From NCBI GenBank assembly GCA_963422205.2, contig CAXMWX010000005.1, forward strand, positions 128,001 to 192,000: a DNA stretch of 64,000 nucleotides. Reading direction: 5' to 3'. Below the pieces are notes generated by a model. That model was not told the DNA's origin, searched no databases, and worked only from the letters and a program-made list of their open reading frames with translations. Positions 1 to 64,000 of this stretch are shown here, one piece after another (within the stretch, counting starts at the first letter, position 1; each line of letters starts with the position of its first letter). The stretch is from Gammaproteobacteria bacterium (GTDB taxonomy: Bacteria > Pseudomonadota > Gammaproteobacteria > Eutrophobiales > Eutrophobiaceae). Position numbers and translations under genes: made by a program.

Positions 1-207
1 GAATTTGAACCCATCAGAGAAAAGTACCACTTAAACCCCCTGCCTCATCACCGCAAGTCACAAGCCCACAGGGATGAATGGAAAGACCATTACACCAGAG
101 AGACAGCGGCCATTGTCTATCGGAAATACAAACAGGATTTTGATGCCTGGTATCCAGAGGCTTATGCTGAACTGCTCGCTTATCTGGATGCAAAGTCGCC
201 GGGTTAG
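1..207 (+). CDS. C-terminal part of a sulfotransferase family 2-like protein (5' end outside window)
   Basis: Not in the ORF track. Frame +1 is open from base 1 to TAG at 205-207: EFEPIREKYHLNPLPHHRKS...HYTRETAAIVYRKYKQDFDAWY. This resembles the LPH.NKS...YYT.E...V...Y..DF end of Sulfotransfer_2 proteins. Confidence 0.55.
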   Translation, partial: EFEPIREKYHLNPLPHHRKSQAHRDEWKDHYTRETAAIVYRKYKQDFDAWYPEAYAELLAYLDAKSPG

Positions 208-391
208 CGAGCAGCAGCCAGCCCCGGTCGGTCTTATGTCTGGCTAGACATGATGTAACCATGCAAGATCGACCGTTGTCCTGTTATGCAGGCCCTGCAC
301 GGCTGGCGGCGGTCGGGCTGTCTTGATCGGCTATCTTGATCGAGCTGTCGCTGCCGGGGATTAAAAAAAATCCCACACAGACATCTTTTTA

Positions 392-408
392 GCGACCTAC
401 TTTGTCGC
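392..408. promoter_or_regulatory. Palindromic operator GCGAC-N7-GTCGC, candidate WYL-regulator site
   Basis: gcgac ctacttt gtcgc lies about 50 bp upstream of the PcfJ-like/WYL operon. It has the same CGAC-N7-GTCG core as the Caulobacter DriD site. Confidence 0.6.
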
Positions 409-456
409 ATCGCTGGCATATCCTTAACGTTCAGCTGAACGAAAGGGGCTAATACG

Positions 457-1548
457 ATGCCAAAACACACATCAAACCAGTGGATCGCAACCAAGCTGAT
501 GGGGCGCGAGCACTGGTGCACAGACTGGCTGGCCGAGTTGCTGCTGGCCGATGCCGACCTGCTGGAGCATATCCTGAAGCAGGGCAGTGAATATCGGCAC
601 TACCTATGCCTGATCAATATGGGCCGTGATCGGCTGATTTATAGCGGCTATGACGAATTGGCCCGCATGATCCGCCGCAAACCCAGGAAAAAGATGTTGA
701 AGGCCGTGCTTGACCCCTGTCCCGATGGTCTGTCAAGGGTATTGAAAAACCTGCACAAGCGCCCCCTGCTACAGCGGGGCTATATCAGATTGATCAAACT
801 CATGAGCGACAAACGGGCCAGGAAATTTTTATCACACAGCAACAGCGTCTCTCCTGTGCAGTTGCGATTGCTGGAGAGGCTGCCCCCGGCGCTTCGGGAT
901 TGCCCTTTTATTATGGATATCAAAAGTAAAGCAGACATGAATCTCTCTCTGGAGACGATCGAAGATGTCCACCATTTCGCCCCTGCCGTGAGCTACGCCG
1001 ACATGGCCCTGTCATTGCGCCATGTTTCTGACCCAACCCGAAGCCGGATATACCGCCGCGGTCAACCGTTCGATTTATGGTATGAAAATCAGCTGTTAAA
1101 GAAGGATTTTCCCGCCCCGCCCTGGCTTGGTAATAACTGGATCAAGCCCATCACCAGCGGCCCAGAGCTACGCCAGATCGGTCGCACCATGCGTAACTGC
1201 GTGGCGAAGGGTCATTATATAAAGGATGTTCTCAACGGTGAGGCATATTTTTACGTTACAGACCAAGAGCCAAAAATTCTGATATTGTTTCAAAAACATA
1301 AAGATGACACATGGCGCCTAGTTCAAGCAGCGGGCAACGAAAATAAGCAACTGGATAGAGAAAGTGCAACATACATTTTACGCAAACTGCAAGGAGAGGG
1401 CTTTAACATGCTGGATGACCAACTCCCATATCAATATAAAGAGGATGAAGAGGATGATATGCTGACTCTGGATTTGCTGGATGGTTATAGTTTCGAAGAT
1501 GAAAAAGACAAATCGACTTCATCGGCTTTGCAGACGAGTAAACCTTAA
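457..1548 (+). CDS. PcfJ-like domain protein
   Basis: 363 aa ORF. The C-terminal segment IKPITSGPELRQIGRTMRNCVAKGHYIKDVLNGEAYFY resembles the PcfJ L..EG..M.HCV..Y motif. Acidic tail. Confidence 0.6.
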   Translation: MPKHTSNQWIATKLMGREHWCTDWLAELLLADADLLEHILKQGSEYRHYLCLINMGRDRLIYSGYDELARMIRRKPRKKMLKAVLDPCPDGLSRVLKNLHKRPLLQRGYIRLIKLMSDKRARKFLSHSNSVSPVQLRLLERLPPALRDCPFIMDIKSKADMNLSLETIEDVHHFAPAVSYADMALSLRHVSDPTRSRIYRRGQPFDLWYENQLLKKDFPAPPWLGNNWIKPITSGPELRQIGRTMRNCVAKGHYIKDVLNGEAYFYVTDQEPKILILFQKHKDDTWRLVQAAGNENKQLDRESATYILRKLQGEGFNMLDDQLPYQYKEDEEDDMLTLDLLDGYSFEDEKDKSTSSALQTSKP

Positions 1549-2154
1549 CTGATGCGCCAGCCAACAGACACCACGCTGCGGTATCTCAAACTGCTGAGCA
1601 AACTGCCGGTATACCCGCAGCGCCTCAGCACCAGCGCATTGCAGCAACGGCTGGAGCAGGACAACCAGGAATACCGCATCACCCCCAGGACGATGCAGCG
1701 CGATTTGGAAAAACTCTCCGGCATCTTTCCCATCGGCTGTTTGCAGCGGGGCCGAAGAAAATACTGGTTCTGGATGGACAAAGATGCCTTGACGCAGCTC
1801 CCCGCCATGAGCGAGTCGACCGCGCTGACCCTGCGCCTGGCCGAGACTTACCTCAGCACACTCATGCCGCCGACCAGCCTGGCGCTGCTCAAGCCCTATT
1901 TCAAACACGCCAGAGGAGTATTGCAGGGCACACAGCTACATGCCTGGACACGTAAAGTCCGCATCCTGCCGGACAGCCAATCACTGCTACCGGCGACCAT
2001 CGGCAAGAGCGTACAGGCAACCGTCTATGACGCCTTGCTGCATAACAAAAAACTGACCGTGATGTACCAACGCCGCGGCGAGCAAGCCGCCAGCGAGCGC
2101 CTGCTAAACCCACTGGGGCTGGTCGTTCGAAGACACAGCATTTATCTGATCGCC

Positions 2155-2192
2155 ACCGCCTGGGGGTATGCCGACCGCCTGGGGGTATGCCG
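2155..2192 (+). repeat. 19-bp perfect tandem duplication (accgcctgggggtatgccg x2)
   Basis: Seen directly at 2155-2173 and 2174-2192. Confidence 0.95.
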
Positions 2193-2324
2193 ACCCCCTG
2201 CATTATGCCCTGCATCGCATCAGCCGCGCGAGGGTGATGGATGATGCGCCGGCAAGAAAACCGCCCGGGTTCAGTCTGAATAAACACATCGGCGCCGATG
2301 TGGCTGCTGGCACTGGGCGCGGCG

Positions 2325-2405
2325 GTTGAGGTTGTCGGGCCGAAGTCCCTGCGGGCGGAGATGAAAGACCGAATTATTGATATGCAAAGACTGTATATGG
2401 ATTAA
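2325..2405 (+). repeat. WYL 3'-end repeat, copy 1 (81 bp)
   Basis: gttgaggttgtcgggccgaagtccctgcgggcggagatgaa...gattaa; encodes VEVVGPKSLRAEMKDRIIDMQRLYMD*. Confidence 0.9.
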
Positions 2406-2526
2406 ATATGAATAACGTTAGCATTTTTAGAACGGGGGTTCTTAGTCAATTTTGCAGAACTTATTAAATGATCAAAACTTGTATACCGATTAACCCATTC
2501 ACAATGAACAGGGGAGACTAAATCAA

Positions 2527-3224
2527 ATGAAACGCTATTGCACAACGGACAGGCTTTGGATTCGCAGTTTGAACCAACTGCGTGAGGAGTTGGCCGACAG
2601 AGCAGAGCATCACTACGTCTACCTCCTCTGTCGTCCTCCGTTTTCTCCTCATGTTTATCCATTCTATGTTGGCATCAGCCAATCAGACCGCTTGTTTGCA
2701 CATGAGGAAGAAGCACGCTCGACAAACTCCAAAAGCCACAAAATTGAAGAGATCCATCGGATATGGGATGCTGGAGATGCGGTCGTCCGTATTATTGATA
2801 GCTTCCATTCCAAACCACCCTGGCATCGGGAACAGGAATTAATAGAGAAATTTGGCTTGCTAAAAGATGGCACAGGGCAGTTAACCAACGAACAAAAATA
2901 TTCGCCTTCTCACCGAGAAGGTAAAGTCGAACTGCGGAAATATGCGAAATACGGAAATGAATTACCACCGAACTTTATTCATCAACACAAAAAGCTAAAA
3001 GTTGGAGAAAACGAACCGAAATCAAAAAACTCTGTCCATGGAAAATATATTCTGTACTGCTGGATAACCCAGGGGTTACCGGCGCAGAATTGGTCGAGCT
3101 CTTGCTCCGTATAGACTTCTCGAAAAACAAATCTGCATATACTGCGTCTGGTGAGGTTAGTAGACCCTGGCTGGCAGGATATATCAACGGCGGGTTCAGG
3201 AGAGGCTATATTCAAGAATACTAA
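2527..3224 (+). pseudogene. GIY-YIG (LEM-3-like) nuclease domain protein, frameshifted near 3045
   Basis: HYVYLLCRP..PFYVGISQSDRLFAHEEEA...EQELIEKFG...LTN motifs. Adding one A to ggaaaatatat extends the protein as IYSVLLDNPGVTGAELVELLLRIDFS...GYIQEY* to TAA at 3222-3224. Confidence 0.7.
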
Positions 3225-3243
3225 ATACCATCAAAGAAGTGCC

Positions 3244-3306
3244 ACCTGACAAACGCCTCAAGCACAACATACAAAAAACGCATGCGTCTTAGCGTAGGTG
3301 TCGCAC
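3244..3306 (+). mobile_element. Degenerate attC-like integron cassette site
   Basis: acctgac aaacgcctcaag ... cttagcgtaggt gtcgcac, 20 bp after the GIY-YIG stop. The left arm matches the VCR-type TAACAAACGCCTCAAG with one mismatch, and CTTAG is present in the right arm. Confidence 0.5.
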
Positions 3307-3515
3307 GACAATTAATGAGGGGATTATATGCCGTAAATTAGCCGATTTTCAAGGCTTGTAATTGCAATGTATGTCTGCCCGCCGAAGGCAGCTGAGATAA
3401 ACCGGACTCGGCACATGTTAAAGCAGCGCAGCATAAATGCTGATGCAATAGAGATAAGGCAACTTTTCATACTCAAAGCATTATGAAGCGCATTACGCTG
3501 AAAAAGCATGCGGGA

Positions 3516-3596
3516 GTTGAGGTTGTCGGGCCGAAATCCCTACGGGCAGAGATGAAGGCAAAAGTGAGCAGTATGAATGATTTATATAAGGATTAA
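3516..3596 (+). repeat. WYL 3'-end repeat, copy 2 (orphan 81 bp tail)
   Basis: 38 of the first 41 nt are identical to copy 1 and the differences are synonymous. Encodes VEVVGPKSLRAEMKAKVSSMNDLYKD*. Confidence 0.9.
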
Positions 3597-3616
3597 ATGC
3601 AACCGGAGATTCGAAA

Positions 3617-4294
3617 ATGAATATCACTGAGCTAAAAGGCTATTATGAAGGCTACCTGTATCACGCCTGCCAGGCGGCGAGGCATGTGATTAGCGCCGAG
3701 ATCATGGCGAGCTATTACCTGGATATTGCCGAGAAGATCGGGATGCTGAAAGCCAGGCTGGCAATATGCAATCCGAATCTGAATATCTGGCAAGCGGCTG
3801 GCTTAGGCCGGGATGAACTTAAGCATTGCTCGCTGCTGGCATGGCTGCTTGACCCGCACGGGGATCACTATCAGGGCGCTGCGTTCCTTGAACTATTCAT
3901 ACGGCAATGCATAAACAGCCAACTCGCACCCAAACCCGCCATTGATACTGGCGACCTGTCATGCACCAGGGTGCAGACGGAACATCCCATCGGCGATGGC
4001 CGGGTTGATGTTTTGATCCGAGGCAAGGGCGGCACATTCACCCTCGCCATTGAAGCAAAGATTGATGCGGGCGAGCAGGAAGAACAATTAAGTCGCTATC
4101 GGAAGTCCCTGCCAAAAGGTAGCGTTCTGGCATTTCTGACTGTTGATGACCGTGAGCCACATTCCGGGCAAGCCGACCTGTGCATCGCCTGGTCTGACAT
4201 CGCCACGGTCTGTAGACAGTTTATCCCCATTTGCCAAAACAACTTCCTTAACGAGTTAATCCGCCAATACGGCAACATGCTGCAATCACTATAA
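3617..4294 (+). CDS. PD-(D/E)XK nuclease family protein (PDDEXK_4-like)
   Basis: DELKHCSLLAWLLDPHGDH, GRVDVLI and AIEAKIDAGEQEEQLSRY motifs; GGAG RBS upstream. Confidence 0.85.
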   Translation: MNITELKGYYEGYLYHACQAARHVISAEIMASYYLDIAEKIGMLKARLAICNPNLNIWQAAGLGRDELKHCSLLAWLLDPHGDHYQGAAFLELFIRQCINSQLAPKPAIDTGDLSCTRVQTEHPIGDGRVDVLIRGKGGTFTLAIEAKIDAGEQEEQLSRYRKSLPKGSVLAFLTVDDREPHSGQADLCIAWSDIATVCRQFIPICQNNFLNELIRQYGNMLQSL

Positions 4295-4313
4295 TGTAAG
4301 AGGAGACAGAACG

Positions 4314-4925
4314 ATGAACGAAGCAATCGAATACGCATTGGACAATGCGGAAAAAACCAGAGACATCCATGATGTGATCTTCGATATGAAAAAGGTGATA
4401 CTGGAGGGGCTTGATCGGGCGATCCGGGAAGCCGTACCCGGCTGGTATGATGATAAGTGGAAAGTCCATGATAAATATAATTTGCATGAACATCATTGGA
4501 TCGATATGCGCCCTAAAGAACTTATTGATAAAGCATTATGGATAGGTCTTGACATGGGATATGAAGACAAGAAAAATAAGGATCCAGTCTGGCAGTTGCT
4601 GGGCATGTCAAGTCGGCATGCTAAGGATGAACCTATCAAAGTTGAATGCCGTATCGGTGAAGAAGTTCTTAATGATGAATAGAATAATACAATATTTTGT
4701 GATCACATAAATAAAGCAGAACTGGAGAAAGCAGGATTCAGCATAAAAAGAAATCGCTACTACTTGATAATATCTATCAGTTTCGAACCGAACGCCATAC
4801 TGCAAGGACTGAAAGACAACGACTGGGAAGATGCATTGAAGCCGCTGAAAGCCGCCTGGGATCCACTGGTGGAACACATTGACTGGGATGCTGTAGCAGC
4901 CATGCTCAAGATTGAGGGCTGCTAA
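4314..4925 (+). pseudogene. Hypothetical protein with internal in-frame TAG (4680-4682)
   Basis: GAGGAG RBS and a 122 aa ORF. The same frame stays open for 80 more codons after TAG, up to TAA at 4923-4925. Confidence 0.6.
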
Positions 4926-4949
4926 AACGACAATGGCAAAGCGACAGTT

Positions 4950-5384
4950 CTACGGCGCTTCTGCTAAGCCCGCCCTCTGCTCGATAGCATCCAGCAAGCG
5001 GGCGCGCACCGGCTTGACATCCACCACCGGGGACTGCCGTAAGGTACTGACCTCGGCGGCGGTGTAAGGCGTAAAATCCGCCGGTAATTCGGCTTCGCTG
5101 AAATTCACCAACAACCAGTTCATCACATCGGCCAGTTCCTGATCTGTGACCGGCGCACCGGCCACCCCGGGAACCTGGACAATGAACTCCCGGCCACCTG
5201 GCACATGCAGAAAATTACCCACGAAGCCGTTCAGCTTCGGCACGGCACCTTGCGCGCCAGCACCATCGGCCAGGTGACAGCCCTGGCAGTTGAGCATGTA
5301 ATTCTGGCGTGCCAGCCGGGTGTTATACTCTGCTGCCATCGCCATGCTGCTGAGCAGGAGCAGAAAAAAAAACAGTCGGCGCAT
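4950..5384 (-). CDS. Periplasmic monoheme cytochrome c
   Basis: Signal peptide MRRLFFFLLLLSSMAMAA and a single CQGCH heme motif; start reassigned to 5384, just after the light-chain stop. Confidence 0.9.
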   Translation of the reverse strand: MRRLFFFLLLLSSMAMAAEYNTRLARQNYMLNCQGCHLADGAGAQGAVPKLNGFVGNFLHVPGGREFIVQVPGVAGAPVTDQELADVMNWLLVNFSEAELPADFTPYTAAEVSTLRQSPVVDVKPVRARLLDAIEQRAGLAEAP

Positions 5385-5391
5385 AGGCTGA

Positions 5392-5916
5392 TTACTTAAC
5401 CGCCACACCCAGGATGATATTGACCGTGCAGTGATAGGCCGCGCTCTTGGTGCCCAGACACCAGTTGTAATCATTTGAGGTATGCGGGCGATAGGTCGGG
5501 CGGTCGGCCTCGTTACGATTACAAAAACAATTACCGCAGGATTCCTTGGCGCAGCAATCGTTATAAGAGATGATGTAATCCTTGCCATCACCGGGGTTGG
5601 TGCAGGTGCCTATCCAGGTAATCGGCGACATCTCCGTGCCAGGCGGACAGCTTGTCACCGAGCCACCACAGCAGGAGCAGAGAAAACCATCAACGGCGCA
5701 GTTGCGCCAATACTCACAGGTGGCTGGATCACCCGGATCCTCACCCTCGGCGGGCAGGGTCAGCGGCGGGCTATCGGCGGCACGGGCTACGGGCAGCAGC
5801 GGCAGCAGCGAGCCGCCCACGATCAGCCGGCCCAGGTTGCCGAGAAACCCCCGGCGGGATGAGGTTTTCGCCACATCACGGGAGATGCGCTCAGTGAATG
5901 TATCCAACCATTTCAT
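5392..5916 (-). CDS. mauA: TTQ amine dehydrogenase light chain, copy 1 (aromatic amine dehydrogenase-like)
   Basis: Tat motif SRRGFL; Cys-rich; both TTQ Trp motifs present (TWIGTC, DYNWCLG). Confidence 0.93.
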   Translation of the reverse strand: MKWLDTFTERISRDVAKTSSRRGFLGNLGRLIVGGSLLPLLPVARAADSPPLTLPAEGEDPGDPATCEYWRNCAVDGFLCSCCGGSVTSCPPGTEMSPITWIGTCTNPGDGKDYIISYNDCCAKESCGNCFCNRNEADRPTYRPHTSNDYNWCLGTKSAAYHCTVNIILGVAVK

Positions 5917-5937
5917 TATGCTTCTTTTCCTGATAGC

Positions 5938-7089
5938 TTACGGTGAGGCGTACACCAGCAAGGGGCCGGCACGATAAAAGTCATCAAGCGTACGTATTTG
6001 GCTGCCGGTAATCGCATCATAAATCTCCAGCCCCATTTCAATGTTGGTGGCAATGATCTTGGGCTTATCGCCCCGGGTAATATCAAAAGCGATGGCGGGT
6101 GATTGCAGCACGATCCGGCTGATGCGTTTTTTATCTTGCACCTCATAGACCCAGATTTCACTGCCAGGTTCTTTATGGCTGCCTTCATACCCATCCTTGT
6201 GCATCAACACATAGATAGCCTCATTTGCAGTGGCCGCCGGCCAGGCACCGCCGGGACGCCAGTTGGCCTGTTGATCACCGCCCGTGACCAGCGGCCATTT
6301 ATCACCCGGCACAGCCACGGCAGCGGATAAATCAAGCTCCTGTATATTGCCGGTAAACGTGGGAAAATAGGCTATGTTGTTCATGATGGCCGGCTTTTCA
6401 AACAAGGCATCGGCATCAACGTTGAAAAATTTTGCTACCCGTTCAGAGCCTGTTACCTGGCCCTGGCTGTCCAGCTGGTAGGACACCATAGAGCCATCAC
6501 TGCACAGCGAACTAAAGCCGCGCCGGCCGGTGGGGTAAATACCGGCACAGGTGGGCAGCGGTATCGTGTTGACGATTTTTCTTTTGTCTGTATCCATCAC
6601 GCCAATCGCCGTGGCCGGGGAGAATTTGTAAAACAGCAGGAAACGATCATCAGCGATTAGGCGCATGGTGTATTTACTGGGCAGCATCTCCGCCCGTTTG
6701 CCATCTGTTATTATCACCTCATCGATCGGGCTCAACGTGCGTTTATCATAAATCGTGATGACATCGGTGCGCTCGCCACGATGACCGCGGGAATAGAAAT
6801 TCTCGCCCACATAGAACTCCGGCTTGCTGTGTGCGCTGGCAAAAAAACTGATATAAGAGGAGTTCACCATGCCTTTGTAGAAATCCTTCGCCGTCTCGCC
6901 TGCGATGTCCATGAGGATATACTTGCCGGAACTCATGTGCATAAAAGACACATCATGCACAAACACCCAGCTATCAGGATACTCGGCGGGCAGGGTTTCA
7001 ACTGCTCCCAGTTTATCCTGGGGCAACTCTGCCAGCACAGCAACGCCGGGTATTCCCAAAACAAACACGAGTAATATTTTTTTCAACAT
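5938..7089 (-). CDS. mauB: TTQ amine dehydrogenase heavy chain, copy 1
   Basis: Signal peptide; YSRGHRGERTDVITIYD, WRPGG and SHKEPGSEIWVY beta-propeller motifs. Confidence 0.92.
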   Translation of the reverse strand: MLKKILLVFVLGIPGVAVLAELPQDKLGAVETLPAEYPDSWVFVHDVSFMHMSSGKYILMDIAGETAKDFYKGMVNSSYISFFASAHSKPEFYVGENFYSRGHRGERTDVITIYDKRTLSPIDEVIITDGKRAEMLPSKYTMRLIADDRFLLFYKFSPATAIGVMDTDKRKIVNTIPLPTCAGIYPTGRRGFSSLCSDGSMVSYQLDSQGQVTGSERVAKFFNVDADALFEKPAIMNNIAYFPTFTGNIQELDLSAAVAVPGDKWPLVTGGDQQANWRPGGAWPAATANEAIYVLMHKDGYEGSHKEPGSEIWVYEVQDKKRISRIVLQSPAIAFDITRGDKPKIIATNIEMGLEIYDAITGSQIRTLDDFYRAGPLLVYASP

Positions 7090-7241
7090 GGCCTATCCTG
7101 TCTCTGATTCACCTGATAAAAATACCTGCTGCCTTAAAGCCCTAAGAATGTTCAACACCTGCCTGGCATTTTATACCGAAACCAGATCAAAAGTCCCATA
7201 GAATTATGTGCTTTAGCATTTAAGTCACCTGGCATGACAGA

Positions 7242-8957
7242 CTAGCGCGCTATCCGCCCATGAACAAGCTCGCCTTCAAAAAAAGTCAAGTCAACTTTTG
7301 TATCGGCTATCTCATCAACCGCTATGCGGAACAGGTTTTTTTGCAACACAATCATATTTGCCTCTTTGCCAACCTCAATCGAACCAAGCCGCCCGTCAAG
7401 GCGCATTGCACGCGCCCCGTTTAAAGTAAATATTTTCAGCGCCTGTTCCAGGGTCACCGCCTGTTCATGCCAAAGACTGCCCGGCACTTTTTCGTAAGGA
7501 TCATGACGGGTCACCATCGCCTCAATACCCACCCAGGGATTGGCACTGGGCACAGCAGCAGGCCAGTCTGAACCGGCGATGATGATCGCCCGCTCACGCA
7601 ACAAGTCTTTTGTCGGCCAGTAATGCGCGCCCCGCTCGCCGACTGCGATCATAATCGCGTTGATGATCGATGAGGGATGCCACAGATAGGGAGAGAAATC
7701 AGGTGCTGCATTCAATGCGGCAAACCTCGGCAGATCGGCAGGGCTGATATAACCGGCGTGCGCCAGTTCAAACATCAGCCCGCTGTTACCATTGCTGCGA
7801 CGCACCCGCTCAATGGCATTTAATGTGGTATGCACCGAGCCATCGCCAGCGGTATGTATCTTGACGGTAAACCCGGCCTTGTCCAGGGTCTGCAAGTCTG
7901 TTGTCAGCATATCCTCTGTCAAGTGCATACTGCCAGTGTAATCAGCACCATGTTTATCGTCAGGCAGGTAAGGGGTTAGCATCTTTGCCGTGCGGGAAGG
8001 CGTAGGTACGCCATCCATGAAGATTTTGATAAACGCCGTATGCACATGAGGTGATTGATACTGCGCCCGTTTCTGTGTGTAAGCATCGACATCCAGCGGG
8101 ACAGCCCTTGCTCCATAAGGTGTCTCCAGGCTGGTTGCGATATTTAATTTTAGTTTTCCATCACGTTCAAGTTCATGATAAGCCTGCAAGGCGATATCCG
8201 GTGTTCTTGCTTCTTTTATGCCAGTGATGCCATAGGCCAGTAACATGTCCTGCACATATAAAATCGCCTTCGTTGCTTTTGCTTTTGTCGGCACCGGTAA
8301 ACGTCGATCAATATTAATGGCCGCTGTTTCCAGTAAAATACCGTTTGGCACCTGCGTTCCTTCCTCACGTACAATAGTGCCGCCTTCAGGATCGACCGAT
8401 TCGGCATTGATGGAGAAATGCTCGAGTGCTTTGGTATTTAACCAGGCATTGTGACTGGCATCATCTTTAAGGTAGATATATTTATTCGCCGAGACTTCAT
8501 CCAGGAATTGGCGCGGCGACTCTATAGGATTATCTTCAAAGAAACTGCTACCCCACTGACCGCCAATGATCCAGTCACCCTGATCTGGATCAGCCACACA
8601 TGCCGCTATTTTTTCCTTGATTTCAGCAGGCCCTGCGGTAAATGAAAAATTACATTCATACAGGTCTTTCACTCCCCCCATAAAGGGATGTATGTGAGCA
8701 TCATTTATCCCTGGCATAAGCATGCGACCATCAAGATCGATCAGCCTCGTATCAGCACCAGCCATCTTTAAGATGGCCTTATCATCGCCCACTGCGGATA
8801 TTTTATTTTTCGTAACAGCGACTGCCTCGGCCCATTTTTGACTGTCATTGACAGTATATATGGCACCGTTATGCAGGATAATATCCGGTGCTTCAACAGC
8901 CCTGGCAGTTGCTGTGAAAATCAACAAAGCAATGATTAAGTTATATCTGGATAGCAT
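7242..8957 (-). CDS. Secreted metal-dependent amidohydrolase (Amidohydro_3, YtcJ/NfdA-like)
   Basis: Signal peptide; DAHIH, IKIFMDG, KIHTAGD and GSDWP motifs. Confidence 0.9.
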   Translation of the reverse strand: MLSRYNLIIALLIFTATARAVEAPDIILHNGAIYTVNDSQKWAEAVAVTKNKISAVGDDKAILKMAGADTRLIDLDGRMLMPGINDAHIHPFMGGVKDLYECNFSFTAGPAEIKEKIAACVADPDQGDWIIGGQWGSSFFEDNPIESPRQFLDEVSANKYIYLKDDASHNAWLNTKALEHFSINAESVDPEGGTIVREEGTQVPNGILLETAAINIDRRLPVPTKAKATKAILYVQDMLLAYGITGIKEARTPDIALQAYHELERDGKLKLNIATSLETPYGARAVPLDVDAYTQKRAQYQSPHVHTAFIKIFMDGVPTPSRTAKMLTPYLPDDKHGADYTGSMHLTEDMLTTDLQTLDKAGFTVKIHTAGDGSVHTTLNAIERVRRSNGNSGLMFELAHAGYISPADLPRFAALNAAPDFSPYLWHPSSIINAIMIAVGERGAHYWPTKDLLRERAIIIAGSDWPAAVPSANPWVGIEAMVTRHDPYEKVPGSLWHEQAVTLEQALKIFTLNGARAMRLDGRLGSIEVGKEANMIVLQKNLFRIAVDEIADTKVDLTFFEGELVHGRIAR

Positions 8958-10399
8958 TGATTATCACTCCTTATATCCTGTTCGATTGGGTATAAATCAC
9001 AAAAACGGGTGGCTTCCTGGAACGCATAGGCCAGTTGTAAAACGCCTAATTCATCCCGAGGTTTGCCAACAATCTGTAGACCGACGGGTAACCCGTTACG
9101 GCTAAATCCGGCAGGAACCGAAACAGCCGGCAAGCCAGGCACACTAATATAATAACAGGCACGCATCCAATCAATATACGTTGTCATCTCTATATTATTT
9201 ATTTTTACAGGGTACTCAAGATCGATACTGAATGGTTCTACTTGGGTAACAGGCAGCAGCAGATAATCGTATTCCTGCATGAATTCCACCACCTGTAAAT
9301 ATAACCGCGTGCGTTTTCTATGGGCGCTCGCCAAGTCTTCAGCGCTGAGTTTCTGCCCCTGCAAAATCTCATCCTGCAAAACCGGCTTCATCAGGTTTTG
9401 TTTATCAGCGAACAGTCTGCCCAGCGTTGCCGCATACGAATAAGATCGCAATGTCTTGAATATCACATCGGCATCAGAGAAATCCGGTATCGCCAATTCG
9501 ACCGGCATGCCCATGAGAGAGAAATATTTGATACTCTCTTCCAGGACTGCAATGATTTCCGATTGCACCGGGATTTGCTTGCCAAAATCCGGACTGAACG
9601 CTATCTTCCTGCCAGAGAAATCTGTCTCAAGGCTTTGCTTAAAAACCGAACCAAGGGCATCAATCGCAATCGGACTTCGGCTATCCGGGCCGGCGATCAC
9701 ACTAAGAAATAGAGCAACATCTTCCACGGTTCGAGCCATCGGCCCTTCCACACCCAGTGTGAACCAACCGAGTTCATTCGGCCAACCAGGTATGCGGCCC
9801 GGTGCAGGACGCAGGCCAACCACATTACAAAAACTGGCCGGGTTTCGCAGCGAACCGCCCATGTCGCTGCCATCGGCCAAACTCACCATGCCCGCCGCCA
9901 GGGCCGCCGCCGCACCGCCGCTACTGCCGCCCGCGGTCAATGCCATGTTATACGGGTTTAATGTCGTACCAAAAATTTTATTAAAGGTATGCGAGCCGGC
10001 GCCAAATTCCGGCGTGTTGGTCTTACCGATACTGATAGCACCCGCCGCTCGCATCCGCTGCACCAGCAGAGAGTCAGTATCAGGTATGTTATCTTGATAA
10101 ATCAGCGAACCAAACGTTGTTCGCATACCCCTGGTCAAGGCCATATCCTTATGTGCAACGGGCAGACCAAATAAAGCCGGCAGGTCTGTGTCCTTCTGCC
10201 GCAGTGCATCCATTTTATGTGCCTGTGCCAGAGACTGTTCCGCATCCAGCGTCACGATGGCATTAATCTTAGGGTTACAGGCGTCAATTCTGGCCAAGCT
10301 TGCCTGCATCAATTCCACGCAACTCAATTCACCTGCCCGCAGTAAGGCGACCAACTCCGTTGCCGTTTTGTAGTGTAGCTCGGTTGCCTCAGTCAGCAT
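8936..10399 (-). CDS. Amidase (amidase-signature family)
   Basis: Ser-cisSer-Lys motifs: VAHKD, GGSSGG, GSDMGGSLRNPA; no signal peptide. Confidence 0.93.
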   Translation of the reverse strand: MLTEATELHYKTATELVALLRAGELSCVELMQASLARIDACNPKINAIVTLDAEQSLAQAHKMDALRQKDTDLPALFGLPVAHKDMALTRGMRTTFGSLIYQDNIPDTDSLLVQRMRAAGAISIGKTNTPEFGAGSHTFNKIFGTTLNPYNMALTAGGSSGGAAAALAAGMVSLADGSDMGGSLRNPASFCNVVGLRPAPGRIPGWPNELGWFTLGVEGPMARTVEDVALFLSVIAGPDSRSPIAIDALGSVFKQSLETDFSGRKIAFSPDFGKQIPVQSEIIAVLEESIKYFSLMGMPVELAIPDFSDADVIFKTLRSYSYAATLGRLFADKQNLMKPVLQDEILQGQKLSAEDLASAHRKRTRLYLQVVEFMQEYDYLLLPVTQVEPFSIDLEYPVKINNIEMTTYIDWMRACYYISVPGLPAVSVPAGFSRNGLPVGLQIVGKPRDELGVLQLAYAFQEATRFCDLYPIEQDIRSDNQCYPDIT

Positions 10400-10471
10400 G
10401 GTAACAGGGGGCTCGGCATAACGAGAGACAAGATACTGAAATGCTTGTCATGCGGATGGTATGTCAAATAT

Positions 10472-12889
10472 CTAAAAACGGTAATCAACGCTGATACCGT
10501 ATGTCCTCGGCATACCGTTGGTACGGACGAAGGTGAAGTTGCCCCCGTCGAATGCGCTCAAAAAATAATCCCGATTAAAGATATTCCTCGCCCACAGAGT
10601 CGCACGCCATTTATCATTCGTGGTGCTGGTTAGCGATAAACGTGCGTTAGCCAGCAGATAAGAATGCTTGGCGGCCTCGCCAGCGAGCACACCGCCGCTG
10701 GTCTCATCGCGAAAGATGGCATCAAACGAAGGCGTCAACACATACTGGTTGGCAATCATGACATCGTATGTCGACCCCAGATTGACCGACCACCTGGGCG
10801 CATTGTCCAACTCAACACCAGCGGCATCAAATAATACCGTGTTGGGGAAGCTGCTTTGCTGACTATCAACGGCCAGGTACTCCTCGATTTCCGTATTCAG
10901 ATAGACCATGCTTGCATTTACGTTCCAGTTCTCCGTTAGCCGAGTATTCACCTCGGTTTCCAGACCAAGGATTTCCGACTCCGGTATGTTGGTCAAGCCT
11001 GAGATATTGCCCACCGGGGTCACGGCATCGTTGCGCTCCTGTTTGTCTTTATAATCATAATAAAAAACCGACGTATTCCACTGCACCCGGCCATCAGCCA
11101 GTGTCGCCTTAAAACCGATCTCATAAGCGATCAGCTTTTCAGGCGTGTAGGGTAATAACTGGCTATGAGTGTTGGAGTTGGCACCATTGAAACCGCCCGA
11201 CTTAAACCCCCTGGAAATATTGGCAAACAGCAGAATATCATCAGCCGGTGAGTAATCAACGCCAAACTTCCACATCCACTCACTCGCCGATATTTTCCTT
11301 GCAAAGGGCGCATACTGTCCGACCATCGGGGTGCCGGGGATATCATTGAAGGTACCGCAGCCATTGGGCGCTAACGGATTAACCGCAGGCAGGCCGTTGG
11401 GAAAATTAAACCCATCGTTTAATAAACCGTTGGCCGTTATCCTGCCCGGCCCGTTGATAACCGTATTCAGAAAGACGTGCAGCGGTGCGCCGCTAAGGCC
11501 GGCAATATCCGTTGGCGTTGCATCATTGGTGCAACCGCTCCACTGCCTGTCTTCGCTGGTGTAACGGGCGCCCGCTGTCACGCCCCACTTATCGGTCACA
11601 TCCCATTCGACATGGGCGAACACGGCAATGGATTGCACATCCTGTTCATAGTTAGTATCAAGCTGATTGATACCGAAACGGCCTTCGCCAAAGAAATAAT
11701 TATAATCCTCAGCCAGATCATCCTCTGAATAATAAAGCCCGGCCAGCCACTCGATATCCTCACCCACGGTGGATGATACCCGCAACTCCTGCGAGAAGAC
11801 GTCAATATCGGTCACATTAATATTGCTGGAATCAAGCAAGGCGATCCCATCCCAGTCATTCGCCTCAGTACGATCAAAGTTATCATAGCTGGTGATGGAG
11901 ACGAACTCAAAATCACGATAATTCCAGGCCAGCCTGGCAGAGAGACCCAGCAACTGGTTATCACGTTTCGGCCTTAGCACATTACCCGCCCCGTTAGTCC
12001 AGTCAGCCGCTGTGTTGTCATTGGTCATATAGGTGACAAAGCGCTCCAACTGTCCCATGTTATTGGCCGTTGCACGCCTTGTCGGAAAAGGCTGGCCTAT
12101 GGTCGTGCCATTGACCGGTGTATTGGCAATACCATCTGAACGATCATCATTGTAGCGCACATAAAAATGTGCCGTGAGATCCGAGGTCACATCCCACGCT
12201 AACTGACCACGAACGGCATAGGCGTCCCTCATCCCCAGCTTATCCCCGGGTCTGGTCAGGCTTTCCTGCCAGCCTTCCCAGGCCCGTACCGTCTTGAATG
12301 CGGCCCGGGCACGCACCGCATCAGACAGGGGGCCACTGACGTAGCCCTCTGCATCCAGAGTTTCGTAATTGCCATAGCTTAATGACACACCTGCCTCGAG
12401 TTCATCGGTGGGTTTTCTGCTGATGAAGTGAACCTGCCCGGCGGTCGTATTGCGCCCGTATAAATCACCTTGCGGCCCCTTCAAAATCTCAACCCGCTCA
12501 ACATCAAAATACTGCCCGCTCGCCATCACCGGATAGGGCAAAGACACCTCATCAACATAAATCCCAACCGTTGAGGAGGCAGAAGTTGAATAGTCGTTAA
12601 AACCCACGCCACGGATAGACCAGGATGAGGTGCCCGTGCCAGCCGTCTGGTTGACCACCAGGCCGGGGACGATACTTGACAAGTCCTCCGCTGATCTGAT
12701 GCCATAGCTGGCGATGGATTCTGATGAGAAAGCCGATATCGCCAGTGGCACATCATTGATGCCCTGCTCCCTCTTCTGGGCGGTCACGATGACCTCTTCA
12801 AGCATGACGGGCCCCGAAACCTGCGCCAGGCTGTCGGCACTTAATGTGATTAACATAATAAAAACGTTGGCTAAATTAACAATCCTCAT
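10472..12889 (-). CDS. TonB-dependent receptor 1
   Basis: LEEVIVTAQKRE, ERVEILKGPQGDLYGRNTTAG and C-terminal PRTYGISVDYRF. Confidence 0.95.
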   Translation of the reverse strand: MRIVNLANVFIMLITLSADSLAQVSGPVMLEEVIVTAQKREQGINDVPLAISAFSSESIASYGIRSAEDLSSIVPGLVVNQTAGTGTSSWSIRGVGFNDYSTSASSTVGIYVDEVSLPYPVMASGQYFDVERVEILKGPQGDLYGRNTTAGQVHFISRKPTDELEAGVSLSYGNYETLDAEGYVSGPLSDAVRARAAFKTVRAWEGWQESLTRPGDKLGMRDAYAVRGQLAWDVTSDLTAHFYVRYNDDRSDGIANTPVNGTTIGQPFPTRRATANNMGQLERFVTYMTNDNTAADWTNGAGNVLRPKRDNQLLGLSARLAWNYRDFEFVSITSYDNFDRTEANDWDGIALLDSSNINVTDIDVFSQELRVSSTVGEDIEWLAGLYYSEDDLAEDYNYFFGEGRFGINQLDTNYEQDVQSIAVFAHVEWDVTDKWGVTAGARYTSEDRQWSGCTNDATPTDIAGLSGAPLHVFLNTVINGPGRITANGLLNDGFNFPNGLPAVNPLAPNGCGTFNDIPGTPMVGQYAPFARKISASEWMWKFGVDYSPADDILLFANISRGFKSGGFNGANSNTHSQLLPYTPEKLIAYEIGFKATLADGRVQWNTSVFYYDYKDKQERNDAVTPVGNISGLTNIPESEILGLETEVNTRLTENWNVNASMVYLNTEIEEYLAVDSQQSSFPNTVLFDAAGVELDNAPRWSVNLGSTYDVMIANQYVLTPSFDAIFRDETSGGVLAGEAAKHSYLLANARLSLTSTTNDKWRATLWARNIFNRDYFLSAFDGGNFTFVRTNGMPRTYGISVDYRF

Positions 12890-13000
12890 CAGTCTCCCCT
12901 CGGATACACGTCAAGTCACTGCTGTTCAGGATATTTATCTGTATAATCTTTCACGGCAATCGTACAGATTCAGGGTTTGTATTATACATATACTGCCTGT

Positions 13001-13032
13001 TATGTATACTAAAATAACTATATTGTATACGA
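13001..13032. promoter_or_regulatory. Two TGTATAC boxes, candidate GntR/FadR operators
   Basis: atgtatacta and ttgtatacga, with cores 21 bp apart, in the AT-rich divergent gap between the receptor and GntR genes. Confidence 0.6.
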
Positions 13033-13076
13033 AAAGTCATAAATATGAATAATATTAGTTGGTTAGGTCTACATAA

Positions 13077-13721
13077 ATGCTGCAATCAGCCCGCCTGAAG
13101 GCGATTCTGGAGCGTGAAATCGTGACTGGTGAGATCAAGCCGGGGCAGCGTCTGGATGAGACAGAGCTGGCGAATCGTTACGGTGTTTCACGTACCCCGG
13201 TGCGAGAAGCCCTGATGATCCTGGAAAGTATTAACTTAGTTGAGCGACGCCCACGGCAGGGCGCCATCGTCAAAGGCGTGACCTTGTCTCGCCTGGTGCA
13301 GTTGATGGAGGCATTACGTGAGCTTGAAGTCATCTGTGGTCGGCTAACAACGCAACGTGCCGGGCCGAAGGAAATCGCCGCCCTGGAGATGGGATTTAAG
13401 GAATATAAACACGCCTTGCAGACCAACGACAGGGATCTGGTTTATGATAAGGTGATTCAATTTCATCGCACCTTGTTCACGACTTCCGGGAATGATGAGC
13501 TGGCGGAAATCACCGAGCAGATTGCCGAGCGGATGGAGCCATTTTTACGCGCACAACACCACAGTGAAAACTTGAATGATGCAGAGTTTTGCGAAGCACA
13601 TGAAAAAATCATGGCGGCAATAAAAGCAGGCGCCGAGGAAGAAACCGCCAGACTGCTGCGTCAGATCGTGCAGATAGATACCGAAATACTGACCGATTTT
13701 ACTGCATCACAAAAAAACTAA
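13077..13721 (+). CDS. GntR (FadR/FCD) family regulator
   Basis: PGQRLDETELANRYGVSRTPVREAL HTH plus an FCD-like C-terminus. Confidence 0.93.
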   Translation: MLQSARLKAILEREIVTGEIKPGQRLDETELANRYGVSRTPVREALMILESINLVERRPRQGAIVKGVTLSRLVQLMEALRELEVICGRLTTQRAGPKEIAALEMGFKEYKHALQTNDRDLVYDKVIQFHRTLFTTSGNDELAEITEQIAERMEPFLRAQHHSENLNDAEFCEAHEKIMAAIKAGAEEETARLLRQIVQIDTEILTDFTASQKN

Positions 13722-13728
13722 ACCAACC

Positions 13729-15084
13729 ATGGCAGGTATTGATAAAATCACAGCGCTCACTATCCGACTGCTTGATCGTCATCTACCTGAACCCTTCACA
13801 TTTGCCCTGCTGATAACAGGCATCACCCTGACCCTGGTCATGCTGTTTACTGACACATCGTTCATCCTGGCCGTTCAGTTCTGGGGTAATGGCCTGAGTA
13901 TGTTGTTAGAGTTCATCGCACAAATGGCCCTGATGGTATTCCTTTCCTACACGCTGGCCAATTTAGGCCCGATGAGGAGACTGCTGGAAAAACTGTCAAG
14001 TATCCCAAACTCGGCGACCCAGGCTTATCTATTCATCGTCTATGTGGTTGGTATAATCAGCTTGATTGCCTGGCCTGCCGGCCTGATATGTGGCGGTATA
14101 TTAGCCCGACATACAGCAATGACGGCAAAACAGAGAGACATCAAAATTCACTATCCCTTACTCGCTGGTGCGGCCTATGGCGGCTTCGTTGTGTGGCACA
14201 TGGGCTACTCGGCCAGCGCCCCTTTATTTGTCGCCACCAAAGGCAATGCCATGCAGGAACAACTGGGCGAGGTGATACCGATTACAGAGACAATAGCCAC
14301 CACCTGGAACATAACGCTGGCCTTGTTGACTCTGACTGTCGTTGCCTTCACGTCCGTATTTCTGCACCCCAAAAACCCCCGGCTTATCGAAGAAATTGAA
14401 CAAAAATCGAGCGTGCAAGAGGCACAATCGGTTGTCATCACAAGCCGATATGGCCTGGCCGCCATGCTTGAACACCACAGGCTGATCACCCTGTCAACGG
14501 GCATATTGCTGCTTATCTATGTTGGTCATTGGTTCCTCAGCAAAGGGCTGCAATTAAACTTGAACATCGTCAACTGGTCGCTGTTAGCGCTCATCCTGCT
14601 GTGTTGTAAATCGGCGCATGAACTTAACAATACGATGATAACAGGCGGCAAAGTCATGGTGCCGATCATACAACAATATCCCCTGTATGCCGGTATCATG
14701 GGCGTGATGTTAAGCAGTGGTCTGGTGCCAACAATAGCGGAGGGGTTTATTCGCATTGCTGCGGCAGAGACACTGCCGTTTATCTGTTTCCTTGTTGCGG
14801 CTATTGTCAATCTCTTTATCCCTTCCGGTGGCGCCCAGTGGACGGTGCAGGGGCCGATTTTTATTGAAGCGGCCACACGGCTTGGCGTGGACTATGAACT
14901 CATTGTCATGAGTGTGGCCTATGGGGATCAGTGGACAAATTTAATTCACCCTTTCAGTGTCATTATCCTGTTGATTTTGACCGGGCTGAAATTAAAACAA
15001 GTCTTGAGTTATTCCGCAGTATTATTTATTGCCGCCGGTCTGCCGCTCGGCTCAGGATTACTGTTATTACCGCACCTGCTATGA
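13729..15084 (+). CDS. Short-chain fatty acid transporter (AtoE family)
   Basis: Multi-TM; HYPLL..AY.GFVVWHMG.S.SAPL, NLFIPSGGAQW and AYGDQWTN motifs. Confidence 0.88.
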   Translation: MAGIDKITALTIRLLDRHLPEPFTFALLITGITLTLVMLFTDTSFILAVQFWGNGLSMLLEFIAQMALMVFLSYTLANLGPMRRLLEKLSSIPNSATQAYLFIVYVVGIISLIAWPAGLICGGILARHTAMTAKQRDIKIHYPLLAGAAYGGFVVWHMGYSASAPLFVATKGNAMQEQLGEVIPITETIATTWNITLALLTLTVVAFTSVFLHPKNPRLIEEIEQKSSVQEAQSVVITSRYGLAAMLEHHRLITLSTGILLLIYVGHWFLSKGLQLNLNIVNWSLLALILLCCKSAHELNNTMITGGKVMVPIIQQYPLYAGIMGVMLSSGLVPTIAEGFIRIAAAETLPFICFLVAAIVNLFIPSGGAQWTVQGPIFIEAATRLGVDYELIVMSVAYGDQWTNLIHPFSVIILLILTGLKLKQVLSYSAVLFIAAGLPLGSGLLLLPHLL

Positions 15085-15139
15085 AAGACAAGATAAAAAA
15101 TCAAATCCGGCACACTGTACTTGAAACAGGAGAAATACG

Positions 15140-15487
15140 ATGTCCGAAGAGGCGGTAAAAGCAGTTATTGAAGCGTATGTCGCTGCCTGTCAGGCGGCTG
15201 ATGTGAAGCGGCTACAGGCGGTATTTCACCCCGGGGCGAATATGATGGGCTACATGCAGGGCCGGTTTTTGACAGGCGGTCCGAAACCCTTCTTCGATTC
15301 TGTTACCAGCAGCACCCCCTGCACCTATGATTACAAAATAAGCGAAATCAGCGTAGCAGGCGATGTGGGCTCTGCCCGCCTGGATGAGGAGGGCTATATG
15401 GGCAGCAACTTCACCGATTATTTCCAGCTTGCCCGAACGGAAGATGGCTGGCAGATCGTCAGCAAGGTATTTCATGTCAGGCAATAA
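15140..15487 (+). CDS. NTF2-like / putative lumazine-binding family protein
   Basis: 115 aa; AVFHPGA..FTDYFQLARTEDGWQIVSKVF; AGGAG RBS. Confidence 0.8.
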   Translation: MSEEAVKAVIEAYVAACQAADVKRLQAVFHPGANMMGYMQGRFLTGGPKPFFDSVTSSTPCTYDYKISEISVAGDVGSARLDEEGYMGSNFTDYFQLARTEDGWQIVSKVFHVRQ

Positions 15488-15526
15488 TATCCTGTCATTA
15501 TCAGCGCCTGTTGATACCATAGGCGT

Positions 15527-17002
15527 ATGATCACGCCCCGCATTGCCACCGCTGTCCTGCTCACGCATGGTGAGGATCCACAGCGTGAGGTCTATCTGGT
15601 CAAGCGCTCCAGCCAGCTCAAGGCGTTCGCCGGGCAGTGGGCGTTCCCCGGCGGCACTGTGGATGCAATCGATGAGCAGCATGCTGGCTCACAACATCAC
15701 ACCCTGTTACGTTGCGCCATGAGAGAAATCCTGGAAGAGACCGGCCTGCTGCTGATGCCCGATGCACACCCGCCGGCCGATCTGACAACTATCCGGCAGG
15801 CGTTGCTGGATGATGGCGAATCGCCACAATGGGCGGCACTCATTGACTCCATCGAGGTGGAACGAGCCGGCTTTAACCCCGTCTGTGAGTTCACCACACC
15901 GCCGATATCGAAGGTACGTTTTCAGACCCAGTTCATGCAGATACAACTGAACGCCTCGGCTGAGCCGACGATCATCCCTGGCGAGCTGGATGAGGGGGCT
16001 TTCTTCTCAGCCGACCAGGCGATCAAACTATGGGAGGCCGGGGAGATGGCCATCTCCCCGCCGGTGTTGTTTTTACTCAAGCTGATGCAGGGCCGGCCGC
16101 TGGCTGAATTTATTGCCCTGGCCAGTAAAGCCACCGCCGATTTTGAACAGGGACGGCTACCGCCGGGCTGCTTCTCCCCCGGCATCTTCCTGGCACCGCT
16201 AAAGACCCCGACCCTGCCACCGGCGATAACGACCAACACCCTGATCATCGGTAATGAGCAACGCTATATCGTTGATCCGGCCACGCCGGATGCCGATGAG
16301 CAGCAAAAGCTCATGCGGCAACTGGATGACTATCTCGCCCAGGGCAAACAACTCAAGGCCATCCTCTTAACGCATCATCACCCGGATCACATCGGTGCAG
16401 TCAATGTGATCAGCCAACATTATCAACTGCCGGTCAGGGCGCATCCTGAGACTTACCGCCGCATTCCTGAAGGCTACATCAAGGGCGAGCCGCTGTCCGA
16501 TGGCGAGCACATCGCCCTGGGGGTTGCCCCGGATGGCAGTGATGACTGGCAACTGGAGGCCATATACACCCCCGGCCATGCGGTTGATCATATCTGTTTT
16601 ATTGAAAACCGCTATCATGCGGCCATCGTTGGTGATATGTTATCTACCCTGTCCACCATCGTGATCGATCCACCCGAAGGCCACATGCGTACCTACCTCA
16701 ATAGCCTGCATCTGTTACAACAACGCGAAATCAAGGCCCTGTTCCCGGCCCACGGCCATGTCTACAGCGAAGGGGGGGCGCTGATCAGCGAATACATACA
16801 ACACCGGGCAGACCGGGAGCAGGCCATCGTTAAGGCACTTGGCAAGGAGCCGCAATCACTCCCAGCACTGGTTGTGAAAATATACCACGATATGCCGCCG
16901 CAAGCGCATCACATCGCCTCACGCTCGCTGCTGGCCGGGCTGATCAAACTACAGGAAGATGGCGTATGCAAGGAGCAGGCAGGTAACTGGTGCCGCCGGT
17001 AG
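15527..17002 (+). CDS. Nudix hydrolase - metallo-beta-lactamase (LACTB2-like) fusion
   Basis: FPGGTVD...AMREILEETG Nudix box; THHHPDH, TPGH, GD and PAHG MBL motifs; wHTH-like tail. Confidence 0.85.
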   Translation: MITPRIATAVLLTHGEDPQREVYLVKRSSQLKAFAGQWAFPGGTVDAIDEQHAGSQHHTLLRCAMREILEETGLLLMPDAHPPADLTTIRQALLDDGESPQWAALIDSIEVERAGFNPVCEFTTPPISKVRFQTQFMQIQLNASAEPTIIPGELDEGAFFSADQAIKLWEAGEMAISPPVLFLLKLMQGRPLAEFIALASKATADFEQGRLPPGCFSPGIFLAPLKTPTLPPAITTNTLIIGNEQRYIVDPATPDADEQQKLMRQLDDYLAQGKQLKAILLTHHHPDHIGAVNVISQHYQLPVRAHPETYRRIPEGYIKGEPLSDGEHIALGVAPDGSDDWQLEAIYTPGHAVDHICFIENRYHAAIVGDMLSTLSTIVIDPPEGHMRTYLNSLHLLQQREIKALFPAHGHVYSEGGALISEYIQHRADREQAIVKALGKEPQSLPALVVKIYHDMPPQAHHIASRSLLAGLIKLQEDGVCKEQAGNWCRR

Positions 17003-17070
17003 ATTAGGCCAGATCAGCACCACCTTACAAGCCGACCGGCGCCAGGGCAGCATCAGCCGTTGCCTGGGCT

Positions 17071-17388
17071 TCATTGAGGCAACAGCCGCTCTTCGATCTG
17101 GATGACAGGTTCGATATTAGTGAAGTTGGGAATATCGCCCATGATCTCTTCGGCATGGGGGCCGAAGGCTGTTTCGAACTCATCAACGCTGTCAAACCAG
17201 AGGCTGGCAACGGTGACATAAGGCACCGGCGCACCCGCCGCACCGCTCAAGCCCTTACAGACTTCAAGCTGCCTGATAGCACCGCCTAGCCTTTTCTGCA
17301 CCAGCGGCATGTGTGTTTGCAGGTAATACTCATAATCAAAATTACCGCCGTCTTGTCTGGGGTACATCACGTTCACTCTTATCATCAT
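17071..17388 (-). CDS. EthD family protein
   Basis: VMYP..FDYEYYLQTHMPLV...DIPNFTNIEPVIQI pattern. Confidence 0.85.
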   Translation of the reverse strand: MMIRVNVMYPRQDGGNFDYEYYLQTHMPLVQKRLGGAIRQLEVCKGLSGAAGAPVPYVTVASLWFDSVDEFETAFGPHAEEIMGDIPNFTNIEPVIQIEERLLPQ

Positions 17389-17582
17389 AACTCCTTAACA
17401 TGAAAAATTATTGCCCGGCACCGATCACCAGAAGGCTGACTGTGCTGGATGTCGTGATACAGTACCAGTTTTTCACGGCGGTTGCGTCGTTTTTTGCTGC
17501 ATGGCAGATTAAGAGGGGCTTGGCCTCGCTCAAGCACAGCCGCTATAATGCCCTGCAATCGCACGGTGCTGGATACAACACC

Positions 17583-18224
17583 ATGAAACTGTACACCTAT
17601 TATCGAAGCTCTGCCGCCTACCGAGTGAGGATCGCACTCAACCTGAAACGAATAGCCTGTGAATATGTCTACCTTGACTTAAAAAATGCGGCACACAAGA
17701 CGAAGAGTTTCGCCGCCATCAATCCACAGCAGTTTGTCCCGACCCTGCTGGTCAATGGTAACGGCATGACACAATCCTTGAGCATCATCCGCTATCTTGA
17801 TACGACCTGCCCCGAACCCGGACTGTACGGCGATGATGCCATGCAGACAGCACAGATAGAATCCGCTTCTCAGTTAATCGCCTGTGATATCCATCCCTTA
17901 AATAACCTGCGTGTGCTGCAATACCTGAAAAATCAGACCGGGCTGCAACCGACCGAGGTGGATGACTGGTATCGACACTGGATCACGGAAGGCTTCAAGG
18001 TGCTTGAGCAGATTGTGCAGCCAGCCAACACCGACACGCCTTTCTGCTTCGCCAACCGGGTGACGCTGGCCGATGTCTGCCTGGCCCCACAGATGTATAA
18101 CGCCCGGCGCTTTGCGGTCAATCTCTCTCCTTACCCCAGGCTGGTGGCGATAGATGCCCATCTCATGAGTCTGGCTGAATTCTCTGATGCCGCCCCGGAA
18201 AATCAACCGGACTGTGCATCATAA
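17583..18224 (+). CDS. maiA: Maleylacetoacetate isomerase (GST zeta)
   Basis: MKLYTYYRSSAAYRVRIALNLK and DIHPLNNLRVL; start reassigned to 17583. Confidence 0.93.
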   Translation: MKLYTYYRSSAAYRVRIALNLKRIACEYVYLDLKNAAHKTKSFAAINPQQFVPTLLVNGNGMTQSLSIIRYLDTTCPEPGLYGDDAMQTAQIESASQLIACDIHPLNNLRVLQYLKNQTGLQPTEVDDWYRHWITEGFKVLEQIVQPANTDTPFCFANRVTLADVCLAPQMYNARRFAVNLSPYPRLVAIDAHLMSLAEFSDAAPENQPDCAS

Positions 18225-18253
18225 AACCACCGCCGGCCGAATCCCTTATCACC

Positions 18254-19747
18254 ATGAACCTGTTCGATCGGTTTGCCAGCGCCTATGCCAAAGATAAGGC
18301 AAGACCCGTCTTCCTGCATGAGGGCATTTCATTTCATGAGATAGAAAAACGCTCCGCCCAATATGCCAACCTGATAGGCGAGTTGGGGATACACACCGGC
18401 GATCGTGTTTGCATCTGTACCGAGAAGTGTATCGAATGGCTGCTTTTGTATCTGGGTTGCCTTCGCAGCGGCGCCATAGTCCAGCCGCTCAACCCCGACT
18501 TCACGCAAACTGAAATACGATACTATCTCAACGATGCCAGACCATTAGTGATTATCTGTAAACAAAGCCGGTATGGCGAGCTATCTGAATGGGCATCAGG
18601 CGATGGAATCCGTACCGTCCTGACACTGGATGCAGATAACAGCGGCAGCCTGGTCAGGCAAAGCCAGCAGTGCAGGGATACCTTCACCACGACTACAAGC
18701 CAGGCGGACGATCTGGCGGCACTGCTGTACTCTTCCGGTACAACTGGCAAACCCAAGGGCATCCCCATCAGCCACGGCAATTTGATCGCCAATGCAACCG
18801 CCTTGGTAGCCGCCTGGGGTATGAGTGCCGATGATGTCTTGTTACATGCCCTGCCGCTGTTCCATGTACATGGTTTATTCATCGCCCTGGGCACGGCGCT
18901 CGCCGCCGGCAGCCAGATCATCCTGCTGCACAAATTTACTGTCGATGGTGTGCTTCAGGCAATGCCCGATGCCAGCGTGTTTATGGCGGTGCCGACTTAC
19001 TACACCCGCCTGCTGGCCGATGTGCGTTTTGATAAAACATGCTGTCAGCAGATCCGTTTGTTCACCTGTGGCTCTGCGCCCTTGCTGGCGGCAACCTTTG
19101 CCGAGATAGCACAACGCACCGGCCATCAGCCACTGGAGCGTTACGGCATGACCGAAGCGGCCGGGGTGATCACCAGCAACGCCTTAAACGGCGAGCGCCG
19201 GGCAGGCTCAGTCGGCCAGCCGCTGCCGGGGTTGTCCATCAAAATCATTGATGATCATAATGCACCAGTGAGACCGGGCGAGAGGGGCGAGCTTGTCGTC
19301 AAAGGTTCGAGTATTTTCTCCGGTTACTGGCAGCGCCCGGAGGCCACCGCCGCCGCCTTCACCGAAGCGGGTTATTTTCGTACCGGCGATATCGCAAGGA
19401 TAAGCGAAGATGGCCATATTCAGATCGTTGGCAGATGTACGGAGCTGATCATCTCTGCTGGTGAGAACATCTACCCTAAGGAAATCGAAGCGTGCCTGAA
19501 TAACATAAGCGGCATCATCGAATCTGCCGTCATTGGAATCCCGCATACCGATCTCGGCGAGCAGGTCTGTGCCATCATCGTCACTGAAGAAGGTTTTACA
19601 TGCACCGAAGAGGATTTAAAAGCGGCATTAAAACAACGACTCGCCCGCTTCAAAGTACCACGCACGATCCACACCATCGAGCGCTTGCCAAGAAATGCGA
19701 TGGGCAAGGTGCAGAAGCACATCTTGCGTAGGACGTATACGGCTTGA
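18254..19747 (+). CDS. Acyl-CoA synthetase, malonyl-CoA synthetase (MatB)-like
   Basis: YSSGTTGKPKG, HALPLFHVHGL, ERYGMTE and PRNAMGKVQK motifs. Confidence 0.85.
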   Translation: MNLFDRFASAYAKDKARPVFLHEGISFHEIEKRSAQYANLIGELGIHTGDRVCICTEKCIEWLLLYLGCLRSGAIVQPLNPDFTQTEIRYYLNDARPLVIICKQSRYGELSEWASGDGIRTVLTLDADNSGSLVRQSQQCRDTFTTTTSQADDLAALLYSSGTTGKPKGIPISHGNLIANATALVAAWGMSADDVLLHALPLFHVHGLFIALGTALAAGSQIILLHKFTVDGVLQAMPDASVFMAVPTYYTRLLADVRFDKTCCQQIRLFTCGSAPLLAATFAEIAQRTGHQPLERYGMTEAAGVITSNALNGERRAGSVGQPLPGLSIKIIDDHNAPVRPGERGELVVKGSSIFSGYWQRPEATAAAFTEAGYFRTGDIARISEDGHIQIVGRCTELIISAGENIYPKEIEACLNNISGIIESAVIGIPHTDLGEQVCAIIVTEEGFTCTEEDLKAALKQRLARFKVPRTIHTIERLPRNAMGKVQKHILRRTYTA

Positions 19748-19806
19748 ACTCCATACTATGCAGGAAGTATGAAGGCTTATATCACCATTACCCTGTCAGC
19801 GATTAC

Positions 19807-20538
19807 CTAATACAACACCCAGGCCAGGTAGAGCAGCTTGATTGCAAACGCCGTCATCGCCAGCCTGAAGAAGAAGCGGAATTTATTCTCAGAGAGACAA
19901 TGCAGGAGCTGCCGCCCGGCTATGGCGCCGGGGATCCCGGCCAGGATGGCGGCAATGATCACGACCAGCCATTCGCTGTAGTCAAAGCCCTGCAACGTAT
20001 AGGCACTGATCTTTAACAGGTTCATGAATAACAATCCGGCGGCCAGTGTGGCCACGATCTTAAAACGTGACATGGCCTGGCGAAGCATGATCGGCTGAAA
20101 CAAACCGCCGAAAGAAAACAGCGTGGAAAAAAATGAATGCAGCACACCCACACAGAAAAACGGCCTGGGTATAGTGATATGCCATGTGATCGCCGGCACC
20201 CAGGTGGCCAGCAGGATGAACAGGGCAATGACCAAGGCGATCAGAAATGCGGGCAGATGAAAGTACAGCGGCGATGCACTGAATGCACCGATGATGCTGC
20301 CAGAGGCAAACGGGATGACGATCCGCCATTGAATATCTCTCCAGAAGGCAAACGTGCGCCCTAATGACAGGCCCAGCATCATGGGGCTGTGCAGCGGCAC
20401 CACATACTGCATCGGTAATACATTCGACAGCACGGCAATCATGATAAACCCGCCACCCACCGCAAATGCGGAGCTTACCAGGGCGGCGAGAAAAGCGGAG
20501 ATGATGATCAGTATGGCAAGCGGATCAGTCAGCGGCAT
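19807..20538 (-). CDS. TauE/SafE (TSUP) family membrane transporter, in frame with the upstream isomerase
   Basis: About 8 hydrophobic segments and AVGGGFIMI; internal ATG at 20538. Confidence 0.8.
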   Translation of the reverse strand: MPLTDPLAILIIISAFLAALVSSAFAVGGGFIMIAVLSNVLPMQYVVPLHSPMMLGLSLGRTFAFWRDIQWRIVIPFASGSIIGAFSASPLYFHLPAFLIALVIALFILLATWVPAITWHITIPRPFFCVGVLHSFFSTLFSFGGLFQPIMLRQAMSRFKIVATLAAGLLFMNLLKISAYTLQGFDYSEWLVVIIAAILAGIPGAIAGRQLLHCLSENKFRFFFRLAMTAFAIKLLYLAWVLY

Positions 20539-20943
20539 GGTGTGCCGTGCCTTATGTTTTATCTTTAAGGTGCTGAGGTGGATGTTGTTTTGTTTGTAGC
20601 TGAGCACCGGATCGGCCTCATACATATAATAAGAGATGGCGAGTAACCTGGAGTTATCGCTATCGGCAAGACATGCCGCCAGCGTGTCAAACACCTGCTG
20701 ACCGGCGGCTTTTTTCACCGCCAGCGAGCGCCCGCCACCCAGGATGCCGGTCAAATGCACAAAGGCATAATCCGCCTTGCCATCAGCGATCAGATAATCC
20801 TCATAGCAAACTGCCCTGAGACGAATGCCCGCCAAAGGAAATAGGCCGGTGGCAACCGCTGCATCACGTAATTCTTTCAGGATATACGCCACATCAATGT
20901 CGTCCTCCAGGTTGGCCGAGTATTCCAGGATAAAATGCGGCAT
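20539..20943 (-). CDS. hpaF: 5-carboxymethyl-2-hydroxymuconate isomerase (no stop; reads through into the TSUP gene)
   Basis: MPHFILEYSANL (catalytic Pro), GLFPLAGIRLRA, AFVH and KQNNIH motifs; ATG overlaps the upstream TGA. Confidence 0.88.
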
Positions 20944-21764
20944 CAGTTCACTGTCATCACCGCGATGGTGCAACCAACGGCAAAGACCGGGATCGGCTCA
21001 TAGAACCAAATCTCGCCGGTTGCCCCTTCAGTGGCGCCGGCAATGCTGATAAGTGTGCGGATCTCAAAGCCTCCCTGCCCGGCATCCCGGTAGGTCGCCG
21101 CATCGGTATAGGCGAGCAGATCCGCTTTGCGGTTATGAATGAGATGATCCAGAAACTGCCTGTCCCACGGCTCATTTATCGTGCCTGAGTCCGGCGTGGC
21201 CGGCCAATGTGATATGCCACCGGTACCGACGATGGCGATGCGCTCCGGGATGGCATCGCAGGCCTGGCGCACGGCACGCCCGAATGCGTACGCCCGGTGC
21301 AATGGCGTTAAAGGCGGTGCCTGACAATTTATATTCACCGGAATCACCGGCAGGCTGTTATCCGGGTTGAGAAAATGTAACGGCACCATGATACCGTGAT
21401 CGAATTTCCATTCTTCACAAAAGCCAACATCAACCTCCTGCATAACGTCAGCGATGATCTTTTTAGAGAGATCAGGACAGCCGGGGATCTGGCGGCGCTT
21501 GATCTTGAGCCAGTCCTCATCTTCAATCGGCCCCTCGTAGTCCGCCGCCATGCCCATAGCAAAGGGTGGCATGTTGTTGAAGAAAAAATTCCCGAAGTGC
21601 TCGGCAGCGATCACCATCAAGGCATCGGGCTGGCTGGCCTTGATCGCTGTACGCATACGCTCAAAGCCCGCATACAGGCGATGGCACTGGGCAGGATCGG
21701 CCAGCTCCCTGCGGCCGGTGATGCCGGGGGCATGACTGCATACGCCTGCAAAGACCAGACTCAT
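20943..21764 (-). CDS. Class III extradiol dioxygenase, LigB-like beta subunit
   Basis: SHAPG, EHFGNFF, FDHGIMVP, GTGGISHWP and GGFEIR motifs. Confidence 0.88.
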   Translation of the reverse strand: MSLVFAGVCSHAPGITGRRELADPAQCHRLYAGFERMRTAIKASQPDALMVIAAEHFGNFFFNNMPPFAMGMAADYEGPIEDEDWLKIKRRQIPGCPDLSKKIIADVMQEVDVGFCEEWKFDHGIMVPLHFLNPDNSLPVIPVNINCQAPPLTPLHRAYAFGRAVRQACDAIPERIAIVGTGGISHWPATPDSGTINEPWDRQFLDHLIHNRKADLLAYTDAATYRDAGQGGFEIRTLISIAGATEGATGEIWFYEPIPVFAVGCTIAVMTVN

Positions 21765-21768
21765 GCCC

Positions 21769-22119
21769 TCACCTGTGCTTGCCCGACTGTTCTATTTCCT
21801 GCACGCCGGGCGGCAGGGTTTCACCCAGGGTGGCATAGAGGCCGGCCCGTGGCTGACCGTATCTCTCCAGCCCCTCGCGCAACATATGCAGATAATCAAA
21901 CCAGGCAATCTGATGCAGTGCGGCATAGTGCATCAACAACTGCCCGTTCACACCCAACACATACAACAAGCCGATATCCGGTTGCTTGATGGCCGCCAGT
22001 TCTTCATCAGTCATTGGATAGGCTTCCAATAACGTATCCCGATCGTTCTCAAAACAGGCGCGCACCTTAGGGTCGCGATTTAATTCATAGATCAACTTTT
22101 GGACGTAGTACAGGCTCAT
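21769..22119 (-). CDS. LigA-like dioxygenase alpha subunit
   Basis: 116 aa helical protein with RACFEND..LLEAYPMTDEELAAI..DIGLLYVLGVN, directly upstream of the LigB-like gene. Confidence 0.75.
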   Translation of the reverse strand: MSLYYVQKLIYELNRDPKVRACFENDRDTLLEAYPMTDEELAAIKQPDIGLLYVLGVNGQLLMHYAALHQIAWFDYLHMLREGLERYGQPRAGLYATLGETLPPGVQEIEQSGKHR

Positions 22120-22122
22120 GGC

Positions 22123-23637
22123 TTATCTGCCTAACACCGGGATCTTGTGCCGACCATGGGCAAGGCAGATATTTTTCGTTTCCATGTAAAAATCAAAACT
22201 GTAATCGCCGCCATCCCGACCAATACCGCTGTACTTCATGCCACCAAACGGCGATGGCAGGTTGCGATTGTTCTCTGAATTGACCCAGATCATACCGGCC
22301 TCAATCGCCTCGGCCATGCGAAGCCCGCGGCTGCCATCATTGGTCCAGACATAGCCGGTCAAGCCATAATCGGTATCGTTGGCAATCGCCACCGCTTCGG
22401 CTTCACTCGCAAAAGGGATCGCTGTCAATACCGGCCCGAAGATCTCTTCCCGAGCGATCCGCATCGTGTTATCCGCCTGGGTAAACAGGGTCGGCTGCAC
22501 GTAATTACCCGGCCCGTCAATAGCACGGCCACCGGCGGCGATGTGCGCCCCCTCGGCGATGGCCGTGTCCATATAACTGAGGACTTTTTCATGGTGCGAG
22601 GGATGAATTAAGGGCCCGACCTCGGTATGCGGGTCTAACGGGTGGCCCACTTTGATCGCCTGTATCCGTTTGATTAATGCAGCGATAAACTCATCCTCCA
22701 AAGTACGTTGGACAAGCAGGCGGCTGCTGGAGGTACAGCGCTGACCATTCAAGCTGTAAATCATGAAGATAACCGCATCAAGGGCGCGCTCAACATCGCA
22801 ATCATCAAACACGATCACCGGATTTTTACCCCCTAACTCAACATGCACACGCTTTAAGGTGGCTGCCCCCTGTGCCATGATTCGGCTGCCGGTCACGGTC
22901 TCGCCAACAAAGCCGATGGCCTTTACCGCCGGATGCTCGGTCAGTGCCTTGCCAGCGACTTCGCCAAGCCCATTCACAGTATTCCAGACGCCTGCTGGCA
23001 GGCCGGCCTCCTCGCTGATCTCCGCCAGGATCATGGCCGTCAACGGGCTGAACTCGGCCGGCTTGTGTACGATGGTGCAGCCGGCGGCCAGCGCTGGTGC
23101 GATCTTCCAGGTGGCGAGCATGAATGGTGTGTTCCAGGGCGTGATCACACCGACCGGGCCGATGGGAAAACGCTTGGTATAATTAAGATGGTGTTCCTGA
23201 TGCAAGGCCAAACCGTTAGCCGCCTCGGGTGCTTTACTGGCAAAAAAACGCAAGTTCTCTGCCCCCCGGATGGCAGCGGCCTTCATAAAACGGATGGCCT
23301 GGCCGGAGTCCATGCTCTCCACCAGCGCGATCTCCTCAGCCCGCTTTGTGATTAAGTCCGCCAGTTGGTTTAATCGCTGCTTGCGTACCTTGCCGGAGGT
23401 CTGCCGCCACTCCTCAAATGCAGCCGCTGCCCCCGTGCAGGCCAGCGCAATATCCTCCGCCGTACCCGCCGCCACCTGACCGATGACAGAATTATCGACC
23501 GGCGTTAAGTTCTCAAACGTCTTGCCCCCGGCCGGGCTGACAAATGCACCATTGATGTAATGCCCGGTCACGTTATCCCGAAAGCGTTGCAGGTATTTCT
23601 CTGCCTGTCGGATGTTGTGTTTCAACTCATGGTGCAT
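22123..23637 (-). CDS. hpaE: 5-carboxymethyl-2-hydroxymuconate semialdehyde dehydrogenase
   Basis: ALDH motifs ITPWNTPFMLATWK, ELGGK, YSLNGQRCTSSSR and EIFGPV; start likely 23637. Confidence 0.9.
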   Translation of the reverse strand: MHHELKHNIRQAEKYLQRFRDNVTGHYINGAFVSPAGGKTFENLTPVDNSVIGQVAAGTAEDIALACTGAAAAFEEWRQTSGKVRKQRLNQLADLITKRAEEIALVESMDSGQAIRFMKAAAIRGAENLRFFASKAPEAANGLALHQEHHLNYTKRFPIGPVGVITPWNTPFMLATWKIAPALAAGCTIVHKPAEFSPLTAMILAEISEEAGLPAGVWNTVNGLGEVAGKALTEHPAVKAIGFVGETVTGSRIMAQGAATLKRVHVELGGKNPVIVFDDCDVERALDAVIFMIYSLNGQRCTSSSRLLVQRTLEDEFIAALIKRIQAIKVGHPLDPHTEVGPLIHPSHHEKVLSYMDTAIAEGAHIAAGGRAIDGPGNYVQPTLFTQADNTMRIAREEIFGPVLTAIPFASEAEAVAIANDTDYGLTGYVWTNDGSRGLRMAEAIEAGMIWVNSENNRNLPSPFGGMKYSGIGRDGGDYSFDFYMETKNICLAHGRHKIPVLGR

Positions 23638-24397
23638 TGCGCTGCTCCAGATACTCCTGCTCACTGATAATATAGCTGGTCAGGCGACCAATGTGTTCGA
23701 TTTCAATGCTGACCTCATCACCCGGCACCACATTCGACAAGCCCTTGGGGGTGCCGGTGGAGATCATATCGCCCGGCACCAGCGTCATACAGGCACTTAG
23801 GTATTCAATTAAAAATGTGATGCTGAAGATCATGTCCTGCGTGTGGCCTTGCTGTTTGATCTCGCCATTGACATAGGTACGCAAGGCCAGATTCTGCGGG
23901 TCGGGGATGTCTTCCTTATCCACAATATACGGGCCCAGCACGGTCAAGGTATCTCGGTTCTTTACTCTCAAGTTGGGCCGGTAGTAGTTCTCCAGATAAT
24001 CCCGAATGGCATAATCGTTACACAGGGTATAGCCGGCCACATAATCCATCGCCTCCTGCTGTGTCACCTTGCGGGCGGTTTTGCCAATCACGGCCACCAG
24101 CTCACACTCATAGTGCATATACGCCACCTCATCAGGCCGCATCACCTCAGCCCCATGACCAACCACGGTCGATGCGGTCTTCAAAAACAGCAGCGGCTCT
24201 TCAGGGGCGGTGAATTGCAACTCAGCCGCATGGTCAACATAGTTCAGGCCCAGCGCAATCATCGTGCCGTGTGGCGGCGCACACCAGGCAACATCACCTG
24301 GCTTGATATGGGCACCAGCCGTGGTCAGGAGATCACCATCAGGCTGAACCGTTACCGGTAGGGTGCGGCCATTGTGCTTGACCCAGGCGTGCTTCAT
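23627..24397 (-). CDS. hpaG: HpaG C-terminal-type subunit (FAA hydrolase family decarboxylase/isomerase)
   Basis: ALGLNYVDHA, MHYECEL and NDYAIRDYLENYYRPNLRVK motifs. Confidence 0.9.
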   Translation of the reverse strand: MKHAWVKHNGRTLPVTVQPDGDLLTTAGAHIKPGDVAWCAPPHGTMIALGLNYVDHAAELQFTAPEEPLLFLKTASTVVGHGAEVMRPDEVAYMHYECELVAVIGKTARKVTQQEAMDYVAGYTLCNDYAIRDYLENYYRPNLRVKNRDTLTVLGPYIVDKEDIPDPQNLALRTYVNGEIKQQGHTQDMIFSITFLIEYLSACMTLVPGDMISTGTPKGLSNVVPGDEVSIEIEHIGRLTSYIISEQEYLEQRNAP

Positions 24398-25185
24398 GCG
24401 CTCAAACCATTGGCATAATATTCTGCTTCACTGACGATGTAGCTGGTCAATGTCCCCACCCCGGCTATCATCACCTGCACTTCATCGCCCACCTGCACCT
24501 TCGGGCGTGCCGCCGGGAAACCGGTGACAAGCACGTCATCTGCCTGCAAGGTCATAAAATCACTCACTGCCTGAATCAACTGTGGGAGGGATAGGATCAT
24601 GTCGGCTGTGCTGGCCTGCTGTTTGACTTCCCCGTTGATCATGGTCTGGATCTTCAGCAGATGAGGATCGGCAATCGCCGCTTTATTGATGATGGCCGGG
24701 CCCAGGGGGCCGGACGAATCGAAACACTTGCTGATGACCGGTGGGCGAAAAAAGCTCACCTCCGGCAGGCTGAAGTCATTGAACACGGTATAGCCGGCCA
24801 CGTAATCCATGGCCGCCTCAGCAGGGATCTTAAAACCTGACTCGGCCATCACCACGGCCAGGGCAGCACCGGCCACCATGGCCTCAGCCGAATCAGGAAA
24901 TTGCACCAGGGCATTGTGCGCGGTAATGGTATTTTCCGGTTTGATAAAAAAGCAAGGTGCCCGGGGCGGCGATTGGTAAGGTGCGGTGCTGAACTTCTCT
25001 GCAAGCCCGGCATAGTGTTGCCGGTAGTTCAATGCCGCACAGATAACCGCATGATGCGGCGGCACCAACCAGATGAACTCATCCTCGCCCAGATGGCATC
25101 CGGCAACCACCGGCCTGCCCTGTGCATCCAGCGCAACCTGCAACTCCTCTGCCTCGTGGAGGATCTGTGCCATCGCTGTACCCAT
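24394..25185 (-). CDS. hpaG: HpaG N-terminal-type subunit (FAA hydrolase family)
   Basis: APYQSPPRAPCFFIKPENT and NDFSLPEVSFFRPPV motifs. Confidence 0.85.
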   Translation of the reverse strand: MGTAMAQILHEAEELQVALDAQGRPVVAGCHLGEDEFIWLVPPHHAVICAALNYRQHYAGLAEKFSTAPYQSPPRAPCFFIKPENTITAHNALVQFPDSAEAMVAGAALAVVMAESGFKIPAEAAMDYVAGYTVFNDFSLPEVSFFRPPVISKCFDSSGPLGPAIINKAAIADPHLLKIQTMINGEVKQQASTADMILSLPQLIQAVSDFMTLQADDVLVTGFPAARPKVQVGDEVQVMIAGVGTLTSYIVSEAEYYANGLSA

Positions 25186-25187
25186 GC

Positions 25188-25988
25188 CTAATCACTGCCG
25201 CCCGGTCGGTTTGCTGTGGTATCTGGCATCACTTCCCGAACAACACGGGCGGTGCCCTCGGCGAGCAACAAGGTGTCCACCGCCACCCCCACAAAGCGGG
25301 CGCCCGCTGCCAGATACGTTGCCAGCAGCGACTTATCCAGAGACAACACCCCGGCAAACTTGCCCATGGCCGTGATGTCACGCATGGCTTGTTCAATCGT
25401 ATTGACAACGGCTGGATGCCCCGCATGGCCGAGATGCCCCATGGAGGCAGACAGATCAGCCGGGCCGATAAAAATACCATCCACACCGGCCACACCGGCA
25501 ATCGCCTTGAGGTTCTCTATGCCCCTGGTGGTCTCGACCTGCACGATGATGCACATTTCATTGTTGGCCTGATGCAGGTAGTCTGTCACCCGATTCCAGC
25601 GGGCAGCACGTGCCAGCGCCGTGCCAAGGCCACGCACACCTTCCGGCGGGTAGTAAACCGATTGCACGATGCGCTCCGCCTGCCCGGCTGATTCCACCAT
25701 CGGTAGCAACAGGGTTTGCGCCCCCAGATCGAGCAGCTGTTTGAGCAGGTTGCGATCATCACTGGGCGGCCTGACAATGGCCGGGACGGCATAAGCGGCG
25801 ATGGTTTGCAGATATGAGAGGATATCGGCCAGATGAAACGGGGCATGTTCGGCATCGATCAATAACCAGTCAAACCCGGCACCGGCACAGATCTCTGCGC
25901 TGGTGGTGTCGGCAATGCCTGCCCAGAGACCGTATTGCACATCGCCTTGCTGCAATTTCTGCTTCAGTGTATTTTTCGGTATTTGCAT
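25188..25988 (-). CDS. hpaI: 4-hydroxy-2-oxoheptanedioate aldolase (HpcH/HpaI)
   Basis: GFDWLLIDAEHAP, LARAARWN, VQVET and FIGPADLSASMG motifs. Confidence 0.92.
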   Translation of the reverse strand: MQIPKNTLKQKLQQGDVQYGLWAGIADTTSAEICAGAGFDWLLIDAEHAPFHLADILSYLQTIAAYAVPAIVRPPSDDRNLLKQLLDLGAQTLLLPMVESAGQAERIVQSVYYPPEGVRGLGTALARAARWNRVTDYLHQANNEMCIIVQVETTRGIENLKAIAGVAGVDGIFIGPADLSASMGHLGHAGHPAVVNTIEQAMRDITAMGKFAGVLSLDKSLLATYLAAGARFVGVAVDTLLLAEGTARVVREVMPDTTANRPGGSD

Positions 25989-25996
25989 GGCTGAGG

Positions 25997-26800
25997 TTAC
26001 ACAAACTGACAGGCGAGCTCTCCCAACGGCCCGTAATCCGCCCGGATGTGATCGCCCGCTTTCACGCCCACCGGCCGGGTAAATGAGCCTGCCAGAATCA
26101 CCTGCCCGGGCTCAAGGCCAACGCCATGTCGGGCAAACCGTTTTGCCACCCAGATAATGCCGTTGGCCGGATGATCCAGCACCGCCGCCGCCAGGCCGGT
26201 CTCTTCCACTGCATCGTTTTTATACAACATCGCCCCTGCCCAGCGCAGGTCGACAGCGCCCGGCGGCAGGCGCTGCTCGCCCATAATGACCGCCGCATTG
26301 CCCGCATTATCGGCTATGGTATCGAACACCGTGCGGGTGTAACCGCTGTCAGGATCGATCCGATAACTGCGGGCGGCGATCAATTCCAGGGCCGGGGTAA
26401 TGTAATCGGTGGCATCTAGCACATCGTCCACACTGACATCTTCACCCCGAAGCGGTGCTTTTAGAATAAAGGCAAGCTCCACTTCAATGTACGGATCAGT
26501 GAAATCGCCCGCCCTTATCGTATCGCCGTTGTTATAAAACATCTCATCCAGCAAGGTGCCATAATCCGGCTCATCAATATTCATCGCCTTCTGCATGGCC
26601 TTTGAGGTCAGGCCGACCTTGTAGCCTGTCAGCACAGCCCCTTCAGCGATCTTGATATCCACCCAGGCCCGCTGGATGGCATAGGCATCGTCCATGTCCA
26701 TGGCGGGATGGCGTAGGGTCGTTGCCGGTATTTGCTGACGATGACGCTCGGCACGATGCAGGGCGCGGGCGATTTGTCTTACCTTCGCTGCCGTCAACAT
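25997..26800 (-). CDS. hpaH: 2-oxo-hept-3-ene-1,7-dioate hydratase
   Basis: KVGLTSKAMQ..IDEPDYG, IEVELAF, VFDTIADNA and LAGSFTRP motifs. Confidence 0.92.
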   Translation of the reverse strand: MLTAAKVRQIARALHRAERHRQQIPATTLRHPAMDMDDAYAIQRAWVDIKIAEGAVLTGYKVGLTSKAMQKAMNIDEPDYGTLLDEMFYNNGDTIRAGDFTDPYIEVELAFILKAPLRGEDVSVDDVLDATDYITPALELIAARSYRIDPDSGYTRTVFDTIADNAGNAAVIMGEQRLPPGAVDLRWAGAMLYKNDAVEETGLAAAVLDHPANGIIWVAKRFARHGVGLEPGQVILAGSFTRPVGVKAGDHIRADYGPLGELACQFV

Positions 26801-26989
26801 GGCCTATCTCGCCAGGATGTCTCTTCCATGCACGGCGATTAGCCGCTGGGGTGATGTATGCAAACCATCCCACTGTTTTTTACTGAAACGCCGCTGCATG
26901 GACACATACTCACATTCAATCAATGGGGCGATATTTTCATATAACCTGTTGCCCTTGCAGGTCATCCTGATACAGCGCCTTCGCCATCA

Positions 26990-27697
26990 TCAGGAGGTTT
27001 TCTCGCCCTGCCCGCCCCCATTTTTTTCGATCCTTTTCGGGAAATTCCTGATGAACTCTGGGTCGGATAACTCCAGATGGGCATAGATCGTATCGATGCT
27101 ATCCCACAGGGCATCATAGTGAATGCAAAGCGCATCGGCACGGCTCATCCAGGTACGTATTTGTCTGGCCACGGCACACTTAAAGAAGAACGCGTTGATT
27201 GGCCAGGGCAATAAGACACCTGCCAGGCTGCCCAGCTTGGCAGACTGAAGGCACAGTAGATTGCGCCGATGCAGGCTGGCACAGATATCCTCAATGTCGC
27301 GGTATAAAAAAATGAATTTAATACTCGCCTGACTCCCTCGGTATACGTTGTGCGGGGGAGGGAACGGTGCATGCTTCAAGCCATCTCGGTCGTTCTGGTC
27401 ATTCACAGGTATAAAATGCGCCAGATACGTGATCAAAAATGTGGTGGCCGATCCTCCTGTCGAGCTGACGATGCAGGCCTTTTGTGTACCGTGCTCGGCC
27501 AGAAAATCCCGGTAGTTTTTGTGCGTGAGATTTCTTCTGTACCATTGCAGATAATATCGGATGCTAAGCAAAGCACACCATACAGGTGTGCTAACTAAAA
27601 ATCGCTTTATCCGTTGTTGGCCTCTGATCAGATCACGCATCAGGTTAAGGGGCTCGCTGTGTGTTGGTGAGTATTGCCTAACATAGCTATTGGTCAT
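26990..27697 (-). CDS. Hypothetical protein, possible sulfotransferase-like P-loop fold (start uncertain)
   Basis: IVSSTGGSATTFL, GLKH, FIFLYRDIEDICASLHRR and IHYDAL resemble 5'-PSB/3'-PB-type sulfotransferase elements. Confidence 0.45.
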   Translation of the reverse strand: MTNSYVRQYSPTHSEPLNLMRDLIRGQQRIKRFLVSTPVWCALLSIRYYLQWYRRNLTHKNYRDFLAEHGTQKACIVSSTGGSATTFLITYLAHFIPVNDQNDRDGLKHAPFPPPHNVYRGSQASIKFIFLYRDIEDICASLHRRNLLCLQSAKLGSLAGVLLPWPINAFFFKCAVARQIRTWMSRADALCIHYDALWDSIDTIYAHLELSDPEFIRNFPKRIEKNGGGQGEKTS

Positions 27698-29141
27698 CAG
27701 CCAGCAGCGTTGCTACCAGCCGGTCGATAACGGCAATGGCGAGATCGATGGTCTCCTTATGAGTACGGTAGGATAGCACGGCAAATCGGATCATGTAATG
27801 ACCGCCCAGCAGGGTAGATGACAGCAGGATCGTCCCATCCGCCCGGATGGCCTCGAGCAGCTTTTTGTTGAACCCATCGGCATCCGCCACAGCCACATAA
27901 CGAAAGACAAAGATGGACAGCGCCGGTGGCGGCCCGGTTTCCATGCCGGGCATCGCCTTGATTTGCTCATAGGCATAGCGGGCGAGCAGCAGTTTTTCAC
28001 TTAACATGGCCCGAAACGGCGCCACGCCGATCAGCTTTAACGGCAACCACAAACGCAGCGCGCGAAAATGCCGGGTCAGTTCCGGCCCGACATCCGCTGG
28101 CGATACCTCGTCTTTGTTATAGAAACTGTCCTGCATGTAGTTTGCCGTGCAAAAGTGTGCCTGATAGAGCAGCTCGCCATCTTTGACAAGGGCCGCCCCC
28201 AGACCGAACGGCGTGTGCAACGCCTTGTGCGGATTCATCACGACCGAATCTGACAAGGCCATATCGGCGAGCTTGTCCTTGACCAAATCGCTCAAAACAA
28301 AAAAACCGCCATAGGCAGCGTCTATGTGATACCAGAGTTCATGCCGCTTGGCAACCGCACCGAGCGCCGCCAGCGGATCAACGCTGCCCACATCCGTCGT
28401 CCCAGCTGAGGCCACCACCATCCAGGGCATCAAGCCGCGGCGGCGATCAGCATCGATCATCTCGGCGAGCGCATCAGGGCACATACGAAATGCCGAATCC
28501 ATCGGCACATTGACCTGCACACACTCACCCATGCCTGCGATATGCAAGCCTTTTATCACGGCGTGGTGCGTGATCCCGGTCATATAGACAACGGCCTTCT
28601 CATAGTCCCTGGCTTTCAGTCGGAACGCCTCCCGGGCGGTGACGATGCAGGTCAGGGTGGCCAAGGAGCCGCCGGATGCCAGCGTGCCTTTGGCGTTATC
28701 TGGATAACCTGCCAGCCCGGCCATCCAGTCAAGCAACTGATTTTCGAGGTGTACCGCCCCCGGGCAGTTGGCATAATCGCCCACGTATTCATTGGTGATT
28801 GCCGCGATATAATCGCCGAGGGCGGCGTAGTACATGCTGCATGGCGGGATATAGGCCAGGAACCTGCCGGATACCGGGCTTAACCCCTGCTCTTCGACCT
28901 GGGACTGGTACAAAGCCAGCACAGCATCCATCGCCATGCCCTGCTCGGCGATGGGCGAGGCGAATATTCCCCGGCCACGTTCATCCGTATTCACATAGGC
29001 CGGGCGATCTTTAATCCGCTCCAAAAACGCCTCGGTGTAGGTAGTCACCTTATCCAGCAGGACGGCACGCTGTTCAGCATCCGGCTCAATGATCGCCGCC
29101 TGTTGTTCATACGCTCTTATCTGTGCGATAAGTGCACTCAT
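27687..29141 (-). CDS. PLP-dependent group II decarboxylase, aromatic-L-amino-acid decarboxylase-like
   Basis: RFLAYIP, SGGSLATL, SAGTTDVGSVD, HIDAAYGGF, NPHK (PLP Lys) and ELTRHFRALRLW motifs. Confidence 0.85.
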   Translation of the reverse strand: MSALIAQIRAYEQQAAIIEPDAEQRAVLLDKVTTYTEAFLERIKDRPAYVNTDERGRGIFASPIAEQGMAMDAVLALYQSQVEEQGLSPVSGRFLAYIPPCSMYYAALGDYIAAITNEYVGDYANCPGAVHLENQLLDWMAGLAGYPDNAKGTLASGGSLATLTCIVTAREAFRLKARDYEKAVVYMTGITHHAVIKGLHIAGMGECVQVNVPMDSAFRMCPDALAEMIDADRRRGLMPWMVVASAGTTDVGSVDPLAALGAVAKRHELWYHIDAAYGGFFVLSDLVKDKLADMALSDSVVMNPHKALHTPFGLGAALVKDGELLYQAHFCTANYMQDSFYNKDEVSPADVGPELTRHFRALRLWLPLKLIGVAPFRAMLSEKLLLARYAYEQIKAMPGMETGPPPALSIFVFRYVAVADADGFNKKLLEAIRADGTILLSSTLLGGHYMIRFAVLSYRTHKETIDLAIAVIDRLVATLLADDQ

Positions 29142-29267
29142 CGCTCACGACTCCCCATCTTTAGCCGCCAGAACCAGCAAGCACAACATGAGGCACAGAT
29201 CGTCCAAGGGGTATTTCCCTCGGTGTGAAAACAGATGACGGCAAGATAACAGAGATAATCAGGACGT

Positions 29268-31013
29268 TCAGGCACTCGCCCCTTTGCCAAACACACGCTC
29301 ACGTACTGGCAGGCGTTTTTTCGCCCCCTGACAGACCGCTTTAGGCACATCAAAGACCAGGCGGTTATCCGGGCCGATGCCCTCTTCCCGCAAGCAGGCC
29401 GCCAGGTCATCGTCATCGACCGTGAAACCCGCCCGGCGATTGAACTCCCATTCATCCTCCAGACAGCCCCAGCCCAGATCGATGATCTGCTCACGTGTCA
29501 CCTCCTCGCCGTAGAACAGGTGGTAGCACTGGCGGATCTCATCCAGCGTGGGTTGCAGGAACTGACAAAACCCGGACGCATCGCAAACCGCATTGATGAT
29601 CTGCGCTTCCTGTGAAGCATACACCGCCTCCTCGCCGCCCAGTTCCGGATCAATCACCAGACCTGCCGTGTGATCGGCCCCCATTGCGCTGGTGGCATAG
29701 GTCACACCGGCCGCCTTCAATGGGCGCGGATCCCAGGCCGGCAGCGCCTGCCCCTTGGCCACCGGGATGCGGTGATGCCCTCGCTGTGTCCCCACCGCCA
29801 AGGCGCCATCGCCGATCAGCCGGCCGAGCGCAGAGCCCTGATTGACTTCCTGTTCTAACAAGGCGATCGCACCGGCCGCATCACCGTAGGCCATACCCCC
29901 GGAGTCCATATACACCGCAATCGCCGCACCGGTCTCAATGGTATCCAGCCCCAGCTCATCACACAGGCGATCCAGTTGTGCCACCTGCTCCCAGTCATTA
30001 ATCGCACAACAGGAACCCAGCAAGGTCAAGGTCTCAAACTCCAGCGCCGAGGTCAGGTAGTTGCCGTCCTTATCGTGCACGATATTCGAACAGCGGACGA
30101 TGCAACCGCTCATGCAGTTGTGCATACCGCCGCCACGTTCAGCAAAGCTCTCATGGATGCGGGCGCCATCCAGCTTGCCCACCTCCGGGTTACGGCCCTC
30201 GGTGCGGTTTTTATACGGAAACGTATGCAGCATGTTGGCCATGGGTACGCCGGTGCTGGTGCCGCCTTTGAAGAGGTTGTGTCTGCCGTCAGACAGGTAG
30301 GTCTGGCTGAAGGCTTTGTTGTGGGCAGCAAAGCCCTTTGTATCTGCGGCCTGGCGCAGCCGTGCCTTGCCCGGATCGATCACGATCCACTTCAAACACT
30401 TGGCCCCCATCACCGCACCGACACCGCCTCGGGCGGCATGTCGGGCCGGTCGGCGTTGCTTGTTGCGATCGGTGCAGGCAACCGATGCCCCCTTGAGCAT
30501 CATCTCACCCGCCGGGCCGATACTGATCGCCGATGCGGTTTTGGGATAATCGGCCAGCAGCCGCTCACACGCCGCATAATTCCACATGCCTTTATAGTCA
30601 TCGGCGGCAAGCAGCCTGGCCCCCTCGGCGCTGACTTCCAGCCCCCAGCGTTTATCCATCGCCATAGGCTGGCCGGTGATGATGATGCCACGATACCCCA
30701 GCCTCATCATATCCTGGCCCGGATTACCGCCGGCATTCGCTTCTTTGATGCCGCCCGTTAGCGGGCTTTTACAACCGACCGACAAACGCCCGGAAGTCGG
30801 CGCCGATGTCCCCGATAAAATCCCCGGCGCCAGCACCAGCAGATTATCCGGGCCAAGCGGATCGCATTGCGGGTCGCATTGCTCCAGCAGGATGCGGGCC
30901 GATAAAGAACGCCCCCCCAGGTATCGCCACTGCTCAGGGTAATCCACAACCTCCACCTGTTGCCTGGTCATATCCACCCGAATCAGTTTATCGTTATCCC
31001 ATGCCTGCGACAT
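29268..31013 (-). CDS. Aldehyde:ferredoxin oxidoreductase (tungstopterin AOR family)
   Basis: KSPLTGGIKEANAGG, AARGGVGAVMGAK, CMSGCIVRC, EFETL, CDELGLDTIE and DASGFCQF motifs. Confidence 0.9.
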   Translation of the reverse strand: MSQAWDNDKLIRVDMTRQQVEVVDYPEQWRYLGGRSLSARILLEQCDPQCDPLGPDNLLVLAPGILSGTSAPTSGRLSVGCKSPLTGGIKEANAGGNPGQDMMRLGYRGIIITGQPMAMDKRWGLEVSAEGARLLAADDYKGMWNYAACERLLADYPKTASAISIGPAGEMMLKGASVACTDRNKQRRPARHAARGGVGAVMGAKCLKWIVIDPGKARLRQAADTKGFAAHNKAFSQTYLSDGRHNLFKGGTSTGVPMANMLHTFPYKNRTEGRNPEVGKLDGARIHESFAERGGGMHNCMSGCIVRCSNIVHDKDGNYLTSALEFETLTLLGSCCAINDWEQVAQLDRLCDELGLDTIETGAAIAVYMDSGGMAYGDAAGAIALLEQEVNQGSALGRLIGDGALAVGTQRGHHRIPVAKGQALPAWDPRPLKAAGVTYATSAMGADHTAGLVIDPELGGEEAVYASQEAQIINAVCDASGFCQFLQPTLDEIRQCYHLFYGEEVTREQIIDLGWGCLEDEWEFNRRAGFTVDDDDLAACLREEGIGPDNRLVFDVPKAVCQGAKKRLPVRERVFGKGASA

Positions 31014-31316
31014 ACCTGCCTCTAAAAGTTACGGCTGTGGTATGCCATCATGCCGTTATGCAAAACACATGTCCAGCACCTAAGTCCATCATCACGTAAC
31101 TGGCCGCTTGTCGATGTAGCCAGCAGATGGGTGAAGGCAAGATAATCTGTCACATATCAGCCGTCCTGCTTTATTGATGCCGGGCATTATAATCCGGCCA
31201 TTAGCATCAGGTAAACTGCTATGATGTACAATGGTAAGATATGGCTGCATGACATCATGCGATGTTGCCCATAGATGAAGTACCATCTTGCAGCCGTTTA
31301 ATATGAGTATCATGCT

Positions 31317-32426
31317 TTGATAAGAAAATACCTCATCGTTACTGTCAGCGGGCTGGTGCTGGCCCTGGCGTGTTATGGTGTGTTCTATGCCAGGCAGAGC
31401 AAGCGGCTGGATGATGCCAACACGGCAATGCAGGAAGGCGATTTAACAACCGCTATTACCTTGCTTGGCCGTTACCTGCAAGACCGGCCAGAGGATGAGG
31501 TGGTCAAAGATACATTATGGCAGATAAAGACCGAGTTTGCTCATCGTTTTCTCAAGCAGGCAAAGGCGAAGCTGGCTGGCGGCGAAAACCAGGCCGCTAT
31601 CATGGCCTATCATGAACATATCGCCTACTACCCGGACGATTACGAAGCACAGCTTGCACTCATTGATGTATACAAAGTGCTGAAAATTTATGCCCTGGCG
31701 GAAAAGCAGTTAAATGAGCTGGCCGAAAAAGATGACTTGAGTGCAGATGTACGCCGCAGAGTCGATCACACATTAAACGAGATCATCAACACCTGGGCGA
31801 ATGAGACCAAGCGCCAGGCCGACCGGGATATGGCCGCAGAGAATATCAATGCAGCCATCCGGCAGTATACCCAAGCCATTCAATTACGCGCCAGAAACCC
31901 GGCATTAAAATCAGCACGAGGCGATCGGAATATTGCCATACGTGCCTTTGATGATGTGGTTAGCTGGCGTGCTTATGCGGTTTGGCTGGCAACTGATCTA
32001 CAGCAGGCACAGTCGGTGTTACATACCGAGTTCGATAAAGATATTTTCCAAACCGCGGCACGGTATGAGCTGAATAGGGCAGAGCAGTTACGCTATCGGC
32101 AGGGATTACTGGCACAGCATATCTGGTCCAGGGCCGATAGTCTGCTTGCACAACACCATTGGCAGCTGGCCTATGATACCTATGAACAGGCAAAGCATTT
32201 ACACCGGCTGGCTATTGGCGAAGAATTTGATGCGGCGATTGCCGCCATGCAGTTTAATCAGGTGACAGCCAAGCTGTACTTGAAGTTAAATCACGAGGCG
32301 ATCCGTTTATATGAAGCGATCCGTGATAAGGCGCCTTACTACGAACCGGCAAAGATGCGGGCACTTGAAAAAGCCCTGGCATTTCCTGCCAGGCCACCAC
32401 CGCTACCCGAACCGTATCCCCCCTGA
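31317..32426 (+). CDS. Membrane-anchored TPR-like helical protein
   Basis: N-terminal hydrophobic anchor, repeated A...Y..AI...P helices and a Pro-rich tail. Confidence 0.6.
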   Translation: MIRKYLIVTVSGLVLALACYGVFYARQSKRLDDANTAMQEGDLTTAITLLGRYLQDRPEDEVVKDTLWQIKTEFAHRFLKQAKAKLAGGENQAAIMAYHEHIAYYPDDYEAQLALIDVYKVLKIYALAEKQLNELAEKDDLSADVRRRVDHTLNEIINTWANETKRQADRDMAAENINAAIRQYTQAIQLRARNPALKSARGDRNIAIRAFDDVVSWRAYAVWLATDLQQAQSVLHTEFDKDIFQTAARYELNRAEQLRYRQGLLAQHIWSRADSLLAQHHWQLAYDTYEQAKHLHRLAIGEEFDAAIAAMQFNQVTAKLYLKLNHEAIRLYEAIRDKAPYYEPAKMRALEKALAFPARPPPLPEPYPP

Positions 32427-32445
32427 TCACAGTCAAATGCCAGGC

Positions 32446-32901
32446 TTAATCCAGCGCCCTGACATACCTGTGTAATTTCGCCAGACAGTGTTCAAGCTGT
32501 TTTAATTCTGCCCTCGTCAGCACACATTCCAATTCTTTCTCAAACCTTAATGCCAGCGGCACGATCCGTCGGTAGCTGGCACGGCCCCTGGCGGTCAAGC
32601 GCAACACGGAACGGCGTTTATCCTCGGCAGAAAACGTCCTGTGCAGGAGTTTTTTTTGCAGCAGACGGGCGACGGCACGACTGACCGAGACCTTCACCAT
32701 TTCAGTCTCAACACCCACCTGTTCAGCAGACAAACCGGACTTCTCTCCCAGCACCGCCAGCACCCGCCATTCATGGATAGACAGATTAAACGGCGTGGAG
32801 TAAAGCCGGGCAAATGCGGTGCTGATCCGGTTGGTCACGACCGACAACTGATAAGGAATAAATTCCCGCAGCTTCAATACCTGATGGTTTTTGTTACTCA
32901 T
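32446..32901 (-). CDS. MarR family regulator 1
   Basis: [25 protein letters not shown] and [10 protein letters not shown]; start at 32901 overlaps the hmgA end. Confidence 0.9.
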
Positions 32902-34240
32902 CGGCGGCGGGGAAATATTTTTCCAGTGACTGCCAGCAAGCGGTGTAATGTCTTTGTCTTTGTGCTGATTCCTGGGCGTAGCGGGTGGGGTGGATGATAT
33001 AACGTGATTCAAACATAAACGCCATTGTCGCTTCCTGTTTTACCGGTGCTAACCGGGCATTGCTGGCCTCTTCAAACGCCTGTTTGTCCGGGCCGTGGGC
33101 CGACATACAGTTATGCAGGCTGGCACCGCCGGGCATAAACCCGGCTGGCTTGGCATCATAAACACCATCGATCAAGCCCATGAACTCGCTCATGACGTTA
33201 CGATGATACCAGGGCGGGCGGAAGGTATCCTCGGCCACCATCCAGCGCGGCGGGAAGATCACAAAATCCACATTCGCCATGCCCTCGGTGTCAGACGGTG
33301 ATGTCATGACGGTGAAGATGGACGGGTCGGGATGATCATAGCTGATGCTGCCCATCACATTGAAGCGCTCCAGCGCATATTTATAAGGCAGGGAATTACC
33401 TGCCCAGGCCACCACATCCAGCGGCGAGTGATGCAAAGCGGCCTGGTAGAGCTTGCCGGCGAACTTGCACGTCAGCGTAAACTCGCCCGCTTTATCTTCA
33501 AAGGCAGCCACCGGCGCCATGAAGTCGCGATTATTGGCATAGCCATCAGAGCCCACCGGGCCACGCTCCGGCAGGCGGAATGGGGCGCCGTAGTTTTCAC
33601 AGATATACCCGCGCGCTTCCCCCTCAAGCAGCCTCACCTGAAACTTCATGCCTCTGGGGATCAGGACAATCTCGCCCGGTACGGCGCGCAACCGGCCGCA
33701 CTCGGTAAAAACAGCCAGCCCGCCTGACTCCGGCACGATCAATAACTCGCCATCGGCGTCATAAAAATAACGCCCCTGCATGGACTGATTGGCGGCATAC
33801 ATATGAATGCCGCAACCTGTCTGTGTCGCCGCATCACCATTGGCCGCCAGCGTTACCAGGCCATCAATAAAATCCTGCGGTGTCTCCGGCAGCGGCAGGG
33901 GATCCCAACGCATCGGGGTCGGTGGTGCTGCCACATCGAAAATCGGGGCGGTTTGCCACAAATCATGGGGCAGCGGGGTAAAATCATGCTGCACCACAGA
34001 CGGGCGAATACGATAAAACCAGTTCCGGCGGTTCTCCGCACGTGGTGCAGTGAAGGCGGTGGTGCTGAACTTCTCCGTATACAGGCCATGGGCTACCCTC
34101 TGGGGAGAGAAGCGCCCCCTGGGCAAGGCATCCGGCAAGGCTTCTGATTCCTGCTCATTACCAAAACCGCTGAGGTAGACATAGTCATCGGCCGCCGCTG
34201 CGGTCTTGAGTGGCTGTGTTTTCATGACGCTCGCCATCAT
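32894..34240 (-). CDS. hmgA: Homogentisate 1,2-dioxygenase
   Basis: [34 protein letters not shown] and [12 protein letters not shown] motifs. Confidence 0.97.
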
Positions 34241-34289
34241 GCTGACTCCGATTTGAATTTAATGATTGAATTTGACAATCAAGCCAGTA

Positions 34290-34307
34290 TAGTTACAAAT
34301 GTAACTA
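34290..34307. promoter_or_regulatory. Perfect palindrome TAGTTACA-AA-TGTAACTA, candidate MarR operator
   Basis: Lies between the divergent hmgA and fahA genes. Confidence 0.75.
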
Positions 34308-34343
34308 ATTTCAAATCTACCCAACAGCACGAGGAGAAGCCGC

Positions 34344-35339
34344 GTGAAATTAGCCAGCCTGAAAACCGGTGGTCGTGATGGTACGCTGGTGGTGGTTGAT
34401 AAAACCCTGTCCCGGGCGGTCGGGGTGCCGCAGATTGCCGCCACCCTGCAGGCCGCTCTGGATGCGTGGGCGAGTAAAGCAGCGGCACTGGTGGAGGTGT
34501 ACCAGGCGCTGAACACTGGCTCCCTCGAAGGTGAGTTTGCCTTTGATCCGACAGTCGCCGCCGCCCCCCTGCCGCGCAGCTATCACTGGGCCGATGGCAG
34601 CGCCTATGTCACCCATGTCGAGTTGGTACGCAAGGCACGGGGGGTGGAGTTGCCGGACGCCTTCTGGACTGATCCGCTGATGTACATGGGCGCATCCGAT
34701 GCATTCATCGGCCCGCACGATGACATACTGGTAGAGGATGAGGACTGGGGCATTGATTTTGAATCCGAAGTGGTGGTGTTTACCGATGATGTGCCGGCTG
34801 GCATCAAGGCAGATAAGGCCGGACGGCATATCAAGCTGCTGGCGCTGGTCAATGATGTGTCTTTGCGTCATCTCATCCCGGCCGAGCTCGCCAAGCAGTT
34901 TGGGTTTTATCAGTCCAAGCCCTGGACTTCGTTTACGCCGGTCGCCATCACGCCCGATGAATTGGGCGCTGCCTGGGATGGCGAGCGGCTGCACCTGCCC
35001 CTGCACTCCACCTTGAACGGGAAAAAACTCGGCGCACCCCATGCCGGGAAGGACATGACGTTTGGTTTTCCCGAGCTGATCTCACACGCCGCCAAGTCCC
35101 GGCATCTGATGGCCGGCAGCGTGATCGGCTCTGGCACGATCGCAACCGTTGGCAGCAAAGACGGCTCATCCTGCCTTGCTGAAATACGCTCTCTGGAAAC
35201 CATTGCGGATGGCAAACCGACAACGGCATTCATGCGCTTCGGTGATCGCATTGAGATCGAGATGTTTGATGCACACGGGGCCAGCCTGTTCGGCAAGATC
35301 GATCAAGTGGTGAAAAAATATGATCCGCCGACCGACTGA
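34344..35339 (+). CDS. fahA: Fumarylacetoacetate hydrolase family protein
   Basis: RDGTLVVV, WADGSAYVTHVELVRKARG, IDFESE and NDVSLR motifs; divergent from hmgA. Confidence 0.88.
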   Translation: MKLASLKTGGRDGTLVVVDKTLSRAVGVPQIAATLQAALDAWASKAAALVEVYQALNTGSLEGEFAFDPTVAAAPLPRSYHWADGSAYVTHVELVRKARGVELPDAFWTDPLMYMGASDAFIGPHDDILVEDEDWGIDFESEVVVFTDDVPAGIKADKAGRHIKLLALVNDVSLRHLIPAELAKQFGFYQSKPWTSFTPVAITPDELGAAWDGERLHLPLHSTLNGKKLGAPHAGKDMTFGFPELISHAAKSRHLMAGSVIGSGTIATVGSKDGSSCLAEIRSLETIADGKPTTAFMRFGDRIEIEMFDAHGASLFGKIDQVVKKYDPPTD

Positions 35340-35437
35340 TGGACATAAAAATACCGGCTGCCCGGCGGCATCAGCACATGATACGGGCGGTCGATTAACC
35401 CGCATGATAATCAGCATGTTCGATAAAGAGGAAAGCC

Positions 35438-36136
35438 ATGGCCGGTTTTGATAAATGCGTTGGCAGCTATGCGGCGGCCTTAGATGGCCTGGAAGATGGC
35501 ATGACCATCATCGCCGGTGGCTTTGGCTTGTGCGGCATACCGGAGGGCTGCATCGCACAGATAAAAAAAATGGGTTCCCGTGCGCTCACCATCGTTTCCA
35601 ATAACTGCGGGGTGGATGATTTCGGACTGGGGCTGTTGTTGCACGATAAGCAGATCAAAAAAATGATCTCCTCGTATGTGGGTGAGAATGCGCTGTTTGA
35701 AGAGCAGTTGTTAAACGGTGAGCTGGAAGTTGAATTGACGCCACAGGGCACTCTGGCGGAGAGGATGCGCGCAGGGGGTGCTGGCATTCCGGCATTCTAC
35801 ACCGCTACCGGTTACGCAACGCCAGTGGGTGAGAACAAGGAAGTCAGGGAATTCAACGGCAAGCCCTGTATTCTGGAGGAGGCCATCATGGGTGATTTTG
35901 CCATTGTTAAAGGCTGGAAGGCGGATCGCTATGGCAACGTCATCTACCGCCACACGGCGCAAAATTTTAACCCCATGGCAGCGACAGCCGGCAGGATCAC
36001 CGTTGTTGAAGTGGAGGAGATCGTCGAGCCAGGTGCATTGGAGCCTGCACAGATACACACACCGGGCATTTATGTGGATCGCTTGATCCAGGGCCGGTTT
36101 GAAAAACGCATCGAACAACGCACCACGGCGGGGTGA
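35438..36136 (+). CDS. scoA: 3-oxoacid CoA-transferase subunit A
   Basis: [22 protein letters not shown] and [17 protein letters not shown] motifs. Confidence 0.93.
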
Positions 36137-36139
36137 ACC

Positions 36140-36799
36140 ATGGCGCTGACTCGTGAACAACTCGCCATGCGCGTGGCCCGGGAGTTGCGGGATGGCTACT
36201 ACGTCAATCTCGGCATCGGTATCCCGACACTGGTGGCCAATTATGTGCCGACAGGCATGGCGGTGATGCTGCAATCAGAAAACGGCTTGCTGGGCATGGG
36301 CGCTTTTCCCGCCGAGGCGGAACTCGATGCCGATATGATCAATGCTGGCAAGCAGACTGTGACGGCGATTACCGGTGCATCGATCTTCAATTCGGCCGAA
36401 TCCTTCGCCATGATACGTGGTGGGCATATCGATCTGACCGTGTTAGGGGCCTTTGAGGTGGACGTACAAGGCAATATCGCCTCCTGGATGATCCCGGGCA
36501 AGCTGATCAAAGGCATGGGCGGGGCCATGGATCTGGTCGCCGGTGCCAGCAATATTATTGTCACCATGACCCATGCCAGCAAGCAGGGCGAATCTAAGCT
36601 GCTGCCACAGTGTCGCCTGCCGCTCACTGGTGCCGCCTGCATTCATAAGGTGGTGACCGATCTGGCGTATGTGGAGATCAGGGACGGGAAATTCTGGCTA
36701 AAAGAGCGGGCGCCGGGCGTCAGTATTGATGAGATCGTGGCAAAGACCGCCGGTGAACTGGTGGTGCCGGCATCGGTGCCGGAGATGGAATTGGGTTAA
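36140..36799 (+). CDS. scoB: 3-oxoacid CoA-transferase subunit B
   Basis: VNLGIGIPT, LQSENG (catalytic Glu) and KGMGGAMDLV motifs. Confidence 0.93.
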   Translation: MALTREQLAMRVARELRDGYYVNLGIGIPTLVANYVPTGMAVMLQSENGLLGMGAFPAEAELDADMINAGKQTVTAITGASIFNSAESFAMIRGGHIDLTVLGAFEVDVQGNIASWMIPGKLIKGMGGAMDLVAGASNIIVTMTHASKQGESKLLPQCRLPLTGAACIHKVVTDLAYVEIRDGKFWLKERAPGVSIDEIVAKTAGELVVPASVPEMELG

Positions 36800-36846
36800 G
36801 AGCCGAGCGCAAGCCCTCACGCCCTGGCCGGGGTGAGTGACAATGG

Positions 36847-37905
36847 CTATGCCGTCAGCACACCCCGGCGCAACTGATCCAGTTCAATCGATTCGAACAG
36901 TGCCTGGAAGTTGCCCTCACCAAACCCCGTATTGCCCTTGCGCTGAATGATCTCAAAGAAGATCGGGCCGATCACGGTCTCGGTGAAGATCTGCAATAAC
37001 ACACCCTGGCCCTCGGTTGGCGCACCATCAATTAGAAGGCTTCTTTGCAGCAACGCCTCCACATCCTCTTCATGCCCGGCAACACGGGTATTGATGTTCT
37101 CATAATAGGTAGCCGGTGTGTCCTGAAAAACGACATGGTTGGCACGCAAGGCATCCACGGAGGCATAAATATCATCGGTGCCGAGTGCGATATGCTGTAC
37201 GCCCTCGCCATTGTACTGCTGCAAGTATTCGGCAATCTGCGACTTATCATCGGCAGACTCATTGATGGGGATATGAATCTTCCCGCACGGGCTGGTCATG
37301 GCACGGCTTCTCAAACCGGTCATCTTGCCCTCGATATCAAAGTATTTCAGCTCACGAAAATTAAACAGCTTCTCATAAAAACCCGCCCACTCGTCCATGT
37401 TGCCACGGGCGACATTGTGAGTCAGATGATCCACATAGGTCAGGCCGGTTTGCCGCACCGCCGGGCTGGGCGCCACGGGTTCAAAGTCAACATCATAGAT
37501 CGTACTGGGACCGTAGCGATCAACCAGATACAAACGGCTGCCGCCGATTCCCTCTATCGCCGGGATGGCGAGTTCCATCGGCCCGATAACATCATTGACG
37601 CCGGTAGCACCCCTGGCGAGCGCATGTTCATACGCTGTACCTGCATCCCTCACCCTAAGAGCAAAAGCACAAATCGACGGGCCATGCTGCTCGGCAAACT
37701 GTTGTGCGAAACTGTCCGGTTCGGCATTGATGATAAAATTGATATCGCCCTGGGAATGCAGGCTGACGTTCTTGCGCCGATGCCTGGCGGTTACCGGAAA
37801 ACCCATTTTCTCAAACAGGTTACGCAATAATCCGGGGTCGGGGGCGGTATATTCGATGAATTCAAAGCCATCTGTGCCCATCGGGTTGGCATGTAAATCA
37901 GTCAT
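36847..37905 (-). CDS. hppD: 4-hydroxyphenylpyruvate dioxygenase
   Basis: NPMGTDGFEFIE, DHLTHNV, GVQHIA, LLQIFT and FFEIIQRKG..GFGEGNF motifs; start reassigned to 37905. Confidence 0.97.
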   Translation of the reverse strand: MTDLHANPMGTDGFEFIEYTAPDPGLLRNLFEKMGFPVTARHRRKNVSLHSQGDINFIINAEPDSFAQQFAEQHGPSICAFALRVRDAGTAYEHALARGATGVNDVIGPMELAIPAIEGIGGSRLYLVDRYGPSTIYDVDFEPVAPSPAVRQTGLTYVDHLTHNVARGNMDEWAGFYEKLFNFRELKYFDIEGKMTGLRSRAMTSPCGKIHIPINESADDKSQIAEYLQQYNGEGVQHIALGTDDIYASVDALRANHVVFQDTPATYYENINTRVAGHEEDVEALLQRSLLIDGAPTEGQGVLLQIFTETVIGPIFFEIIQRKGNTGFGEGNFQALFESIELDQLRRGVLTA

Positions 37906-37968
37906 TGTGAGGCTCCTGTTGTTAGATTGTTGCAGCAGATTATACTGCCTGCTCTTGTCAACCCATAT

Positions 37969-37986
37969 TAGTTGCTTGTGCAACTA
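37969..37986. promoter_or_regulatory. Palindrome TAGTTGC-TTGT-GCAACTA, candidate MarR operator
   Basis: Same 18-bp geometry as 34290-34307; lies between hppD and MarR 2. Confidence 0.7.
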
Positions 37987-37994
37987 TTGTCAAC

Positions 37995-38459
37995 ATGGCA
38001 CGGAAATCATTGCATAACATATTGAAATTAGAGAATTTTCTCCCCTACAGGTTATCCCTGCTATCGAACCTGATGAGCGGTGCTATCGCCAGAACCTATG
38101 AGGATAAGTTCGGTATCTCCATGCCGGAATGGCGCATCATGATGATCCTGGCGGAGTATCCTGACAGTGCCGCCGAGGCGGTGTGCCAGCGCACCCGGAT
38201 TGAAAAATCCGTGGTCAGCCGTGCCTTGTCCCGGTTGACCAAACGCCGCCTGGTAGATCGGAAAACCGACCCGGCAGACCGGCGCCGCTCTGTGTTGCGT
38301 CTGACCGAAACCGGCATGAGTGTCTATGCTGACGTCTTGCCGGTCGCCATCGACTATGAACAACAGTTTCTTGCCGCATTAAGCGATGAGGAGATCACGC
38401 GGCTCAATCAACTGATTGAGAAGCTGATGGCGGTGAGTCATGGCATGGAAAAACCGTAA
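37995..38459 (+). CDS. MarR family regulator 2
   Basis: LENFLPYRLS, EWRIMMIL, KSVVSRAL and [10 protein letters not shown] motifs. Confidence 0.9.
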   Translation: MARKSLHNILKLENFLPYRLSLLSNLMSGAIARTYEDKFGISMPEWRIMMILAEYPDSAAEAVCQRTRIEKSVVSRALSRLTKRRLVDRKTDPADRRRSVLRLTETGMSVYADVLPVAIDYEQQFLAALSDEEITRLNQLIEKLMAVSHGMEKP

Positions 38460-38647
38460 ACATCACGCACCACACACCGCCAGGGCATCCAGCCGCCGCC
38501 CGGCGATAACGGCAGTGATCCCAAAGGCAGATCATACCGATAGCCCTGCCTGATGGCAGCCCGCCCGTCCTCATCCAAGGGGGGCTTCTTTGTTCGGTGT
38601 ATTTGCGCTAATGTAGACCCCGGTATGGGTGAACCTGTAGCAATGCG

Positions 38648-40345
38648 GTGAACAAGACCAGGAAAAACGTCAGTGTCGTTGGCTCGGCCATGAACACGGG
38701 CAGAAAAGCCCACAAGAGATATGCGTTCATCAAGCCTGCCGCCATCGCCCGCCATGAGACAGAACACTGCCCGGTGATTATCGTCGGGGCTGGCCCGGTC
38801 GGGCTGACCGCAGCAATCGATCTGGCCCGGTACGGTATCAACTCCATCGTGCTGGAAAAATACAATACCATCAGCGATGGTTCACGTGCTATCTGCTGGG
38901 CAAAGCGTACCCTGGAGATACTCGACCGCCTGGGCACGGGCGAGCGCATGCTGGAGAGGGGCGTGATCTGGAATACCGGAAAGATGTTTGCCGATGCAGA
39001 TCGAGAGCCGCTGTACAGCTTCGACCTGCTGGCCGATAAGGATCAGCAGTTCCCGGCTTTTATCAACCTGCAACAATACTACACGGAAGAGTATCTGATC
39101 GAACAGCTTGCCGAGTTAAGCCTTGGCGAGATACGCTGGCAGAACACCGTGCTTGCGATCGATAATCGAGCCGATGAGGTCATCATCACAGTCGACACGC
39201 CCGCCGGACAATATCAGCTTGCCTGTGATTATCTGATTGCCGCCGATGGGTGCCGCAGCCAGGTGCGTGATTGCCTGGGGCTGGATTTTGACGGACGTAT
39301 TTTTGAAGATAACTTTTTGATCGCCGATGTCAAAATCCATACCGATTTCCCGGCAGAGCGGCGTTTCTGGTTTAACCCGCCGTTTAATCCGGGGCAGACC
39401 TCGTTAATCCACAAGCAGGCAGACGATGTCTACCGGATTGATTTTCAGTTGGGCTGGGACATTGATAAACAAGCCGCCTTAAAAGAAGAAAATGTGACCA
39501 AAAAAGTCCGGGCATTTCTCGGGCCGGGGGTAGATTTTCAATATGAATGGGTCAGCCTCTACACCTTTGCCTGCCTGCGTATGGAAAAATTTGTCCATGA
39601 CCGGGTCATTTTTGCCGGCGATGCCGCCCACCTGGTCTCCCCCTTCGGCGCCCGTGGTGCCAATGGCGGTATTCAGGATGCCGACAATCTGATATGGAAA
39701 CTGGCCCTGGTGTTAAACGGCCTGGCCTCACAAGAGCTGCTTCAATCCTATGATGCCGAGCGCATTTACGGTGCGGATGAGAATATCATGAACTCGGCGC
39801 GCAGCACCGATTTCATGTCGCCCAAAGGGGAAGTCAGCCTGGCGTTTCGCAATGCCACCCTGGAGTTGGCACGGGATTTTGAGTTCGCCCGCCGCTTTGT
39901 CAACGGCGGGCGGCTGTCAGTGCCGTGCACTCTGGATGAGTCACCGCTCAATACAAAAGATGAGGACCGGTTCTCTGACAAGCAGCGCCCTGGCTCGCCC
40001 TGCATGGATGCACCGATCCGTGCCAACAATCAGGATAGCTGGTTGTTAAAGCGACTGGGAAATCGTTTTGTCGGTTTATATTTTACCGATGGAACAACGG
40101 CATCACCACGGCCAGAGGACATAGCCACAGCCGCCGCCATCCCCCCCATCCCCCTGGAGTTGCTCATCGTCAATCAACAGAACACCGGGGATGTATACGA
40201 TAAAAAGGGGCTGGCATTTCAACATTACGATGCAACCCCGGGCACCTTCTATCTTATCCGCCCGGATCAGCATGTGGCGGCACGCTGGCGGCAGTTTAAT
40301 GCGGATAAAGTCGCAGCGGCCTTGAGAGTGGCTACCGCCCAGTAA
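38648..40345 (+). CDS. FAD-dependent aromatic monooxygenase (MhpA/MhaA-like)
   Basis: GAGPVG, AADG, GDAAHLVSPFGARGANGGIQD and C-terminal LIRPDQHVAAR motifs. Confidence 0.88.
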   Translation: MNKTRKNVSVVGSAMNTGRKAHKRYAFIKPAAIARHETEHCPVIIVGAGPVGLTAAIDLARYGINSIVLEKYNTISDGSRAICWAKRTLEILDRLGTGERMLERGVIWNTGKMFADADREPLYSFDLLADKDQQFPAFINLQQYYTEEYLIEQLAELSLGEIRWQNTVLAIDNRADEVIITVDTPAGQYQLACDYLIAADGCRSQVRDCLGLDFDGRIFEDNFLIADVKIHTDFPAERRFWFNPPFNPGQTSLIHKQADDVYRIDFQLGWDIDKQAALKEENVTKKVRAFLGPGVDFQYEWVSLYTFACLRMEKFVHDRVIFAGDAAHLVSPFGARGANGGIQDADNLIWKLALVLNGLASQELLQSYDAERIYGADENIMNSARSTDFMSPKGEVSLAFRNATLELARDFEFARRFVNGGRLSVPCTLDESPLNTKDEDRFSDKQRPGSPCMDAPIRANNQDSWLLKRLGNRFVGLYFTDGTTASPRPEDIATAAAIPPIPLELLIVNQQNTGDVYDKKGLAFQHYDATPGTFYLIRPDQHVAARWRQFNADKVAAALRVATAQ

Positions 40346-40634
40346 GATCACCCCGTAAGGCATGGCGGAAAAACAGCGGTCAGCCCTTGATCATCGTCTG
40401 GCATGGCATCTGCTGGTTTTTATCTCACCCCGGCAGTTTTTCGGCGTATGATGATCCTCCCTGATCGCACGTATCCCACACATGCCGGGCAAAAATACTC
40501 CCTGATCTGCGGCCATCATGCCGCAAGATATCAGCGGCAAAATCAACCCGGTCCCCCTTACATAAGAACAGCTTTTGTGTCAATTTCATGGCAGAATTGA
40601 GGGCATACATGACAACATGATTGAGGTGCGACCA

Positions 40635-41594
40635 ATGGCGAAAAAATTTGCCTCCCAGGCAGATATGGAAGAGAAACAGGTGACGTTTTCACGGCTGGCG
40701 GAAAATGCCTATGCCTACACGGCCGAGGGCGATCCTAATACCGGCGTGATTATCGGCGATGAGGCCGTGATGGTGGTCGATACCCAGGCCACGCCAATGA
40801 TGGCCGGCCGGGTAATTGAGAAGATCCGTACAGTCACCGACAAGCCGGTCAACTATGTCCTGATGACCCACTATCATGCCGTGCGCGTGTTGGGCGCTTC
40901 CGCCTATGAGCCGCAGCATATCATCGCCAGCCAGGACACCTACGATTTGATCGTCGAACGGGGTGAGGCCGACTGGAAATCTGAGTTTGAGCGCTTCCCC
41001 CGTCTGTTCCAGGGCCATGAATCCATCCCCGGACTGACCTGGCCGAACATTGTATTCCAGGGCGAGATGACCTTATGGCTGGGCAAGACCGAGGTCAAGA
41101 TCATGCAAAAAGGCCGTGGTCACACCAAGGGCGATACGGTTGCCTGGCTGCCGAAAGAGCGCGTGTTGTACACTGGCGATCTGGTCGAATACGGCGCCAC
41201 GCCCTATACCGGCGATGCCTATCTGAAAGACTGGCCGGCCACGCTGGATAAGCTACTGGCACTTGATCCGGTCGCCATGGTGCCCGGACGTGGCGATGCA
41301 CTGACCACAGCAGAGACCATTGCGGCGGCGATTGGTGGCACCCGCAACTTCATCACCGCCATGTACCGCGCAGTTGAGGCCGGAAAAAAAGCCGGCAAGG
41401 ATTTGAACACCATCTATAAGGAAACCTATGCGGCACTAGAACCGGACTACGGCCACTGGGTGATCTTTGATCACTGCCTGCCGTTTGATGTCACCCGTGC
41501 TTATGACATCGCCGATGGCATTGAGGACCCGCGGATCTGGACGGCCGAGCGTGACGCCCAAATGTGGCAGGCACTGGAGGGCCAGCCCGGGTGA
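40635..41594 (+). CDS. Metallo-beta-lactamase fold protein with atypical metal motif
   Basis: AEGDPNTG, THYHAVRVLG (HxHxxR in place of HxHxDH), GHTKGD and PGRG; start reassigned to 40635. Confidence 0.85.
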   Translation: MAKKFASQADMEEKQVTFSRLAENAYAYTAEGDPNTGVIIGDEAVMVVDTQATPMMAGRVIEKIRTVTDKPVNYVLMTHYHAVRVLGASAYEPQHIIASQDTYDLIVERGEADWKSEFERFPRLFQGHESIPGLTWPNIVFQGEMTLWLGKTEVKIMQKGRGHTKGDTVAWLPKERVLYTGDLVEYGATPYTGDAYLKDWPATLDKLLALDPVAMVPGRGDALTTAETIAAAIGGTRNFITAMYRAVEAGKKAGKDLNTIYKETYAALEPDYGHWVIFDHCLPFDVTRAYDIADGIEDPRIWTAERDAQMWQALEGQPG

Positions 41595-41788
41595 CCAGGC
41601 TGCGTACCTCGCCGGGCATAGCCGATGCGGATGATTTTTACGCCCGGCTGATGGAGCTGCATCGGGGGCTGACCCAGGAGCAGAGCAACAAGATCAACGC
41701 CAAGATCACTTTGCTGCTGGCCAACCATGTGGGGGATGCTGAGGTGTTGGATGAGGTGCTGGGGTATGTTAAGAACAGCCTGGGATAA
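41591..41788 (+). CDS. DUF2783-like small protein
   Basis: GTGA overlap with the upstream stop; DDFYARLMELHRGL..S..INAKITLLLANHVGD. Confidence 0.8.
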   Translation: MTRLRTSPGIADADDFYARLMELHRGLTQEQSNKINAKITLLLANHVGDAEVLDEVLGYVKNSLG

Positions 41789-42370
41789 GAAGGCGTAGCA
41801 GACAAGCGTACTGCGCTGCGATGGATGTGCGCATCAGAACTTATACAAGCCGTCAACATCGTGGTATGAACGTACCAGGCCCCAGACAGCCGCCGCCAGT
41901 GGCTGTGCTTATCATCAGCCGCATCGTGTTATCTGCGTACGCCAGAAGCGCTGTTGCCGAAGATAAAACCGCTGGCGGTGCCGACAATGAGCGAAATCAG
42001 CCTGTTCGCCCACACCTGAAGTTCTTTGTTATCGTTAAAAAGGCGATGGCTGGAAACACCGCACCAATGCCCACTGCGGCAGCCCTGGTTTTCAAGCATT
42101 CGATCTCCATCGCGACCGCCGCAATAGCATCGGATGGCAGTGCGTGAGTGGATTGGATAGTCTCGGCCACCGCCCTGCTGCTTATTGATTGAGAATACCA
42201 ACCAACCCAGCATCCAGCACCGCCGGGCCTGACGTGAAGCCGATGTGGGTTCTACCAGAGAGGCGCTGCGCTTGATAGACTTTCATGACCGATAGCGCGC
42301 AGCGAATGATCCCGGCTTTTCTCGTCCCCTCATCCCTGGCGATCATCGGTCAATGTATGTTATTCTCAAT

Positions 42371-42925
42371 TCAGGATGCTTCGGTGGCAATGCCGATGAT
42401 GATCGCCGTGGAGCAATGATAGACACTGCTCGCCGTGCCCAGACACCAGTTGGTATCGTTGTTGGAAAAGGCGCGGTAAGGCGGGATGTCGCCCTCGTTA
42501 TTATTGCACAGACAACGGCTGCAACTGGTCTTGGCACAGCAGTCGTTGTAGGAAATAATGTAATCTTTCCCATCAGCCGGATTCGTGCAGGTACCTATCC
42601 AGGTCATGGGCGACATCTCTGTGCCCGGGGGACAACTCCTGTGGCTGCCACCGCAACAGCTACACAAAAAACCATCGATAGCACAGTAACGCCAGTAATC
42701 ACAGGAGGCCGGATCGCCCGGATCACCGGCCTGACCCGAGGTCTGTGGCGCCACTCCGGGATACCCCGAACCACCCCCGCCATCTGCCGCCCTGGCCACC
42801 GGTAACAAGGGCACCGCCGCTCCACCCACCAGCAGGCTGCCGAGGCCGGTCAAGAAGCTGCGCCTTGAGGTCTTGCGTGCAACGTGGCGTGCTGTGATGA
42901 CAACCAAACGATCCAGCCATTGCAT
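42371..42925 (-). CDS. mauA: TTQ amine dehydrogenase light chain, copy 2
   Basis: Tat motif SRRSFL; CDYWRYCAIDGFLCSCCGG, TWIGTC and DTNWCLG. Confidence 0.93.
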   Translation of the reverse strand: MQWLDRLVVITARHVARKTSRRSFLTGLGSLLVGGAAVPLLPVARAADGGGGSGYPGVAPQTSGQAGDPGDPASCDYWRYCAIDGFLCSCCGGSHRSCPPGTEMSPMTWIGTCTNPADGKDYIISYNDCCAKTSCSRCLCNNNEGDIPPYRAFSNNDTNWCLGTASSVYHCSTAIIIGIATEAS

Positions 42926-42937
42926 GATTATTCGCTC

Positions 42938-43579
42938 CTAATGTGAATTGCCGGAAGCAGGGGCTTGCTGATCCGAATCGACCGCAACCGCACGATGAAT
43001 GTATTCCTGCAACGAAGCAACACCGCGCTCTTTCGATTCAAACAGACTTTCCAGATGCTCGCGCGAATTGATGATGCCCATGGAGGCAACCTTGCCCTGC
43101 TCATCAATCAATACCGCATAGGGCAGTTTCGATACGCCATAACTGCGCCCGAGTATCTCCGATGAAATATAGCTAAACCTGGCCAGATCATACCTGGCGA
43201 TATAGGATTCATGATCGTGATGATCACCATCACTGGCCAGGATGATCTCCAGCCATTGGTTTTCACTTTTATGCGCCGACTTGACCATCGGCAGCAAGGT
43301 CTTGCATACCGGGCAGGTGGGCGAGATGAAAAACACCAGTGTGCTTTTACCGTTTCTCGGCACACCACCTACGGTTATCAGCCTGCCATTAATATCCAGT
43401 AACTCCAGTTGTTTGATCGGCTGTCCCACTTTAAGGGTCTGATTCATCATCAGCGCACCGGCGGGCGCCACCCGCTCATACAACACGCCGATCTGCCTGA
43501 CCAGGGCGAAGATAACCACCGCCATCAGCAGCACGACTATCCACAGCAAAACAGTCGAGATGAGCAATGCCTCAGCCAT
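42938..43579 (-). CDS. mauD: Amine dehydrogenase maturation thioredoxin-like protein
   Basis: RQIGVLYERVAPAGAL, SPTCPVCK and NSREHLESL motifs. Confidence 0.93.
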   Translation of the reverse strand: MAEALLISTVLLWIVVLLMAVVIFALVRQIGVLYERVAPAGALMMNQTLKVGQPIKQLELLDINGRLITVGGVPRNGKSTLVFFISPTCPVCKTLLPMVKSAHKSENQWLEIILASDGDHHDHESYIARYDLARFSYISSEILGRSYGVSKLPYAVLIDEQGKVASMGIINSREHLESLFESKERGVASLQEYIHRAVAVDSDQQAPASGNSH

Positions 43580-44117
43580 GTTGCGGCCTCAATGTTTTTA
43601 ACAATCCCCGGTTCACCAGCAGTTGATTGACAATGTTATAAAACAAACCGCCCACAGCGGTTGCCAGCACAATCACCACCCAGTCAAACCAGAGCAAAGG
43701 ACGCGCCGGTGGCGGATGCAGAATGATCCAGGCAAACATGAACAAGACGGCATTACGCAGCACCAGCCAGGCGCTGATTGCCTGCCGTTGATCAGGGGCA
43801 CCACAACCGCAATCAATGCTATCTCTGCCACGTAACAAATTCACAACGATTGCCAGCATGTAGACCAGCAACAACAGCATGGCACTGACCGCAGCAAATG
43901 AGGAGACCATCGGGACTAACAAAGCAAGGCCAGTGCCTGATTCGAGCAGCGGCAATAACCCGGCTATTGCATTGGCTGATCGTTCGGGTAACACGCGGTA
44001 GCCTTTTACAGTCTCGGTAAACTCAAGGGGGTTTTGCCACTTGTGAAACGCCGCCACCACAAAGACATAGCTCAACAACAGTGACAGTGTGATGGTGATG
44101 ATGGGATCAAAAACCAC
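43572..44117 (-). CDS. mauE: Amine dehydrogenase maturation membrane protein
   Basis: NLLRGRDSIDCGCG..LVLRN; multiple TM segments. Confidence 0.9.
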   Translation of the reverse strand: MVFDPIITITLSLLLSYVFVVAAFHKWQNPLEFTETVKGYRVLPERSANAIAGLLPLLESGTGLALLVPMVSSFAAVSAMLLLLVYMLAIVVNLLRGRDSIDCGCGAPDQRQAISAWLVLRNAVLFMFAWIILHPPPARPLLWFDWVVIVLATAVGGLFYNIVNQLLVNRGLLKTLRPQHG

Positions 44118-44129
44118 GGCCAGGCCCGG

Positions 44130-45308
44130 TCAATGCGCCGCATGGAGGATGAAGGGCGTCTCAAAGGCGCGCCCGCCGATCGTGCGCTGCCACTGCCCCG
44201 ACTCAATGTGATACACATCCAGGTTCATATCGCCATTGGTGACGACCAGATAGGGATCATCGTGCCGGGTCGCCTGAATGGAAACGCCCCAGTGCTTTAA
44301 TGTGATCTTGTCGATGCGTTTGCCGGTGACTGCATCGTAAACCCACACCTCGCTGCCGCCGTTTTTATGGCTGCCGTCAAACCCATCTTGGTGCATCAAC
44401 ACGAACAGGCGCCCGCTGTCTTCATCGGCGGTGATGATCTGCCAGCCGCCCGGACGCCAGTTCTGCTGTTGCTCTGCTGGCCTGCTCAAGGCCCAGCCCG
44501 GGCCGATCACCGGCTCTTCCGTACGCATGTCCACCGTCTGAATCATGCCCTTGAACGAGGGGTAATAAGCAATGCCGTCAATCATGGCCGGTTTGGCAAA
44601 CAGAGGATCATCATCGGCATGAAAAAACGGCTTCGTCCTGGCCTGTTTTTTCACCTGGCCGTTTTTATCCAGCTGCGTCACCAGCATGGTGTTATCACTG
44701 CACAGGCTGCCAAAGCTCAACTTGCCGGAGGGGTAGATCATGGCACAACCCGCAATGGGGATATCGTTCAAGATGCGGCGCTGCTCAATGTCAATCACCA
44801 ACACGCTGGCCGCCGGCGTGAAATTAAACACCAGCAGCAGCCGTTCATCATCGAGAAACTGCAAGGTATTCTTGTGGGTGACAAACTGCCCGCGTTTGCC
44901 GCCCGGCAGAATAATCTCATCGATCGGCGTCAGGTTTTCCTTATCATAAATGGTCAGCAGGTCTGTGCGCTCACCCCGCACACGGCGGCTGTACACGGTC
45001 TCGGCGACATATAATTCAGGCCGCTTGCTCGAAGCCAGGAAGGAGGCAAACTGTCCGGCAGGCAGCGAGCCTTTGTAATTCCTGTTCTTTGCCGCCACAT
45101 CAACGATAACCACCTTGCCGTCCACCAGGGAGAAGAAATTGCTATCGTGTGCATACACCCAGGTGGCCGGATACACTGCCGGTAACTTCTCTACCACAGG
45201 GATAGGCTCTGCCGACAGTTCAGCACGTGCCAGCGGTGCGATCACCATGGCCGGTATCAGTACACCCGGTAGCAGTATATTCGGTAACAGGGCGCTCCAG
45301 CATCTCAT
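44130..45308 (-). CDS. mauB: TTQ amine dehydrogenase heavy chain, copy 2
   Basis: Signal peptide ending ARA; YSRRVRGERTD, FNFTPAASV, WRPGGWQ and SHKNGGSEVWVYD; start reassigned to 45308. Confidence 0.92.
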   Translation of the reverse strand: MRCWSALLPNILLPGVLIPAMVIAPLARAELSAEPIPVVEKLPAVYPATWVYAHDSNFFSLVDGKVVIVDVAAKNRNYKGSLPAGQFASFLASSKRPELYVAETVYSRRVRGERTDLLTIYDKENLTPIDEIILPGGKRGQFVTHKNTLQFLDDERLLLVFNFTPAASVLVIDIEQRRILNDIPIAGCAMIYPSGKLSFGSLCSDNTMLVTQLDKNGQVKKQARTKPFFHADDDPLFAKPAMIDGIAYYPSFKGMIQTVDMRTEEPVIGPGWALSRPAEQQQNWRPGGWQIITADEDSGRLFVLMHQDGFDGSHKNGGSEVWVYDAVTGKRIDKITLKHWGVSIQATRHDDPYLVVTNGDMNLDVYHIESGQWQRTIGGRAFETPFILHAAH

Positions 45309-45385
45309 CTGCTTACACCTGCATGTATATTGGCAGCCATATGACCTGCCGCGCTGGCCCGCTCGTTCAATCACGCTTTCAAGGC

Positions 45386-47626
45386 TTAAAAACTGTAGGA
45401 AATACTGCCGCCTATCCATCGTGGCAGGCCGTAGTATTGCTCGGTCATGCCCAGCACGGTGGCCAGATCAAAGGTCTGCACCAGATACTCCTCATCAAAC
45501 AGGTTATTGACAAAGATGGCCGCTTCCCATTTTTGATCGGCGGTGGTGTAACTGACGCGGGAATTGACCACGGCATAGCCATTCTCGGTCACGGCCTGGG
45601 CCTGGGTTAAGCTGAAAAAATGCTCGGAGCGATAATGAACATCGCCCTGGATGGCGATGGCAGCACCGCCCGGCACCGACCACTCATAGCGCACCAGGCC
45701 ATTGAGGTTCCATTTCGGTGATTGTACCGGTTTGGTATCGCGCACACCGAGGCCAATCTGCAAGTCCACCGGCAGGTCGATATCCACATAGCCCACGCCG
45801 AACAGCAAGTCTAGGCCATCGGTTGGCGAGGCCTGTAATTCCACTTCAAAGCCATGATTTTTGGCATCGGCATTGAAGATAAACGTGGACAGACCGACGA
45901 TGCGAAAGGCCTGGAAATCCTGGTAGTCGTAATAAAACGCCGAGGCATTTAAGCGCGCCAGCCCGCCGGCCAGGGTGGACTTAAAGCCGATCTCATAGGC
46001 ATCGAGCTTCTCCTCATCAAAGCGCATCAGGGCATCATCCAGCGTAAGACCGGTAATATCCAACGGTGCATTAAAACCGCCGCCTTTAACACCGCGGTTC
46101 CAACTGGCGTAGACCAGGAGATCATCGGTTGGCCGCCAGTCCAGCTCCACCCGGGCCGACCACAGCCCACGATCCAGCTTGCCGTCATAGCGACCGCTCT
46201 CCGCAATAATATTCGGGTTACCGTTACGCTGGCGCATACCGGGTTCAAAATCCACAAAATTGCTGACATAGCTGTGGGTCTTCTCTTCCTCTATCCAGCG
46301 AAAGCCGGCGATGGCGGTGAACTGCTCCGTCAAGTCATATTCCACCTGCCCGAACACCGACCAGCTTTTGGTGTCCGTGGTGTACGGATTATCCGAGCCC
46401 TGAAAAGAACCATCGCTATCGACCAAGGGGCCGGGAACCCCAAGGGCGACGGCAACGCCCGGACCACTCAAGGGCTGCTCGGCGCCGTTGGCATCATTAA
46501 CATCGATGTCGAGATAGTAAAACCCCGCCACCCAGCGCATGACATCCGTCTCGCCATTGACGCGCAACTCCTGCGAGAACTGCCCGGCATCGGTATTTAG
46601 GAAAAAATTGAAATCGGCAAACGGCGAGGCGTCCGAGTCCTCAAGGTAGTCCCGTTTAATGTGCTGATAGTCGGTAATGGAGGTCAGTTGCATGCCATCG
46701 GCCAGATTCCATTTAAGCGTGCCGGATACGCCGTAGGATTCCATGTCCTGAAAACCAAACCGGTCATAGTCACCAGCGAACACATCGCCGTCCGCATCGC
46801 GGTAGCCGTTGATATTAGCCAGGTTGGGTGTCAGCTCGCCCAGCCCATCCCCATCCAGATCACGCGATGAGACGTTCTCGAACGGGCCGCCGGTGCGAAT
46901 ATTCTGCAAGGCGCCGCGCACATTGACCAGCAGCTCCAAATCGTCAGTCGGGCTGAACAGTAACTGCAAACGCGCCGCATAGTCATCGGCGTTATTAATG
47001 TCATCACCCAGCACGCGGTTTTCAATGTAGCCATCGTTATGGTGGGTGGCAACGGATAAACGGGCGGCCAGCGTATCACCGAGACCACCGCCCACGGCGC
47101 CCTGGAACTTCACCTGATTATAAGAGCCCAGCGTGACCTGGCCGTAGCCGTCAAATTCCTGGGTCGGCTTGCGGGTGACATAATGCGCCAGTCCGCCGGT
47201 GGCGTTGCGCCCGAACAGGGTGCCCTGCGGGCCGCGCAATAACTCAACACGCTCCATGTCAAACAGCAGAAAACCCGCCCCCGACATCTGGCTGACATAG
47301 ACCTCATCCACATAGATGGACACCGGGCTTTCCTGGTTGCTGATAAAATCATTCTGCGCCACGCCGCGAATGGCGAGAGCATAATTGGACGGCCCATTAG
47401 GCTGAATCGTGCTGACCCCAGGCGCCAGGGCGGATAACTCCTGGGCATTGGTGTAGCCCAGCGCCCGTAATTGCTCGCCGGAGAAAGCAGTGACTGAAAT
47501 ACCCACATCCTGCAAATTCTGCTCACGCTTCTGGGCAGTGACCACCACCTCTTCGAGCACGATTCGTGCATTAGCCACATGGAACAGGCCGAGACAGGCC
47601 AAAGCGAGACCGATTTTCTTCATCAT
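45386..47626 (-). CDS. TonB-dependent receptor 2
   Basis: LEEVVVTAQKREQ, RGPQGTLFGRNATGG and C-terminal ISYSF. Confidence 0.95.
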   Translation of the reverse strand: MMKKIGLALACLGLFHVANARIVLEEVVVTAQKREQNLQDVGISVTAFSGEQLRALGYTNAQELSALAPGVSTIQPNGPSNYALAIRGVAQNDFISNQESPVSIYVDEVYVSQMSGAGFLLFDMERVELLRGPQGTLFGRNATGGLAHYVTRKPTQEFDGYGQVTLGSYNQVKFQGAVGGGLGDTLAARLSVATHHNDGYIENRVLGDDINNADDYAARLQLLFSPTDDLELLVNVRGALQNIRTGGPFENVSSRDLDGDGLGELTPNLANINGYRDADGDVFAGDYDRFGFQDMESYGVSGTLKWNLADGMQLTSITDYQHIKRDYLEDSDASPFADFNFFLNTDAGQFSQELRVNGETDVMRWVAGFYYLDIDVNDANGAEQPLSGPGVAVALGVPGPLVDSDGSFQGSDNPYTTDTKSWSVFGQVEYDLTEQFTAIAGFRWIEEEKTHSYVSNFVDFEPGMRQRNGNPNIIAESGRYDGKLDRGLWSARVELDWRPTDDLLVYASWNRGVKGGGFNAPLDITGLTLDDALMRFDEEKLDAYEIGFKSTLAGGLARLNASAFYYDYQDFQAFRIVGLSTFIFNADAKNHGFEVELQASPTDGLDLLFGVGYVDIDLPVDLQIGLGVRDTKPVQSPKWNLNGLVRYEWSVPGGAAIAIQGDVHYRSEHFFSLTQAQAVTENGYAVVNSRVSYTTADQKWEAAIFVNNLFDEEYLVQTFDLATVLGMTEQYYGLPRWIGGSISYSF

Positions 47627-47727
47627 TGTTATACTCCCCCAAGAATGATTGATACAAGGACTTAACGGACGCTGGCGCGTTCATGCAAATTTAACCCAAA
47701 CCATCCGCTGTATGTGTCCAAGCACTT

Positions 47728-47743
47728 TAGGACAAGCGCCCAA
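47728..47743. promoter_or_regulatory. Imperfect palindrome TAGGAC-N4-GCCCAA, candidate TetR operator
   Basis: Lies between receptor 2 and TetR; a related site is at 51884-51899. Confidence 0.4.
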
Positions 47744-47872
47744 ATATAGCACATAAAAATCAGGGGTAAAGAGGAAATCAGCCCTGGTTACAACATTGTT
47801 GGTATATGGCAACAGCAGCGGGCGAACTCCTCATCCCATGACCAAAGCCGTTGATTTGGTTAAGATGACCCC

Positions 47873-48550
47873 GTGGTCTTACGCACTCGAAAAGCCTTAA
47901 ATCGCCCCGGCACCGCCACCCAGGAAAAGGGCTTATCTCGCCTTGTGAATATCCTGGATGCAGCACATGCGGTGTTCACGACCGAGGGCTATGCCAACCT
48001 GTCCATGCGTAAGGTGGCAAAACAGGCGGAGATCTCCATTGGTAATCTGAACTATTACTACCGCACCAAGGAGGACTTGCTGCGCGATCTGGCCGACTAT
48101 TTTGTCACGCCTTATATCGAAGAGTTTGATCGCGCCCGACAGCAGGCCGGGGAGTCACCGGAGCGGCAGCTAAGAGCCGTGCTTGATTTTTGGGTGGCGG
48201 ACTTGAGCACACCGGAGACCACCGCCTTCTTCCCGGAATTGTGGGCGCTCAGTAATCATAACCCGTACATCGCCGAACTGCTGGATGAGGTGTATATCGC
48301 CGCCAGGGAGTCCTTAAACGAGCTGGTGCCACAGATCAACGGCAGCCTGTCAAAGACCGAGGCCGAGCAAGTGTGTTTGTGCATGTGTGCAGCGATGGAG
48401 GGGCTGACGATCTTTGTTGGTCACGAGAAACCTTGGTACCCGCAACGGGATGCTATCCGCCGGCTCACCGTCGACTCGCTGATGAACATGGCAAAGCATA
48501 CCATTGGCAAAAAAAACACGCGCAAGGCGCGAGCTGATTGCCACCGGTAA
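47873..48550 (+). CDS. TetR/AcrR family regulator
   Basis: ILDAAHAVF..GYANLSMRKVA..ISIGNLNYYYRTKEDL. Confidence 0.93.
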   Translation: MVLRTRKALNRPGTATQEKGLSRLVNILDAAHAVFTTEGYANLSMRKVAKQAEISIGNLNYYYRTKEDLLRDLADYFVTPYIEEFDRARQQAGESPERQLRAVLDFWVADLSTPETTAFFPELWALSNHNPYIAELLDEVYIAARESLNELVPQINGSLSKTEAEQVCLCMCAAMEGLTIFVGHEKPWYPQRDAIRRLTVDSLMNMAKHTIGKKNTRKARADCHR

Positions 48551-48902
48551 ACCGGCCAGATAAACCAGCAGCCTACCCCTCCATCGTGCCAGAAAAAACA
48601 CCATGCCGGGCGAATAGCTGTACGGCGGCGAACTCAACCGCCGACCCCCAAAGCGATGCGTCAGTGCAGGGTGTCATGTGTGTCAGCATCGCTTCAATCT
48701 GCGGCCAGGGGTTGGGATCAGGCACAACGCAAGAGGTCAGAATCAACCGGTGATTTCACCCGCCAGACGCTGAAACCGCCCGCAGCCTGCCACCTCCTCC
48801 GCAGCCGTCCCGGCAGAGCGTCCACTTGTCACCCTGGCGGCATTTGTTAAAATTCAGGCACGATCCGTATTCCGGGCGAGACCATCCATAGCAGGCGTCA
48901 TC

Positions 48903-50288
48903 TTGCAATCCGAATCAGCCACCCAACGCACCGTACTTCTCATCGTCTGCCTGGGGGCGTTCATATCGCCCCTGATGCTCTCTGCGGTCAACGTGGCTAT
49001 TCCGGGGATTGCACAGGACTTCGGGGCAACCGCCACCGCCATCAGCTGGATACCGCTGGCCTATCTACTGAGCAGCGCCGTGTTCATGTTACCGGCGGGG
49101 CGCATTGCCGATGGCTACGGGCGCAAGCGCATCTACCAGACCGGCATGATCGTCATCACCGTGGCCTCCTCGCTGGCGGCACTGAGCGAGTCCATCGGCT
49201 GGCTGCTGTTTTGCCGGGCCTTGCAGGGCCTGGGGGCGGCCATGTTATTCGCCACCGGCCAGGCCATGCTGGCCTCGGTCTTCCCACCGGCCAAACGTGG
49301 CCGTGCCATCGGCCTGTCCGTCTCCGCCGTGTATCTGGGGCTGACCGCCGGGCCGGCACTGGGTGGCTGGGCGATAGCGGCTTACGGCTGGCGCGCCAGC
49401 CTGCTCATCCACCTGCCGTTGGCCCTGCTGGTCATCGGCATCACGCGGCTGAAATTAACCGGCGACTGGCGGGGTGATGAGAGCAGAAAGCTCGATCTGA
49501 CCGGCAGCCTGATCTATGGCGGGGCGCTGGTTATCAGCATGTACGGCTTATCTTCACTGCCCGGGGCAACAGGCATTGCCTGCATCATTCTCGGCTGTGT
49601 CGGCTTTATTGTGTTCTTTCGTTATGCCCGCCGGCGTGCTGATCCCATCTTTGATGTCAGCCTGTTTCGCACCAACCGGCTGTTTACTTTTTCCTGCCTT
49701 GCCGCCCTGGCGATCTATGCAGCAACCTTCAGCATTTCCTATCTGATGAGCCTATACCTGCAATACATCAAAGGGCTGGCAGCCGACAGCGCCGGCATCA
49801 TCATGATCGGCCAGCCCTTAATCATGACCTTATTATCGCCAGTGGCAGGCAGACTGTCAGACAAATATGAAGCCTGGGTGCTGGCCTCATCGGGCGTTGG
49901 GCTTGTCTGTGTCGGGCTGGGCCTGCTGGCAAGCCTGACGGCAGACAGCGCTGTGATGACGGTTTTTATCTACCTGATGCTGACCGGGATGGGTTTCGCC
50001 CTGTTCAGCGCACCGAATATGAATGCCATCATGAGTTCGGTCAACAAGCGCCATTTAGGGCTTGCCGCCGGCTCTGTCAGCACCATGCGTGTACTCGGGC
50101 AAATGATCAGCATGGCGATAGTCACCGTGGTATTTGCTTTGCTGGTGGGGCCTGTTGAGGTGGTCTTGCTCGATCATGACCTGCTGATGCACAGCATTCG
50201 CATGAGCTTCGTGGCCGCTGCCTGCCTTGCGGCCACGGCCATCCCCTTATCGCTGAAGCGGGGCAACATGCGCCTTGATGCAGGTTGA
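48903..50288 (+). CDS. MFS transporter, DHA2 (14-TM) type
   Basis: GRIADGYGRKR motif A, RALQGLG and GPALGG motif C. Confidence 0.9.
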   Translation: MQSESATQRTVLLIVCLGAFISPLMLSAVNVAIPGIAQDFGATATAISWIPLAYLLSSAVFMLPAGRIADGYGRKRIYQTGMIVITVASSLAALSESIGWLLFCRALQGLGAAMLFATGQAMLASVFPPAKRGRAIGLSVSAVYLGLTAGPALGGWAIAAYGWRASLLIHLPLALLVIGITRLKLTGDWRGDESRKLDLTGSLIYGGALVISMYGLSSLPGATGIACIILGCVGFIVFFRYARRRADPIFDVSLFRTNRLFTFSCLAALAIYAATFSISYLMSLYLQYIKGLAADSAGIIMIGQPLIMTLLSPVAGRLSDKYEAWVLASSGVGLVCVGLGLLASLTADSAVMTVFIYLMLTGMGFALFSAPNMNAIMSSVNKRHLGLAAGSVSTMRVLGQMISMAIVTVVFALLVGPVEVVLLDHDLLMHSIRMSFVAAACLAATAIPLSLKRGNMRLDAG

Positions 50289-50321
50289 TGCCAAGTGCTG
50301 ACAGCACATGGGCGGCCCCGG

Positions 50322-51182
50322 TTACGGGCGTTTGCCGTAACGCCAGCGGGTGGCGAAGGTAAACACCCGCTCATCACACACATCAATACACCGCCCGCAG
50401 TTGGTGCAGTCACCACTTAAGATCAATGGGCTGGCCTGCTCGTTGGCCGGTTTCAATGCCGGGGCGATCACCTGGGGTTCAGGGCAGTGCGTAAAGCAAT
50501 CCCCACAGTCAGTGCATGCCTGCCTGTCAGCGGCTTTAATGCGGATCAGGGAGACCTTGCCCAGCACGCCATAGAACACGCCCACCGGGCAGAGATGCCC
50601 ACACCAGGCACGGCGGCTGACAAAGACATCCAGCAGAAATACCGCCAGCATGATCACCCAGGCCATGCCCATGCCGAAGACCAGCCCTCGTTGTAACAGG
50701 GTGATCGGGTTGACTATCTCCCAGGCAATCGTTGTGGTCAGGGCAGAGACGATCAGCACCATGATAAACAGCCAGTTGCGGCTGGATTTTTTCAGTGGCA
50801 GGCTGGCGCTGATCCCCAGTTGGGTACGCAACCAATAGGCCAGATCCGTGACGATGTTGATCGGACACACCCAGGAGCAATATGCCCGGCCGCCCAGCAG
50901 CAGGTAGATGATGACGACATTCAGCGCACCCATGCTCGCAAGCGTGCCCATCTTGTGGCCGGCGGCAATCGATTGCAGGTAGATATACGGATCAGTCAAG
51001 GGCAGGACAGAGAACACCGTACTGGAGGCAAGATTCCCTTTGAGGATCCACAGCCCATAGAGCGGCCCGGCAAGAAACAGGCCCAGCAATGTCAACTGCG
51101 AGGTGCGCCTTAGCAGCCACCATGTATGCCGGCTGAACCAGGAACGCCTGCTCGTTACAGACATGACGGCTTGCTGTCCCAT
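50322..51182 (-). CDS. mauN: Ferredoxin-type membrane protein MauN/NapH
   Basis: GRAYCSWVCP, WCGHLCP and two CxxCxxCxxxC motifs. Confidence 0.88.
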   Translation of the reverse strand: MGQQAVMSVTSRRSWFSRHTWWLLRRTSQLTLLGLFLAGPLYGLWILKGNLASSTVFSVLPLTDPYIYLQSIAAGHKMGTLASMGALNVVIIYLLLGGRAYCSWVCPINIVTDLAYWLRTQLGISASLPLKKSSRNWLFIMVLIVSALTTTIAWEIVNPITLLQRGLVFGMGMAWVIMLAVFLLDVFVSRRAWCGHLCPVGVFYGVLGKVSLIRIKAADRQACTDCGDCFTHCPEPQVIAPALKPANEQASPLILSGDCTNCGRCIDVCDERVFTFATRWRYGKRP

Positions 51183-51186
51183 GGCG

Positions 51187-51843
51187 TTAGCGGTCCTGCT
51201 TCGCCAGCACCGTTGGTAACACCTTGATGGACGCCTGCTCTGTCACGCACGCTTTCTCACACTTGCCGCAGCCGGTGCAATGGGCGGCATGGACTGTCGG
51301 CTCAAAATAGGTGCGGCGGCCGGTGCGTTTTTGCTCCATCGTGATCGCCTCGCCTTGCAGCGGACAGGCCAGATAACAGGCACGGCAATGGGCGGCGCCC
51401 GTGATGCTGTAGCAGGTATCCAAACCCGTCATCACCGCCACCCCCATGCTCGCCTGCCCGACATCATCAAGCTCCTTGCTCAAGGCATCGGTCGGGCAGG
51501 CGGCGGTACAGGGAATATCCTCGCACATCTCACAGGGCACCTGGCGGGCGATGAAATACGGCGAGCCAGTCGCCACGTCCTCGGCAAATGTGGCCAGGCG
51601 CAAGGTATCAAACGGGCAAGCACGCACACACAGGCCGCAACGCACACAGGCAGCCAAAAAGTCCTCATCATCAATGGCACCGGGCGGGCGCAGCGCCCAA
51701 GCCGGGGTCGAGACAGACTGCGCTGAATAGGCGCCAAGCAAGAGGCCGATGAGGCTGAAACCGCCCGCCGTTTGCAGGCACTGCCCGACAAACTGCCGCC
51801 GACTCAGGTAATGTGCGTGATCTGGATTCGCTGTATCGGCCAT
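51187..51843 (-). CDS. mauM: Periplasmic polyferredoxin MauM/NapG
   Basis: Tat motif SRRQF; LRPPGA, CVRCGLCVRACP, CEMCEDIPC and CTGCGKCEKAC. Confidence 0.88.
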   Translation of the reverse strand: MADTANPDHAHYLSRRQFVGQCLQTAGGFSLIGLLLGAYSAQSVSTPAWALRPPGAIDDEDFLAACVRCGLCVRACPFDTLRLATFAEDVATGSPYFIARQVPCEMCEDIPCTAACPTDALSKELDDVGQASMGVAVMTGLDTCYSITGAAHCRACYLACPLQGEAITMEQKRTGRRTYFEPTVHAAHCTGCGKCEKACVTEQASIKVLPTVLAKQDR

Positions 51844-51883
51844 ACCGCCCTCGTTAGCTTGCTACCCCCCCCCCAGGTAACAA

Positions 51884-51899
51884 TAGTACAGCCGTCCTA
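51884..51899. promoter_or_regulatory. Palindrome TAGTAC-N4-GTCCTA upstream of mauM
   Basis: atagtac agcc gtcctat has one mismatch to a perfect inverted repeat. Confidence 0.45.
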
Positions 51900-51954
51900 T
51901 TTATTCAAGCAGCAAGAGGAGGCCGGCACAACCACCTCAGCGGTTAGCAGCTAA

Positions 51955-52314
51955 TCAGCAACTTCTTATGCAGGCATTCTCTATCTCACGGCAATCGTAT
52001 CGACAAGATACGCTACCACCCCGGCAAGACAGATCACAGGTCTTCTTTTCTTTCAAACAACGATACTCACATCTTTTACGCTTTTTTTCTGATCTTTCAG
52101 CGAGAATTGCTCGCTTTATCCTGAGCACATCGCTTGGATAAACTGCAAACAGCAAGTCATTGTCGCTTGATTGCCCCGAGGCAAAGGGGTTGGACGCATC
52201 ACACAAGACCAGGGGGGCTGACTCACCAGCGATGGGTATCGCCTCATCGGCGATTGTGGCGGTGTTGGATAGGGTAGTAGCGACAAGGGATAACAGGCAG
52301 ATAAGGTGTTTCAT
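51955..52314 (-). CDS. Secreted small protein with C-terminal (CX3CX6)3CX3C domain
   Basis: AGGAG RBS, ATG at 52314 and signal peptide, then KKRKR followed by CEYRC-6-CDLSC-6-CRYDC-6-CIRSC*. Confidence 0.75.
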   Translation of the reverse strand: MKHLICLLSLVATTLSNTATIADEAIPIAGESAPLVLCDASNPFASGQSSDNDLLFAVYPSDVLRIKRAILAERSEKKRKRCEYRCLKEKKTCDLSCRGGSVSCRYDCREIENACIRSC

Positions 52315-52323
52315 ATTTTCAGT

Positions 52324-52462
52324 CTCCTGTGTTATTAGATGACACCCGACACGCAGCAGGGTGTCGGGCATTTCAACATGCGCTAACACAGGAAAGCACA
52401 CCCTACTTATTTCCGGGTGGTCTTGTATTCGTAGGATACCCGACCGGGGGGCTCCTGTGTTA
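52324..52462 (-). promoter_or_regulatory. Structured 5' leader with alternative RBS-sequestering pairings
   Basis: UAACACAGGA occurs twice (one copy is the RBS) with one UCCUGUGUUA complement between them, plus an internal hairpin and a possible pseudoknot. Confidence 0.55.
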
Positions 52463-52628
52463 AACGCAAGACACAGATTTCTGTTGAAGGAAACCTGTAT
52501 GCAGGGCATACTACACACGCAACATTAAAATGCAACCCTTGATAAGCCAGGCCGATGGGATGATGCAGGCGGTGTATTATCGGCTGGTTCTTACCCGAGG
52601 CATGACAACAAGCCGCCGGCAAGCCCCG

Positions 52629-53105
52629 TCATAACTGCGTCTGTAACGGCAGTTCGGTCGTGTCCTTGATCTCGGTGACGGCGATGGTGGAGTGCATTTC
52701 CCGAATCATCGGCAAGCTCATCAAGTGATTGCGGATGAAGCGCTCATAATGCTGGATGTCTTTGGTGATGATCTTCAGCAGGTAATCCATGGTGCCGGTC
52801 ACGGTATAACAGGCCAGCACTTCAGGGAATTTGCGGATGGCTTTTTCAAACTCCTCCAGGTTTTCCCGACCATGGGCGGACAGGCTGATGGTAACGAACA
52901 CCACCACCTCCATGCCCAGCTTGACGTGATCCAGCACAGCGACCCGGCGCTTGATCAAGCCGGCCTGCTGCAAGCGGCTGATACGCCGCCAGCAAGGGGA
53001 CTGTGACAGACCGACCCGGGCGGCGACCTGGGCCGTGCTCAAGGCCGCATTACGCTGCAATAATTGCAATATTCGGATATCGCTGTCATTCAACTCAATC
53101 GGCAT
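52629..53105 (-). CDS. Lrp/AsnC family regulator
   Basis: DIRILQLLQ..VGLSQSPCWRRI and CYTVTGTMDYLLKI motifs. Confidence 0.95.
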   Translation of the reverse strand: MPIELNDSDIRILQLLQRNAALSTAQVAARVGLSQSPCWRRISRLQQAGLIKRRVAVLDHVKLGMEVVVFVTISLSAHGRENLEEFEKAIRKFPEVLACYTVTGTMDYLLKIITKDIQHYERFIRNHLMSLPMIREMHSTIAVTEIKDTTELPLQTQL

Positions 53106-53238
53106 TACTTAACCTTTTTTATGCAAAAAATTAGATTATTTATGCAAAATATACCCGTTTTATCGAATGAATAAAATAATAATTTCCCTCCGTTTATCCT
53201 AAGATTGAGACCATTATCTGCAACGGAGTATCCTCACC

Positions 53239-56200
53239 ATGGCGCCCACACCTGTCCCCCCGGCAATGATTTCACTGGAAGATAAATACGCCCTGGATGC
53301 CACCCGTGCATACATCACTGGCATTGAAGCCCTGGTCAGGCTGCCCATCCTGCAACACCAGCGTGACCTGGAAGCAGGGCTGAATACCGCCGGCTTCATC
53401 TCCGGTTATCGCGGCTCCCCGCTGGGCAATCTAGACCAGTCACTGTGGCAGGCAAAGCCGCATCTGGACAAACATCACATCCACTTCCAGCCCGGTGTCA
53501 ACGAAGACCTGGCCGCCACTGCCGTCTGGGGTTCGCAGCAGGTGAACCTGTTTCCCCAGGCGAAGTACGATGGCGTCTTCGGCTTATGGTATGGCAAAGG
53601 CCCGGGGGTGGATCGCAGCATGGACGCCATCCGTCATGCCAATGCGTTTGGCACCGCAAAATACGGCGGCGTGCTGGCAATCGCCGGCGATGATCATGCG
53701 TGCAAGTCCTCCACCTTGCCGCACCAGAGTGAGCATCTGTTCATCGGCGCCTCCATTCCGGTGTTAAGCCCGGCCAATGTACAGGAGGTGCTGGACTTGG
53801 GAGTCTACGGGTGGGAATTGTCACGTTACAGCGGCTGCTGGGTGGCGTTGAAAGCGATCACGGAAAACATGGACTCCGCCCTATCGGCCGAGATCGATCC
53901 GCATCGGGTGAGCATAACCCGGCCGGATGATTTTGCCCTGCCCGATGACGGCGTCAATGCCCGCTGGCCGGACCTGCCGCTGGCGCAGGAGCGGCGGCTG
54001 AACAAATATAAAATTTACGCGGCGCGACATTTTGCCTATGTCAACCGGCTGAATCGGATCATGCTGGACAGCGATAACCCGCGCTTGGGAATCATCACGG
54101 CTGGCAAGGCATATCTGGATGTCTTGCAGGCGCTGGATGATCTGGGTATTGATGCGGCCGAGGCGGGGCGTATCGGCCTTAGGGTTTACAAGCTGGGCAT
54201 GAGCTGGCCGTTGGAGCCGCTCGCCACGCACGCCTTTGCTGAAGGGCTGGAGGAGATCCTGGTGGTGGAGGAGAAACGCAGCATTATCGAAGATCAACTC
54301 ACCGGGCAATTATACAACTGGCCAGTAGATAAACGTCCACGTGTGGTCGGCGAGTTTGATGAGCACGGGGCTGACTTGCTGCCGAACATCGGCGAGCTCA
54401 CCCCCGCCCTGGTCGCCAAGGCGATCGCCTCGCGCACCGGCAGGTTTTATACCAGCAAAACCATTGAGCAACGGCTGGCCTTTCTGACAGCAAAAGCGCA
54501 GCGCTTATCTGCCCCCCGAAATGTGCTCACCCGTGTGCCTTATTTTTGCTCCGGCTGCCCGCATAACAGCTCGACCAAAGTGCCGGCAGGCAGCCGGGCG
54601 ATGGCCGGCATAGGCTGTCACTACATGGTGCAGTGGATGGATCGCCAGACCCTGACATTCACACACATGGGCGGCGAAGGGGCCACCTGGATTGGTCAGG
54701 CGCCGTTTACCGACACCGAACATGTGTTTCAAAACCTGGGCGATGGCACGTATTTTCACTCCGGCATTCTTGCCATACGCGCCGCCATCGCCGCCGGGGT
54801 CAACATCACGTATAAAATTCTCTACAACGATGCCGTGGCCATGACCGGCGGGCAAAAAGTCGAGGGCAATTTGAGTGTGAGCCAGATCGTCAACCAGCTT
54901 ATCGGCGAGGGTATCAAACGTATTGCGATCCTCACCGATGAGATGAAGCCTTACCCTGACATCTTCCCTGGCTTTGCTGGCCTTAGCATTGATCAGCGTG
55001 ACCGGCTTGAGGCTATTCAACTGGAACTGAGACAGATAACCGGCACCACGATCATCATCTATGATCAGACCTGTGCTGCCGAGAAACGTCGGCGCCGGAG
55101 AAAAAATCTGCTGCCAGGGCCGGCCCGACGTATTTTTATCAACGAGGAGGTCTGCGAAGGCTGTGGGGATTGCGGCATCCAGTCGAATTGTTTATCGGTC
55201 CTGCCCAGGGAAACCCCGCTTGGACGCAAGCGACAAATTGACCAGCATGCCTGTAATCAGGACTTCAGTTGTGTTGAGGGCCTTTGCCCCAGTTTTGTCT
55301 CCGTGATGGGCGCTGAGTTGAAGACAGGCAAGCCCGTTGGACAGACAACGATAGTCAATGCCTTGCCGAAGCCGGACCTGCCATCACTCGCCCAGCCCTG
55401 GAATATCCTGATCACGGGCATAGGCGGCACGGGTGTGCTGACTGTCAGCTCTATCCTGGCCATGGCGGCACACATTGAGGGCAAGGGTTGTTCGGTATTA
55501 AACCAGACCGGACTGGCACAAAAATTTGGCTCGGTCATCAGCCATGTCCGCATCGGCGCACAGCAGGACGATATCCATGCGGTAAGAATAGCGGCCGGTG
55601 ATGCCGATCTCCTATTAGGTGGCGATCTGGTGGTGGCGGCCTCGGATGAGGCACTGACCAAACTGCACCGGCAGCGCTCATATGCCATCATCAATGCCTG
55701 TCACTCGCCAACGGCGGATTTTATTACCGCACCGGATGCCATATTTCCAGCCGATGCCATGCGTACCACTGTGCTGGAAGAAGTTGGGGCGGACAAGGCC
55801 TGGTTCATTGATGCGATGAGTATCAGCACGCAGATACTGGGCGATCCCATCGCCTGCAACGTATTGCTGCTGGGGTATGCCTGGCAACGGGGGTTGATCC
55901 CCGTCAGCGCCGAGGCTATAAATCAGGCGCTTGCGGTGAACGGCGTGGCGGTTGAACTTAACCGCCAGGCATTTCTGTGGGGCCGGCGCACAGCATCTGA
56001 TGAGGAGGCCGTGCTGGCCAGGGTGGATAGAACAGAAGCCGGACAGAAAGCGCCGGTGCAGATCGATGAGATCATTCGAGACAGACATCAGCGCCTGTGT
56101 GATTATCAGGACAAGCCCTGTGCAGATGCGTATGAAAAATTTATCACCCACACAAGAGCGGCTGAAAAACAGGCTGTCGGCCAGACGGTGGCGAATAAAA

Positions 56201-56748
56201 ACGGAGAGGAATTCAGCCGTGCCGTGAGCTGTAATCTGTATAAACTTATGGCATATAAAGATGAATATGAAGTCGCCCGGCTGTATAGCAATGGAAAATT
56301 TATGCAGCAACTCAATGCCACATTCAGCGGCGACTTCACCTTGCGCTTTCATCTGGCCCCGCCGATCCTGGCGCGCCGGGATCATGCCAGCGGCAGATTG
56401 AAAAAACGTACCTTCCCACAGGCAACGCTGGTCTTGTTTGCCTTGCTGGCAAAGCTGAAATATCTGCGTGGCGGTTGGTTTGATGTATTTGGCTATAAGG
56501 AAGAGCGCATGCGGGAGCGGCGGCTGATTGCTGAGTATAAAGCAACTATCAATGCGATTTTGACCGACATCAACGCGGAAAATTATGCCACAGCGGTAAA
56601 GTTAGCCCGGCTGCCGGAGCAAATCAGAGGATTTGGTGTGGTCAAGTCTGCGAATATGAAAAAAGCAGCACGTGAAAAAACCAGGTTACTGAATCAATTT
56701 TACCATCGCTTGCCAGAAGCACGGCGTTCACCTGATCAAACGGCATAA
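53239..56748 (+). CDS. Indolepyruvate/phenylpyruvate:ferredoxin oxidoreductase family, fused single chain
   Basis: GFISGYRGSPLG, FCSGCPHN, GDGTYFHSG (TPP), CEGCGDC, GIGGTGV and AYKDEYEVARL motifs. Confidence 0.93.
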   Translation: MAPTPVPPAMISLEDKYALDATRAYITGIEALVRLPILQHQRDLEAGLNTAGFISGYRGSPLGNLDQSLWQAKPHLDKHHIHFQPGVNEDLAATAVWGSQQVNLFPQAKYDGVFGLWYGKGPGVDRSMDAIRHANAFGTAKYGGVLAIAGDDHACKSSTLPHQSEHLFIGASIPVLSPANVQEVLDLGVYGWELSRYSGCWVALKAITENMDSALSAEIDPHRVSITRPDDFALPDDGVNARWPDLPLAQERRLNKYKIYAARHFAYVNRLNRIMLDSDNPRLGIITAGKAYLDVLQALDDLGIDAAEAGRIGLRVYKLGMSWPLEPLATHAFAEGLEEILVVEEKRSIIEDQLTGQLYNWPVDKRPRVVGEFDEHGADLLPNIGELTPALVAKAIASRTGRFYTSKTIEQRLAFLTAKAQRLSAPRNVLTRVPYFCSGCPHNSSTKVPAGSRAMAGIGCHYMVQWMDRQTLTFTHMGGEGATWIGQAPFTDTEHVFQNLGDGTYFHSGILAIRAAIAAGVNITYKILYNDAVAMTGGQKVEGNLSVSQIVNQLIGEGIKRIAILTDEMKPYPDIFPGFAGLSIDQRDRLEAIQLELRQITGTTIIIYDQTCAAEKRRRRRKNLLPGPARRIFINEEVCEGCGDCGIQSNCLSVLPRETPLGRKRQIDQHACNQDFSCVEGLCPSFVSVMGAELKTGKPVGQTTIVNALPKPDLPSLAQPWNILITGIGGTGVLTVSSILAMAAHIEGKGCSVLNQTGLAQKFGSVISHVRIGAQQDDIHAVRIAAGDADLLLGGDLVVAASDEALTKLHRQRSYAIINACHSPTADFITAPDAIFPADAMRTTVLEEVGADKAWFIDAMSISTQILGDPIACNVLLLGYAWQRGLIPVSAEAINQALAVNGVAVELNRQAFLWGRRTASDEEAVLARVDRTEAGQKAPVQIDEIIRDRHQRLCDYQDKPCADAYEKFITHTRAAEKQAVGQTVANKNGEEFSRAVSCNLYKLMAYKDEYEVARLYSNGKFMQQLNATFSGDFTLRFHLAPPILARRDHASGRLKKRTFPQATLVLFALLAKLKYLRGGWFDVFGYKEERMRERRLIAEYKATINAILTDINAENYATAVKLARLPEQIRGFGVVKSANMKKAAREKTRLLNQFYHRLPEARRSPDQTA

Positions 56749-57089
56749 CACGCAACACCTTGCCAGCGATAATATCGCCGCTGATGGTGATGATGAGTGG
56801 ACGTACCAAGCTACAGAGTCCGGCCACAGCGAATCCAAAGCCACCACTTAACCCCCCCCCTTGGGCGGGCTTGCTACAGAAAGCTGGCCGACAGAAACAG
56901 ATACATGATGCCCACAGCAGTGAATCAGGCGATGCACGATAGGGGCTGGGTTTATCATCTTATCCTGGGCGATACCGGCGCATGCCTGCTGTGCTCCTTA
57001 GGATACTCAGCAGGAAGACAGTGAGCATTTCCTTTTCTGATCTGACAGGGCTGATCTGACAGGTGCTATTGGTTATGATCAGCGTAAAT

Positions 57090-57122
57090 AAAAAAGCCGA
57101 ATAACCTCATCGGTTATTCGGC
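57090..57122 (-). terminator. Rho-independent terminator of the alpha operon
   Basis: Stem gccgaataacc/ggttattcggc with an A-run on the + strand (U-run on the - strand), just after rplQ. Confidence 0.85.
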
Positions 57123-57150
57123 GGCTTATCAATACCACGATATTATTACG

Positions 57151-57543
57151 TTAATCGTCCGTGTTATCGTTATGCCCTTCCCCTGGTGGTCTGTCGACCA
57201 GTTCTACCAGCGCCATGGGCGCTTTATCCCCATTGCGAAAACCACATTTCAGAATCCGCAGATACCCCCCTGGCCGGTCTTTGTAATGCGGGCCCAGCTC
57301 ATCAAATAATTTTGTCACTGTCTGCCGGTCTCGAAGGCGCGCAAATGCCAACCGGCGCTTGGCAACCGAATCAGTTCTCGCCAGAGTAATTAATGGCTCG
57401 GCCACCCGGCGCAGCTCTTTTGCCTTGGGCACGGTGGTGCGTATGACTTCATGCTGCAACAACGACACAGCCATGTTACGAAACATCGCCTTTCGGTGAC
57501 TGCTGTTGCGGTTCAGCTTCCTGCCGCTTTCTCTGTGTCGCAT
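57151..57543 (-). CDS. rplQ: 50S ribosomal protein L17
   Basis: [24 protein letters not shown]. Confidence 0.99.
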
Positions 57544-57579
57544 TGTTGTCTCTACGTATTGATTATTCGATCTTGAGGA

Positions 57580-58593
57580 TTACATCATGGCCGAGAGCAG
57601 GCTCCGGTCTTCATACAACCCGGCAGGTGGCCAGTTCTCCAGCCGCATACCCAGTGACAGACCACGTGATGCCAGCACATCCTTGATCTCTGTCAGTGAC
57701 TTTTTACCCAGATTCGGGGTTTTTAATAGTTCCACTTCAGTGCGCTGAATCAAATCACCGATGTAGTAGATGCTCTCGGCTTTGAGGCAATTCGCTGACC
57801 GGACGGTTAATTCAAGATCATCAACCGGACGCAGCAGAACAGGGTCGACTTCCGGCTCATTGCTGGCAGCCGCCTCTTCGGCCTCCTCGGCCTCCAGGTC
57901 AACAAAAACAGATAACTGATTACGCAGAATGCGCGCCGCCTCACGGATTGCATCTTCAGAATCAATAGTACCATTGGTTTCAATCTCAATAATCAGCTTG
58001 TCCAGATCGGTCTGTTGTTCCACCCGTGCGCTTTGCACATCATAAGCAATCCGTTTGACCGGGCTGAACGAGGCATCCAGCTTGAGTTTGCCAATCGTCT
58101 GATCAACGCCTTCTTCGGTGCTGGCAACGATAACAGGACGATAACCCCGGCCACGCTCAATTTTAATACGCATATCAAGCTCACCGGACTTGGTAAGGTT
58201 GGCAATGATATGATCCGGATTGGCTATTTCCACATCATGATCCAGGGTGATGTCACTGGCACGCACCTCGCCAAGGCCGGACTTGCTCAGTGTCAGCATG
58301 GCCTCATTATTGGTGTGCATGGTAATGGCCAGACCTTTGAGGTTGAGCAGAATATCGGTCACATCTTCCTGCACACCTTCGATGGTGGTGTACTCATGCA
58401 ATACGCCCCGAATTTCCACTTCAGTCACAGCACAACCGGACATGGATGATAACAACACCCGACGCAGGGCATTGCCCAGCGTATGACCAAAACCGCGATT
58501 CAGCGGCTCTATGGTGACCTTGGCCAGGGTGCTGGAGAGGGCCTCCACATCCACTCTTCTGGGCTTTAATAATTCATTAAATGTTGATGGCAT
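57580..58593 (-). CDS. rpoA: RNA polymerase alpha subunit
   Basis: [24 protein letters not shown] and NWPP motifs. Confidence 0.99.
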
Positions 58594-58621
58594 CTGGTTT
58601 CTTCCTCATCTCTCGCGGCTT

Positions 58622-59242
58622 TTATTTGGAATACAGTTCAACAACTAGCTGCTCGTTTATCTCGGCGGGCAATTCGGCTCGCTCCGGCACAGCCTTAAAA
58701 ACACCTTCCATTTTTTTGGTATTCACGTCCACCCATTCAGGAAAACCCACCTGCTCGGCAACATTCAAGGCATCGGCAATGCGTAATTGCTTTTTACTCT
58801 TTTCTCTTATCTGTATTTTATCTGCTGGCTGCACCTGATAGGAGGGGATATTCACCGGCCTGTCATTGACCAAAACCGCTTTATGGCTGACCAACTGGCG
58901 CGCTTCATTGCGGGTACTGCCAAACCCCATACGATAAACAACATTGTCCAAACGCCCTTCCAGCAGTTGTAACAGGTTCTCACCGGTCGAGCCTTTCGCC
59001 CTGGCCGCCTCTTTGTAGTAACGCCGAAACTGCTTTTCCAGAATGCCATAGATGCGCCGCAGTTTTTGTTTTTCACGCAACTGTACGGCATAATCAGACA
59101 TCCGCTTGGGCCTTGTGCCCTGCTCACCGGGGGCCTTGTCTATCTGGCATTTTGATTCGATAGAGCGGGCACGGCTTTTCAGGAACAAATCAGTCCCCTC
59201 GCGCCGGCTCAGTTTGCATTTCGGGCCCAGGTAACGTGCCAT
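58622..59242 (-). CDS. rpsD: 30S ribosomal protein S4
   Basis: [16 protein letters not shown]...VELYSK; start at 59242. Confidence 0.99.
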
Positions 59243-59255
59243 GGTTAATCTCCAG

Positions 59256-59642
59256 TCAGACTCGGCGTTTCTTCGGTGGACGGCAACCATTATGCGGGAT
59301 GGGCGTCACATCCGTGATGTTAGTAATTTTATAACCAACGGCATTCAATGCCCGCACGGCGGACTCACGTCCCGGCCCGGGGCCTTTGATATTGACTTCC
59401 AGATTTTTCATGCCCACTTCCTGGGCAATCTCGCCCGCTTTTTGTGCGGCAATCTGGGCGGCAAACGGCGTACTTTTACGCGAGCCGCGAAAGCCGCTGC
59501 CGCCTGCTGTTGCCCAGGCCACCGTATTGCCCTGTCGGTCGGTGATGGTAATAATCGTATTATTAAAAGACGCATGGATGTGGGCGATGCCATCAACAAT
59601 CGTCTTTTTAACTTTTTTCTTGGTTCGGCGTTGTTTGACCAT
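59256..59642 (-). CDS. rpsK: 30S ribosomal protein S11
   Basis: [15 protein letters not shown] and [13 protein letters not shown] motifs. Confidence 0.99.
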
Positions 59643-59657
59643 CGTCATTCCCTCGGC

Positions 59658-60014
59658 TTATTTTTTGATAGGCCGTCTTGGGCCTTTACGTGTTCTGGCA
59701 TTGGTTCGTGTCCGCTGGCCTCTGAGCGGCAGGCCGCGACGATGACGAATACCCCGGTAACTGCCCAGATCCCTGAGACGTTTGATATTCATGGAGACTT
59801 CACGACGCAAATCCCCTTCAACTTCATGGTTCGCAATTTCGGCACGCAGCCTGTCCAAATCACCTTCAGAGAGCTCCCTCACCCTGATCACAGGGCTAAT
59901 CCCGGTAACATCACAAATACTGTGTGCACGTCTTCTGCCGATCCCGTAGATATAGGTCAGCGCCACACTGATGTGTTTATTATCCGGTATATTAACGCCA
60001 GCAATTCGAGCCAT
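59658..60014 (-). CDS. rpsM: 30S ribosomal protein S13
   Basis: [10 protein letters not shown]...[15 protein letters not shown]. Confidence 0.99.
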
Positions 60015-60032
60015 GAACAATCTCCTTACGCG

Positions 60033-60146
60033 CTAACCCTGGCGCTGTTTATGACGAGGATCACGGCATATCACCCGCACACTGCCTCTACGGCGGATGA
60101 TCCGGCAATCCCGACAAATTCGCTTTACTGATGCTCTTACTTTCAT
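60033..60146 (-). CDS. rpmJ: 50S ribosomal protein L36 (Zn-ribbon form)
   Basis: Not in the ORF track; translated by hand as [37 protein letters not shown]. Confidence 0.97.
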
Positions 60147-60168
60147 AACGACTCCTAACAATATGCGG

Positions 60169-61512
60169 CTATCTTCGGCCATGACTTTTAAGGTTGGCTT
60201 TTTTCAGCACGCCCTCATATTGATGCGACATCAGATGCGCCTGTATCTGTGCCATAAAATCCATCACCACCACAACAATGATCAACAACGATGTGCCGCC
60301 AAAATAAAACGGCACATTAAATTTCAAGATCAAAAACTCCGGCAGCAGGCAGATGGCGGTAATATAGATCGAGCCCACCAGCGTCAAGCGCGTCAACACG
60401 GAATCAAAATAGCGTGCGGTTTGCTCGCCCGGGCGCATACCCGGAACAAAGGCCCCGGATTTTTTCAGGTTATCTGCCGTCTCGCGCGGATCAAACACGA
60501 TTGCAGTGTAGAAAAAACAGAAAAACATGATCCCGGCGGCGTACAGGCCCACATAGAGCAACTGCCCGGGTTGCAATAATGTCGATAATTCCTGCAACCA
60601 GCGCATGTCCCTGGCCTGCCCTGCCCAGTTAGCCAGCGTGCCGGGAAAGAGGATCAGGCTGGAGGCAAAAATCGGCGGAATCACGCCGGCCATGTTCAGT
60701 TTTAATGGCAAATGACTGGACTGACCCGCATAGAGTTTACGCCCCATCTGGCGCTTGGCATAGTTGACCGTGATGCGGCGCTGACCCCGCTCAATAAAAA
60801 TAACAAACGCCGTCACGGCGATGGCCAACACAAAGAATACCAGAACTAACAGGGGACTCAGCGCCCCTTCCTTGGTCAACTCCAGCGTACCGCCGATCGC
60901 ACTCGGCAGGCCAGCGACAATACCTGCAAATATCAACAGGGAAATCCCGTTACCTACACCGCGCTCGGTTATCTGCTCACCCAGCCACATCAAAAACATG
61001 GTGCCGGTGACCAGGGTCGTCACCGCCGTGATACGAAACCCCAGGCCCGGATCCATGACCACAGTGGTACCGGCGGCCTGCTGTGCCTCCAGGGCCAGCG
61101 AGACACCCACCGCCTGGAAAGTCGCCAGCAACACCGTGCCGTAGCGGGTATATTGCGTGATCTTGCGCTTGCCCGCCTCGCCTTCCTTGCGTAGCTGTTT
61201 CAAACGTGGCTCAACAAAAGAGAGTAACTGCATAATGATCGATGCGGATATATACGGCATGATGCCCAGCGCAACGACTGAAAAACGCTCCAGCGCACCG
61301 CCGGAAAACACATTGAACAAGTCAATGATCGTGCCGCTTTGCTGCTCAAATAATGCGGCCAGTGCGGTCGGATTAATCCCCGGCACGGGTATATAGGTGC
61401 AAATACGATAGATAAACAGCGCAAACAACACGAATAACAGCCGTTGTCGCAGCTCTTTTAATTGCACCAGGCCACCCAAGCCGCCTGGAATTGCCGGGTT
61501 CGTTGCTGCCAT
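60169..61512 (-). CDS. secY: Preprotein translocase SecY
   Basis: [30 protein letters not shown] and FGGTSLLI motifs. Confidence 0.99.
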
Positions 61513-61513
61513 G

Positions 61514-61948
61514 TTACTCCTCTACGCTGCCACCAGCCGCCTCAATCGCAAGGCGTGCGCCTTTGCTTGCCCGGATCCCTTTTAAGATGATCGCTTTATT
61601 AATCTCACCGGTGGCGATCACCTTGGCACGTTTAATGTTTCTTGCGATCAGATTAGCCGCCCGCAAGGCATTGATATCGATCACCTTGACATCCAGCTTG
61701 TCTAACTGGCTTAGACGAATCTCGGCGGTAATACGAGCCAGATGGGAATTAAAACCGGTCTTCGGCAGGCGTCTTTGCAAGGGCATCTGCCCGCCTTCAA
61801 ACCCCACTTTGTGATACCCGCCGGAGCGTGACTTCTGGCCCTTGTGACCACGCCCGGCGGTCTTTCCCTGGCCAGAACCCGTACCGCGACCAACCCGTTT
61901 GCCCCTGGTTTTTGCACCCGCTGCGGGTTTCATTGAGTTAAGCTGCAT
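61514..61948 (-). CDS. rplO: 50S ribosomal protein L15
   Basis: [26 protein letters not shown]. Confidence 0.99.
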
Positions 61949-61949
61949 G

Positions 61950-62141
61950 TCAGGCTTCCTCTACTGCCAATAGATAAGAAACTTTATTTATCATGCCCCG
62001 TATGGCGGGGGTGTCTTCTACGGTCACGGTATGACCAATACGGCGCAAGCCAAGGCCAGCGACACAGGCCTTGTGTGCGGCAATCCGGCGATTCGTACTT
62101 CTCTTCAAGGTGATGCGTATCTTCTTGTCGCTGGGGGTCAT
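61950..62141 (-). CDS. rpmD: 50S ribosomal protein L30
   Basis: [23 protein letters not shown]. Confidence 0.97.
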
Positions 62142-62146
62142 GTCGA

Positions 62147-62653
62147 TTAACCGGTAATGTCCTCAATACGCTTGCCGCGCTTGGCGGCGATATAGTCGGG
62201 CGAGACCATCGATTCCAGACCTTTCACTGTCGCCCTGACCACATTCACCGGGTTAGTCGAACCGATGGATTTGGCCAGCACATTATGAATGCCGACACAC
62301 TCAAACACGGCACGCATGGCACCGCCAGCGATGATACCGGTGCCTTCCGATGCCGGCTGCATGTAGACTTTTGCCGCCCCGTGGGTGGCGGTGATCGGGT
62401 ATTGCAGGGTGGCTTCGCTTAATGGCACTGAAATCATATTGCGGCGCGCCCTCTCCATTGCTTTTTGAATGGCAACCGGTACTTCCCGCGCCTTGCCGCG
62501 ACCAAAACCAACACGACCATTCCCATCACCGACCACCGTCAATGCAGTAAACCCAAAGATACGGCCGCCTTTCACGACCTTGGCAACCCGGTTTACCGCC
62601 ACCAGTTTCTCCAGGAATTCGTCGTTACCTGTAATGGATTCTGTCACTGCCAT
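62147..62653 (-). CDS. rpsE: 30S ribosomal protein S5
   Basis: [12 protein letters not shown] and GTGIIAGG motifs. Confidence 0.99.
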
Positions 62654-62662
62654 TTCTTGCTC

Positions 62663-63016
62663 CTAAAACTGCATGCCCTGTTCCCGGGCAGCCTCGGCCA
62701 ATGCCTTTACCCGACCATGATACTTAAACCCTGAACGATCAAACGCCACCCGGGTCACGCCGGTTTTTTTTGCCCGCTCGGCGATCGCCCTGCCAACGAT
62801 AACAGCGGCATCGGTGTTACCGCTGTAGTTTATCTGGCTACGCAACTCCTTATCCAGAGAAGAGGCGCTGGCGAGCACTTTTGCCCCCTGTGCATCCAGC
62901 ACCTGTGCATAGATATGGCGCGGTGTACGATAGACACACAAACGTGATTCACCCCGCCGTTTTATATGTGTACGTGCCCGGCGGGCGCGTCTTAATCTTG
63001 CGGATTTCTTGTTCAT
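62663..63016 (-). CDS. rplR: 50S ribosomal protein L18
   Basis: [21 protein letters not shown]. Confidence 0.99.
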
Positions 63017-63027
63017 GGCATCTGCCT

Positions 63028-63561
63028 TTATGCCTTCTTGGCCTCTTTACGGATAATCTGCTCATCAGCATAACGTACACCTTTGCCTTTATATGGCTCA
63101 GGCGGCCTGTACGCCCGGATATTGGCGGCCACCTGATGCACCTGTTGTTTGTCTGCCCCCTTGATGATGATGTCAGTCTGGCTTGGGGTCTCAATAACCA
63201 CGCCTTCAGGCACCGGAAAATCCACCGGATGCGAAAAGCCCAAACTAAGACTGACGCTGCTCGCCTGGGCCTGGGCACGATAACCGACACCGATAATTTC
63301 CAGCGTGATCTGAAAACCCTCAGTCACACCCGTGACCATGTTCTGCACTATCGCCCGGGTAGTACCAGCTAAGGCCCTGGCTGACTTGGACTTGTCTTTT
63401 GCTGAGACCTGTAATTGCCTGTCCGTCTTGTTCACCTCAACCAGGGCATGCAACTGATGCTGTAACTCACCGTTGCCGCCTTTCACCTTCAAGACAGCAC
63501 CCGCTATATTCACATCCACCCCTTCAGGGATCTGCACAGGATGATTCGCTATTCGTGACAT
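63028..63561 (-). CDS. rplF: 50S ribosomal protein L6
   Basis: MSRIA...[11 protein letters not shown]. Confidence 0.99.
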
Positions 63562-63570
63562 GATCGGCCT

Positions 63571-63978
63571 TCACGCAACAATACAGATAATCTCGCCACC
63601 AACGCCCTGCTGGCGCGCATGGCGATCAGTCATCATGCCTTTGGAAGTGGAGACAATGGCAACGCCCAAACCACCCTGCACTGCCGGCAGGGAGCCGACT
63701 GGGCGATACTGCCGGAGGCCAGGGCGGCTGATTCGCTTCAACAGGGCGATCACCGGCTTGCCTTCAAAATATTTCAACTCAATAGTCAGTTCGGGTTTCA
63801 TTATCTGCTGATGGGCATGTTGCCGAATCTCAAAGTCGGTGATATATCCTTCTTCTTTTAAGATGGAAGCAACCGCCACCTTCTGCTTTGAAGCCGGCAT
63901 GGTGACCTGGCGTTTTGCCCGTTGCTGGCCGTTACGGATACGGGTCAACATATCCGACAGTTGATCTTGTAAACTCAT
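63571..63978 (-). CDS. rpsH: 30S ribosomal protein S8
   Basis: [29 protein letters not shown] motifs. Confidence 0.99.
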
Positions 63979-64000
63979 AGGCTTGCTCTTCTCATTAACT

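Follow-up and report, generated by a model that had tools for sequence, protein, structure and literature searches.

Does the gene run at 4950-15084 encode one pathway that frees amines from amides and then oxidizes them? In this run, the genes for a TonB receptor, an amidase, an Amidohydro_3 hydrolase, MauB, MauA and a cytochrome c are co-oriented on the minus strand, and those for a GntR regulator and a SCFA_trans carrier diverge from them on the plus strand. The original prediction placed eight genes here, and all of them are found where it put them in the window, the 64,000-nucleotide stretch of DNA that was analysed; profile matches and reading of the sequences confirmed their existence. 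Our results indicate that the run is probably a composite of two modules acting in series. Module 1 (mauB-mauA-cytochrome c, 4950-7089) is, as judged from its sequence, an AADH-like TTQ dehydrogenase. Module 2 (7242-15084) is an 8-kb block made up of the TonB receptor, amidase and Amidohydro_3 genes on one side and the GntR and SCFA_trans genes on the other. We give this two-module reading a probability of roughly one half of being the best explanation overall. We found no description in the literature of a receptor, two amide hydrolases, a TTQ dehydrogenase and a cytochrome in combination, which may allow a gammaproteobacterium to grow on N-acylated aromatic amines.

4950..5384, minus strand: monohaem cytochrome c (PF00034, 26.5 bits; CQGCH motif; Sec leader)
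5392..5916, minus strand: TTQ small subunit, mauA/aauA-like (PF02975, 167.6 bits; Tat leader, motif SRRGFLG)
5938..7089, minus strand: TTQ large subunit, mauB/aauB-like (PF06433, 135 bits; Sec leader)
7090..7241: inter-module spacer of 152 bp between the hydrolase module and mauB, at the left junction of the proposed insertion
7242..8957, minus strand: secreted YtcJ-like binuclear metallo-amidohydrolase, Amidohydro_3 (PF07969, 272 bits; Sec leader ...ATARA/VE)
8936..10399, minus strand: amidase-signature amidase (PF01425, 332.9 bits; NF005686, 510.3 against a cut-off of 465; 22-nt overlap with the next gene)
10472..12889, minus strand: TonB-dependent outer-membrane receptor, type A (Plug 54.5 bits, barrel 119.5 bits)
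12890..13076: divergent control region, a 187-bp spacer with TGTATAC boxes at 13003-13009 and 13024-13030 and promoter-like hexamers
13077..13721, plus strand: GntR/FCD-family regulator (PF00392, 67.4 bits; PF07729, 68.5 bits)
13729..15084, plus strand: SCFA_trans, AtoE-like inner-membrane carrier (PF02667, 313 bits)

The large subunit of the dehydrogenase has AADH as its best solved relative (6.7e-41, versus 3.1e-33 for MADH), and it is 42% identical to the copy in cluster B of the same window and 75% identical to the copy in a genome of the same genus. The small subunit matches the AADH beta chain (E 6.3e-46) with both TTQ tryptophans, the aspartate and all cysteines aligned; W101, W152, D120 and the cysteines are invariant in an alignment of 13 sequences. 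Both subunits score under the MADH equivalog cut-offs (170 against 196.85 for the small subunit). We assign the predicted enzyme as AADH-like rather than a MADH. The AADH cluster of Alcaligenes faecalis reportedly has the order aauBEDA with a monohaem cytochrome gene downstream. Module 1 resembles it in that AADH provides the best solved matches for both subunits, the small-subunit gene is followed by one for a monohaem cytochrome c, mauG is absent from the cluster and the substrate context is aromatic. In contrast to that system, the operon here lacks mauE and mauD, which are supplied by a second cluster, and has a co-oriented TonB receptor and two amide hydrolases upstream. The Alcaligenes enzyme is said to donate electrons to azurin, whereas the present genome has only one partial cupredoxin-like match, away from the run. 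The MADH mau clusters of Paracoccus and Methylobacterium share the two subunit Pfam families and have counterparts here of their MauE- and MauD-type proteins; they differ from our locus in that the subunits here fall under the MADH cut-offs, MauG and an adjoining amicyanin gene are lacking, and the catabolic context is aromatic.

None of mauE, mauD and mauG lies inside 4950-15084. Cluster B, at 42-47 kb, holds the sole mauE and the sole strong mauD of the genome, and the contents of the two clusters are thus complementary: cluster A (4950-7089) has a cytochrome and no mauE or mauD, and cluster B has no cytochrome. A true MauG was not found in the genome; the best TIGR03791 match (147.8 against a cut-off of 443.85) was rejected, being a SCO1-dihaem fusion in another context with a score under the cut-off. 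The cytochrome c open reading frame as listed (4950-5591) overlaps mauA, and its start was set at 5384 because a signal-peptide start, MRRLFFF, occurs there. The gene is present in a single copy in the genome, in cluster A. A homologue follows mauA in 9/15 genome loci and in 34 of the 36 metagenome loci of 7 kb or more, a conservation that bears out its proposed partnership with the TTQ enzyme, and the cytochrome probably accepts the electrons of the TTQ dehydrogenase(s).

Module 1 is situated in a 45-kb aromatic-amine, homoprotocatechuate and homogentisate island, which continues beyond the run as follows.

15140..19747, plus strand: Lumazine_bd_2-like, NUDIX-MBL fusion, GST-like and AMP-dependent ligase genes (Pfam)
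19807..31013, minus strand: homoprotocatechuate meta-cleavage genes (Pfam: CHMI, LigB-type dioxygenase, aldehyde dehydrogenase, two FAA_hydrolase, HpcH aldolase, hydratase-like)
within 19807..31013, minus strand: PLP decarboxylase and AFOR-type aldehyde oxidoreductase (Pfam)
38648..41594, plus strand: FAD aromatic hydroxylase and MBL-fold protein pair (Pfam)
42371..47626, minus strand: cluster B, comprising TonB receptor, mauB, mauE, mauD and mauA, with no cytochrome c

The hpc genes, PLP decarboxylase, AFOR, HgmA, FAH, HPPD and FAD hydroxylase span 19.8-41.6 kb. Homologues of the hydroxylase and MBL-fold pair (47-71%) follow mauBEDA-cytochrome in four other loci (L025, L053, L063 and L125), and 8 loci, the same-genus one included, have PaaK homologues (65-80% identity) next to an AADH-like cluster. 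In relatives, paaK and paaZ adjoin the orthologous mauBA operon; paa genes are present elsewhere in this genome. At 0.4-4.3 kb, the cluster is bordered by mobile or defence-like genes. The TTQ amine dehydrogenase that had been predicted is therefore upheld by AADH-like subunits encoded amid homoprotocatechuate, homogentisate, aldehyde-oxidising and aromatic decarboxylase genes, and since the TTQ genes are set among aromatic catabolic genes, its substrate is likely an (aryl)alkylamine. It is very unlikely that the pathway instead handles aliphatic amides, such as acetylated polyamines or other alkylamines, with the cluster A enzyme acting as an alkylamine dehydrogenase. A Hist_deacetyl gene (acetylpolyamine amidohydrolase-like) in the corresponding slot of relatives would fit that proposal, as would the strong match of the small subunit to one MADH, 3c75 (2e-48), but the large subunit and the mature small subunit are nearer to AADH, neither subunit reaches its MADH cut-off, and the paaK/paaZ genes of relatives and the hpc and hmg genes of the island point to aromatic substrates.

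The original prediction also called for a periplasmic amidohydrolase, and the Amidohydro_3 protein fits this description. It has a Sec leader, and residues H88, H90, K311, H368, H400 and D464 are conserved without exception in 22 relatives, leaving the binuclear metal site intact. Its AF2 model (pLDDT 93.1) has 3icj and 3igh, both uncharacterised, as best folds. The protein falls within a large unnamed clade of secreted proteins of about 575 aa, and the family has >1000 homologues in natural waters and sediments. The closest characterised relative is HylA (36% identity over 566 aa), the matched gene being identified as hylA through passages of a paper and plasmid matches. Both HylA and NfdA, whose product is reportedly benzylamine, are YtcJ-like Amidohydro_3 proteins, the likeness to NfdA being one of Pfam family; unlike them, the window protein falls in a clade of secreted proteins linked to a TonB receptor. 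The literature describes HylA, the linuron hydrolase of Variovorax sp. WDL1, as releasing an aromatic amine from an N-substituted carbonyl compound, and NfdA of Arthrobacter pascens as an amine-releasing N-substituted formamide deformylase (reference 70 of PMC13081902).

This relationship to a phenylurea hydrolase raises an alternative in which module 2 hydrolyses aryl-ureas, carbamates or anilides (compare HylA, LibA, aryl acylamidase and urethanases) to anilines or ammonia, products that the TTQ dehydrogenase could not use, so that the aromatic link would run through the ring-cleavage genes and not mauBA. The full-length solved relatives of the signature amidase, which include aryl acylamidase and urethanases, are in keeping with it. 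However, the window showed no genes of the aniline dioxygenase type, the very large size and environmental range of the Amidohydro_3 family weaken the argument from HylA, and the recurring neighbourhood with amine-oxidising enzymes would be left unexplained. We consider this alternative unlikely.

The second hydrolase departs from the original prediction. The N-terminus of the signature amidase carries no signal peptide, which places the enzyme in the cytoplasm; it is not the periplasmic hydrolase that was proposed, and the system is not wholly periplasmic. Without leaders, neither this amidase nor the deacetylase-like protein of relatives could feed a periplasmic enzyme directly. Amidase homologues (51-53% identity) adjoin Amidohydro_3 in L012, L013 and L016, and receptor homologues (43-75%) do so in L009-L015 and L118; the cluster B receptor is 30% identical to that of module 2. 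As predicted, TGTATAC boxes occur between the divergent operons, two in number and 21 bp apart (the window as a whole has 7 in 64 kb, against 3.78 expected), and an 11-bp palindrome, TGTATTATACA, lies near 12979 in the same control region. The carrier belongs to the SCFA_trans family, and a 52% homologue adjoins amidase and Amidohydro_3 in L016; its score against TIGR00366 (307.8) is below the cut-off of 575.75, and the AtoE-like role claimed for it stands as a family-level guess. The conserved unit reaches past 15084, since the Lumazine_bd_2-like gene at 15140 and the AMP-ligase at 18254 recur beside hydrolases elsewhere (L011, L012, L013 and L016).

The same-genus genome differs at this locus. 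There, the mauBA-cytochrome operon is kept without the hydrolases, and a 1.4-kb Hist_deacetyl (deacetylase-like) gene occupies the position of the 8.1-kb block. DNA synteny stops at 7002 on the left, the block's right-hand junction falls near 15126, and the first three genes of 15140..19747 are again syntenic. GC3 is 0.495-0.525 in the hydrolases (0.495 in Amidohydro_3) and 0.60-0.70 in the island. We propose that this lineage acquired the module 2 block by insertion. L131 has a homologue of the signature amidase at the head of the same downstream operon. Three different amide-hydrolase families take the slot next to mauBA; deacetylase-like orthologues (64% identity) also occur within the receptor-Amidohydro_3-amidase operon of L010 and L015. 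The 152-bp spacer showed no terminator-like site. The modules could be co-transcribed; separate transcription is also possible given the spacer and their differing composition.

An insertion of this kind could mean that the modules are independent neighbours, a mobile receptor-amidase-Amidohydro_3/GntR-carrier module for an unrelated amide having landed by an autonomous phenylethylamine/tyramine dehydrogenase operon at the island edge, with no shared metabolite. The block-free genome, the differing composition, the spacer and the nearby mobile or defence-like genes all agree with this account. So does the closest Amidohydro_3 orthologue (L009, 73%), which has a receptor nearby and neither amidase nor mau genes, and 63-1104 kb separate the nearest hydrolase-TTQ pair in 12 family genomes whose copies are all on a single contig. 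Adjacency of the hydrolase to mauBA is the exception: mau genes flank 1/13 Amidohydro_3 loci from genome contigs and 0/5 further class-sample loci, and Amidohydro_3 is present in 1/15 genome TTQ loci and 2/36 metagenome loci of 7 kb or more.

Against independence stand the genes' joint occurrence and repeated juxtaposition. The TTQ small subunit is found in all 29 Amidohydro_3 genomes of the family sample (126 genomes, 42 with mauA), and all six Amidohydro_3 genera are among the 11 of 34 that hold mauA; in the class sample, counted without the window's own genome, mauA is present in 3/5 Amidohydro_3 genomes versus 10/394 others. Phylogeny and lifestyle confound these genome-level counts, since both genes are hallmarks of versatile genera. 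Seven loci (the window, L129, L130, L014, L030, L088 and L118) have hydrolase and TTQ genes next to each other, in several gene orders and different lineages:

L129: Amidohydro_3-mauB-mauA-cytochrome
L014: receptor-Amidohydro_3-Amidohydro_3-AraC-Aldedh-mauBEDA-cytochrome
L030: Aldedh-Amidohydro_3-PQQ dehydrogenase-mauBEDA-cytochrome
L088: Amidohydro_3-flavin amine oxidase-mauBA
L118: mauDA-cytochrome-cytochrome-AraC-receptor-Amidohydro_3-amidase

In L088 the hydrolase is beside two different amine-oxidising enzymes, and the use of three amide-hydrolase families in the slot also argues for a functional link. Independence thus appears possible but doubtful, and we put at even odds the proposal that the Amidohydro_3 hydrolase supplies the TTQ dehydrogenase with substrate. 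Of the original idea, hydrolase-TTQ co-occurrence and recurrent juxtaposition survive the search for conserved receptor-amidohydrolase-mauBA-cytochrome neighbourhoods; general co-location does not.

In the two-module reading, the TonB receptor would carry the amide over the outer membrane, and the secreted Amidohydro_3 protein would split it in the periplasm to yield the primary amine for module 1. The periplasmic AADH-type enzyme (Alcaligenes type) would convert a phenylethylamine-, tyramine- or dopamine-type primary amine into the aldehyde, passing the electrons to its own monohaem cytochrome c, and would borrow for module 1 the MauE and MauD of cluster B, 36 kb off. The aldehyde would be oxidized and enter the homoprotocatechuate and homogentisate genes of the island or the paa genes elsewhere. 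The acid part may enter by the AtoE-like carrier and be activated by the nearby AMP-ligase, and the cytoplasmic amidase may cleave a second amide bond or an amide that enters intact. GntR, bound at the TGTATAC boxes, would repress both divergent operons.

Escherichia coli and Pseudomonas degrade tyramine, dopamine and phenylethylamine by tynA-feaB-hpa and paa routes. The proposed pathway is similar in its course from periplasmic amine to aldehyde to arylacetate, and homoprotocatechuate and paa genes are present here. It differs in using a TTQ dehydrogenase and cytochrome c in place of a copper amine oxidase, in outer-membrane uptake by a TonB receptor and in the proposed prior hydrolytic step. 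Our best guess for the substrate class is N-acyl, N-formyl or N-carbamoyl amides of the phenethylamine or tyramine type. Published work describes phenethylamides and N-acetyltyramine from marine bacteria, and candidate substrates are in that respect present in the sea.

The ORF list and family scans recovered at this locus every gene named in the original prediction:

Minus strand, real start at 5384: cytochrome c (PF00034), with a Sec leader
5392-5916, minus strand: TTQ small subunit, mauA-like (PF02975, 167.6 bits), with a Tat motif
5938-7089, minus strand: TTQ large subunit, mauB-like (PF06433, 135 bits), with a Sec leader
7242-8957, minus strand: Amidohydro_3 protein (PF07969, 272.1 bits), with a Sec leader
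8936-10399, minus strand: amidase-signature protein (PF01425, 332.9 bits; NF005686, 510.3 against a cut-off of 465), without a leader
10472-12889, minus strand: TonB-dependent receptor (PF07715 plug, 54.5 bits; PF00593 barrel, 119.5 bits), with a Sec leader
13077-13721, plus strand: GntR/FCD regulator (GntR helix-turn-helix and FCD domain)
13729-15084, plus strand: SCFA_trans carrier (PF02667, 313 bits)

The pathway was originally drawn as wholly periplasmic, and this part does not hold, since the translated signature amidase has no leader and is therefore predicted to be cytoplasmic. Its score lies above the PRK07486 subfamily cut-off, and its translation contains AHKD, GGSSGG and GGSLR, which we take to be the Lys, cis-Ser and Ser motif stretches of the amidase signature family. 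The carrier scored 307.8 with the AtoE-type model TIGR00366, against a cut-off of 575.75. Comparison of the TonB receptor with solved structures returned nothing closer than remote matches to siderophore and haem receptors (E no better than 3e-15), with no clue to the ligand.

The assignment of the dehydrogenase as a TTQ enzyme for (aryl)alkylamines is supported by both its subunits and its surroundings. Among solved structures, the beta-propeller large subunit is closest to aromatic amine dehydrogenase (AADH; 6.7e-41, against 3.1e-33 for the best methylamine dehydrogenase, MADH). The mature small subunit can be matched position by position to the AADH beta chain and retains its two Trp, its Asp and every Cys. 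Our small-subunit alignment (A1) shows no variation at W101, W152, D120 or the Cys positions; W101 and W152 are presumably the TTQ-forming tryptophans, D120 the active-site aspartate and the Cys the disulfide framework. Furthermore, scores with the MADH equivalog models TIGR02659 (170 against a cut-off of 196.85) and TIGR02658 (146.8 against 454.45) fall below threshold. These sequence comparisons make an AADH-type enzyme, and with it an aromatic-amine reading, well supported for the mauB-mauA-cytochrome cluster (cluster A). Between it and a second TTQ cluster (cluster B) lie a complete homoprotocatechuate meta-cleavage set, a PLP decarboxylase, an AFOR-type aldehyde oxidoreductase, an FAD hydroxylase, homogentisate dioxygenase, fumarylacetoacetase and HPPD, while the paa genes are on a different contig of the same genome. 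This context fits an enzyme that would oxidise tyramine-, dopamine- or phenylethylamine-type amines.

Although TTQ amine dehydrogenases have a firm place in textbooks, to our knowledge they have been described from only a few strains of soil bacteria and methylotrophs. The genes mauE, mauD and mauG are absent within 4950-15084. A whole-genome search found a single mauE and a single strong mauD, both at 42938-44117 inside cluster B, which reads receptor-mauB-mauE-mauD-mauA (42371-47626, minus strand) and stands beside TetR (47873-48550) and MFS (48903-50288) genes, both on the plus strand. The cytochrome of cluster A is likewise the sole copy in the genome; thus the two clusters complement each other in gene content. 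Recent duplication of one cluster from the other was considered and rejected, as identity between them is only 66% and 42% for the two subunits and 30% for the receptors. The absence of mauED between the subunit genes was also seen in three class-sample loci (L022, L024 and L027) and in 11/36 metagenome loci of at least 7 kb. One genome (G361, completeness 94%) contains three TTQ small-subunit loci (L022, L027 and L035) and gave no MauD match at E <=1e-20, which suggests that TTQ clusters lacking mauED may exist without a genomic MauD.

No true MauG was found in the genome (97.97% complete). The CCP_MauG family had a single match, a 658-aa SCO1-like/dihaem fusion on another contig in an unrelated context (G000:C9:46992-48968; 532-2508 of locus L001), which scored 147.8 with TIGR03791 against a cut-off of 443.85. 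By eye, an ORF on the strand opposite this fusion looks like a sulfide:quinone reductase, and an ORF upstream may encode a selenium-binding-protein-like product. With MauG absent, and with MauE and MauD apparently serving both clusters in trans, this genome would be handy for the question of how AADH-type TTQ matures.

The Amidohydro_3 protein is assigned to a YtcJ-like group with predicted binuclear metal ligands (HxH, carboxylated Lys, His, His and Asp); the corresponding residues H88, H90, K311, H368, H400 and D464 do not vary across 22 sequences. Its AF2 model is confident, and a Foldseek search of the PDB returned as close matches only 3icj and 3igh, both uncharacterised, followed by generic amidohydrolases. 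A sequence search of solved structures had the same outcome, and neither gave a clue to the substrate. Homologues number more than 1000 at E <=1e-20 and form a very large unnamed clade whose members are annotated only as 'amidohydrolase', 'YtcJ' or 'hypothetical'. The nearest characterised relative is encoded at L017 (36% identity over 566 residues), a gene carried by five plasmid records at 100% or 99.6% identity. A published study locates hylA on four of those plasmids and on the WDL1 megaplasmid (PMC7039861), and HylA appears in a review table as a 56-kDa YtcJ-like linuron hydrolase (PMC8406775). NfdA is named among the few characterised PF07969 enzymes in a further paper (PMC13081902). The window protein shares the YtcJ-like group with HylA and NfdA; it is only 36% identical to the hylA product, and amine-releasing hydrolysis of an N-substituted formamide, amide or urea is a predicted activity. 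Three homologues from one genus (44% identity) each carry a single in-frame TAG (G452:C1:767229-768908, G442:C11:26370-28049 and G437:C83:6470-8125), which could be a common pseudogene or a read-through site.

The TGTATAC boxes first noticed between the divergent genes are there: two copies stand 21 bp apart in the 187-bp spacer. They fit the palindromic GT..AC operator pattern of a GntR/FadR-type repressor and are candidate operators. The motif occurs 7 times in the 64 kb of the window against 3.78 expected, and no copy was found upstream of mauB or the amidase gene. A scan of 4300-15600 detected 15 promoter-like and 8 terminator-like sites, which is no excess over shuffled sequence (13.8 and 11.1); the scan is therefore uninformative for the 152-bp spacer between mauB and the Amidohydro_3 gene.

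The original prediction could be weighed by how often receptor, amidohydrolase, mauBA and cytochrome genes are neighbours elsewhere, and the arrangement recurs in a subset of loci only. On the hydrolase side we took 13 Amidohydro_3 loci from genome_contigs. Locus L037 matches L016 in gene order and could come from one contig with it, and the two were counted as one. A homologue of the hydrolase-block receptor (type A) adjoins the hydrolase in seven of the 13 (L009-L015) and a 51-53% identical amidase in three (L012, L013 and L016), while a Lumazine_bd_2-like gene does so in 4/13, an AMP-ligase in 2/13 and SCFA_trans in 1/13. A mauBEDA-cytochrome set is also present in one locus (L014); around the closest orthologue (73%, L009) there is no amidase gene and no mau gene. 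Two MAG loci (L010 and L015; 15577-21650, minus strand) carry co-oriented genes for a type-A receptor, Amidohydro_3, an amidase paralogue (29%) and a Hist_deacetyl-like protein, a run that puts three amide-hydrolase families into one operon.

On the dehydrogenase side, the TTQ small subunit was found in 14/401 genomes of the class sample. Among the 15 loci fetched from this sample, a cytochrome follows mauA in nine, a homologue of the cluster B receptor (type B) is adjacent to mauB in L023 and lies within L024 and L027, and Amidohydro_3 is present in one (L030). A metagenome scan with the small-subunit alignment returned at least 588 relatives, from which 80 loci were retained, 36 of them at least 7 kb long. 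These 36 contain a cytochrome in 34 cases, a TonB receptor in 18, an aldehyde dehydrogenase in 12, Amidohydro_3 in two (L088 and L118) and an amidase homologue in two (L049 and L086). AADH-like clusters are therefore common in environmental contigs, and a TonB receptor gene beside the periplasmic amine dehydrogenase seems, from these neighbourhoods, to be common as well. The three loci with Amidohydro_3 are ordered as follows:

L118: mauD-mauA-cytochrome-cytochrome-AraC-receptor A-Amidohydro_3-amidase
L030: Aldedh-Amidohydro_3-PQQ dehydrogenase-mauBEDA-cytochrome
L088: Amidohydro_3-unknown-flavin amine oxidase-mauB-mauA

Our literature search found no paper joining TTQ/AADH genes with TonB receptors or amidohydrolases; the abundance of AADH-like clusters, their TonB receptors and the joined secreted amide hydrolases are apparently not in print.

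The main rival is that hydrolase block and dehydrogenase are neighbours by chance, as the low counts of shared loci (1/13, 1/15 and 2/36) would suggest. Within the window's order, which consists of one family of 126 genomes, adjacency is likewise rare (G406 and G409 only); in the 12 genomes whose copies all fall on a single contig, 63-1104 kb separate the closest pair, and in the other 14 the copies lie on several contigs. Against chance stands co-occurrence at the level of genomes. Amidohydro_3 (E <=1e-80) is present in 6/400 scored class-sample genomes, four of which have mauA; with the window's genome excluded, mauA is found in 3/5 Amidohydro_3 genomes versus 10/394 others (p = 2.6e-4, a value that ignores kinship). 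Similarly, all 29 family members with Amidohydro_3 fall within the 42/126 that have mauA, and at genus level all six Amidohydro_3 genera fall within the 11/34 mauA genera. We consider a chance neighbourhood the less likely reading. A flow from hydrolase to dehydrogenase is plausible, with a probability of about 0.5, and is backed by recurrence and co-occurrence, but it would not be a general rule. The N-acyl-amine scavenging idea is partly supported: its genes are present and its TTQ enzyme is probably aromatic, but hydrolase and mauBA genes do not generally lie together.

Comparison with a locus from the same genus (L126: paaZ, paaK, cytochrome at 62%, mauA at 81% and mauB at 75% identity) sheds light on the history of the slot. 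Divergent from the mau operon of L126 are a Hist_deacetyl gene and then Lumazine_bd_2-like, NUDIX-MBL and GST genes. DNA similarity is confined to window 5005-7002 and 15126-18156, which indicates that an 8.1-kb block (receptor, amidase, Amidohydro_3, GntR and carrier) occupies the position at which the relative has 1.4 kb with the deacetylase-like gene. The hydrolase genes have GC3 of 0.495 and 0.525 against 0.60-0.70 for the island. L127 and L132, too, have a deacetylase-like orthologue transcribed divergently from mauB. The deacetylase-like gene of L010 and L015 shares 64% identity with its counterpart at this position in the window's genus, and the first gene of the same downstream operon in L131 encodes an amidase homologue. 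Different amide hydrolases therefore fill one slot beside the dehydrogenase, although the predicted cytoplasmic location of the deacetylase-like protein and the amidase weakens the case for a direct feed from these two. L131 also carries four small co-oriented ORFs without a Pfam match between its TonB receptor and mauB-mauA genes (2035-4896, minus strand).

We tentatively propose, as a possibility we would not yet favour, that some Gammaproteobacteria have an undescribed route for periplasmic scavenging of N-acylated aromatic amines. A dedicated TonB-dependent receptor would import the amide, a YtcJ-like metallo-amidohydrolase would deacylate it, and a TTQ dehydrogenase, independent of MauG and equipped with a cytochrome c of its own, would oxidise the freed amine for energy. 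Hydrolase cassettes of the Amidohydro_3, signature-amidase and deacetylase-like kinds would be interchangeable beside the same dehydrogenase operon. Phenethylamides and N-acetyltyramine are known marine bacterial products; on this reading, candidate substrates would include these compounds, which marine bacteria release as quorum-sensing antagonists. If the hydrolase does feed the dehydrogenase, the very large unnamed clade to which this secreted YtcJ-like protein belongs would gain a first function, and N-acyl aralkylamine infochemicals a defined sink.

Several further features of the island were observed. At the cytochrome end of cluster A, lower-GC PcfJ-like, WYL, GIY-YIG and PD-(D/E)XK genes (457-4294, plus strand) stand where a same-genus genome has paaK and paaZ; this stretch resembles the edge of an island or a mobile/defence insertion. 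The FAD aromatic hydroxylase and an MBL-fold protein (38648-41594, plus strand) have 47-71% homologues after mauBEDA-cytochrome in L025, L053, L063 and L125, and the pair is, judging by gene order, a conserved partner of AADH-like clusters. One 388-aa ORF (19807-20973, minus strand) combines a 5-carboxymethyl-2-hydroxymuconate isomerase (residues 12-132) with a TauE/SafE membrane domain (156-380) and represents either an unusual fusion or a pair of genes called as a single ORF. Two multi-cluster ferredoxin-like proteins (50322-51843, minus strand) and a 1169-aa oxoacid:ferredoxin oxidoreductase-like protein (POR, TPP_enzyme_C and DUF6537; 53239-56748, plus strand) are also encoded. Finally, the AFOR-type aldehyde oxidoreductase lies at 29268-31013 (minus strand), and a 67% homologue of it adjoins an Amidohydro_3 gene in another fetched locus, L038.

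Follow-up and report, generated by a model that had tools for sequence, protein, structure and literature searches.

The 64,000-nucleotide stretch of DNA analysed here (the window) comes from a marine gammaproteobacterium (genome 2.99 Mb, 97.97% complete) and raises the question of whether an aldehyde oxidoreductase and a decarboxylase standing upstream of a homoprotocatechuate operon form a dedicated route for L-DOPA. The 11.2-kb run (31013..19807) lies wholly on the minus strand and comprises an AOR-family aldehyde oxidoreductase (AOR), a decarboxylase, an orphan open reading frame, hpaH-I-G-G-E, a LigAB-type dioxygenase, CHMI (hpaF) and TauE; the layout and strand described in an earlier note were borne out. 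That note had proposed that L-DOPA is decarboxylated to dopamine, oxidised by a TTQ dehydrogenase and AOR to 3,4-dihydroxyphenylacetate and then cleaved, with no hydroxylase needed. With the parts in place and HpaB not found, this organism could possibly convert L-DOPA or dopamine to 3,4-dihydroxyphenylacetate; however, elsewhere the pair occurs without hpa and its junction with hpa here is a rearrangement scar. We would give about an even chance to a different reading, in which a general arylacetate-forming module has been secondarily fused to hpa, DOPA/dopamine being a plausible added branch rather than the defining function.

The lower pathway and the genes at the head of the run

The hpa lower pathway proved complete. 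HpaH (2-oxo-hept-4-ene-1,7-dioate hydratase; 25997..26800; TIGR02312, 401 bits, cut-off 351.5), the C-terminal-type HpaG subunit (23627..24397; TIGR02303, 371 bits, cut-off 276) and HpaE (5-carboxymethyl-2-hydroxymuconate semialdehyde dehydrogenase; 22123..23664; TIGR02299, 777 bits, cut-off 638) score above the cut-offs, with HpaI (4-hydroxy-2-oxoheptanedioate aldolase; 25188..25988; PF03328; TIGR02311, 353.5 bits, cut-off 368.8) and the N-terminal-type HpaG subunit, which has the FAA hydrolase fold (24394..25185; TIGR02305, 222.7 bits, cut-off 228.65), just below them. A dioxygenase is indeed part of the run (20943..22119), but it is a divergent two-subunit enzyme, LigA (21769-22119; PF07746) plus LigB (20943-21764; PF02900), in the place of the E. 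coli HpaD type, for which TIGR02298 (HpaD_Fe) gives 37 bits only against a cut-off of 316. Of the 400 genomes scored in the class, four others have orthologues (64-69% identity), in each case within an hpa cluster. The last frame (19807..20973) carries both CHMI (residues 11-132; PF02962) and a TauE/SafE (TSUP) permease (residues 156-380; PF01925); contigs from two public runs lack two letters at 20575, which makes these separate genes. The E. coli W/C hpa (hpc) meta operon, hpaGEDFHI, is described as accompanied by HpaR and HpaBC (PMC3053370, PMC7180172). The window encodes the same lower-pathway enzymes (HpaE, HpaH, HpaG and HpaI by NCBIfam, CHMI by Pfam), but with HpaG split into two genes, LigA and LigB replacing HpaD, no HpaBC, no MFS-type HpaX and only a remnant of the regulator. 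This part of the run is a family-typical hpa meta-cleavage operon with a LigAB-type dioxygenase substituted for HpaD.

The AOR (29268..31013; 581 aa; PF02730 8e-58, PF01314 2e-51) is a stand-alone tungsten/molybdenum-pterin enzyme that lacks a signal peptide, has 9mqx and 1aor as nearest solved relatives (~182 bits) and keeps the Fe-S cysteines (CxxCxxxC and a fourth Cys) in alignment; MoaA is present in the genome. AorABC of Aromatoleum aromaticum oxidises phenylacetaldehyde during phenylalanine breakdown. Like its AOR-family catalytic subunit (PDB 8c0z), the window enzyme is proposed to act on arylacetaldehydes derived from aromatic amino acids, which it would convert to arylacetates, although it matches 8c0z at only 155 bits and no AorA- or AorC-like genes adjoin it. 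Another contig does encode an AorABC-type enzyme, whose AorB-like subunit, with AorA- and AorC-like neighbours, is 30% identical to the window AOR; together with several NAD-dependent aldehyde dehydrogenases, it offers an alternative for the aldehyde step.

The second gene (27687..29141; 484 aa; PF00282 4e-51) encodes a cytoplasmic group II PLP-dependent decarboxylase, and its description as aromatic-amino-acid-decarboxylase-like is supported by its nearest solved relative, the Ruminococcus gnavus tryptophan decarboxylase (4obu, 212 bits). It shares the fold family of this enzyme and of the plant decarboxylase/aldehyde synthase pairs (6eew, 6eem, 6eei, 6eeq), and the PLP lysine, stacking His and catalytic-loop Tyr are all kept, H192, D274, K306 and Y335 being invariant across 32 homologues. 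However, it belongs to a very large uncharacterised bacterial clade, a relative being encoded in 579 of 581 scanned stretches. Y335 lines up with F338 of 6eei, an Arabidopsis aldehyde synthase; this is the position of the Tyr/Phe switch, where true decarboxylases have Tyr. As the Tyr is retained, the product should be an amine and not an aldehyde, and an amine oxidiser would be needed; on its fold family and this residue the enzyme would convert aromatic L-amino acids to arylethylamines.

Auxin formation by the tryptamine route proceeds through a decarboxylase, an amine-to-aldehyde step and aldehyde oxidation. The same order, and the closeness to a tryptophan decarboxylase, could suit a biosynthetic pair that makes indole-3-acetate or phenylacetate as a signal from tryptamine- or phenylethylamine-type precursors; yet catabolic genes (hmgA, fah, maiA, HPPD, hpa) surround the pair in the window and at seven of 11 other loci, and TTQ amine dehydrogenases and TonB-dependent receptors co-occur with it, which makes this reading very improbable.

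The AOR-decarboxylase pair in related genomes

AOR and the decarboxylase are a conserved module in a clade of marine gammaproteobacteria. Where the AOR is at least 77% identical, the decarboxylase lies on the same strand and at most 6.3 kb downstream at 11 of 13 loci, compared with none of 21 at 51-72% identity. At these other loci its neighbours are hmgA-fah-maiA, a P450 gene and the gene for a class III PLP enzyme (the last in nine of the 11, hmgA within 4 kb in seven), and hpa genes occur within 10 kb at none of the 37 AOR loci; a specific tie of the pair to hpa is thus not supported. In relatives the module adjoins homogentisate genes, accompanied by either a P450 or a FAD monooxygenase of the MhaA-like kind; homogentisate, formed by hydroxylation, was therefore probably its ancestral outlet, judging from adjacency only.

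Co-occurrence was counted in 37 family genomes, which are related and hence not independent, and all the counts are small. AOR orthologues (64-85% identity) occur in 14 of the 37 and in all six genomes that carry the decarboxylase, but the hpa pathway is absent from two of those six: G003 (96% complete) and G009 (85% complete) have a decarboxylase orthologue without CHMI or an HpaE above cut-off, and in them an enzyme confined to DOPA would serve no purpose. The same-genus G001 has AOR, TTQ, the FAD monooxygenase and hmgA and lacks both decarboxylase and CHMI, so that the window arrangement is strain- or species-specific. In G017 AOR, decarboxylase and hpaR-hpa follow in the same order and on the same strand, but hpaR is separated from the decarboxylase operon by ~8 kb.

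In the dedicated route the decarboxylase would prefer L-DOPA and exported dopamine would pass through TTQ and AOR into hpa, free of any hydroxylase. Among genomes with AOR and TTQ, CHMI is found in four of six with the decarboxylase and in one of five without, and in the window hpa follows the decarboxylase directly and has no regulator of its own. Against this, the pair in the 11 other assemblies is never beside hpa and adjoins homogentisate genes instead, a pathway that 3,4-dihydroxyphenylacetate is not known to enter; the decarboxylase scores lower with DOPA decarboxylase (7xin 138 bits, 1js3 128) than with 4obu; and no DOPA source was found in the genome, although tyrosinase was searched for without a working control. 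Even with all its parts present, we consider a dedicated route decidedly unlikely.

The junction between the decarboxylase and hpa

The run would consist of two parts with different histories, and the sequence between them is a rearrangement scar: ~650 bases of orphan sequence followed by a C-terminal remnant of hpaR. The orphan frame (26990..27697, minus strand; 235 aa, the database copy having 216 aa) has no homologues among 5.8 billion proteins, Pfam yielded nothing at E values up to 1, its GC3 is 0.58 compared with 0.65-0.71 in adjoining genes, and the sequence is unmatched in the relatives' loci and in the rest of the genome; it is probably part of the scar rather than a gene. The MarR-type remnant (26804..27034, minus strand) retains only the C-terminal 71 residues, contains two in-frame stops and ends 4 bases short of hpaH; it was recovered by tblastn with the MarR protein heading the G017 hpa operon (38% identity over 71 aa, E 8e-13). 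The remnant is identical in contigs from the two public runs, and the stretch compared differs from them by the two letters at 20575 only.

The rearrangement would have set hpa straight after the decarboxylase at the cost of the gene usually found there and of hpaR's 5' half, which leaves the operon with no repressor and probably without the promoter that it once had. Since this half is gone and no terminator-like sites were found in the intergenic gaps of the run, AOR, decarboxylase and hpa may be co-transcribed, the hpa genes now probably from the AOR promoter, although the orphan sequence could hold one.

The scar would also suit an absence of any functional link, the position being a deletion accident and hpa serving imported homoprotocatechuate or related acids, possibly through the TauE-type permease. 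In G017, G010 and G030, too, the hpa cluster has a TauE gene next to or near CHMI, the LigAB-type clusters of G369 and G396 adjoin a VanA-like Rieske oxygenase and a symporter, indicating that upper steps vary between genomes, and G029 has hpa and none of AOR, TTQ and decarboxylase. However, an operon without repressor and promoter should be silent or uncontrolled unless driven from upstream, yet every gene of it is intact, and AOR and TTQ are present in five of the six family genomes with strong CHMI. We therefore hold an unlinked operon to be unlikely.

Amine oxidation and the supply of 3,4-dihydroxyphenylacetate

In the preferred reading, a general module fused to hpa, the arylethylamine would be oxidised to an arylacetaldehyde, a step that in relatives may fall to the product of the post-decarboxylase gene. 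This is either the class III PLP enzyme or a flavoprotein exported by Tat, as in G017, where the gene for a 627-aa Tat-signal flavoprotein overlaps that of the decarboxylase. The window is without this gene, and the candidate oxidisers found in the genome are two periplasmic AADH-like TTQ sets, both in the window, which bear out the earlier note's mention of TTQ enzymes, and a Tat flavoprotein encoded at another place on the contig. The set at 42371..45419 (minus strand; heavy chain, MauE, MauD and a light chain with a Tat signal, by Pfam) is, among solved structures, closest to aromatic amine dehydrogenase: its light chain, whose translation contains SRRSFL, scores 165 bits to AADH, most MADH light chains reaching 121 (one entry, 3c75, 160.5), and its heavy chain 163 against 124. 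The other set (5392..7089, minus strand; heavy chain 5938-7089, light chain 5392-5916; PF06433) shares 63-65% identity with it in the light chain and 42% in the heavy chain. The difficulty of topology that had been foreseen is real, as all these candidates are exported and the decarboxylase and AOR cytoplasmic, so that the amine must exit the cell and the aldehyde must re-enter.

The claim that no ring hydroxylase is present holds for the HpaBC type, HpaB being absent from the window and, when the search was extended, not found in the whole genome (TIGR02309, TIGR02310, PF03241); it fails in that a FAD-dependent aromatic monooxygenase (38648..40345, plus strand; 565 aa; PF01494, FAD_binding_3; NF006002, 773 bits, cut-off 416), a candidate arylacetate hydroxylase, is encoded. 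This group A enzyme is single-copy and the sole such gene in the genome, and its nearest named families are 3-hydroxyphenylpropionate hydroxylases. It lies beyond hmgA (32894-34240, minus), fah (34344-35339, plus), a CoA transferase (35438-36799, plus) and HPPD (36847-37983, minus), with maiA (17400-18224, plus) apart from that cluster (32894..37983); the homogentisate profiles TIGR01015 (645 bits), TIGR01263 (393) and TIGR01262 (250) are all above cut-offs. PaaA and PaaC are also present in the genome, and Biopterin_H is not.

There is the possibility that this monooxygenase feeds hpa by converting 4- or 3-hydroxyphenylacetate, derived from tyrosine or tyramine, to homoprotocatechuate. Homologues adjoin the decarboxylase in G009, G010, G017 and G003, and a phenol-2-monooxygenase-type enzyme beside the HpaB-less hpa cluster of G029 makes non-HpaB hydroxylases plausible in the family. 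However, the gene tracks hmgA and not hpa: its orthologues in nine of the 37 family genomes are always accompanied by hmgA, AOR and a TTQ light chain but by CHMI in five only, the four CHMI-less genomes (G001, G003, G007, G009; at least 64% identity) included, and hmgA itself occurs in 11 of the 37, ten of them with AOR. HPPD and MarR genes adjoin it in the window and in G010. MhaA, a flavoprotein formerly annotated as MhpA-like, is described as a 3-hydroxyphenylacetate 6-hydroxylase of 566 aa that produces homogentisate, and MhaAB as adjoining hmg genes in P. putida U and Paraburkholderia xenovorans LB400 (PMC3053370); the window protein fits this description in length and position, but downstream of it there is no clear gene for a 60-aa MhaB-like coupling protein, only an unconvincing 65-aa frame. 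A supply of hpa by this enzyme is accordingly quite improbable, and its association with homogentisate genes also favours the dedicated L-DOPA route.

The closest known parallel is the 3,4-HPA catabolon (tyn and hpa) of P. putida U, which handles tyramine and dopamine (Arcos et al. 2010, cited in PMC7180172). In the outline given there, aromatic amines are likewise converted via arylacetaldehydes to arylacetates that converge on homoprotocatechuate, an operon of the hpaG-E-D-F-H-I type stands under a MarR-type HpaR, and dopamine requires no ring hydroxylase (PMC7180172). The window genome differs in that no HpaBC was detected, only part of hpaR survives, amine oxidation falls to candidate enzymes of the TTQ AADH-like kind, the candidate aldehyde enzyme is a stand-alone AOR-family pterin enzyme instead of a NAD-dependent dehydrogenase, ring cleavage is of the LigAB type and an amino acid decarboxylase is added. 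With no HpaB, and a FAD monooxygenase whose distribution follows the homogentisate genes, 3,4-dihydroxyphenylacetate would most simply be supplied internally from dopamine, or from L-DOPA via the decarboxylase; dopamine would pass through the same amine dehydrogenase and AOR steps, as one branch of a broad arylamine/arylacetate island.

Composition of the minus-strand run

Gene calls and profile searches confirmed, with corrections, the observation of an earlier note that an AOR-family gene, an aromatic amino acid decarboxylase-like gene and the homoprotocatechuate (hpa) meta-cleavage genes lie together on one strand of this genome (2.99 Mb, 14 contigs, 97.97% complete). The window covers 128001-192000 of contig C7, and its closest named protein relatives are uncultured Gammaproteobacteria. 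The run occupies 31013-19807 of the minus strand, beginning with the AOR-family gene (29268-31013) and a group II PLP decarboxylase gene (27687-29141), and continuing through an orphan ORF (26990-27697) to hpaH, hpaI, two hpaG-type genes, hpaE, a LigA-like and then a LigB-like gene. It ends with an ORF in which CHMI (HpaF) and a TauE/SafE permease stand in frame (19807-20973), and there converges on an acyl-CoA synthetase gene (18254-19747). Contigs assembled from two public runs match the window letter for letter over 19700-31100, save for two letters at 20575.

The AOR contains both the AFOR_N and AFOR_C domains (PF02730, 196 bits; PF01314, 176 bits) and aligns over its full length with structures 9mqx and 1aor. 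Against 9mqx, the first two cysteines of CMSGCIVRC and a later one (in GFCQF) meet cysteines of the target, whilst the glutamate of EFE and the histidine of GADH meet its glutamate and histidine; the roles of these residues (four [4Fe-4S] cysteine ligands, catalytic Glu and His) are presumed from the Pyrococcus furiosus AOR. The protein is not a YdhV-type equivalog (NF007354, 82.9 bits against a cut-off of 868, over the N-terminal part only), it bears no signal peptide and there are no AorA- or AorC-like genes beside it. A second AOR of this genome, 30% identical to the first (616 aa, positions 5517-7367 of locus L121, which is contig C9 at 80000-92000), is flanked by PadI-like ferredoxin and PadH-like FAD/NAD oxidoreductase genes and thus forms an AorABC-type operon. 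The same contig carries MoaA and the sole MauG-like gene of the genome. Within the window, the region 50322-56748 contains NapH/MauN- and NapG/MauM-type ferredoxin-like genes, a 187-aa ORF of no assigned family, an Lrp regulator and, at 53239-56748, a fused gene of the indolepyruvate:ferredoxin oxidoreductase family (1169 aa); these genes point to a ferredoxin-linked arylpyruvate route, whose electron carrier could also serve the AOR.

The decarboxylase has a Pyridoxal_deC domain (PF00282, 174 bits), in which K306 (within NPHK), H192, D274 and Y335 are invariant among the 32 homologues aligned and the first three also align with 4obu and 6eei. A Schiff-base lysine, a PLP-stacking histidine and an aspartate are hallmarks of the group II PLP aromatic-L-amino-acid decarboxylases. 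Among solved structures the best match was the tryptophan decarboxylase 4obu (212 bits), with DOPA decarboxylases at 128-138 bits, and no NCBIfam equivalog was reached, the best model being diaminobutyrate decarboxylase (171 bits against a cut-off of 900). At the position aligned with Y335, the Arabidopsis phenylacetaldehyde synthase 6eei has F338; true decarboxylases carry Tyr at this site and aldehyde synthases Phe, and the equivalent tyrosine is where 4riz and 4rj0 depart from 4rit. An aldehyde synthase, for which no amine oxidiser would be needed, was considered and ruled out, given Y335 at the Tyr/Phe switch and the retention of H192. With the tyrosine kept, the predicted product should be an amine and not an aldehyde, so a separate amine-oxidising step would be required.

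In the hpa part of the run, HpaE (777 against 638 bits), HpaH (401 against 351.5) and the C-type HpaG (371 against 276) exceed their NCBIfam equivalog cut-offs, HpaI (353.5 against 368.8) and the N-type HpaG (222.7 against 228.65) fall just short, and CHMI is well above its Pfam cut-off (131 against 26.5 bits) with 112 against 215 for NF011605. The gene order is that of the hpa operon of G017, another genome of the family (hpaR, H, I, G, G, E, dioxygenase, CHMI, TauE), the difference being LigAB in the window in place of HpaD and a thioesterase gene. TIGR02298, the model for the HpaD-type dioxygenase, gave only 37 bits against a cut-off of 316; the LigA and LigB pair fills the HpaD slot as a divergent two-subunit type, and its position suggests 3,4-dihydroxyphenylacetate as the substrate.

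CHMI and the TauE/SafE (TSUP) permease were at first accepted as a fusion, since they share one 388-codon frame in the window. This is now doubtful, as both public runs lack the two letters at 20575, upon which CHMI ends after about 129 residues and TauE becomes a separate, overlapping gene. TauE also lies beside CHMI in G017 (as a separate gene), in G030 (with one gene between) and in G010 (where a single tblastn alignment spans both domains), so that a permease of this type accompanies CHMI in four family genomes with the window's included. It is a candidate arylacetate permease, and uptake of ready-made homoprotocatechuate, perhaps through it, is one possible supply of hpa.

The junction between the decarboxylase and hpaH

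Relatives carry a further gene after the decarboxylase; here it is missing, and some 650 bases without any relative stand in its place. The orphan ORF called there has no homologue and no Pfam match, and GC3 over the stretch is 0.58, compared with 0.65-0.71 in the neighbouring genes. The stretch continues in frame into a remnant of hpaR, the MarR-type repressor gene (26804-27034), of which 71 residues resemble the MarR encoded first in the hpa operon of G017, over its C-terminal half (38% identity, E 8e-13); two in-frame stops interrupt the remnant, which ends 4 bases before the start of hpaH. A search of 26701-27800 for remnants of a class III PLP gene or a Tat flavoprotein gave none at E up to 1e-3, the hpaR remnant being the only one found. 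As both public runs match the window across the junction, the scar there is not an assembly slip.

The G017 genome has the AOR, then the decarboxylase operon, then the hpa operon, all on one strand as in the window, the two operons being about 8 kb apart. The layout of the window would arise from such an island by deletion or rearrangement: hpa would have been left without its repressor, and probably also without its native promoter, and would now be read from upstream. A consensus scan, which is a weak one, gave 7 promoter-like sites where 9.6 +/- 2.9 were expected, placing them only upstream of the AOR, and 19 terminator-like sites where the expectation was 11 +/- 4.3. Neither the gap at 29142-29267 nor that at 26801-26989 contains a site of either kind, which is weak evidence in either direction.

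The AOR-decarboxylase pair among relatives

The distribution of these genes was tallied over the 37 genomes of the family, which are related, so the counts are not independent. Orthologues of the decarboxylase (55-61% identity) occur in six (G000, the window's own genome, G003, G009, G010, G017 and G030), all of which are among the 14 with an AOR orthologue (64-85% identity). Strong CHMI matches (E <1e-25) were likewise found in six genomes (G000, G010, G017, G029, G030 and G031), and HpaE exceeds its cut-off in G010, G017 and G030 and does not in G003 or G009.

A first scan with the decarboxylase as the single query protein reached only distant loci, mostly from other phyla and at 43-52% identity, in which AOR/hmg-type neighbours were absent from 77 of the 80 examined and no neighbouring family recurred in more than 7 of the 80. 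A scan based on the AOR, with one genome per species, yielded 37 loci. Where the AOR is at least 77% identical, the decarboxylase lies no more than 6.3 kb downstream on the same strand in 11 of 13 loci (from 11 different assemblies), compared with none of the 21 loci at 51-72% identity. In these 11 loci a class III PLP enzyme comes next in nine, a divergent P450 is present in ten and MarR-hmgA lies within 4 kb in seven. The order P450 (divergent), AOR, decarboxylase, class III PLP enzyme is conserved in nine gammaproteobacterial assemblies (loci L123-L125, L127-L130, L135 and L136, around positions 8300-14800, or around 270-6300 in L124), seven of which have MarR-hmgA within 4 kb and six of which go on to kynureninase, fah, maiA and a CoA transferase. 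Among known families, the class III PLP gene is closest to the aminotransferase domain of PRK06148/PRK06149. A different arrangement is seen in G017 and at locus L122, in which the AOR is followed by a cysteine-desulfurase-like gene, a paralogue of the FAD monooxygenase of the window, the decarboxylase and a flavoprotein with a Tat signal. The conserved unit thus comprises the AOR, the decarboxylase and a variable third gene whose product could oxidise or deaminate the amine.

Genes for hpaH, hpaI, LigB or CHMI were found in none of the 37 AOR loci. The pair is conserved, yet its conserved neighbourhood is homogentisate and not homoprotocatechuate. Since it is linked for the most part to homogentisate, and also occurs in genomes that lack hpa, it is unlikely to have a dedicated L-DOPA route as its function.

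The aromatic catabolic island and the supply of the hpa pathway

The surrounding region is an aromatic catabolic island. It includes the homogentisate genes maiA (17400-18224), hmgA (32894-34240), fah (34344-35339) and HPPD (36847-37983), a CoA transferase, two MarR genes, NapG/NapH-like ferredoxin-type proteins and an Lrp regulator, together with two TTQ amine dehydrogenase sets (5392-7089 and 42371-45419), each with a TonB-dependent receptor beside it. Among the 37 family genomes hmgA was found in 11 and a TTQ light chain in 12. In the set at 42371-45419 the light chain, which bears a twin-arginine signal, scores 165 bits against solved aromatic amine dehydrogenase (AADH) structures and 121 against most methylamine dehydrogenases (MADH), although the MADH 3c75 reaches 160.5, making it a weak discriminator alone; the heavy chain scores 163 bits for AADH and 124 for MADH. 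MauE and MauD were recognised by Pfam with the MADH equivalog cut-offs missed, and the cluster contains no MauG-type maturase, the only CCP_MauG match of the genome being on contig C9. Between this set and the FAD monooxygenase lies a gene of the metallo-beta-lactamase fold (40575-41594), a neighbour also present in G010; it matches best the family 'quinoprotein relay system zinc metallohydrolase', at 109 bits where the cut-off is 280. The other TTQ set is accompanied within 5392-12889 by an amidohydrolase, an amidase, the TonB-dependent receptor and a GntR regulator, with a cytochrome-c-like ORF at 4950-5591, a grouping that suggests that an amide is taken up and hydrolysed to free an amine. 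Genes for PcfJ-like, WYL, GIY-YIG and PD-(D/E)XK nuclease proteins at 457-4294, of lower GC (0.49-0.52), possibly mark the edge of a mobile or defence element beside the island. Elsewhere the genome encodes PaaA and PaaC (contig C5), and no Biopterin_H (phenylalanine hydroxylase) domain was found in it; phenylalanine is probably converted to phenylacetate rather than to tyrosine.

The remainder of the genome was searched for hpaBC, as had been proposed, with TIGR02309, TIGR02310 and PF03241, and no HpaB was found in this 97.97% complete assembly, the controls for all three models being positive. HpaB occurs in five family genomes, of which only G030 also has hpa. Other entries to the lower pathway are seen: LigAB-type hpa clusters in two other genomes are followed by a VanA-like Rieske oxygenase (positions 186-1280 of locus L113 and 1349-2455 of L114, the latter also followed by a sodium:solute symporter), which could feed homoprotocatechuate by O-demethylation of the homovanillate type, and in G029 the cluster adjoins a phenol-2-monooxygenase-type enzyme. 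These oxygenases together argue that the upper steps are interchangeable.

A hydroxylase for 3- or 4-hydroxyphenylacetate could be provided by the FAD_binding_3 monooxygenase at 38648-40345 (565 aa; NF006002, 773 bits). However, its orthologues (at least 64% identity, nine genomes, all nine with hmgA, AOR and TTQ) include four in genomes without hpa, and HPPD adjoins it both here and in G010. The enzyme also resembles the published description of MhaA, the 3-hydroxyphenylacetate 6-hydroxylase, a 566-aa protein whose gene stands next to hmg genes and which makes homogentisate (PMC3053370); length, family (NF006002) and location beside hmg genes agree. The sole candidate for an MhaB-like small gene after it was an unconvincing 65-aa ORF.

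Alternatively, hpa may be fed internally, 3,4-dihydroxyphenylacetate being formed from dopamine by AADH and AOR, or from L-DOPA if the decarboxylase acts first. No hydroxylase would be needed, and the P. putida U catabolon, which handles tyramine and dopamine, is a precedent (PMC7180172). The search for tyrosinase, as a source of DOPA, gave no matches; since its control matched nowhere either, it is uninformative. The difficulty of topology raised in the earlier note stands, in that all the amine oxidisers found are exported, whereas both the decarboxylase and the AOR are cytoplasmic. The coupling of decarboxylase to Tat flavoprotein in G017 suggests, however, that this topology recurs in the clade and is not an argument against function. 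The reading best supported by the genomic evidence is of a broad arylamine/arylacetate module which, in this organism, would also give hpa a catecholic acid.

A more specific scheme can be drawn, in which a cytoplasmic decarboxylase, periplasmic TTQ enzymes and the stand-alone AOR of an aerobic marine bacterium make up a hydroxylase-free catecholamine/L-DOPA unit that yields 3,4-dihydroxyphenylacetate and became transcriptionally fused to hpa upon loss of the repressor, with an undescribed clade operon of AOR, decarboxylase and class III PLP enzyme behind it and a fixed role for a pterin/tungsten enzyme in oxic aromatic amino acid breakdown. As a whole, this scheme is improbable.

Implications for aromatic turnover in marine bacteria

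The lower pathway and the logic of amine conversion to homoprotocatechuate are already known. Three features are absent from the literature searched: an operon, conserved in oxic marine bacteria, in which a stand-alone AOR and a group II decarboxylase lie beside homogentisate genes; the fusion of this operon to hpa as hpaR was lost; and a LigAB-type enzyme in the HpaD slot. Among the matches listed, no paper joined 'aldehyde ferredoxin oxidoreductase' to homogentisate, aromatic amine dehydrogenase, homoprotocatechuate or tyramine, and the titles and abstracts of work on AOR, tungsten, phenylacetaldehyde and decarboxylases describe no such operon.

Should the proposed link not be real, this aromatic catabolic island is an ordinary one. 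The bacterial group II decarboxylases include a very large clade that is uncharacterised, and the conserved AOR-decarboxylase pairing places it in a functional setting that can be tested. Dopamine and DOPA are among the catecholic compounds given off by some algae and invertebrates. If the link is real, such compounds may be mineralised with no ring hydroxylase involved, catabolic modules can be rewired when one deletion takes out a repressor, and a tungsten-family AOR, an enzyme mostly investigated in anaerobes, may belong regularly to the aerobic turnover of aromatic amines and amino acids by marine bacteria.
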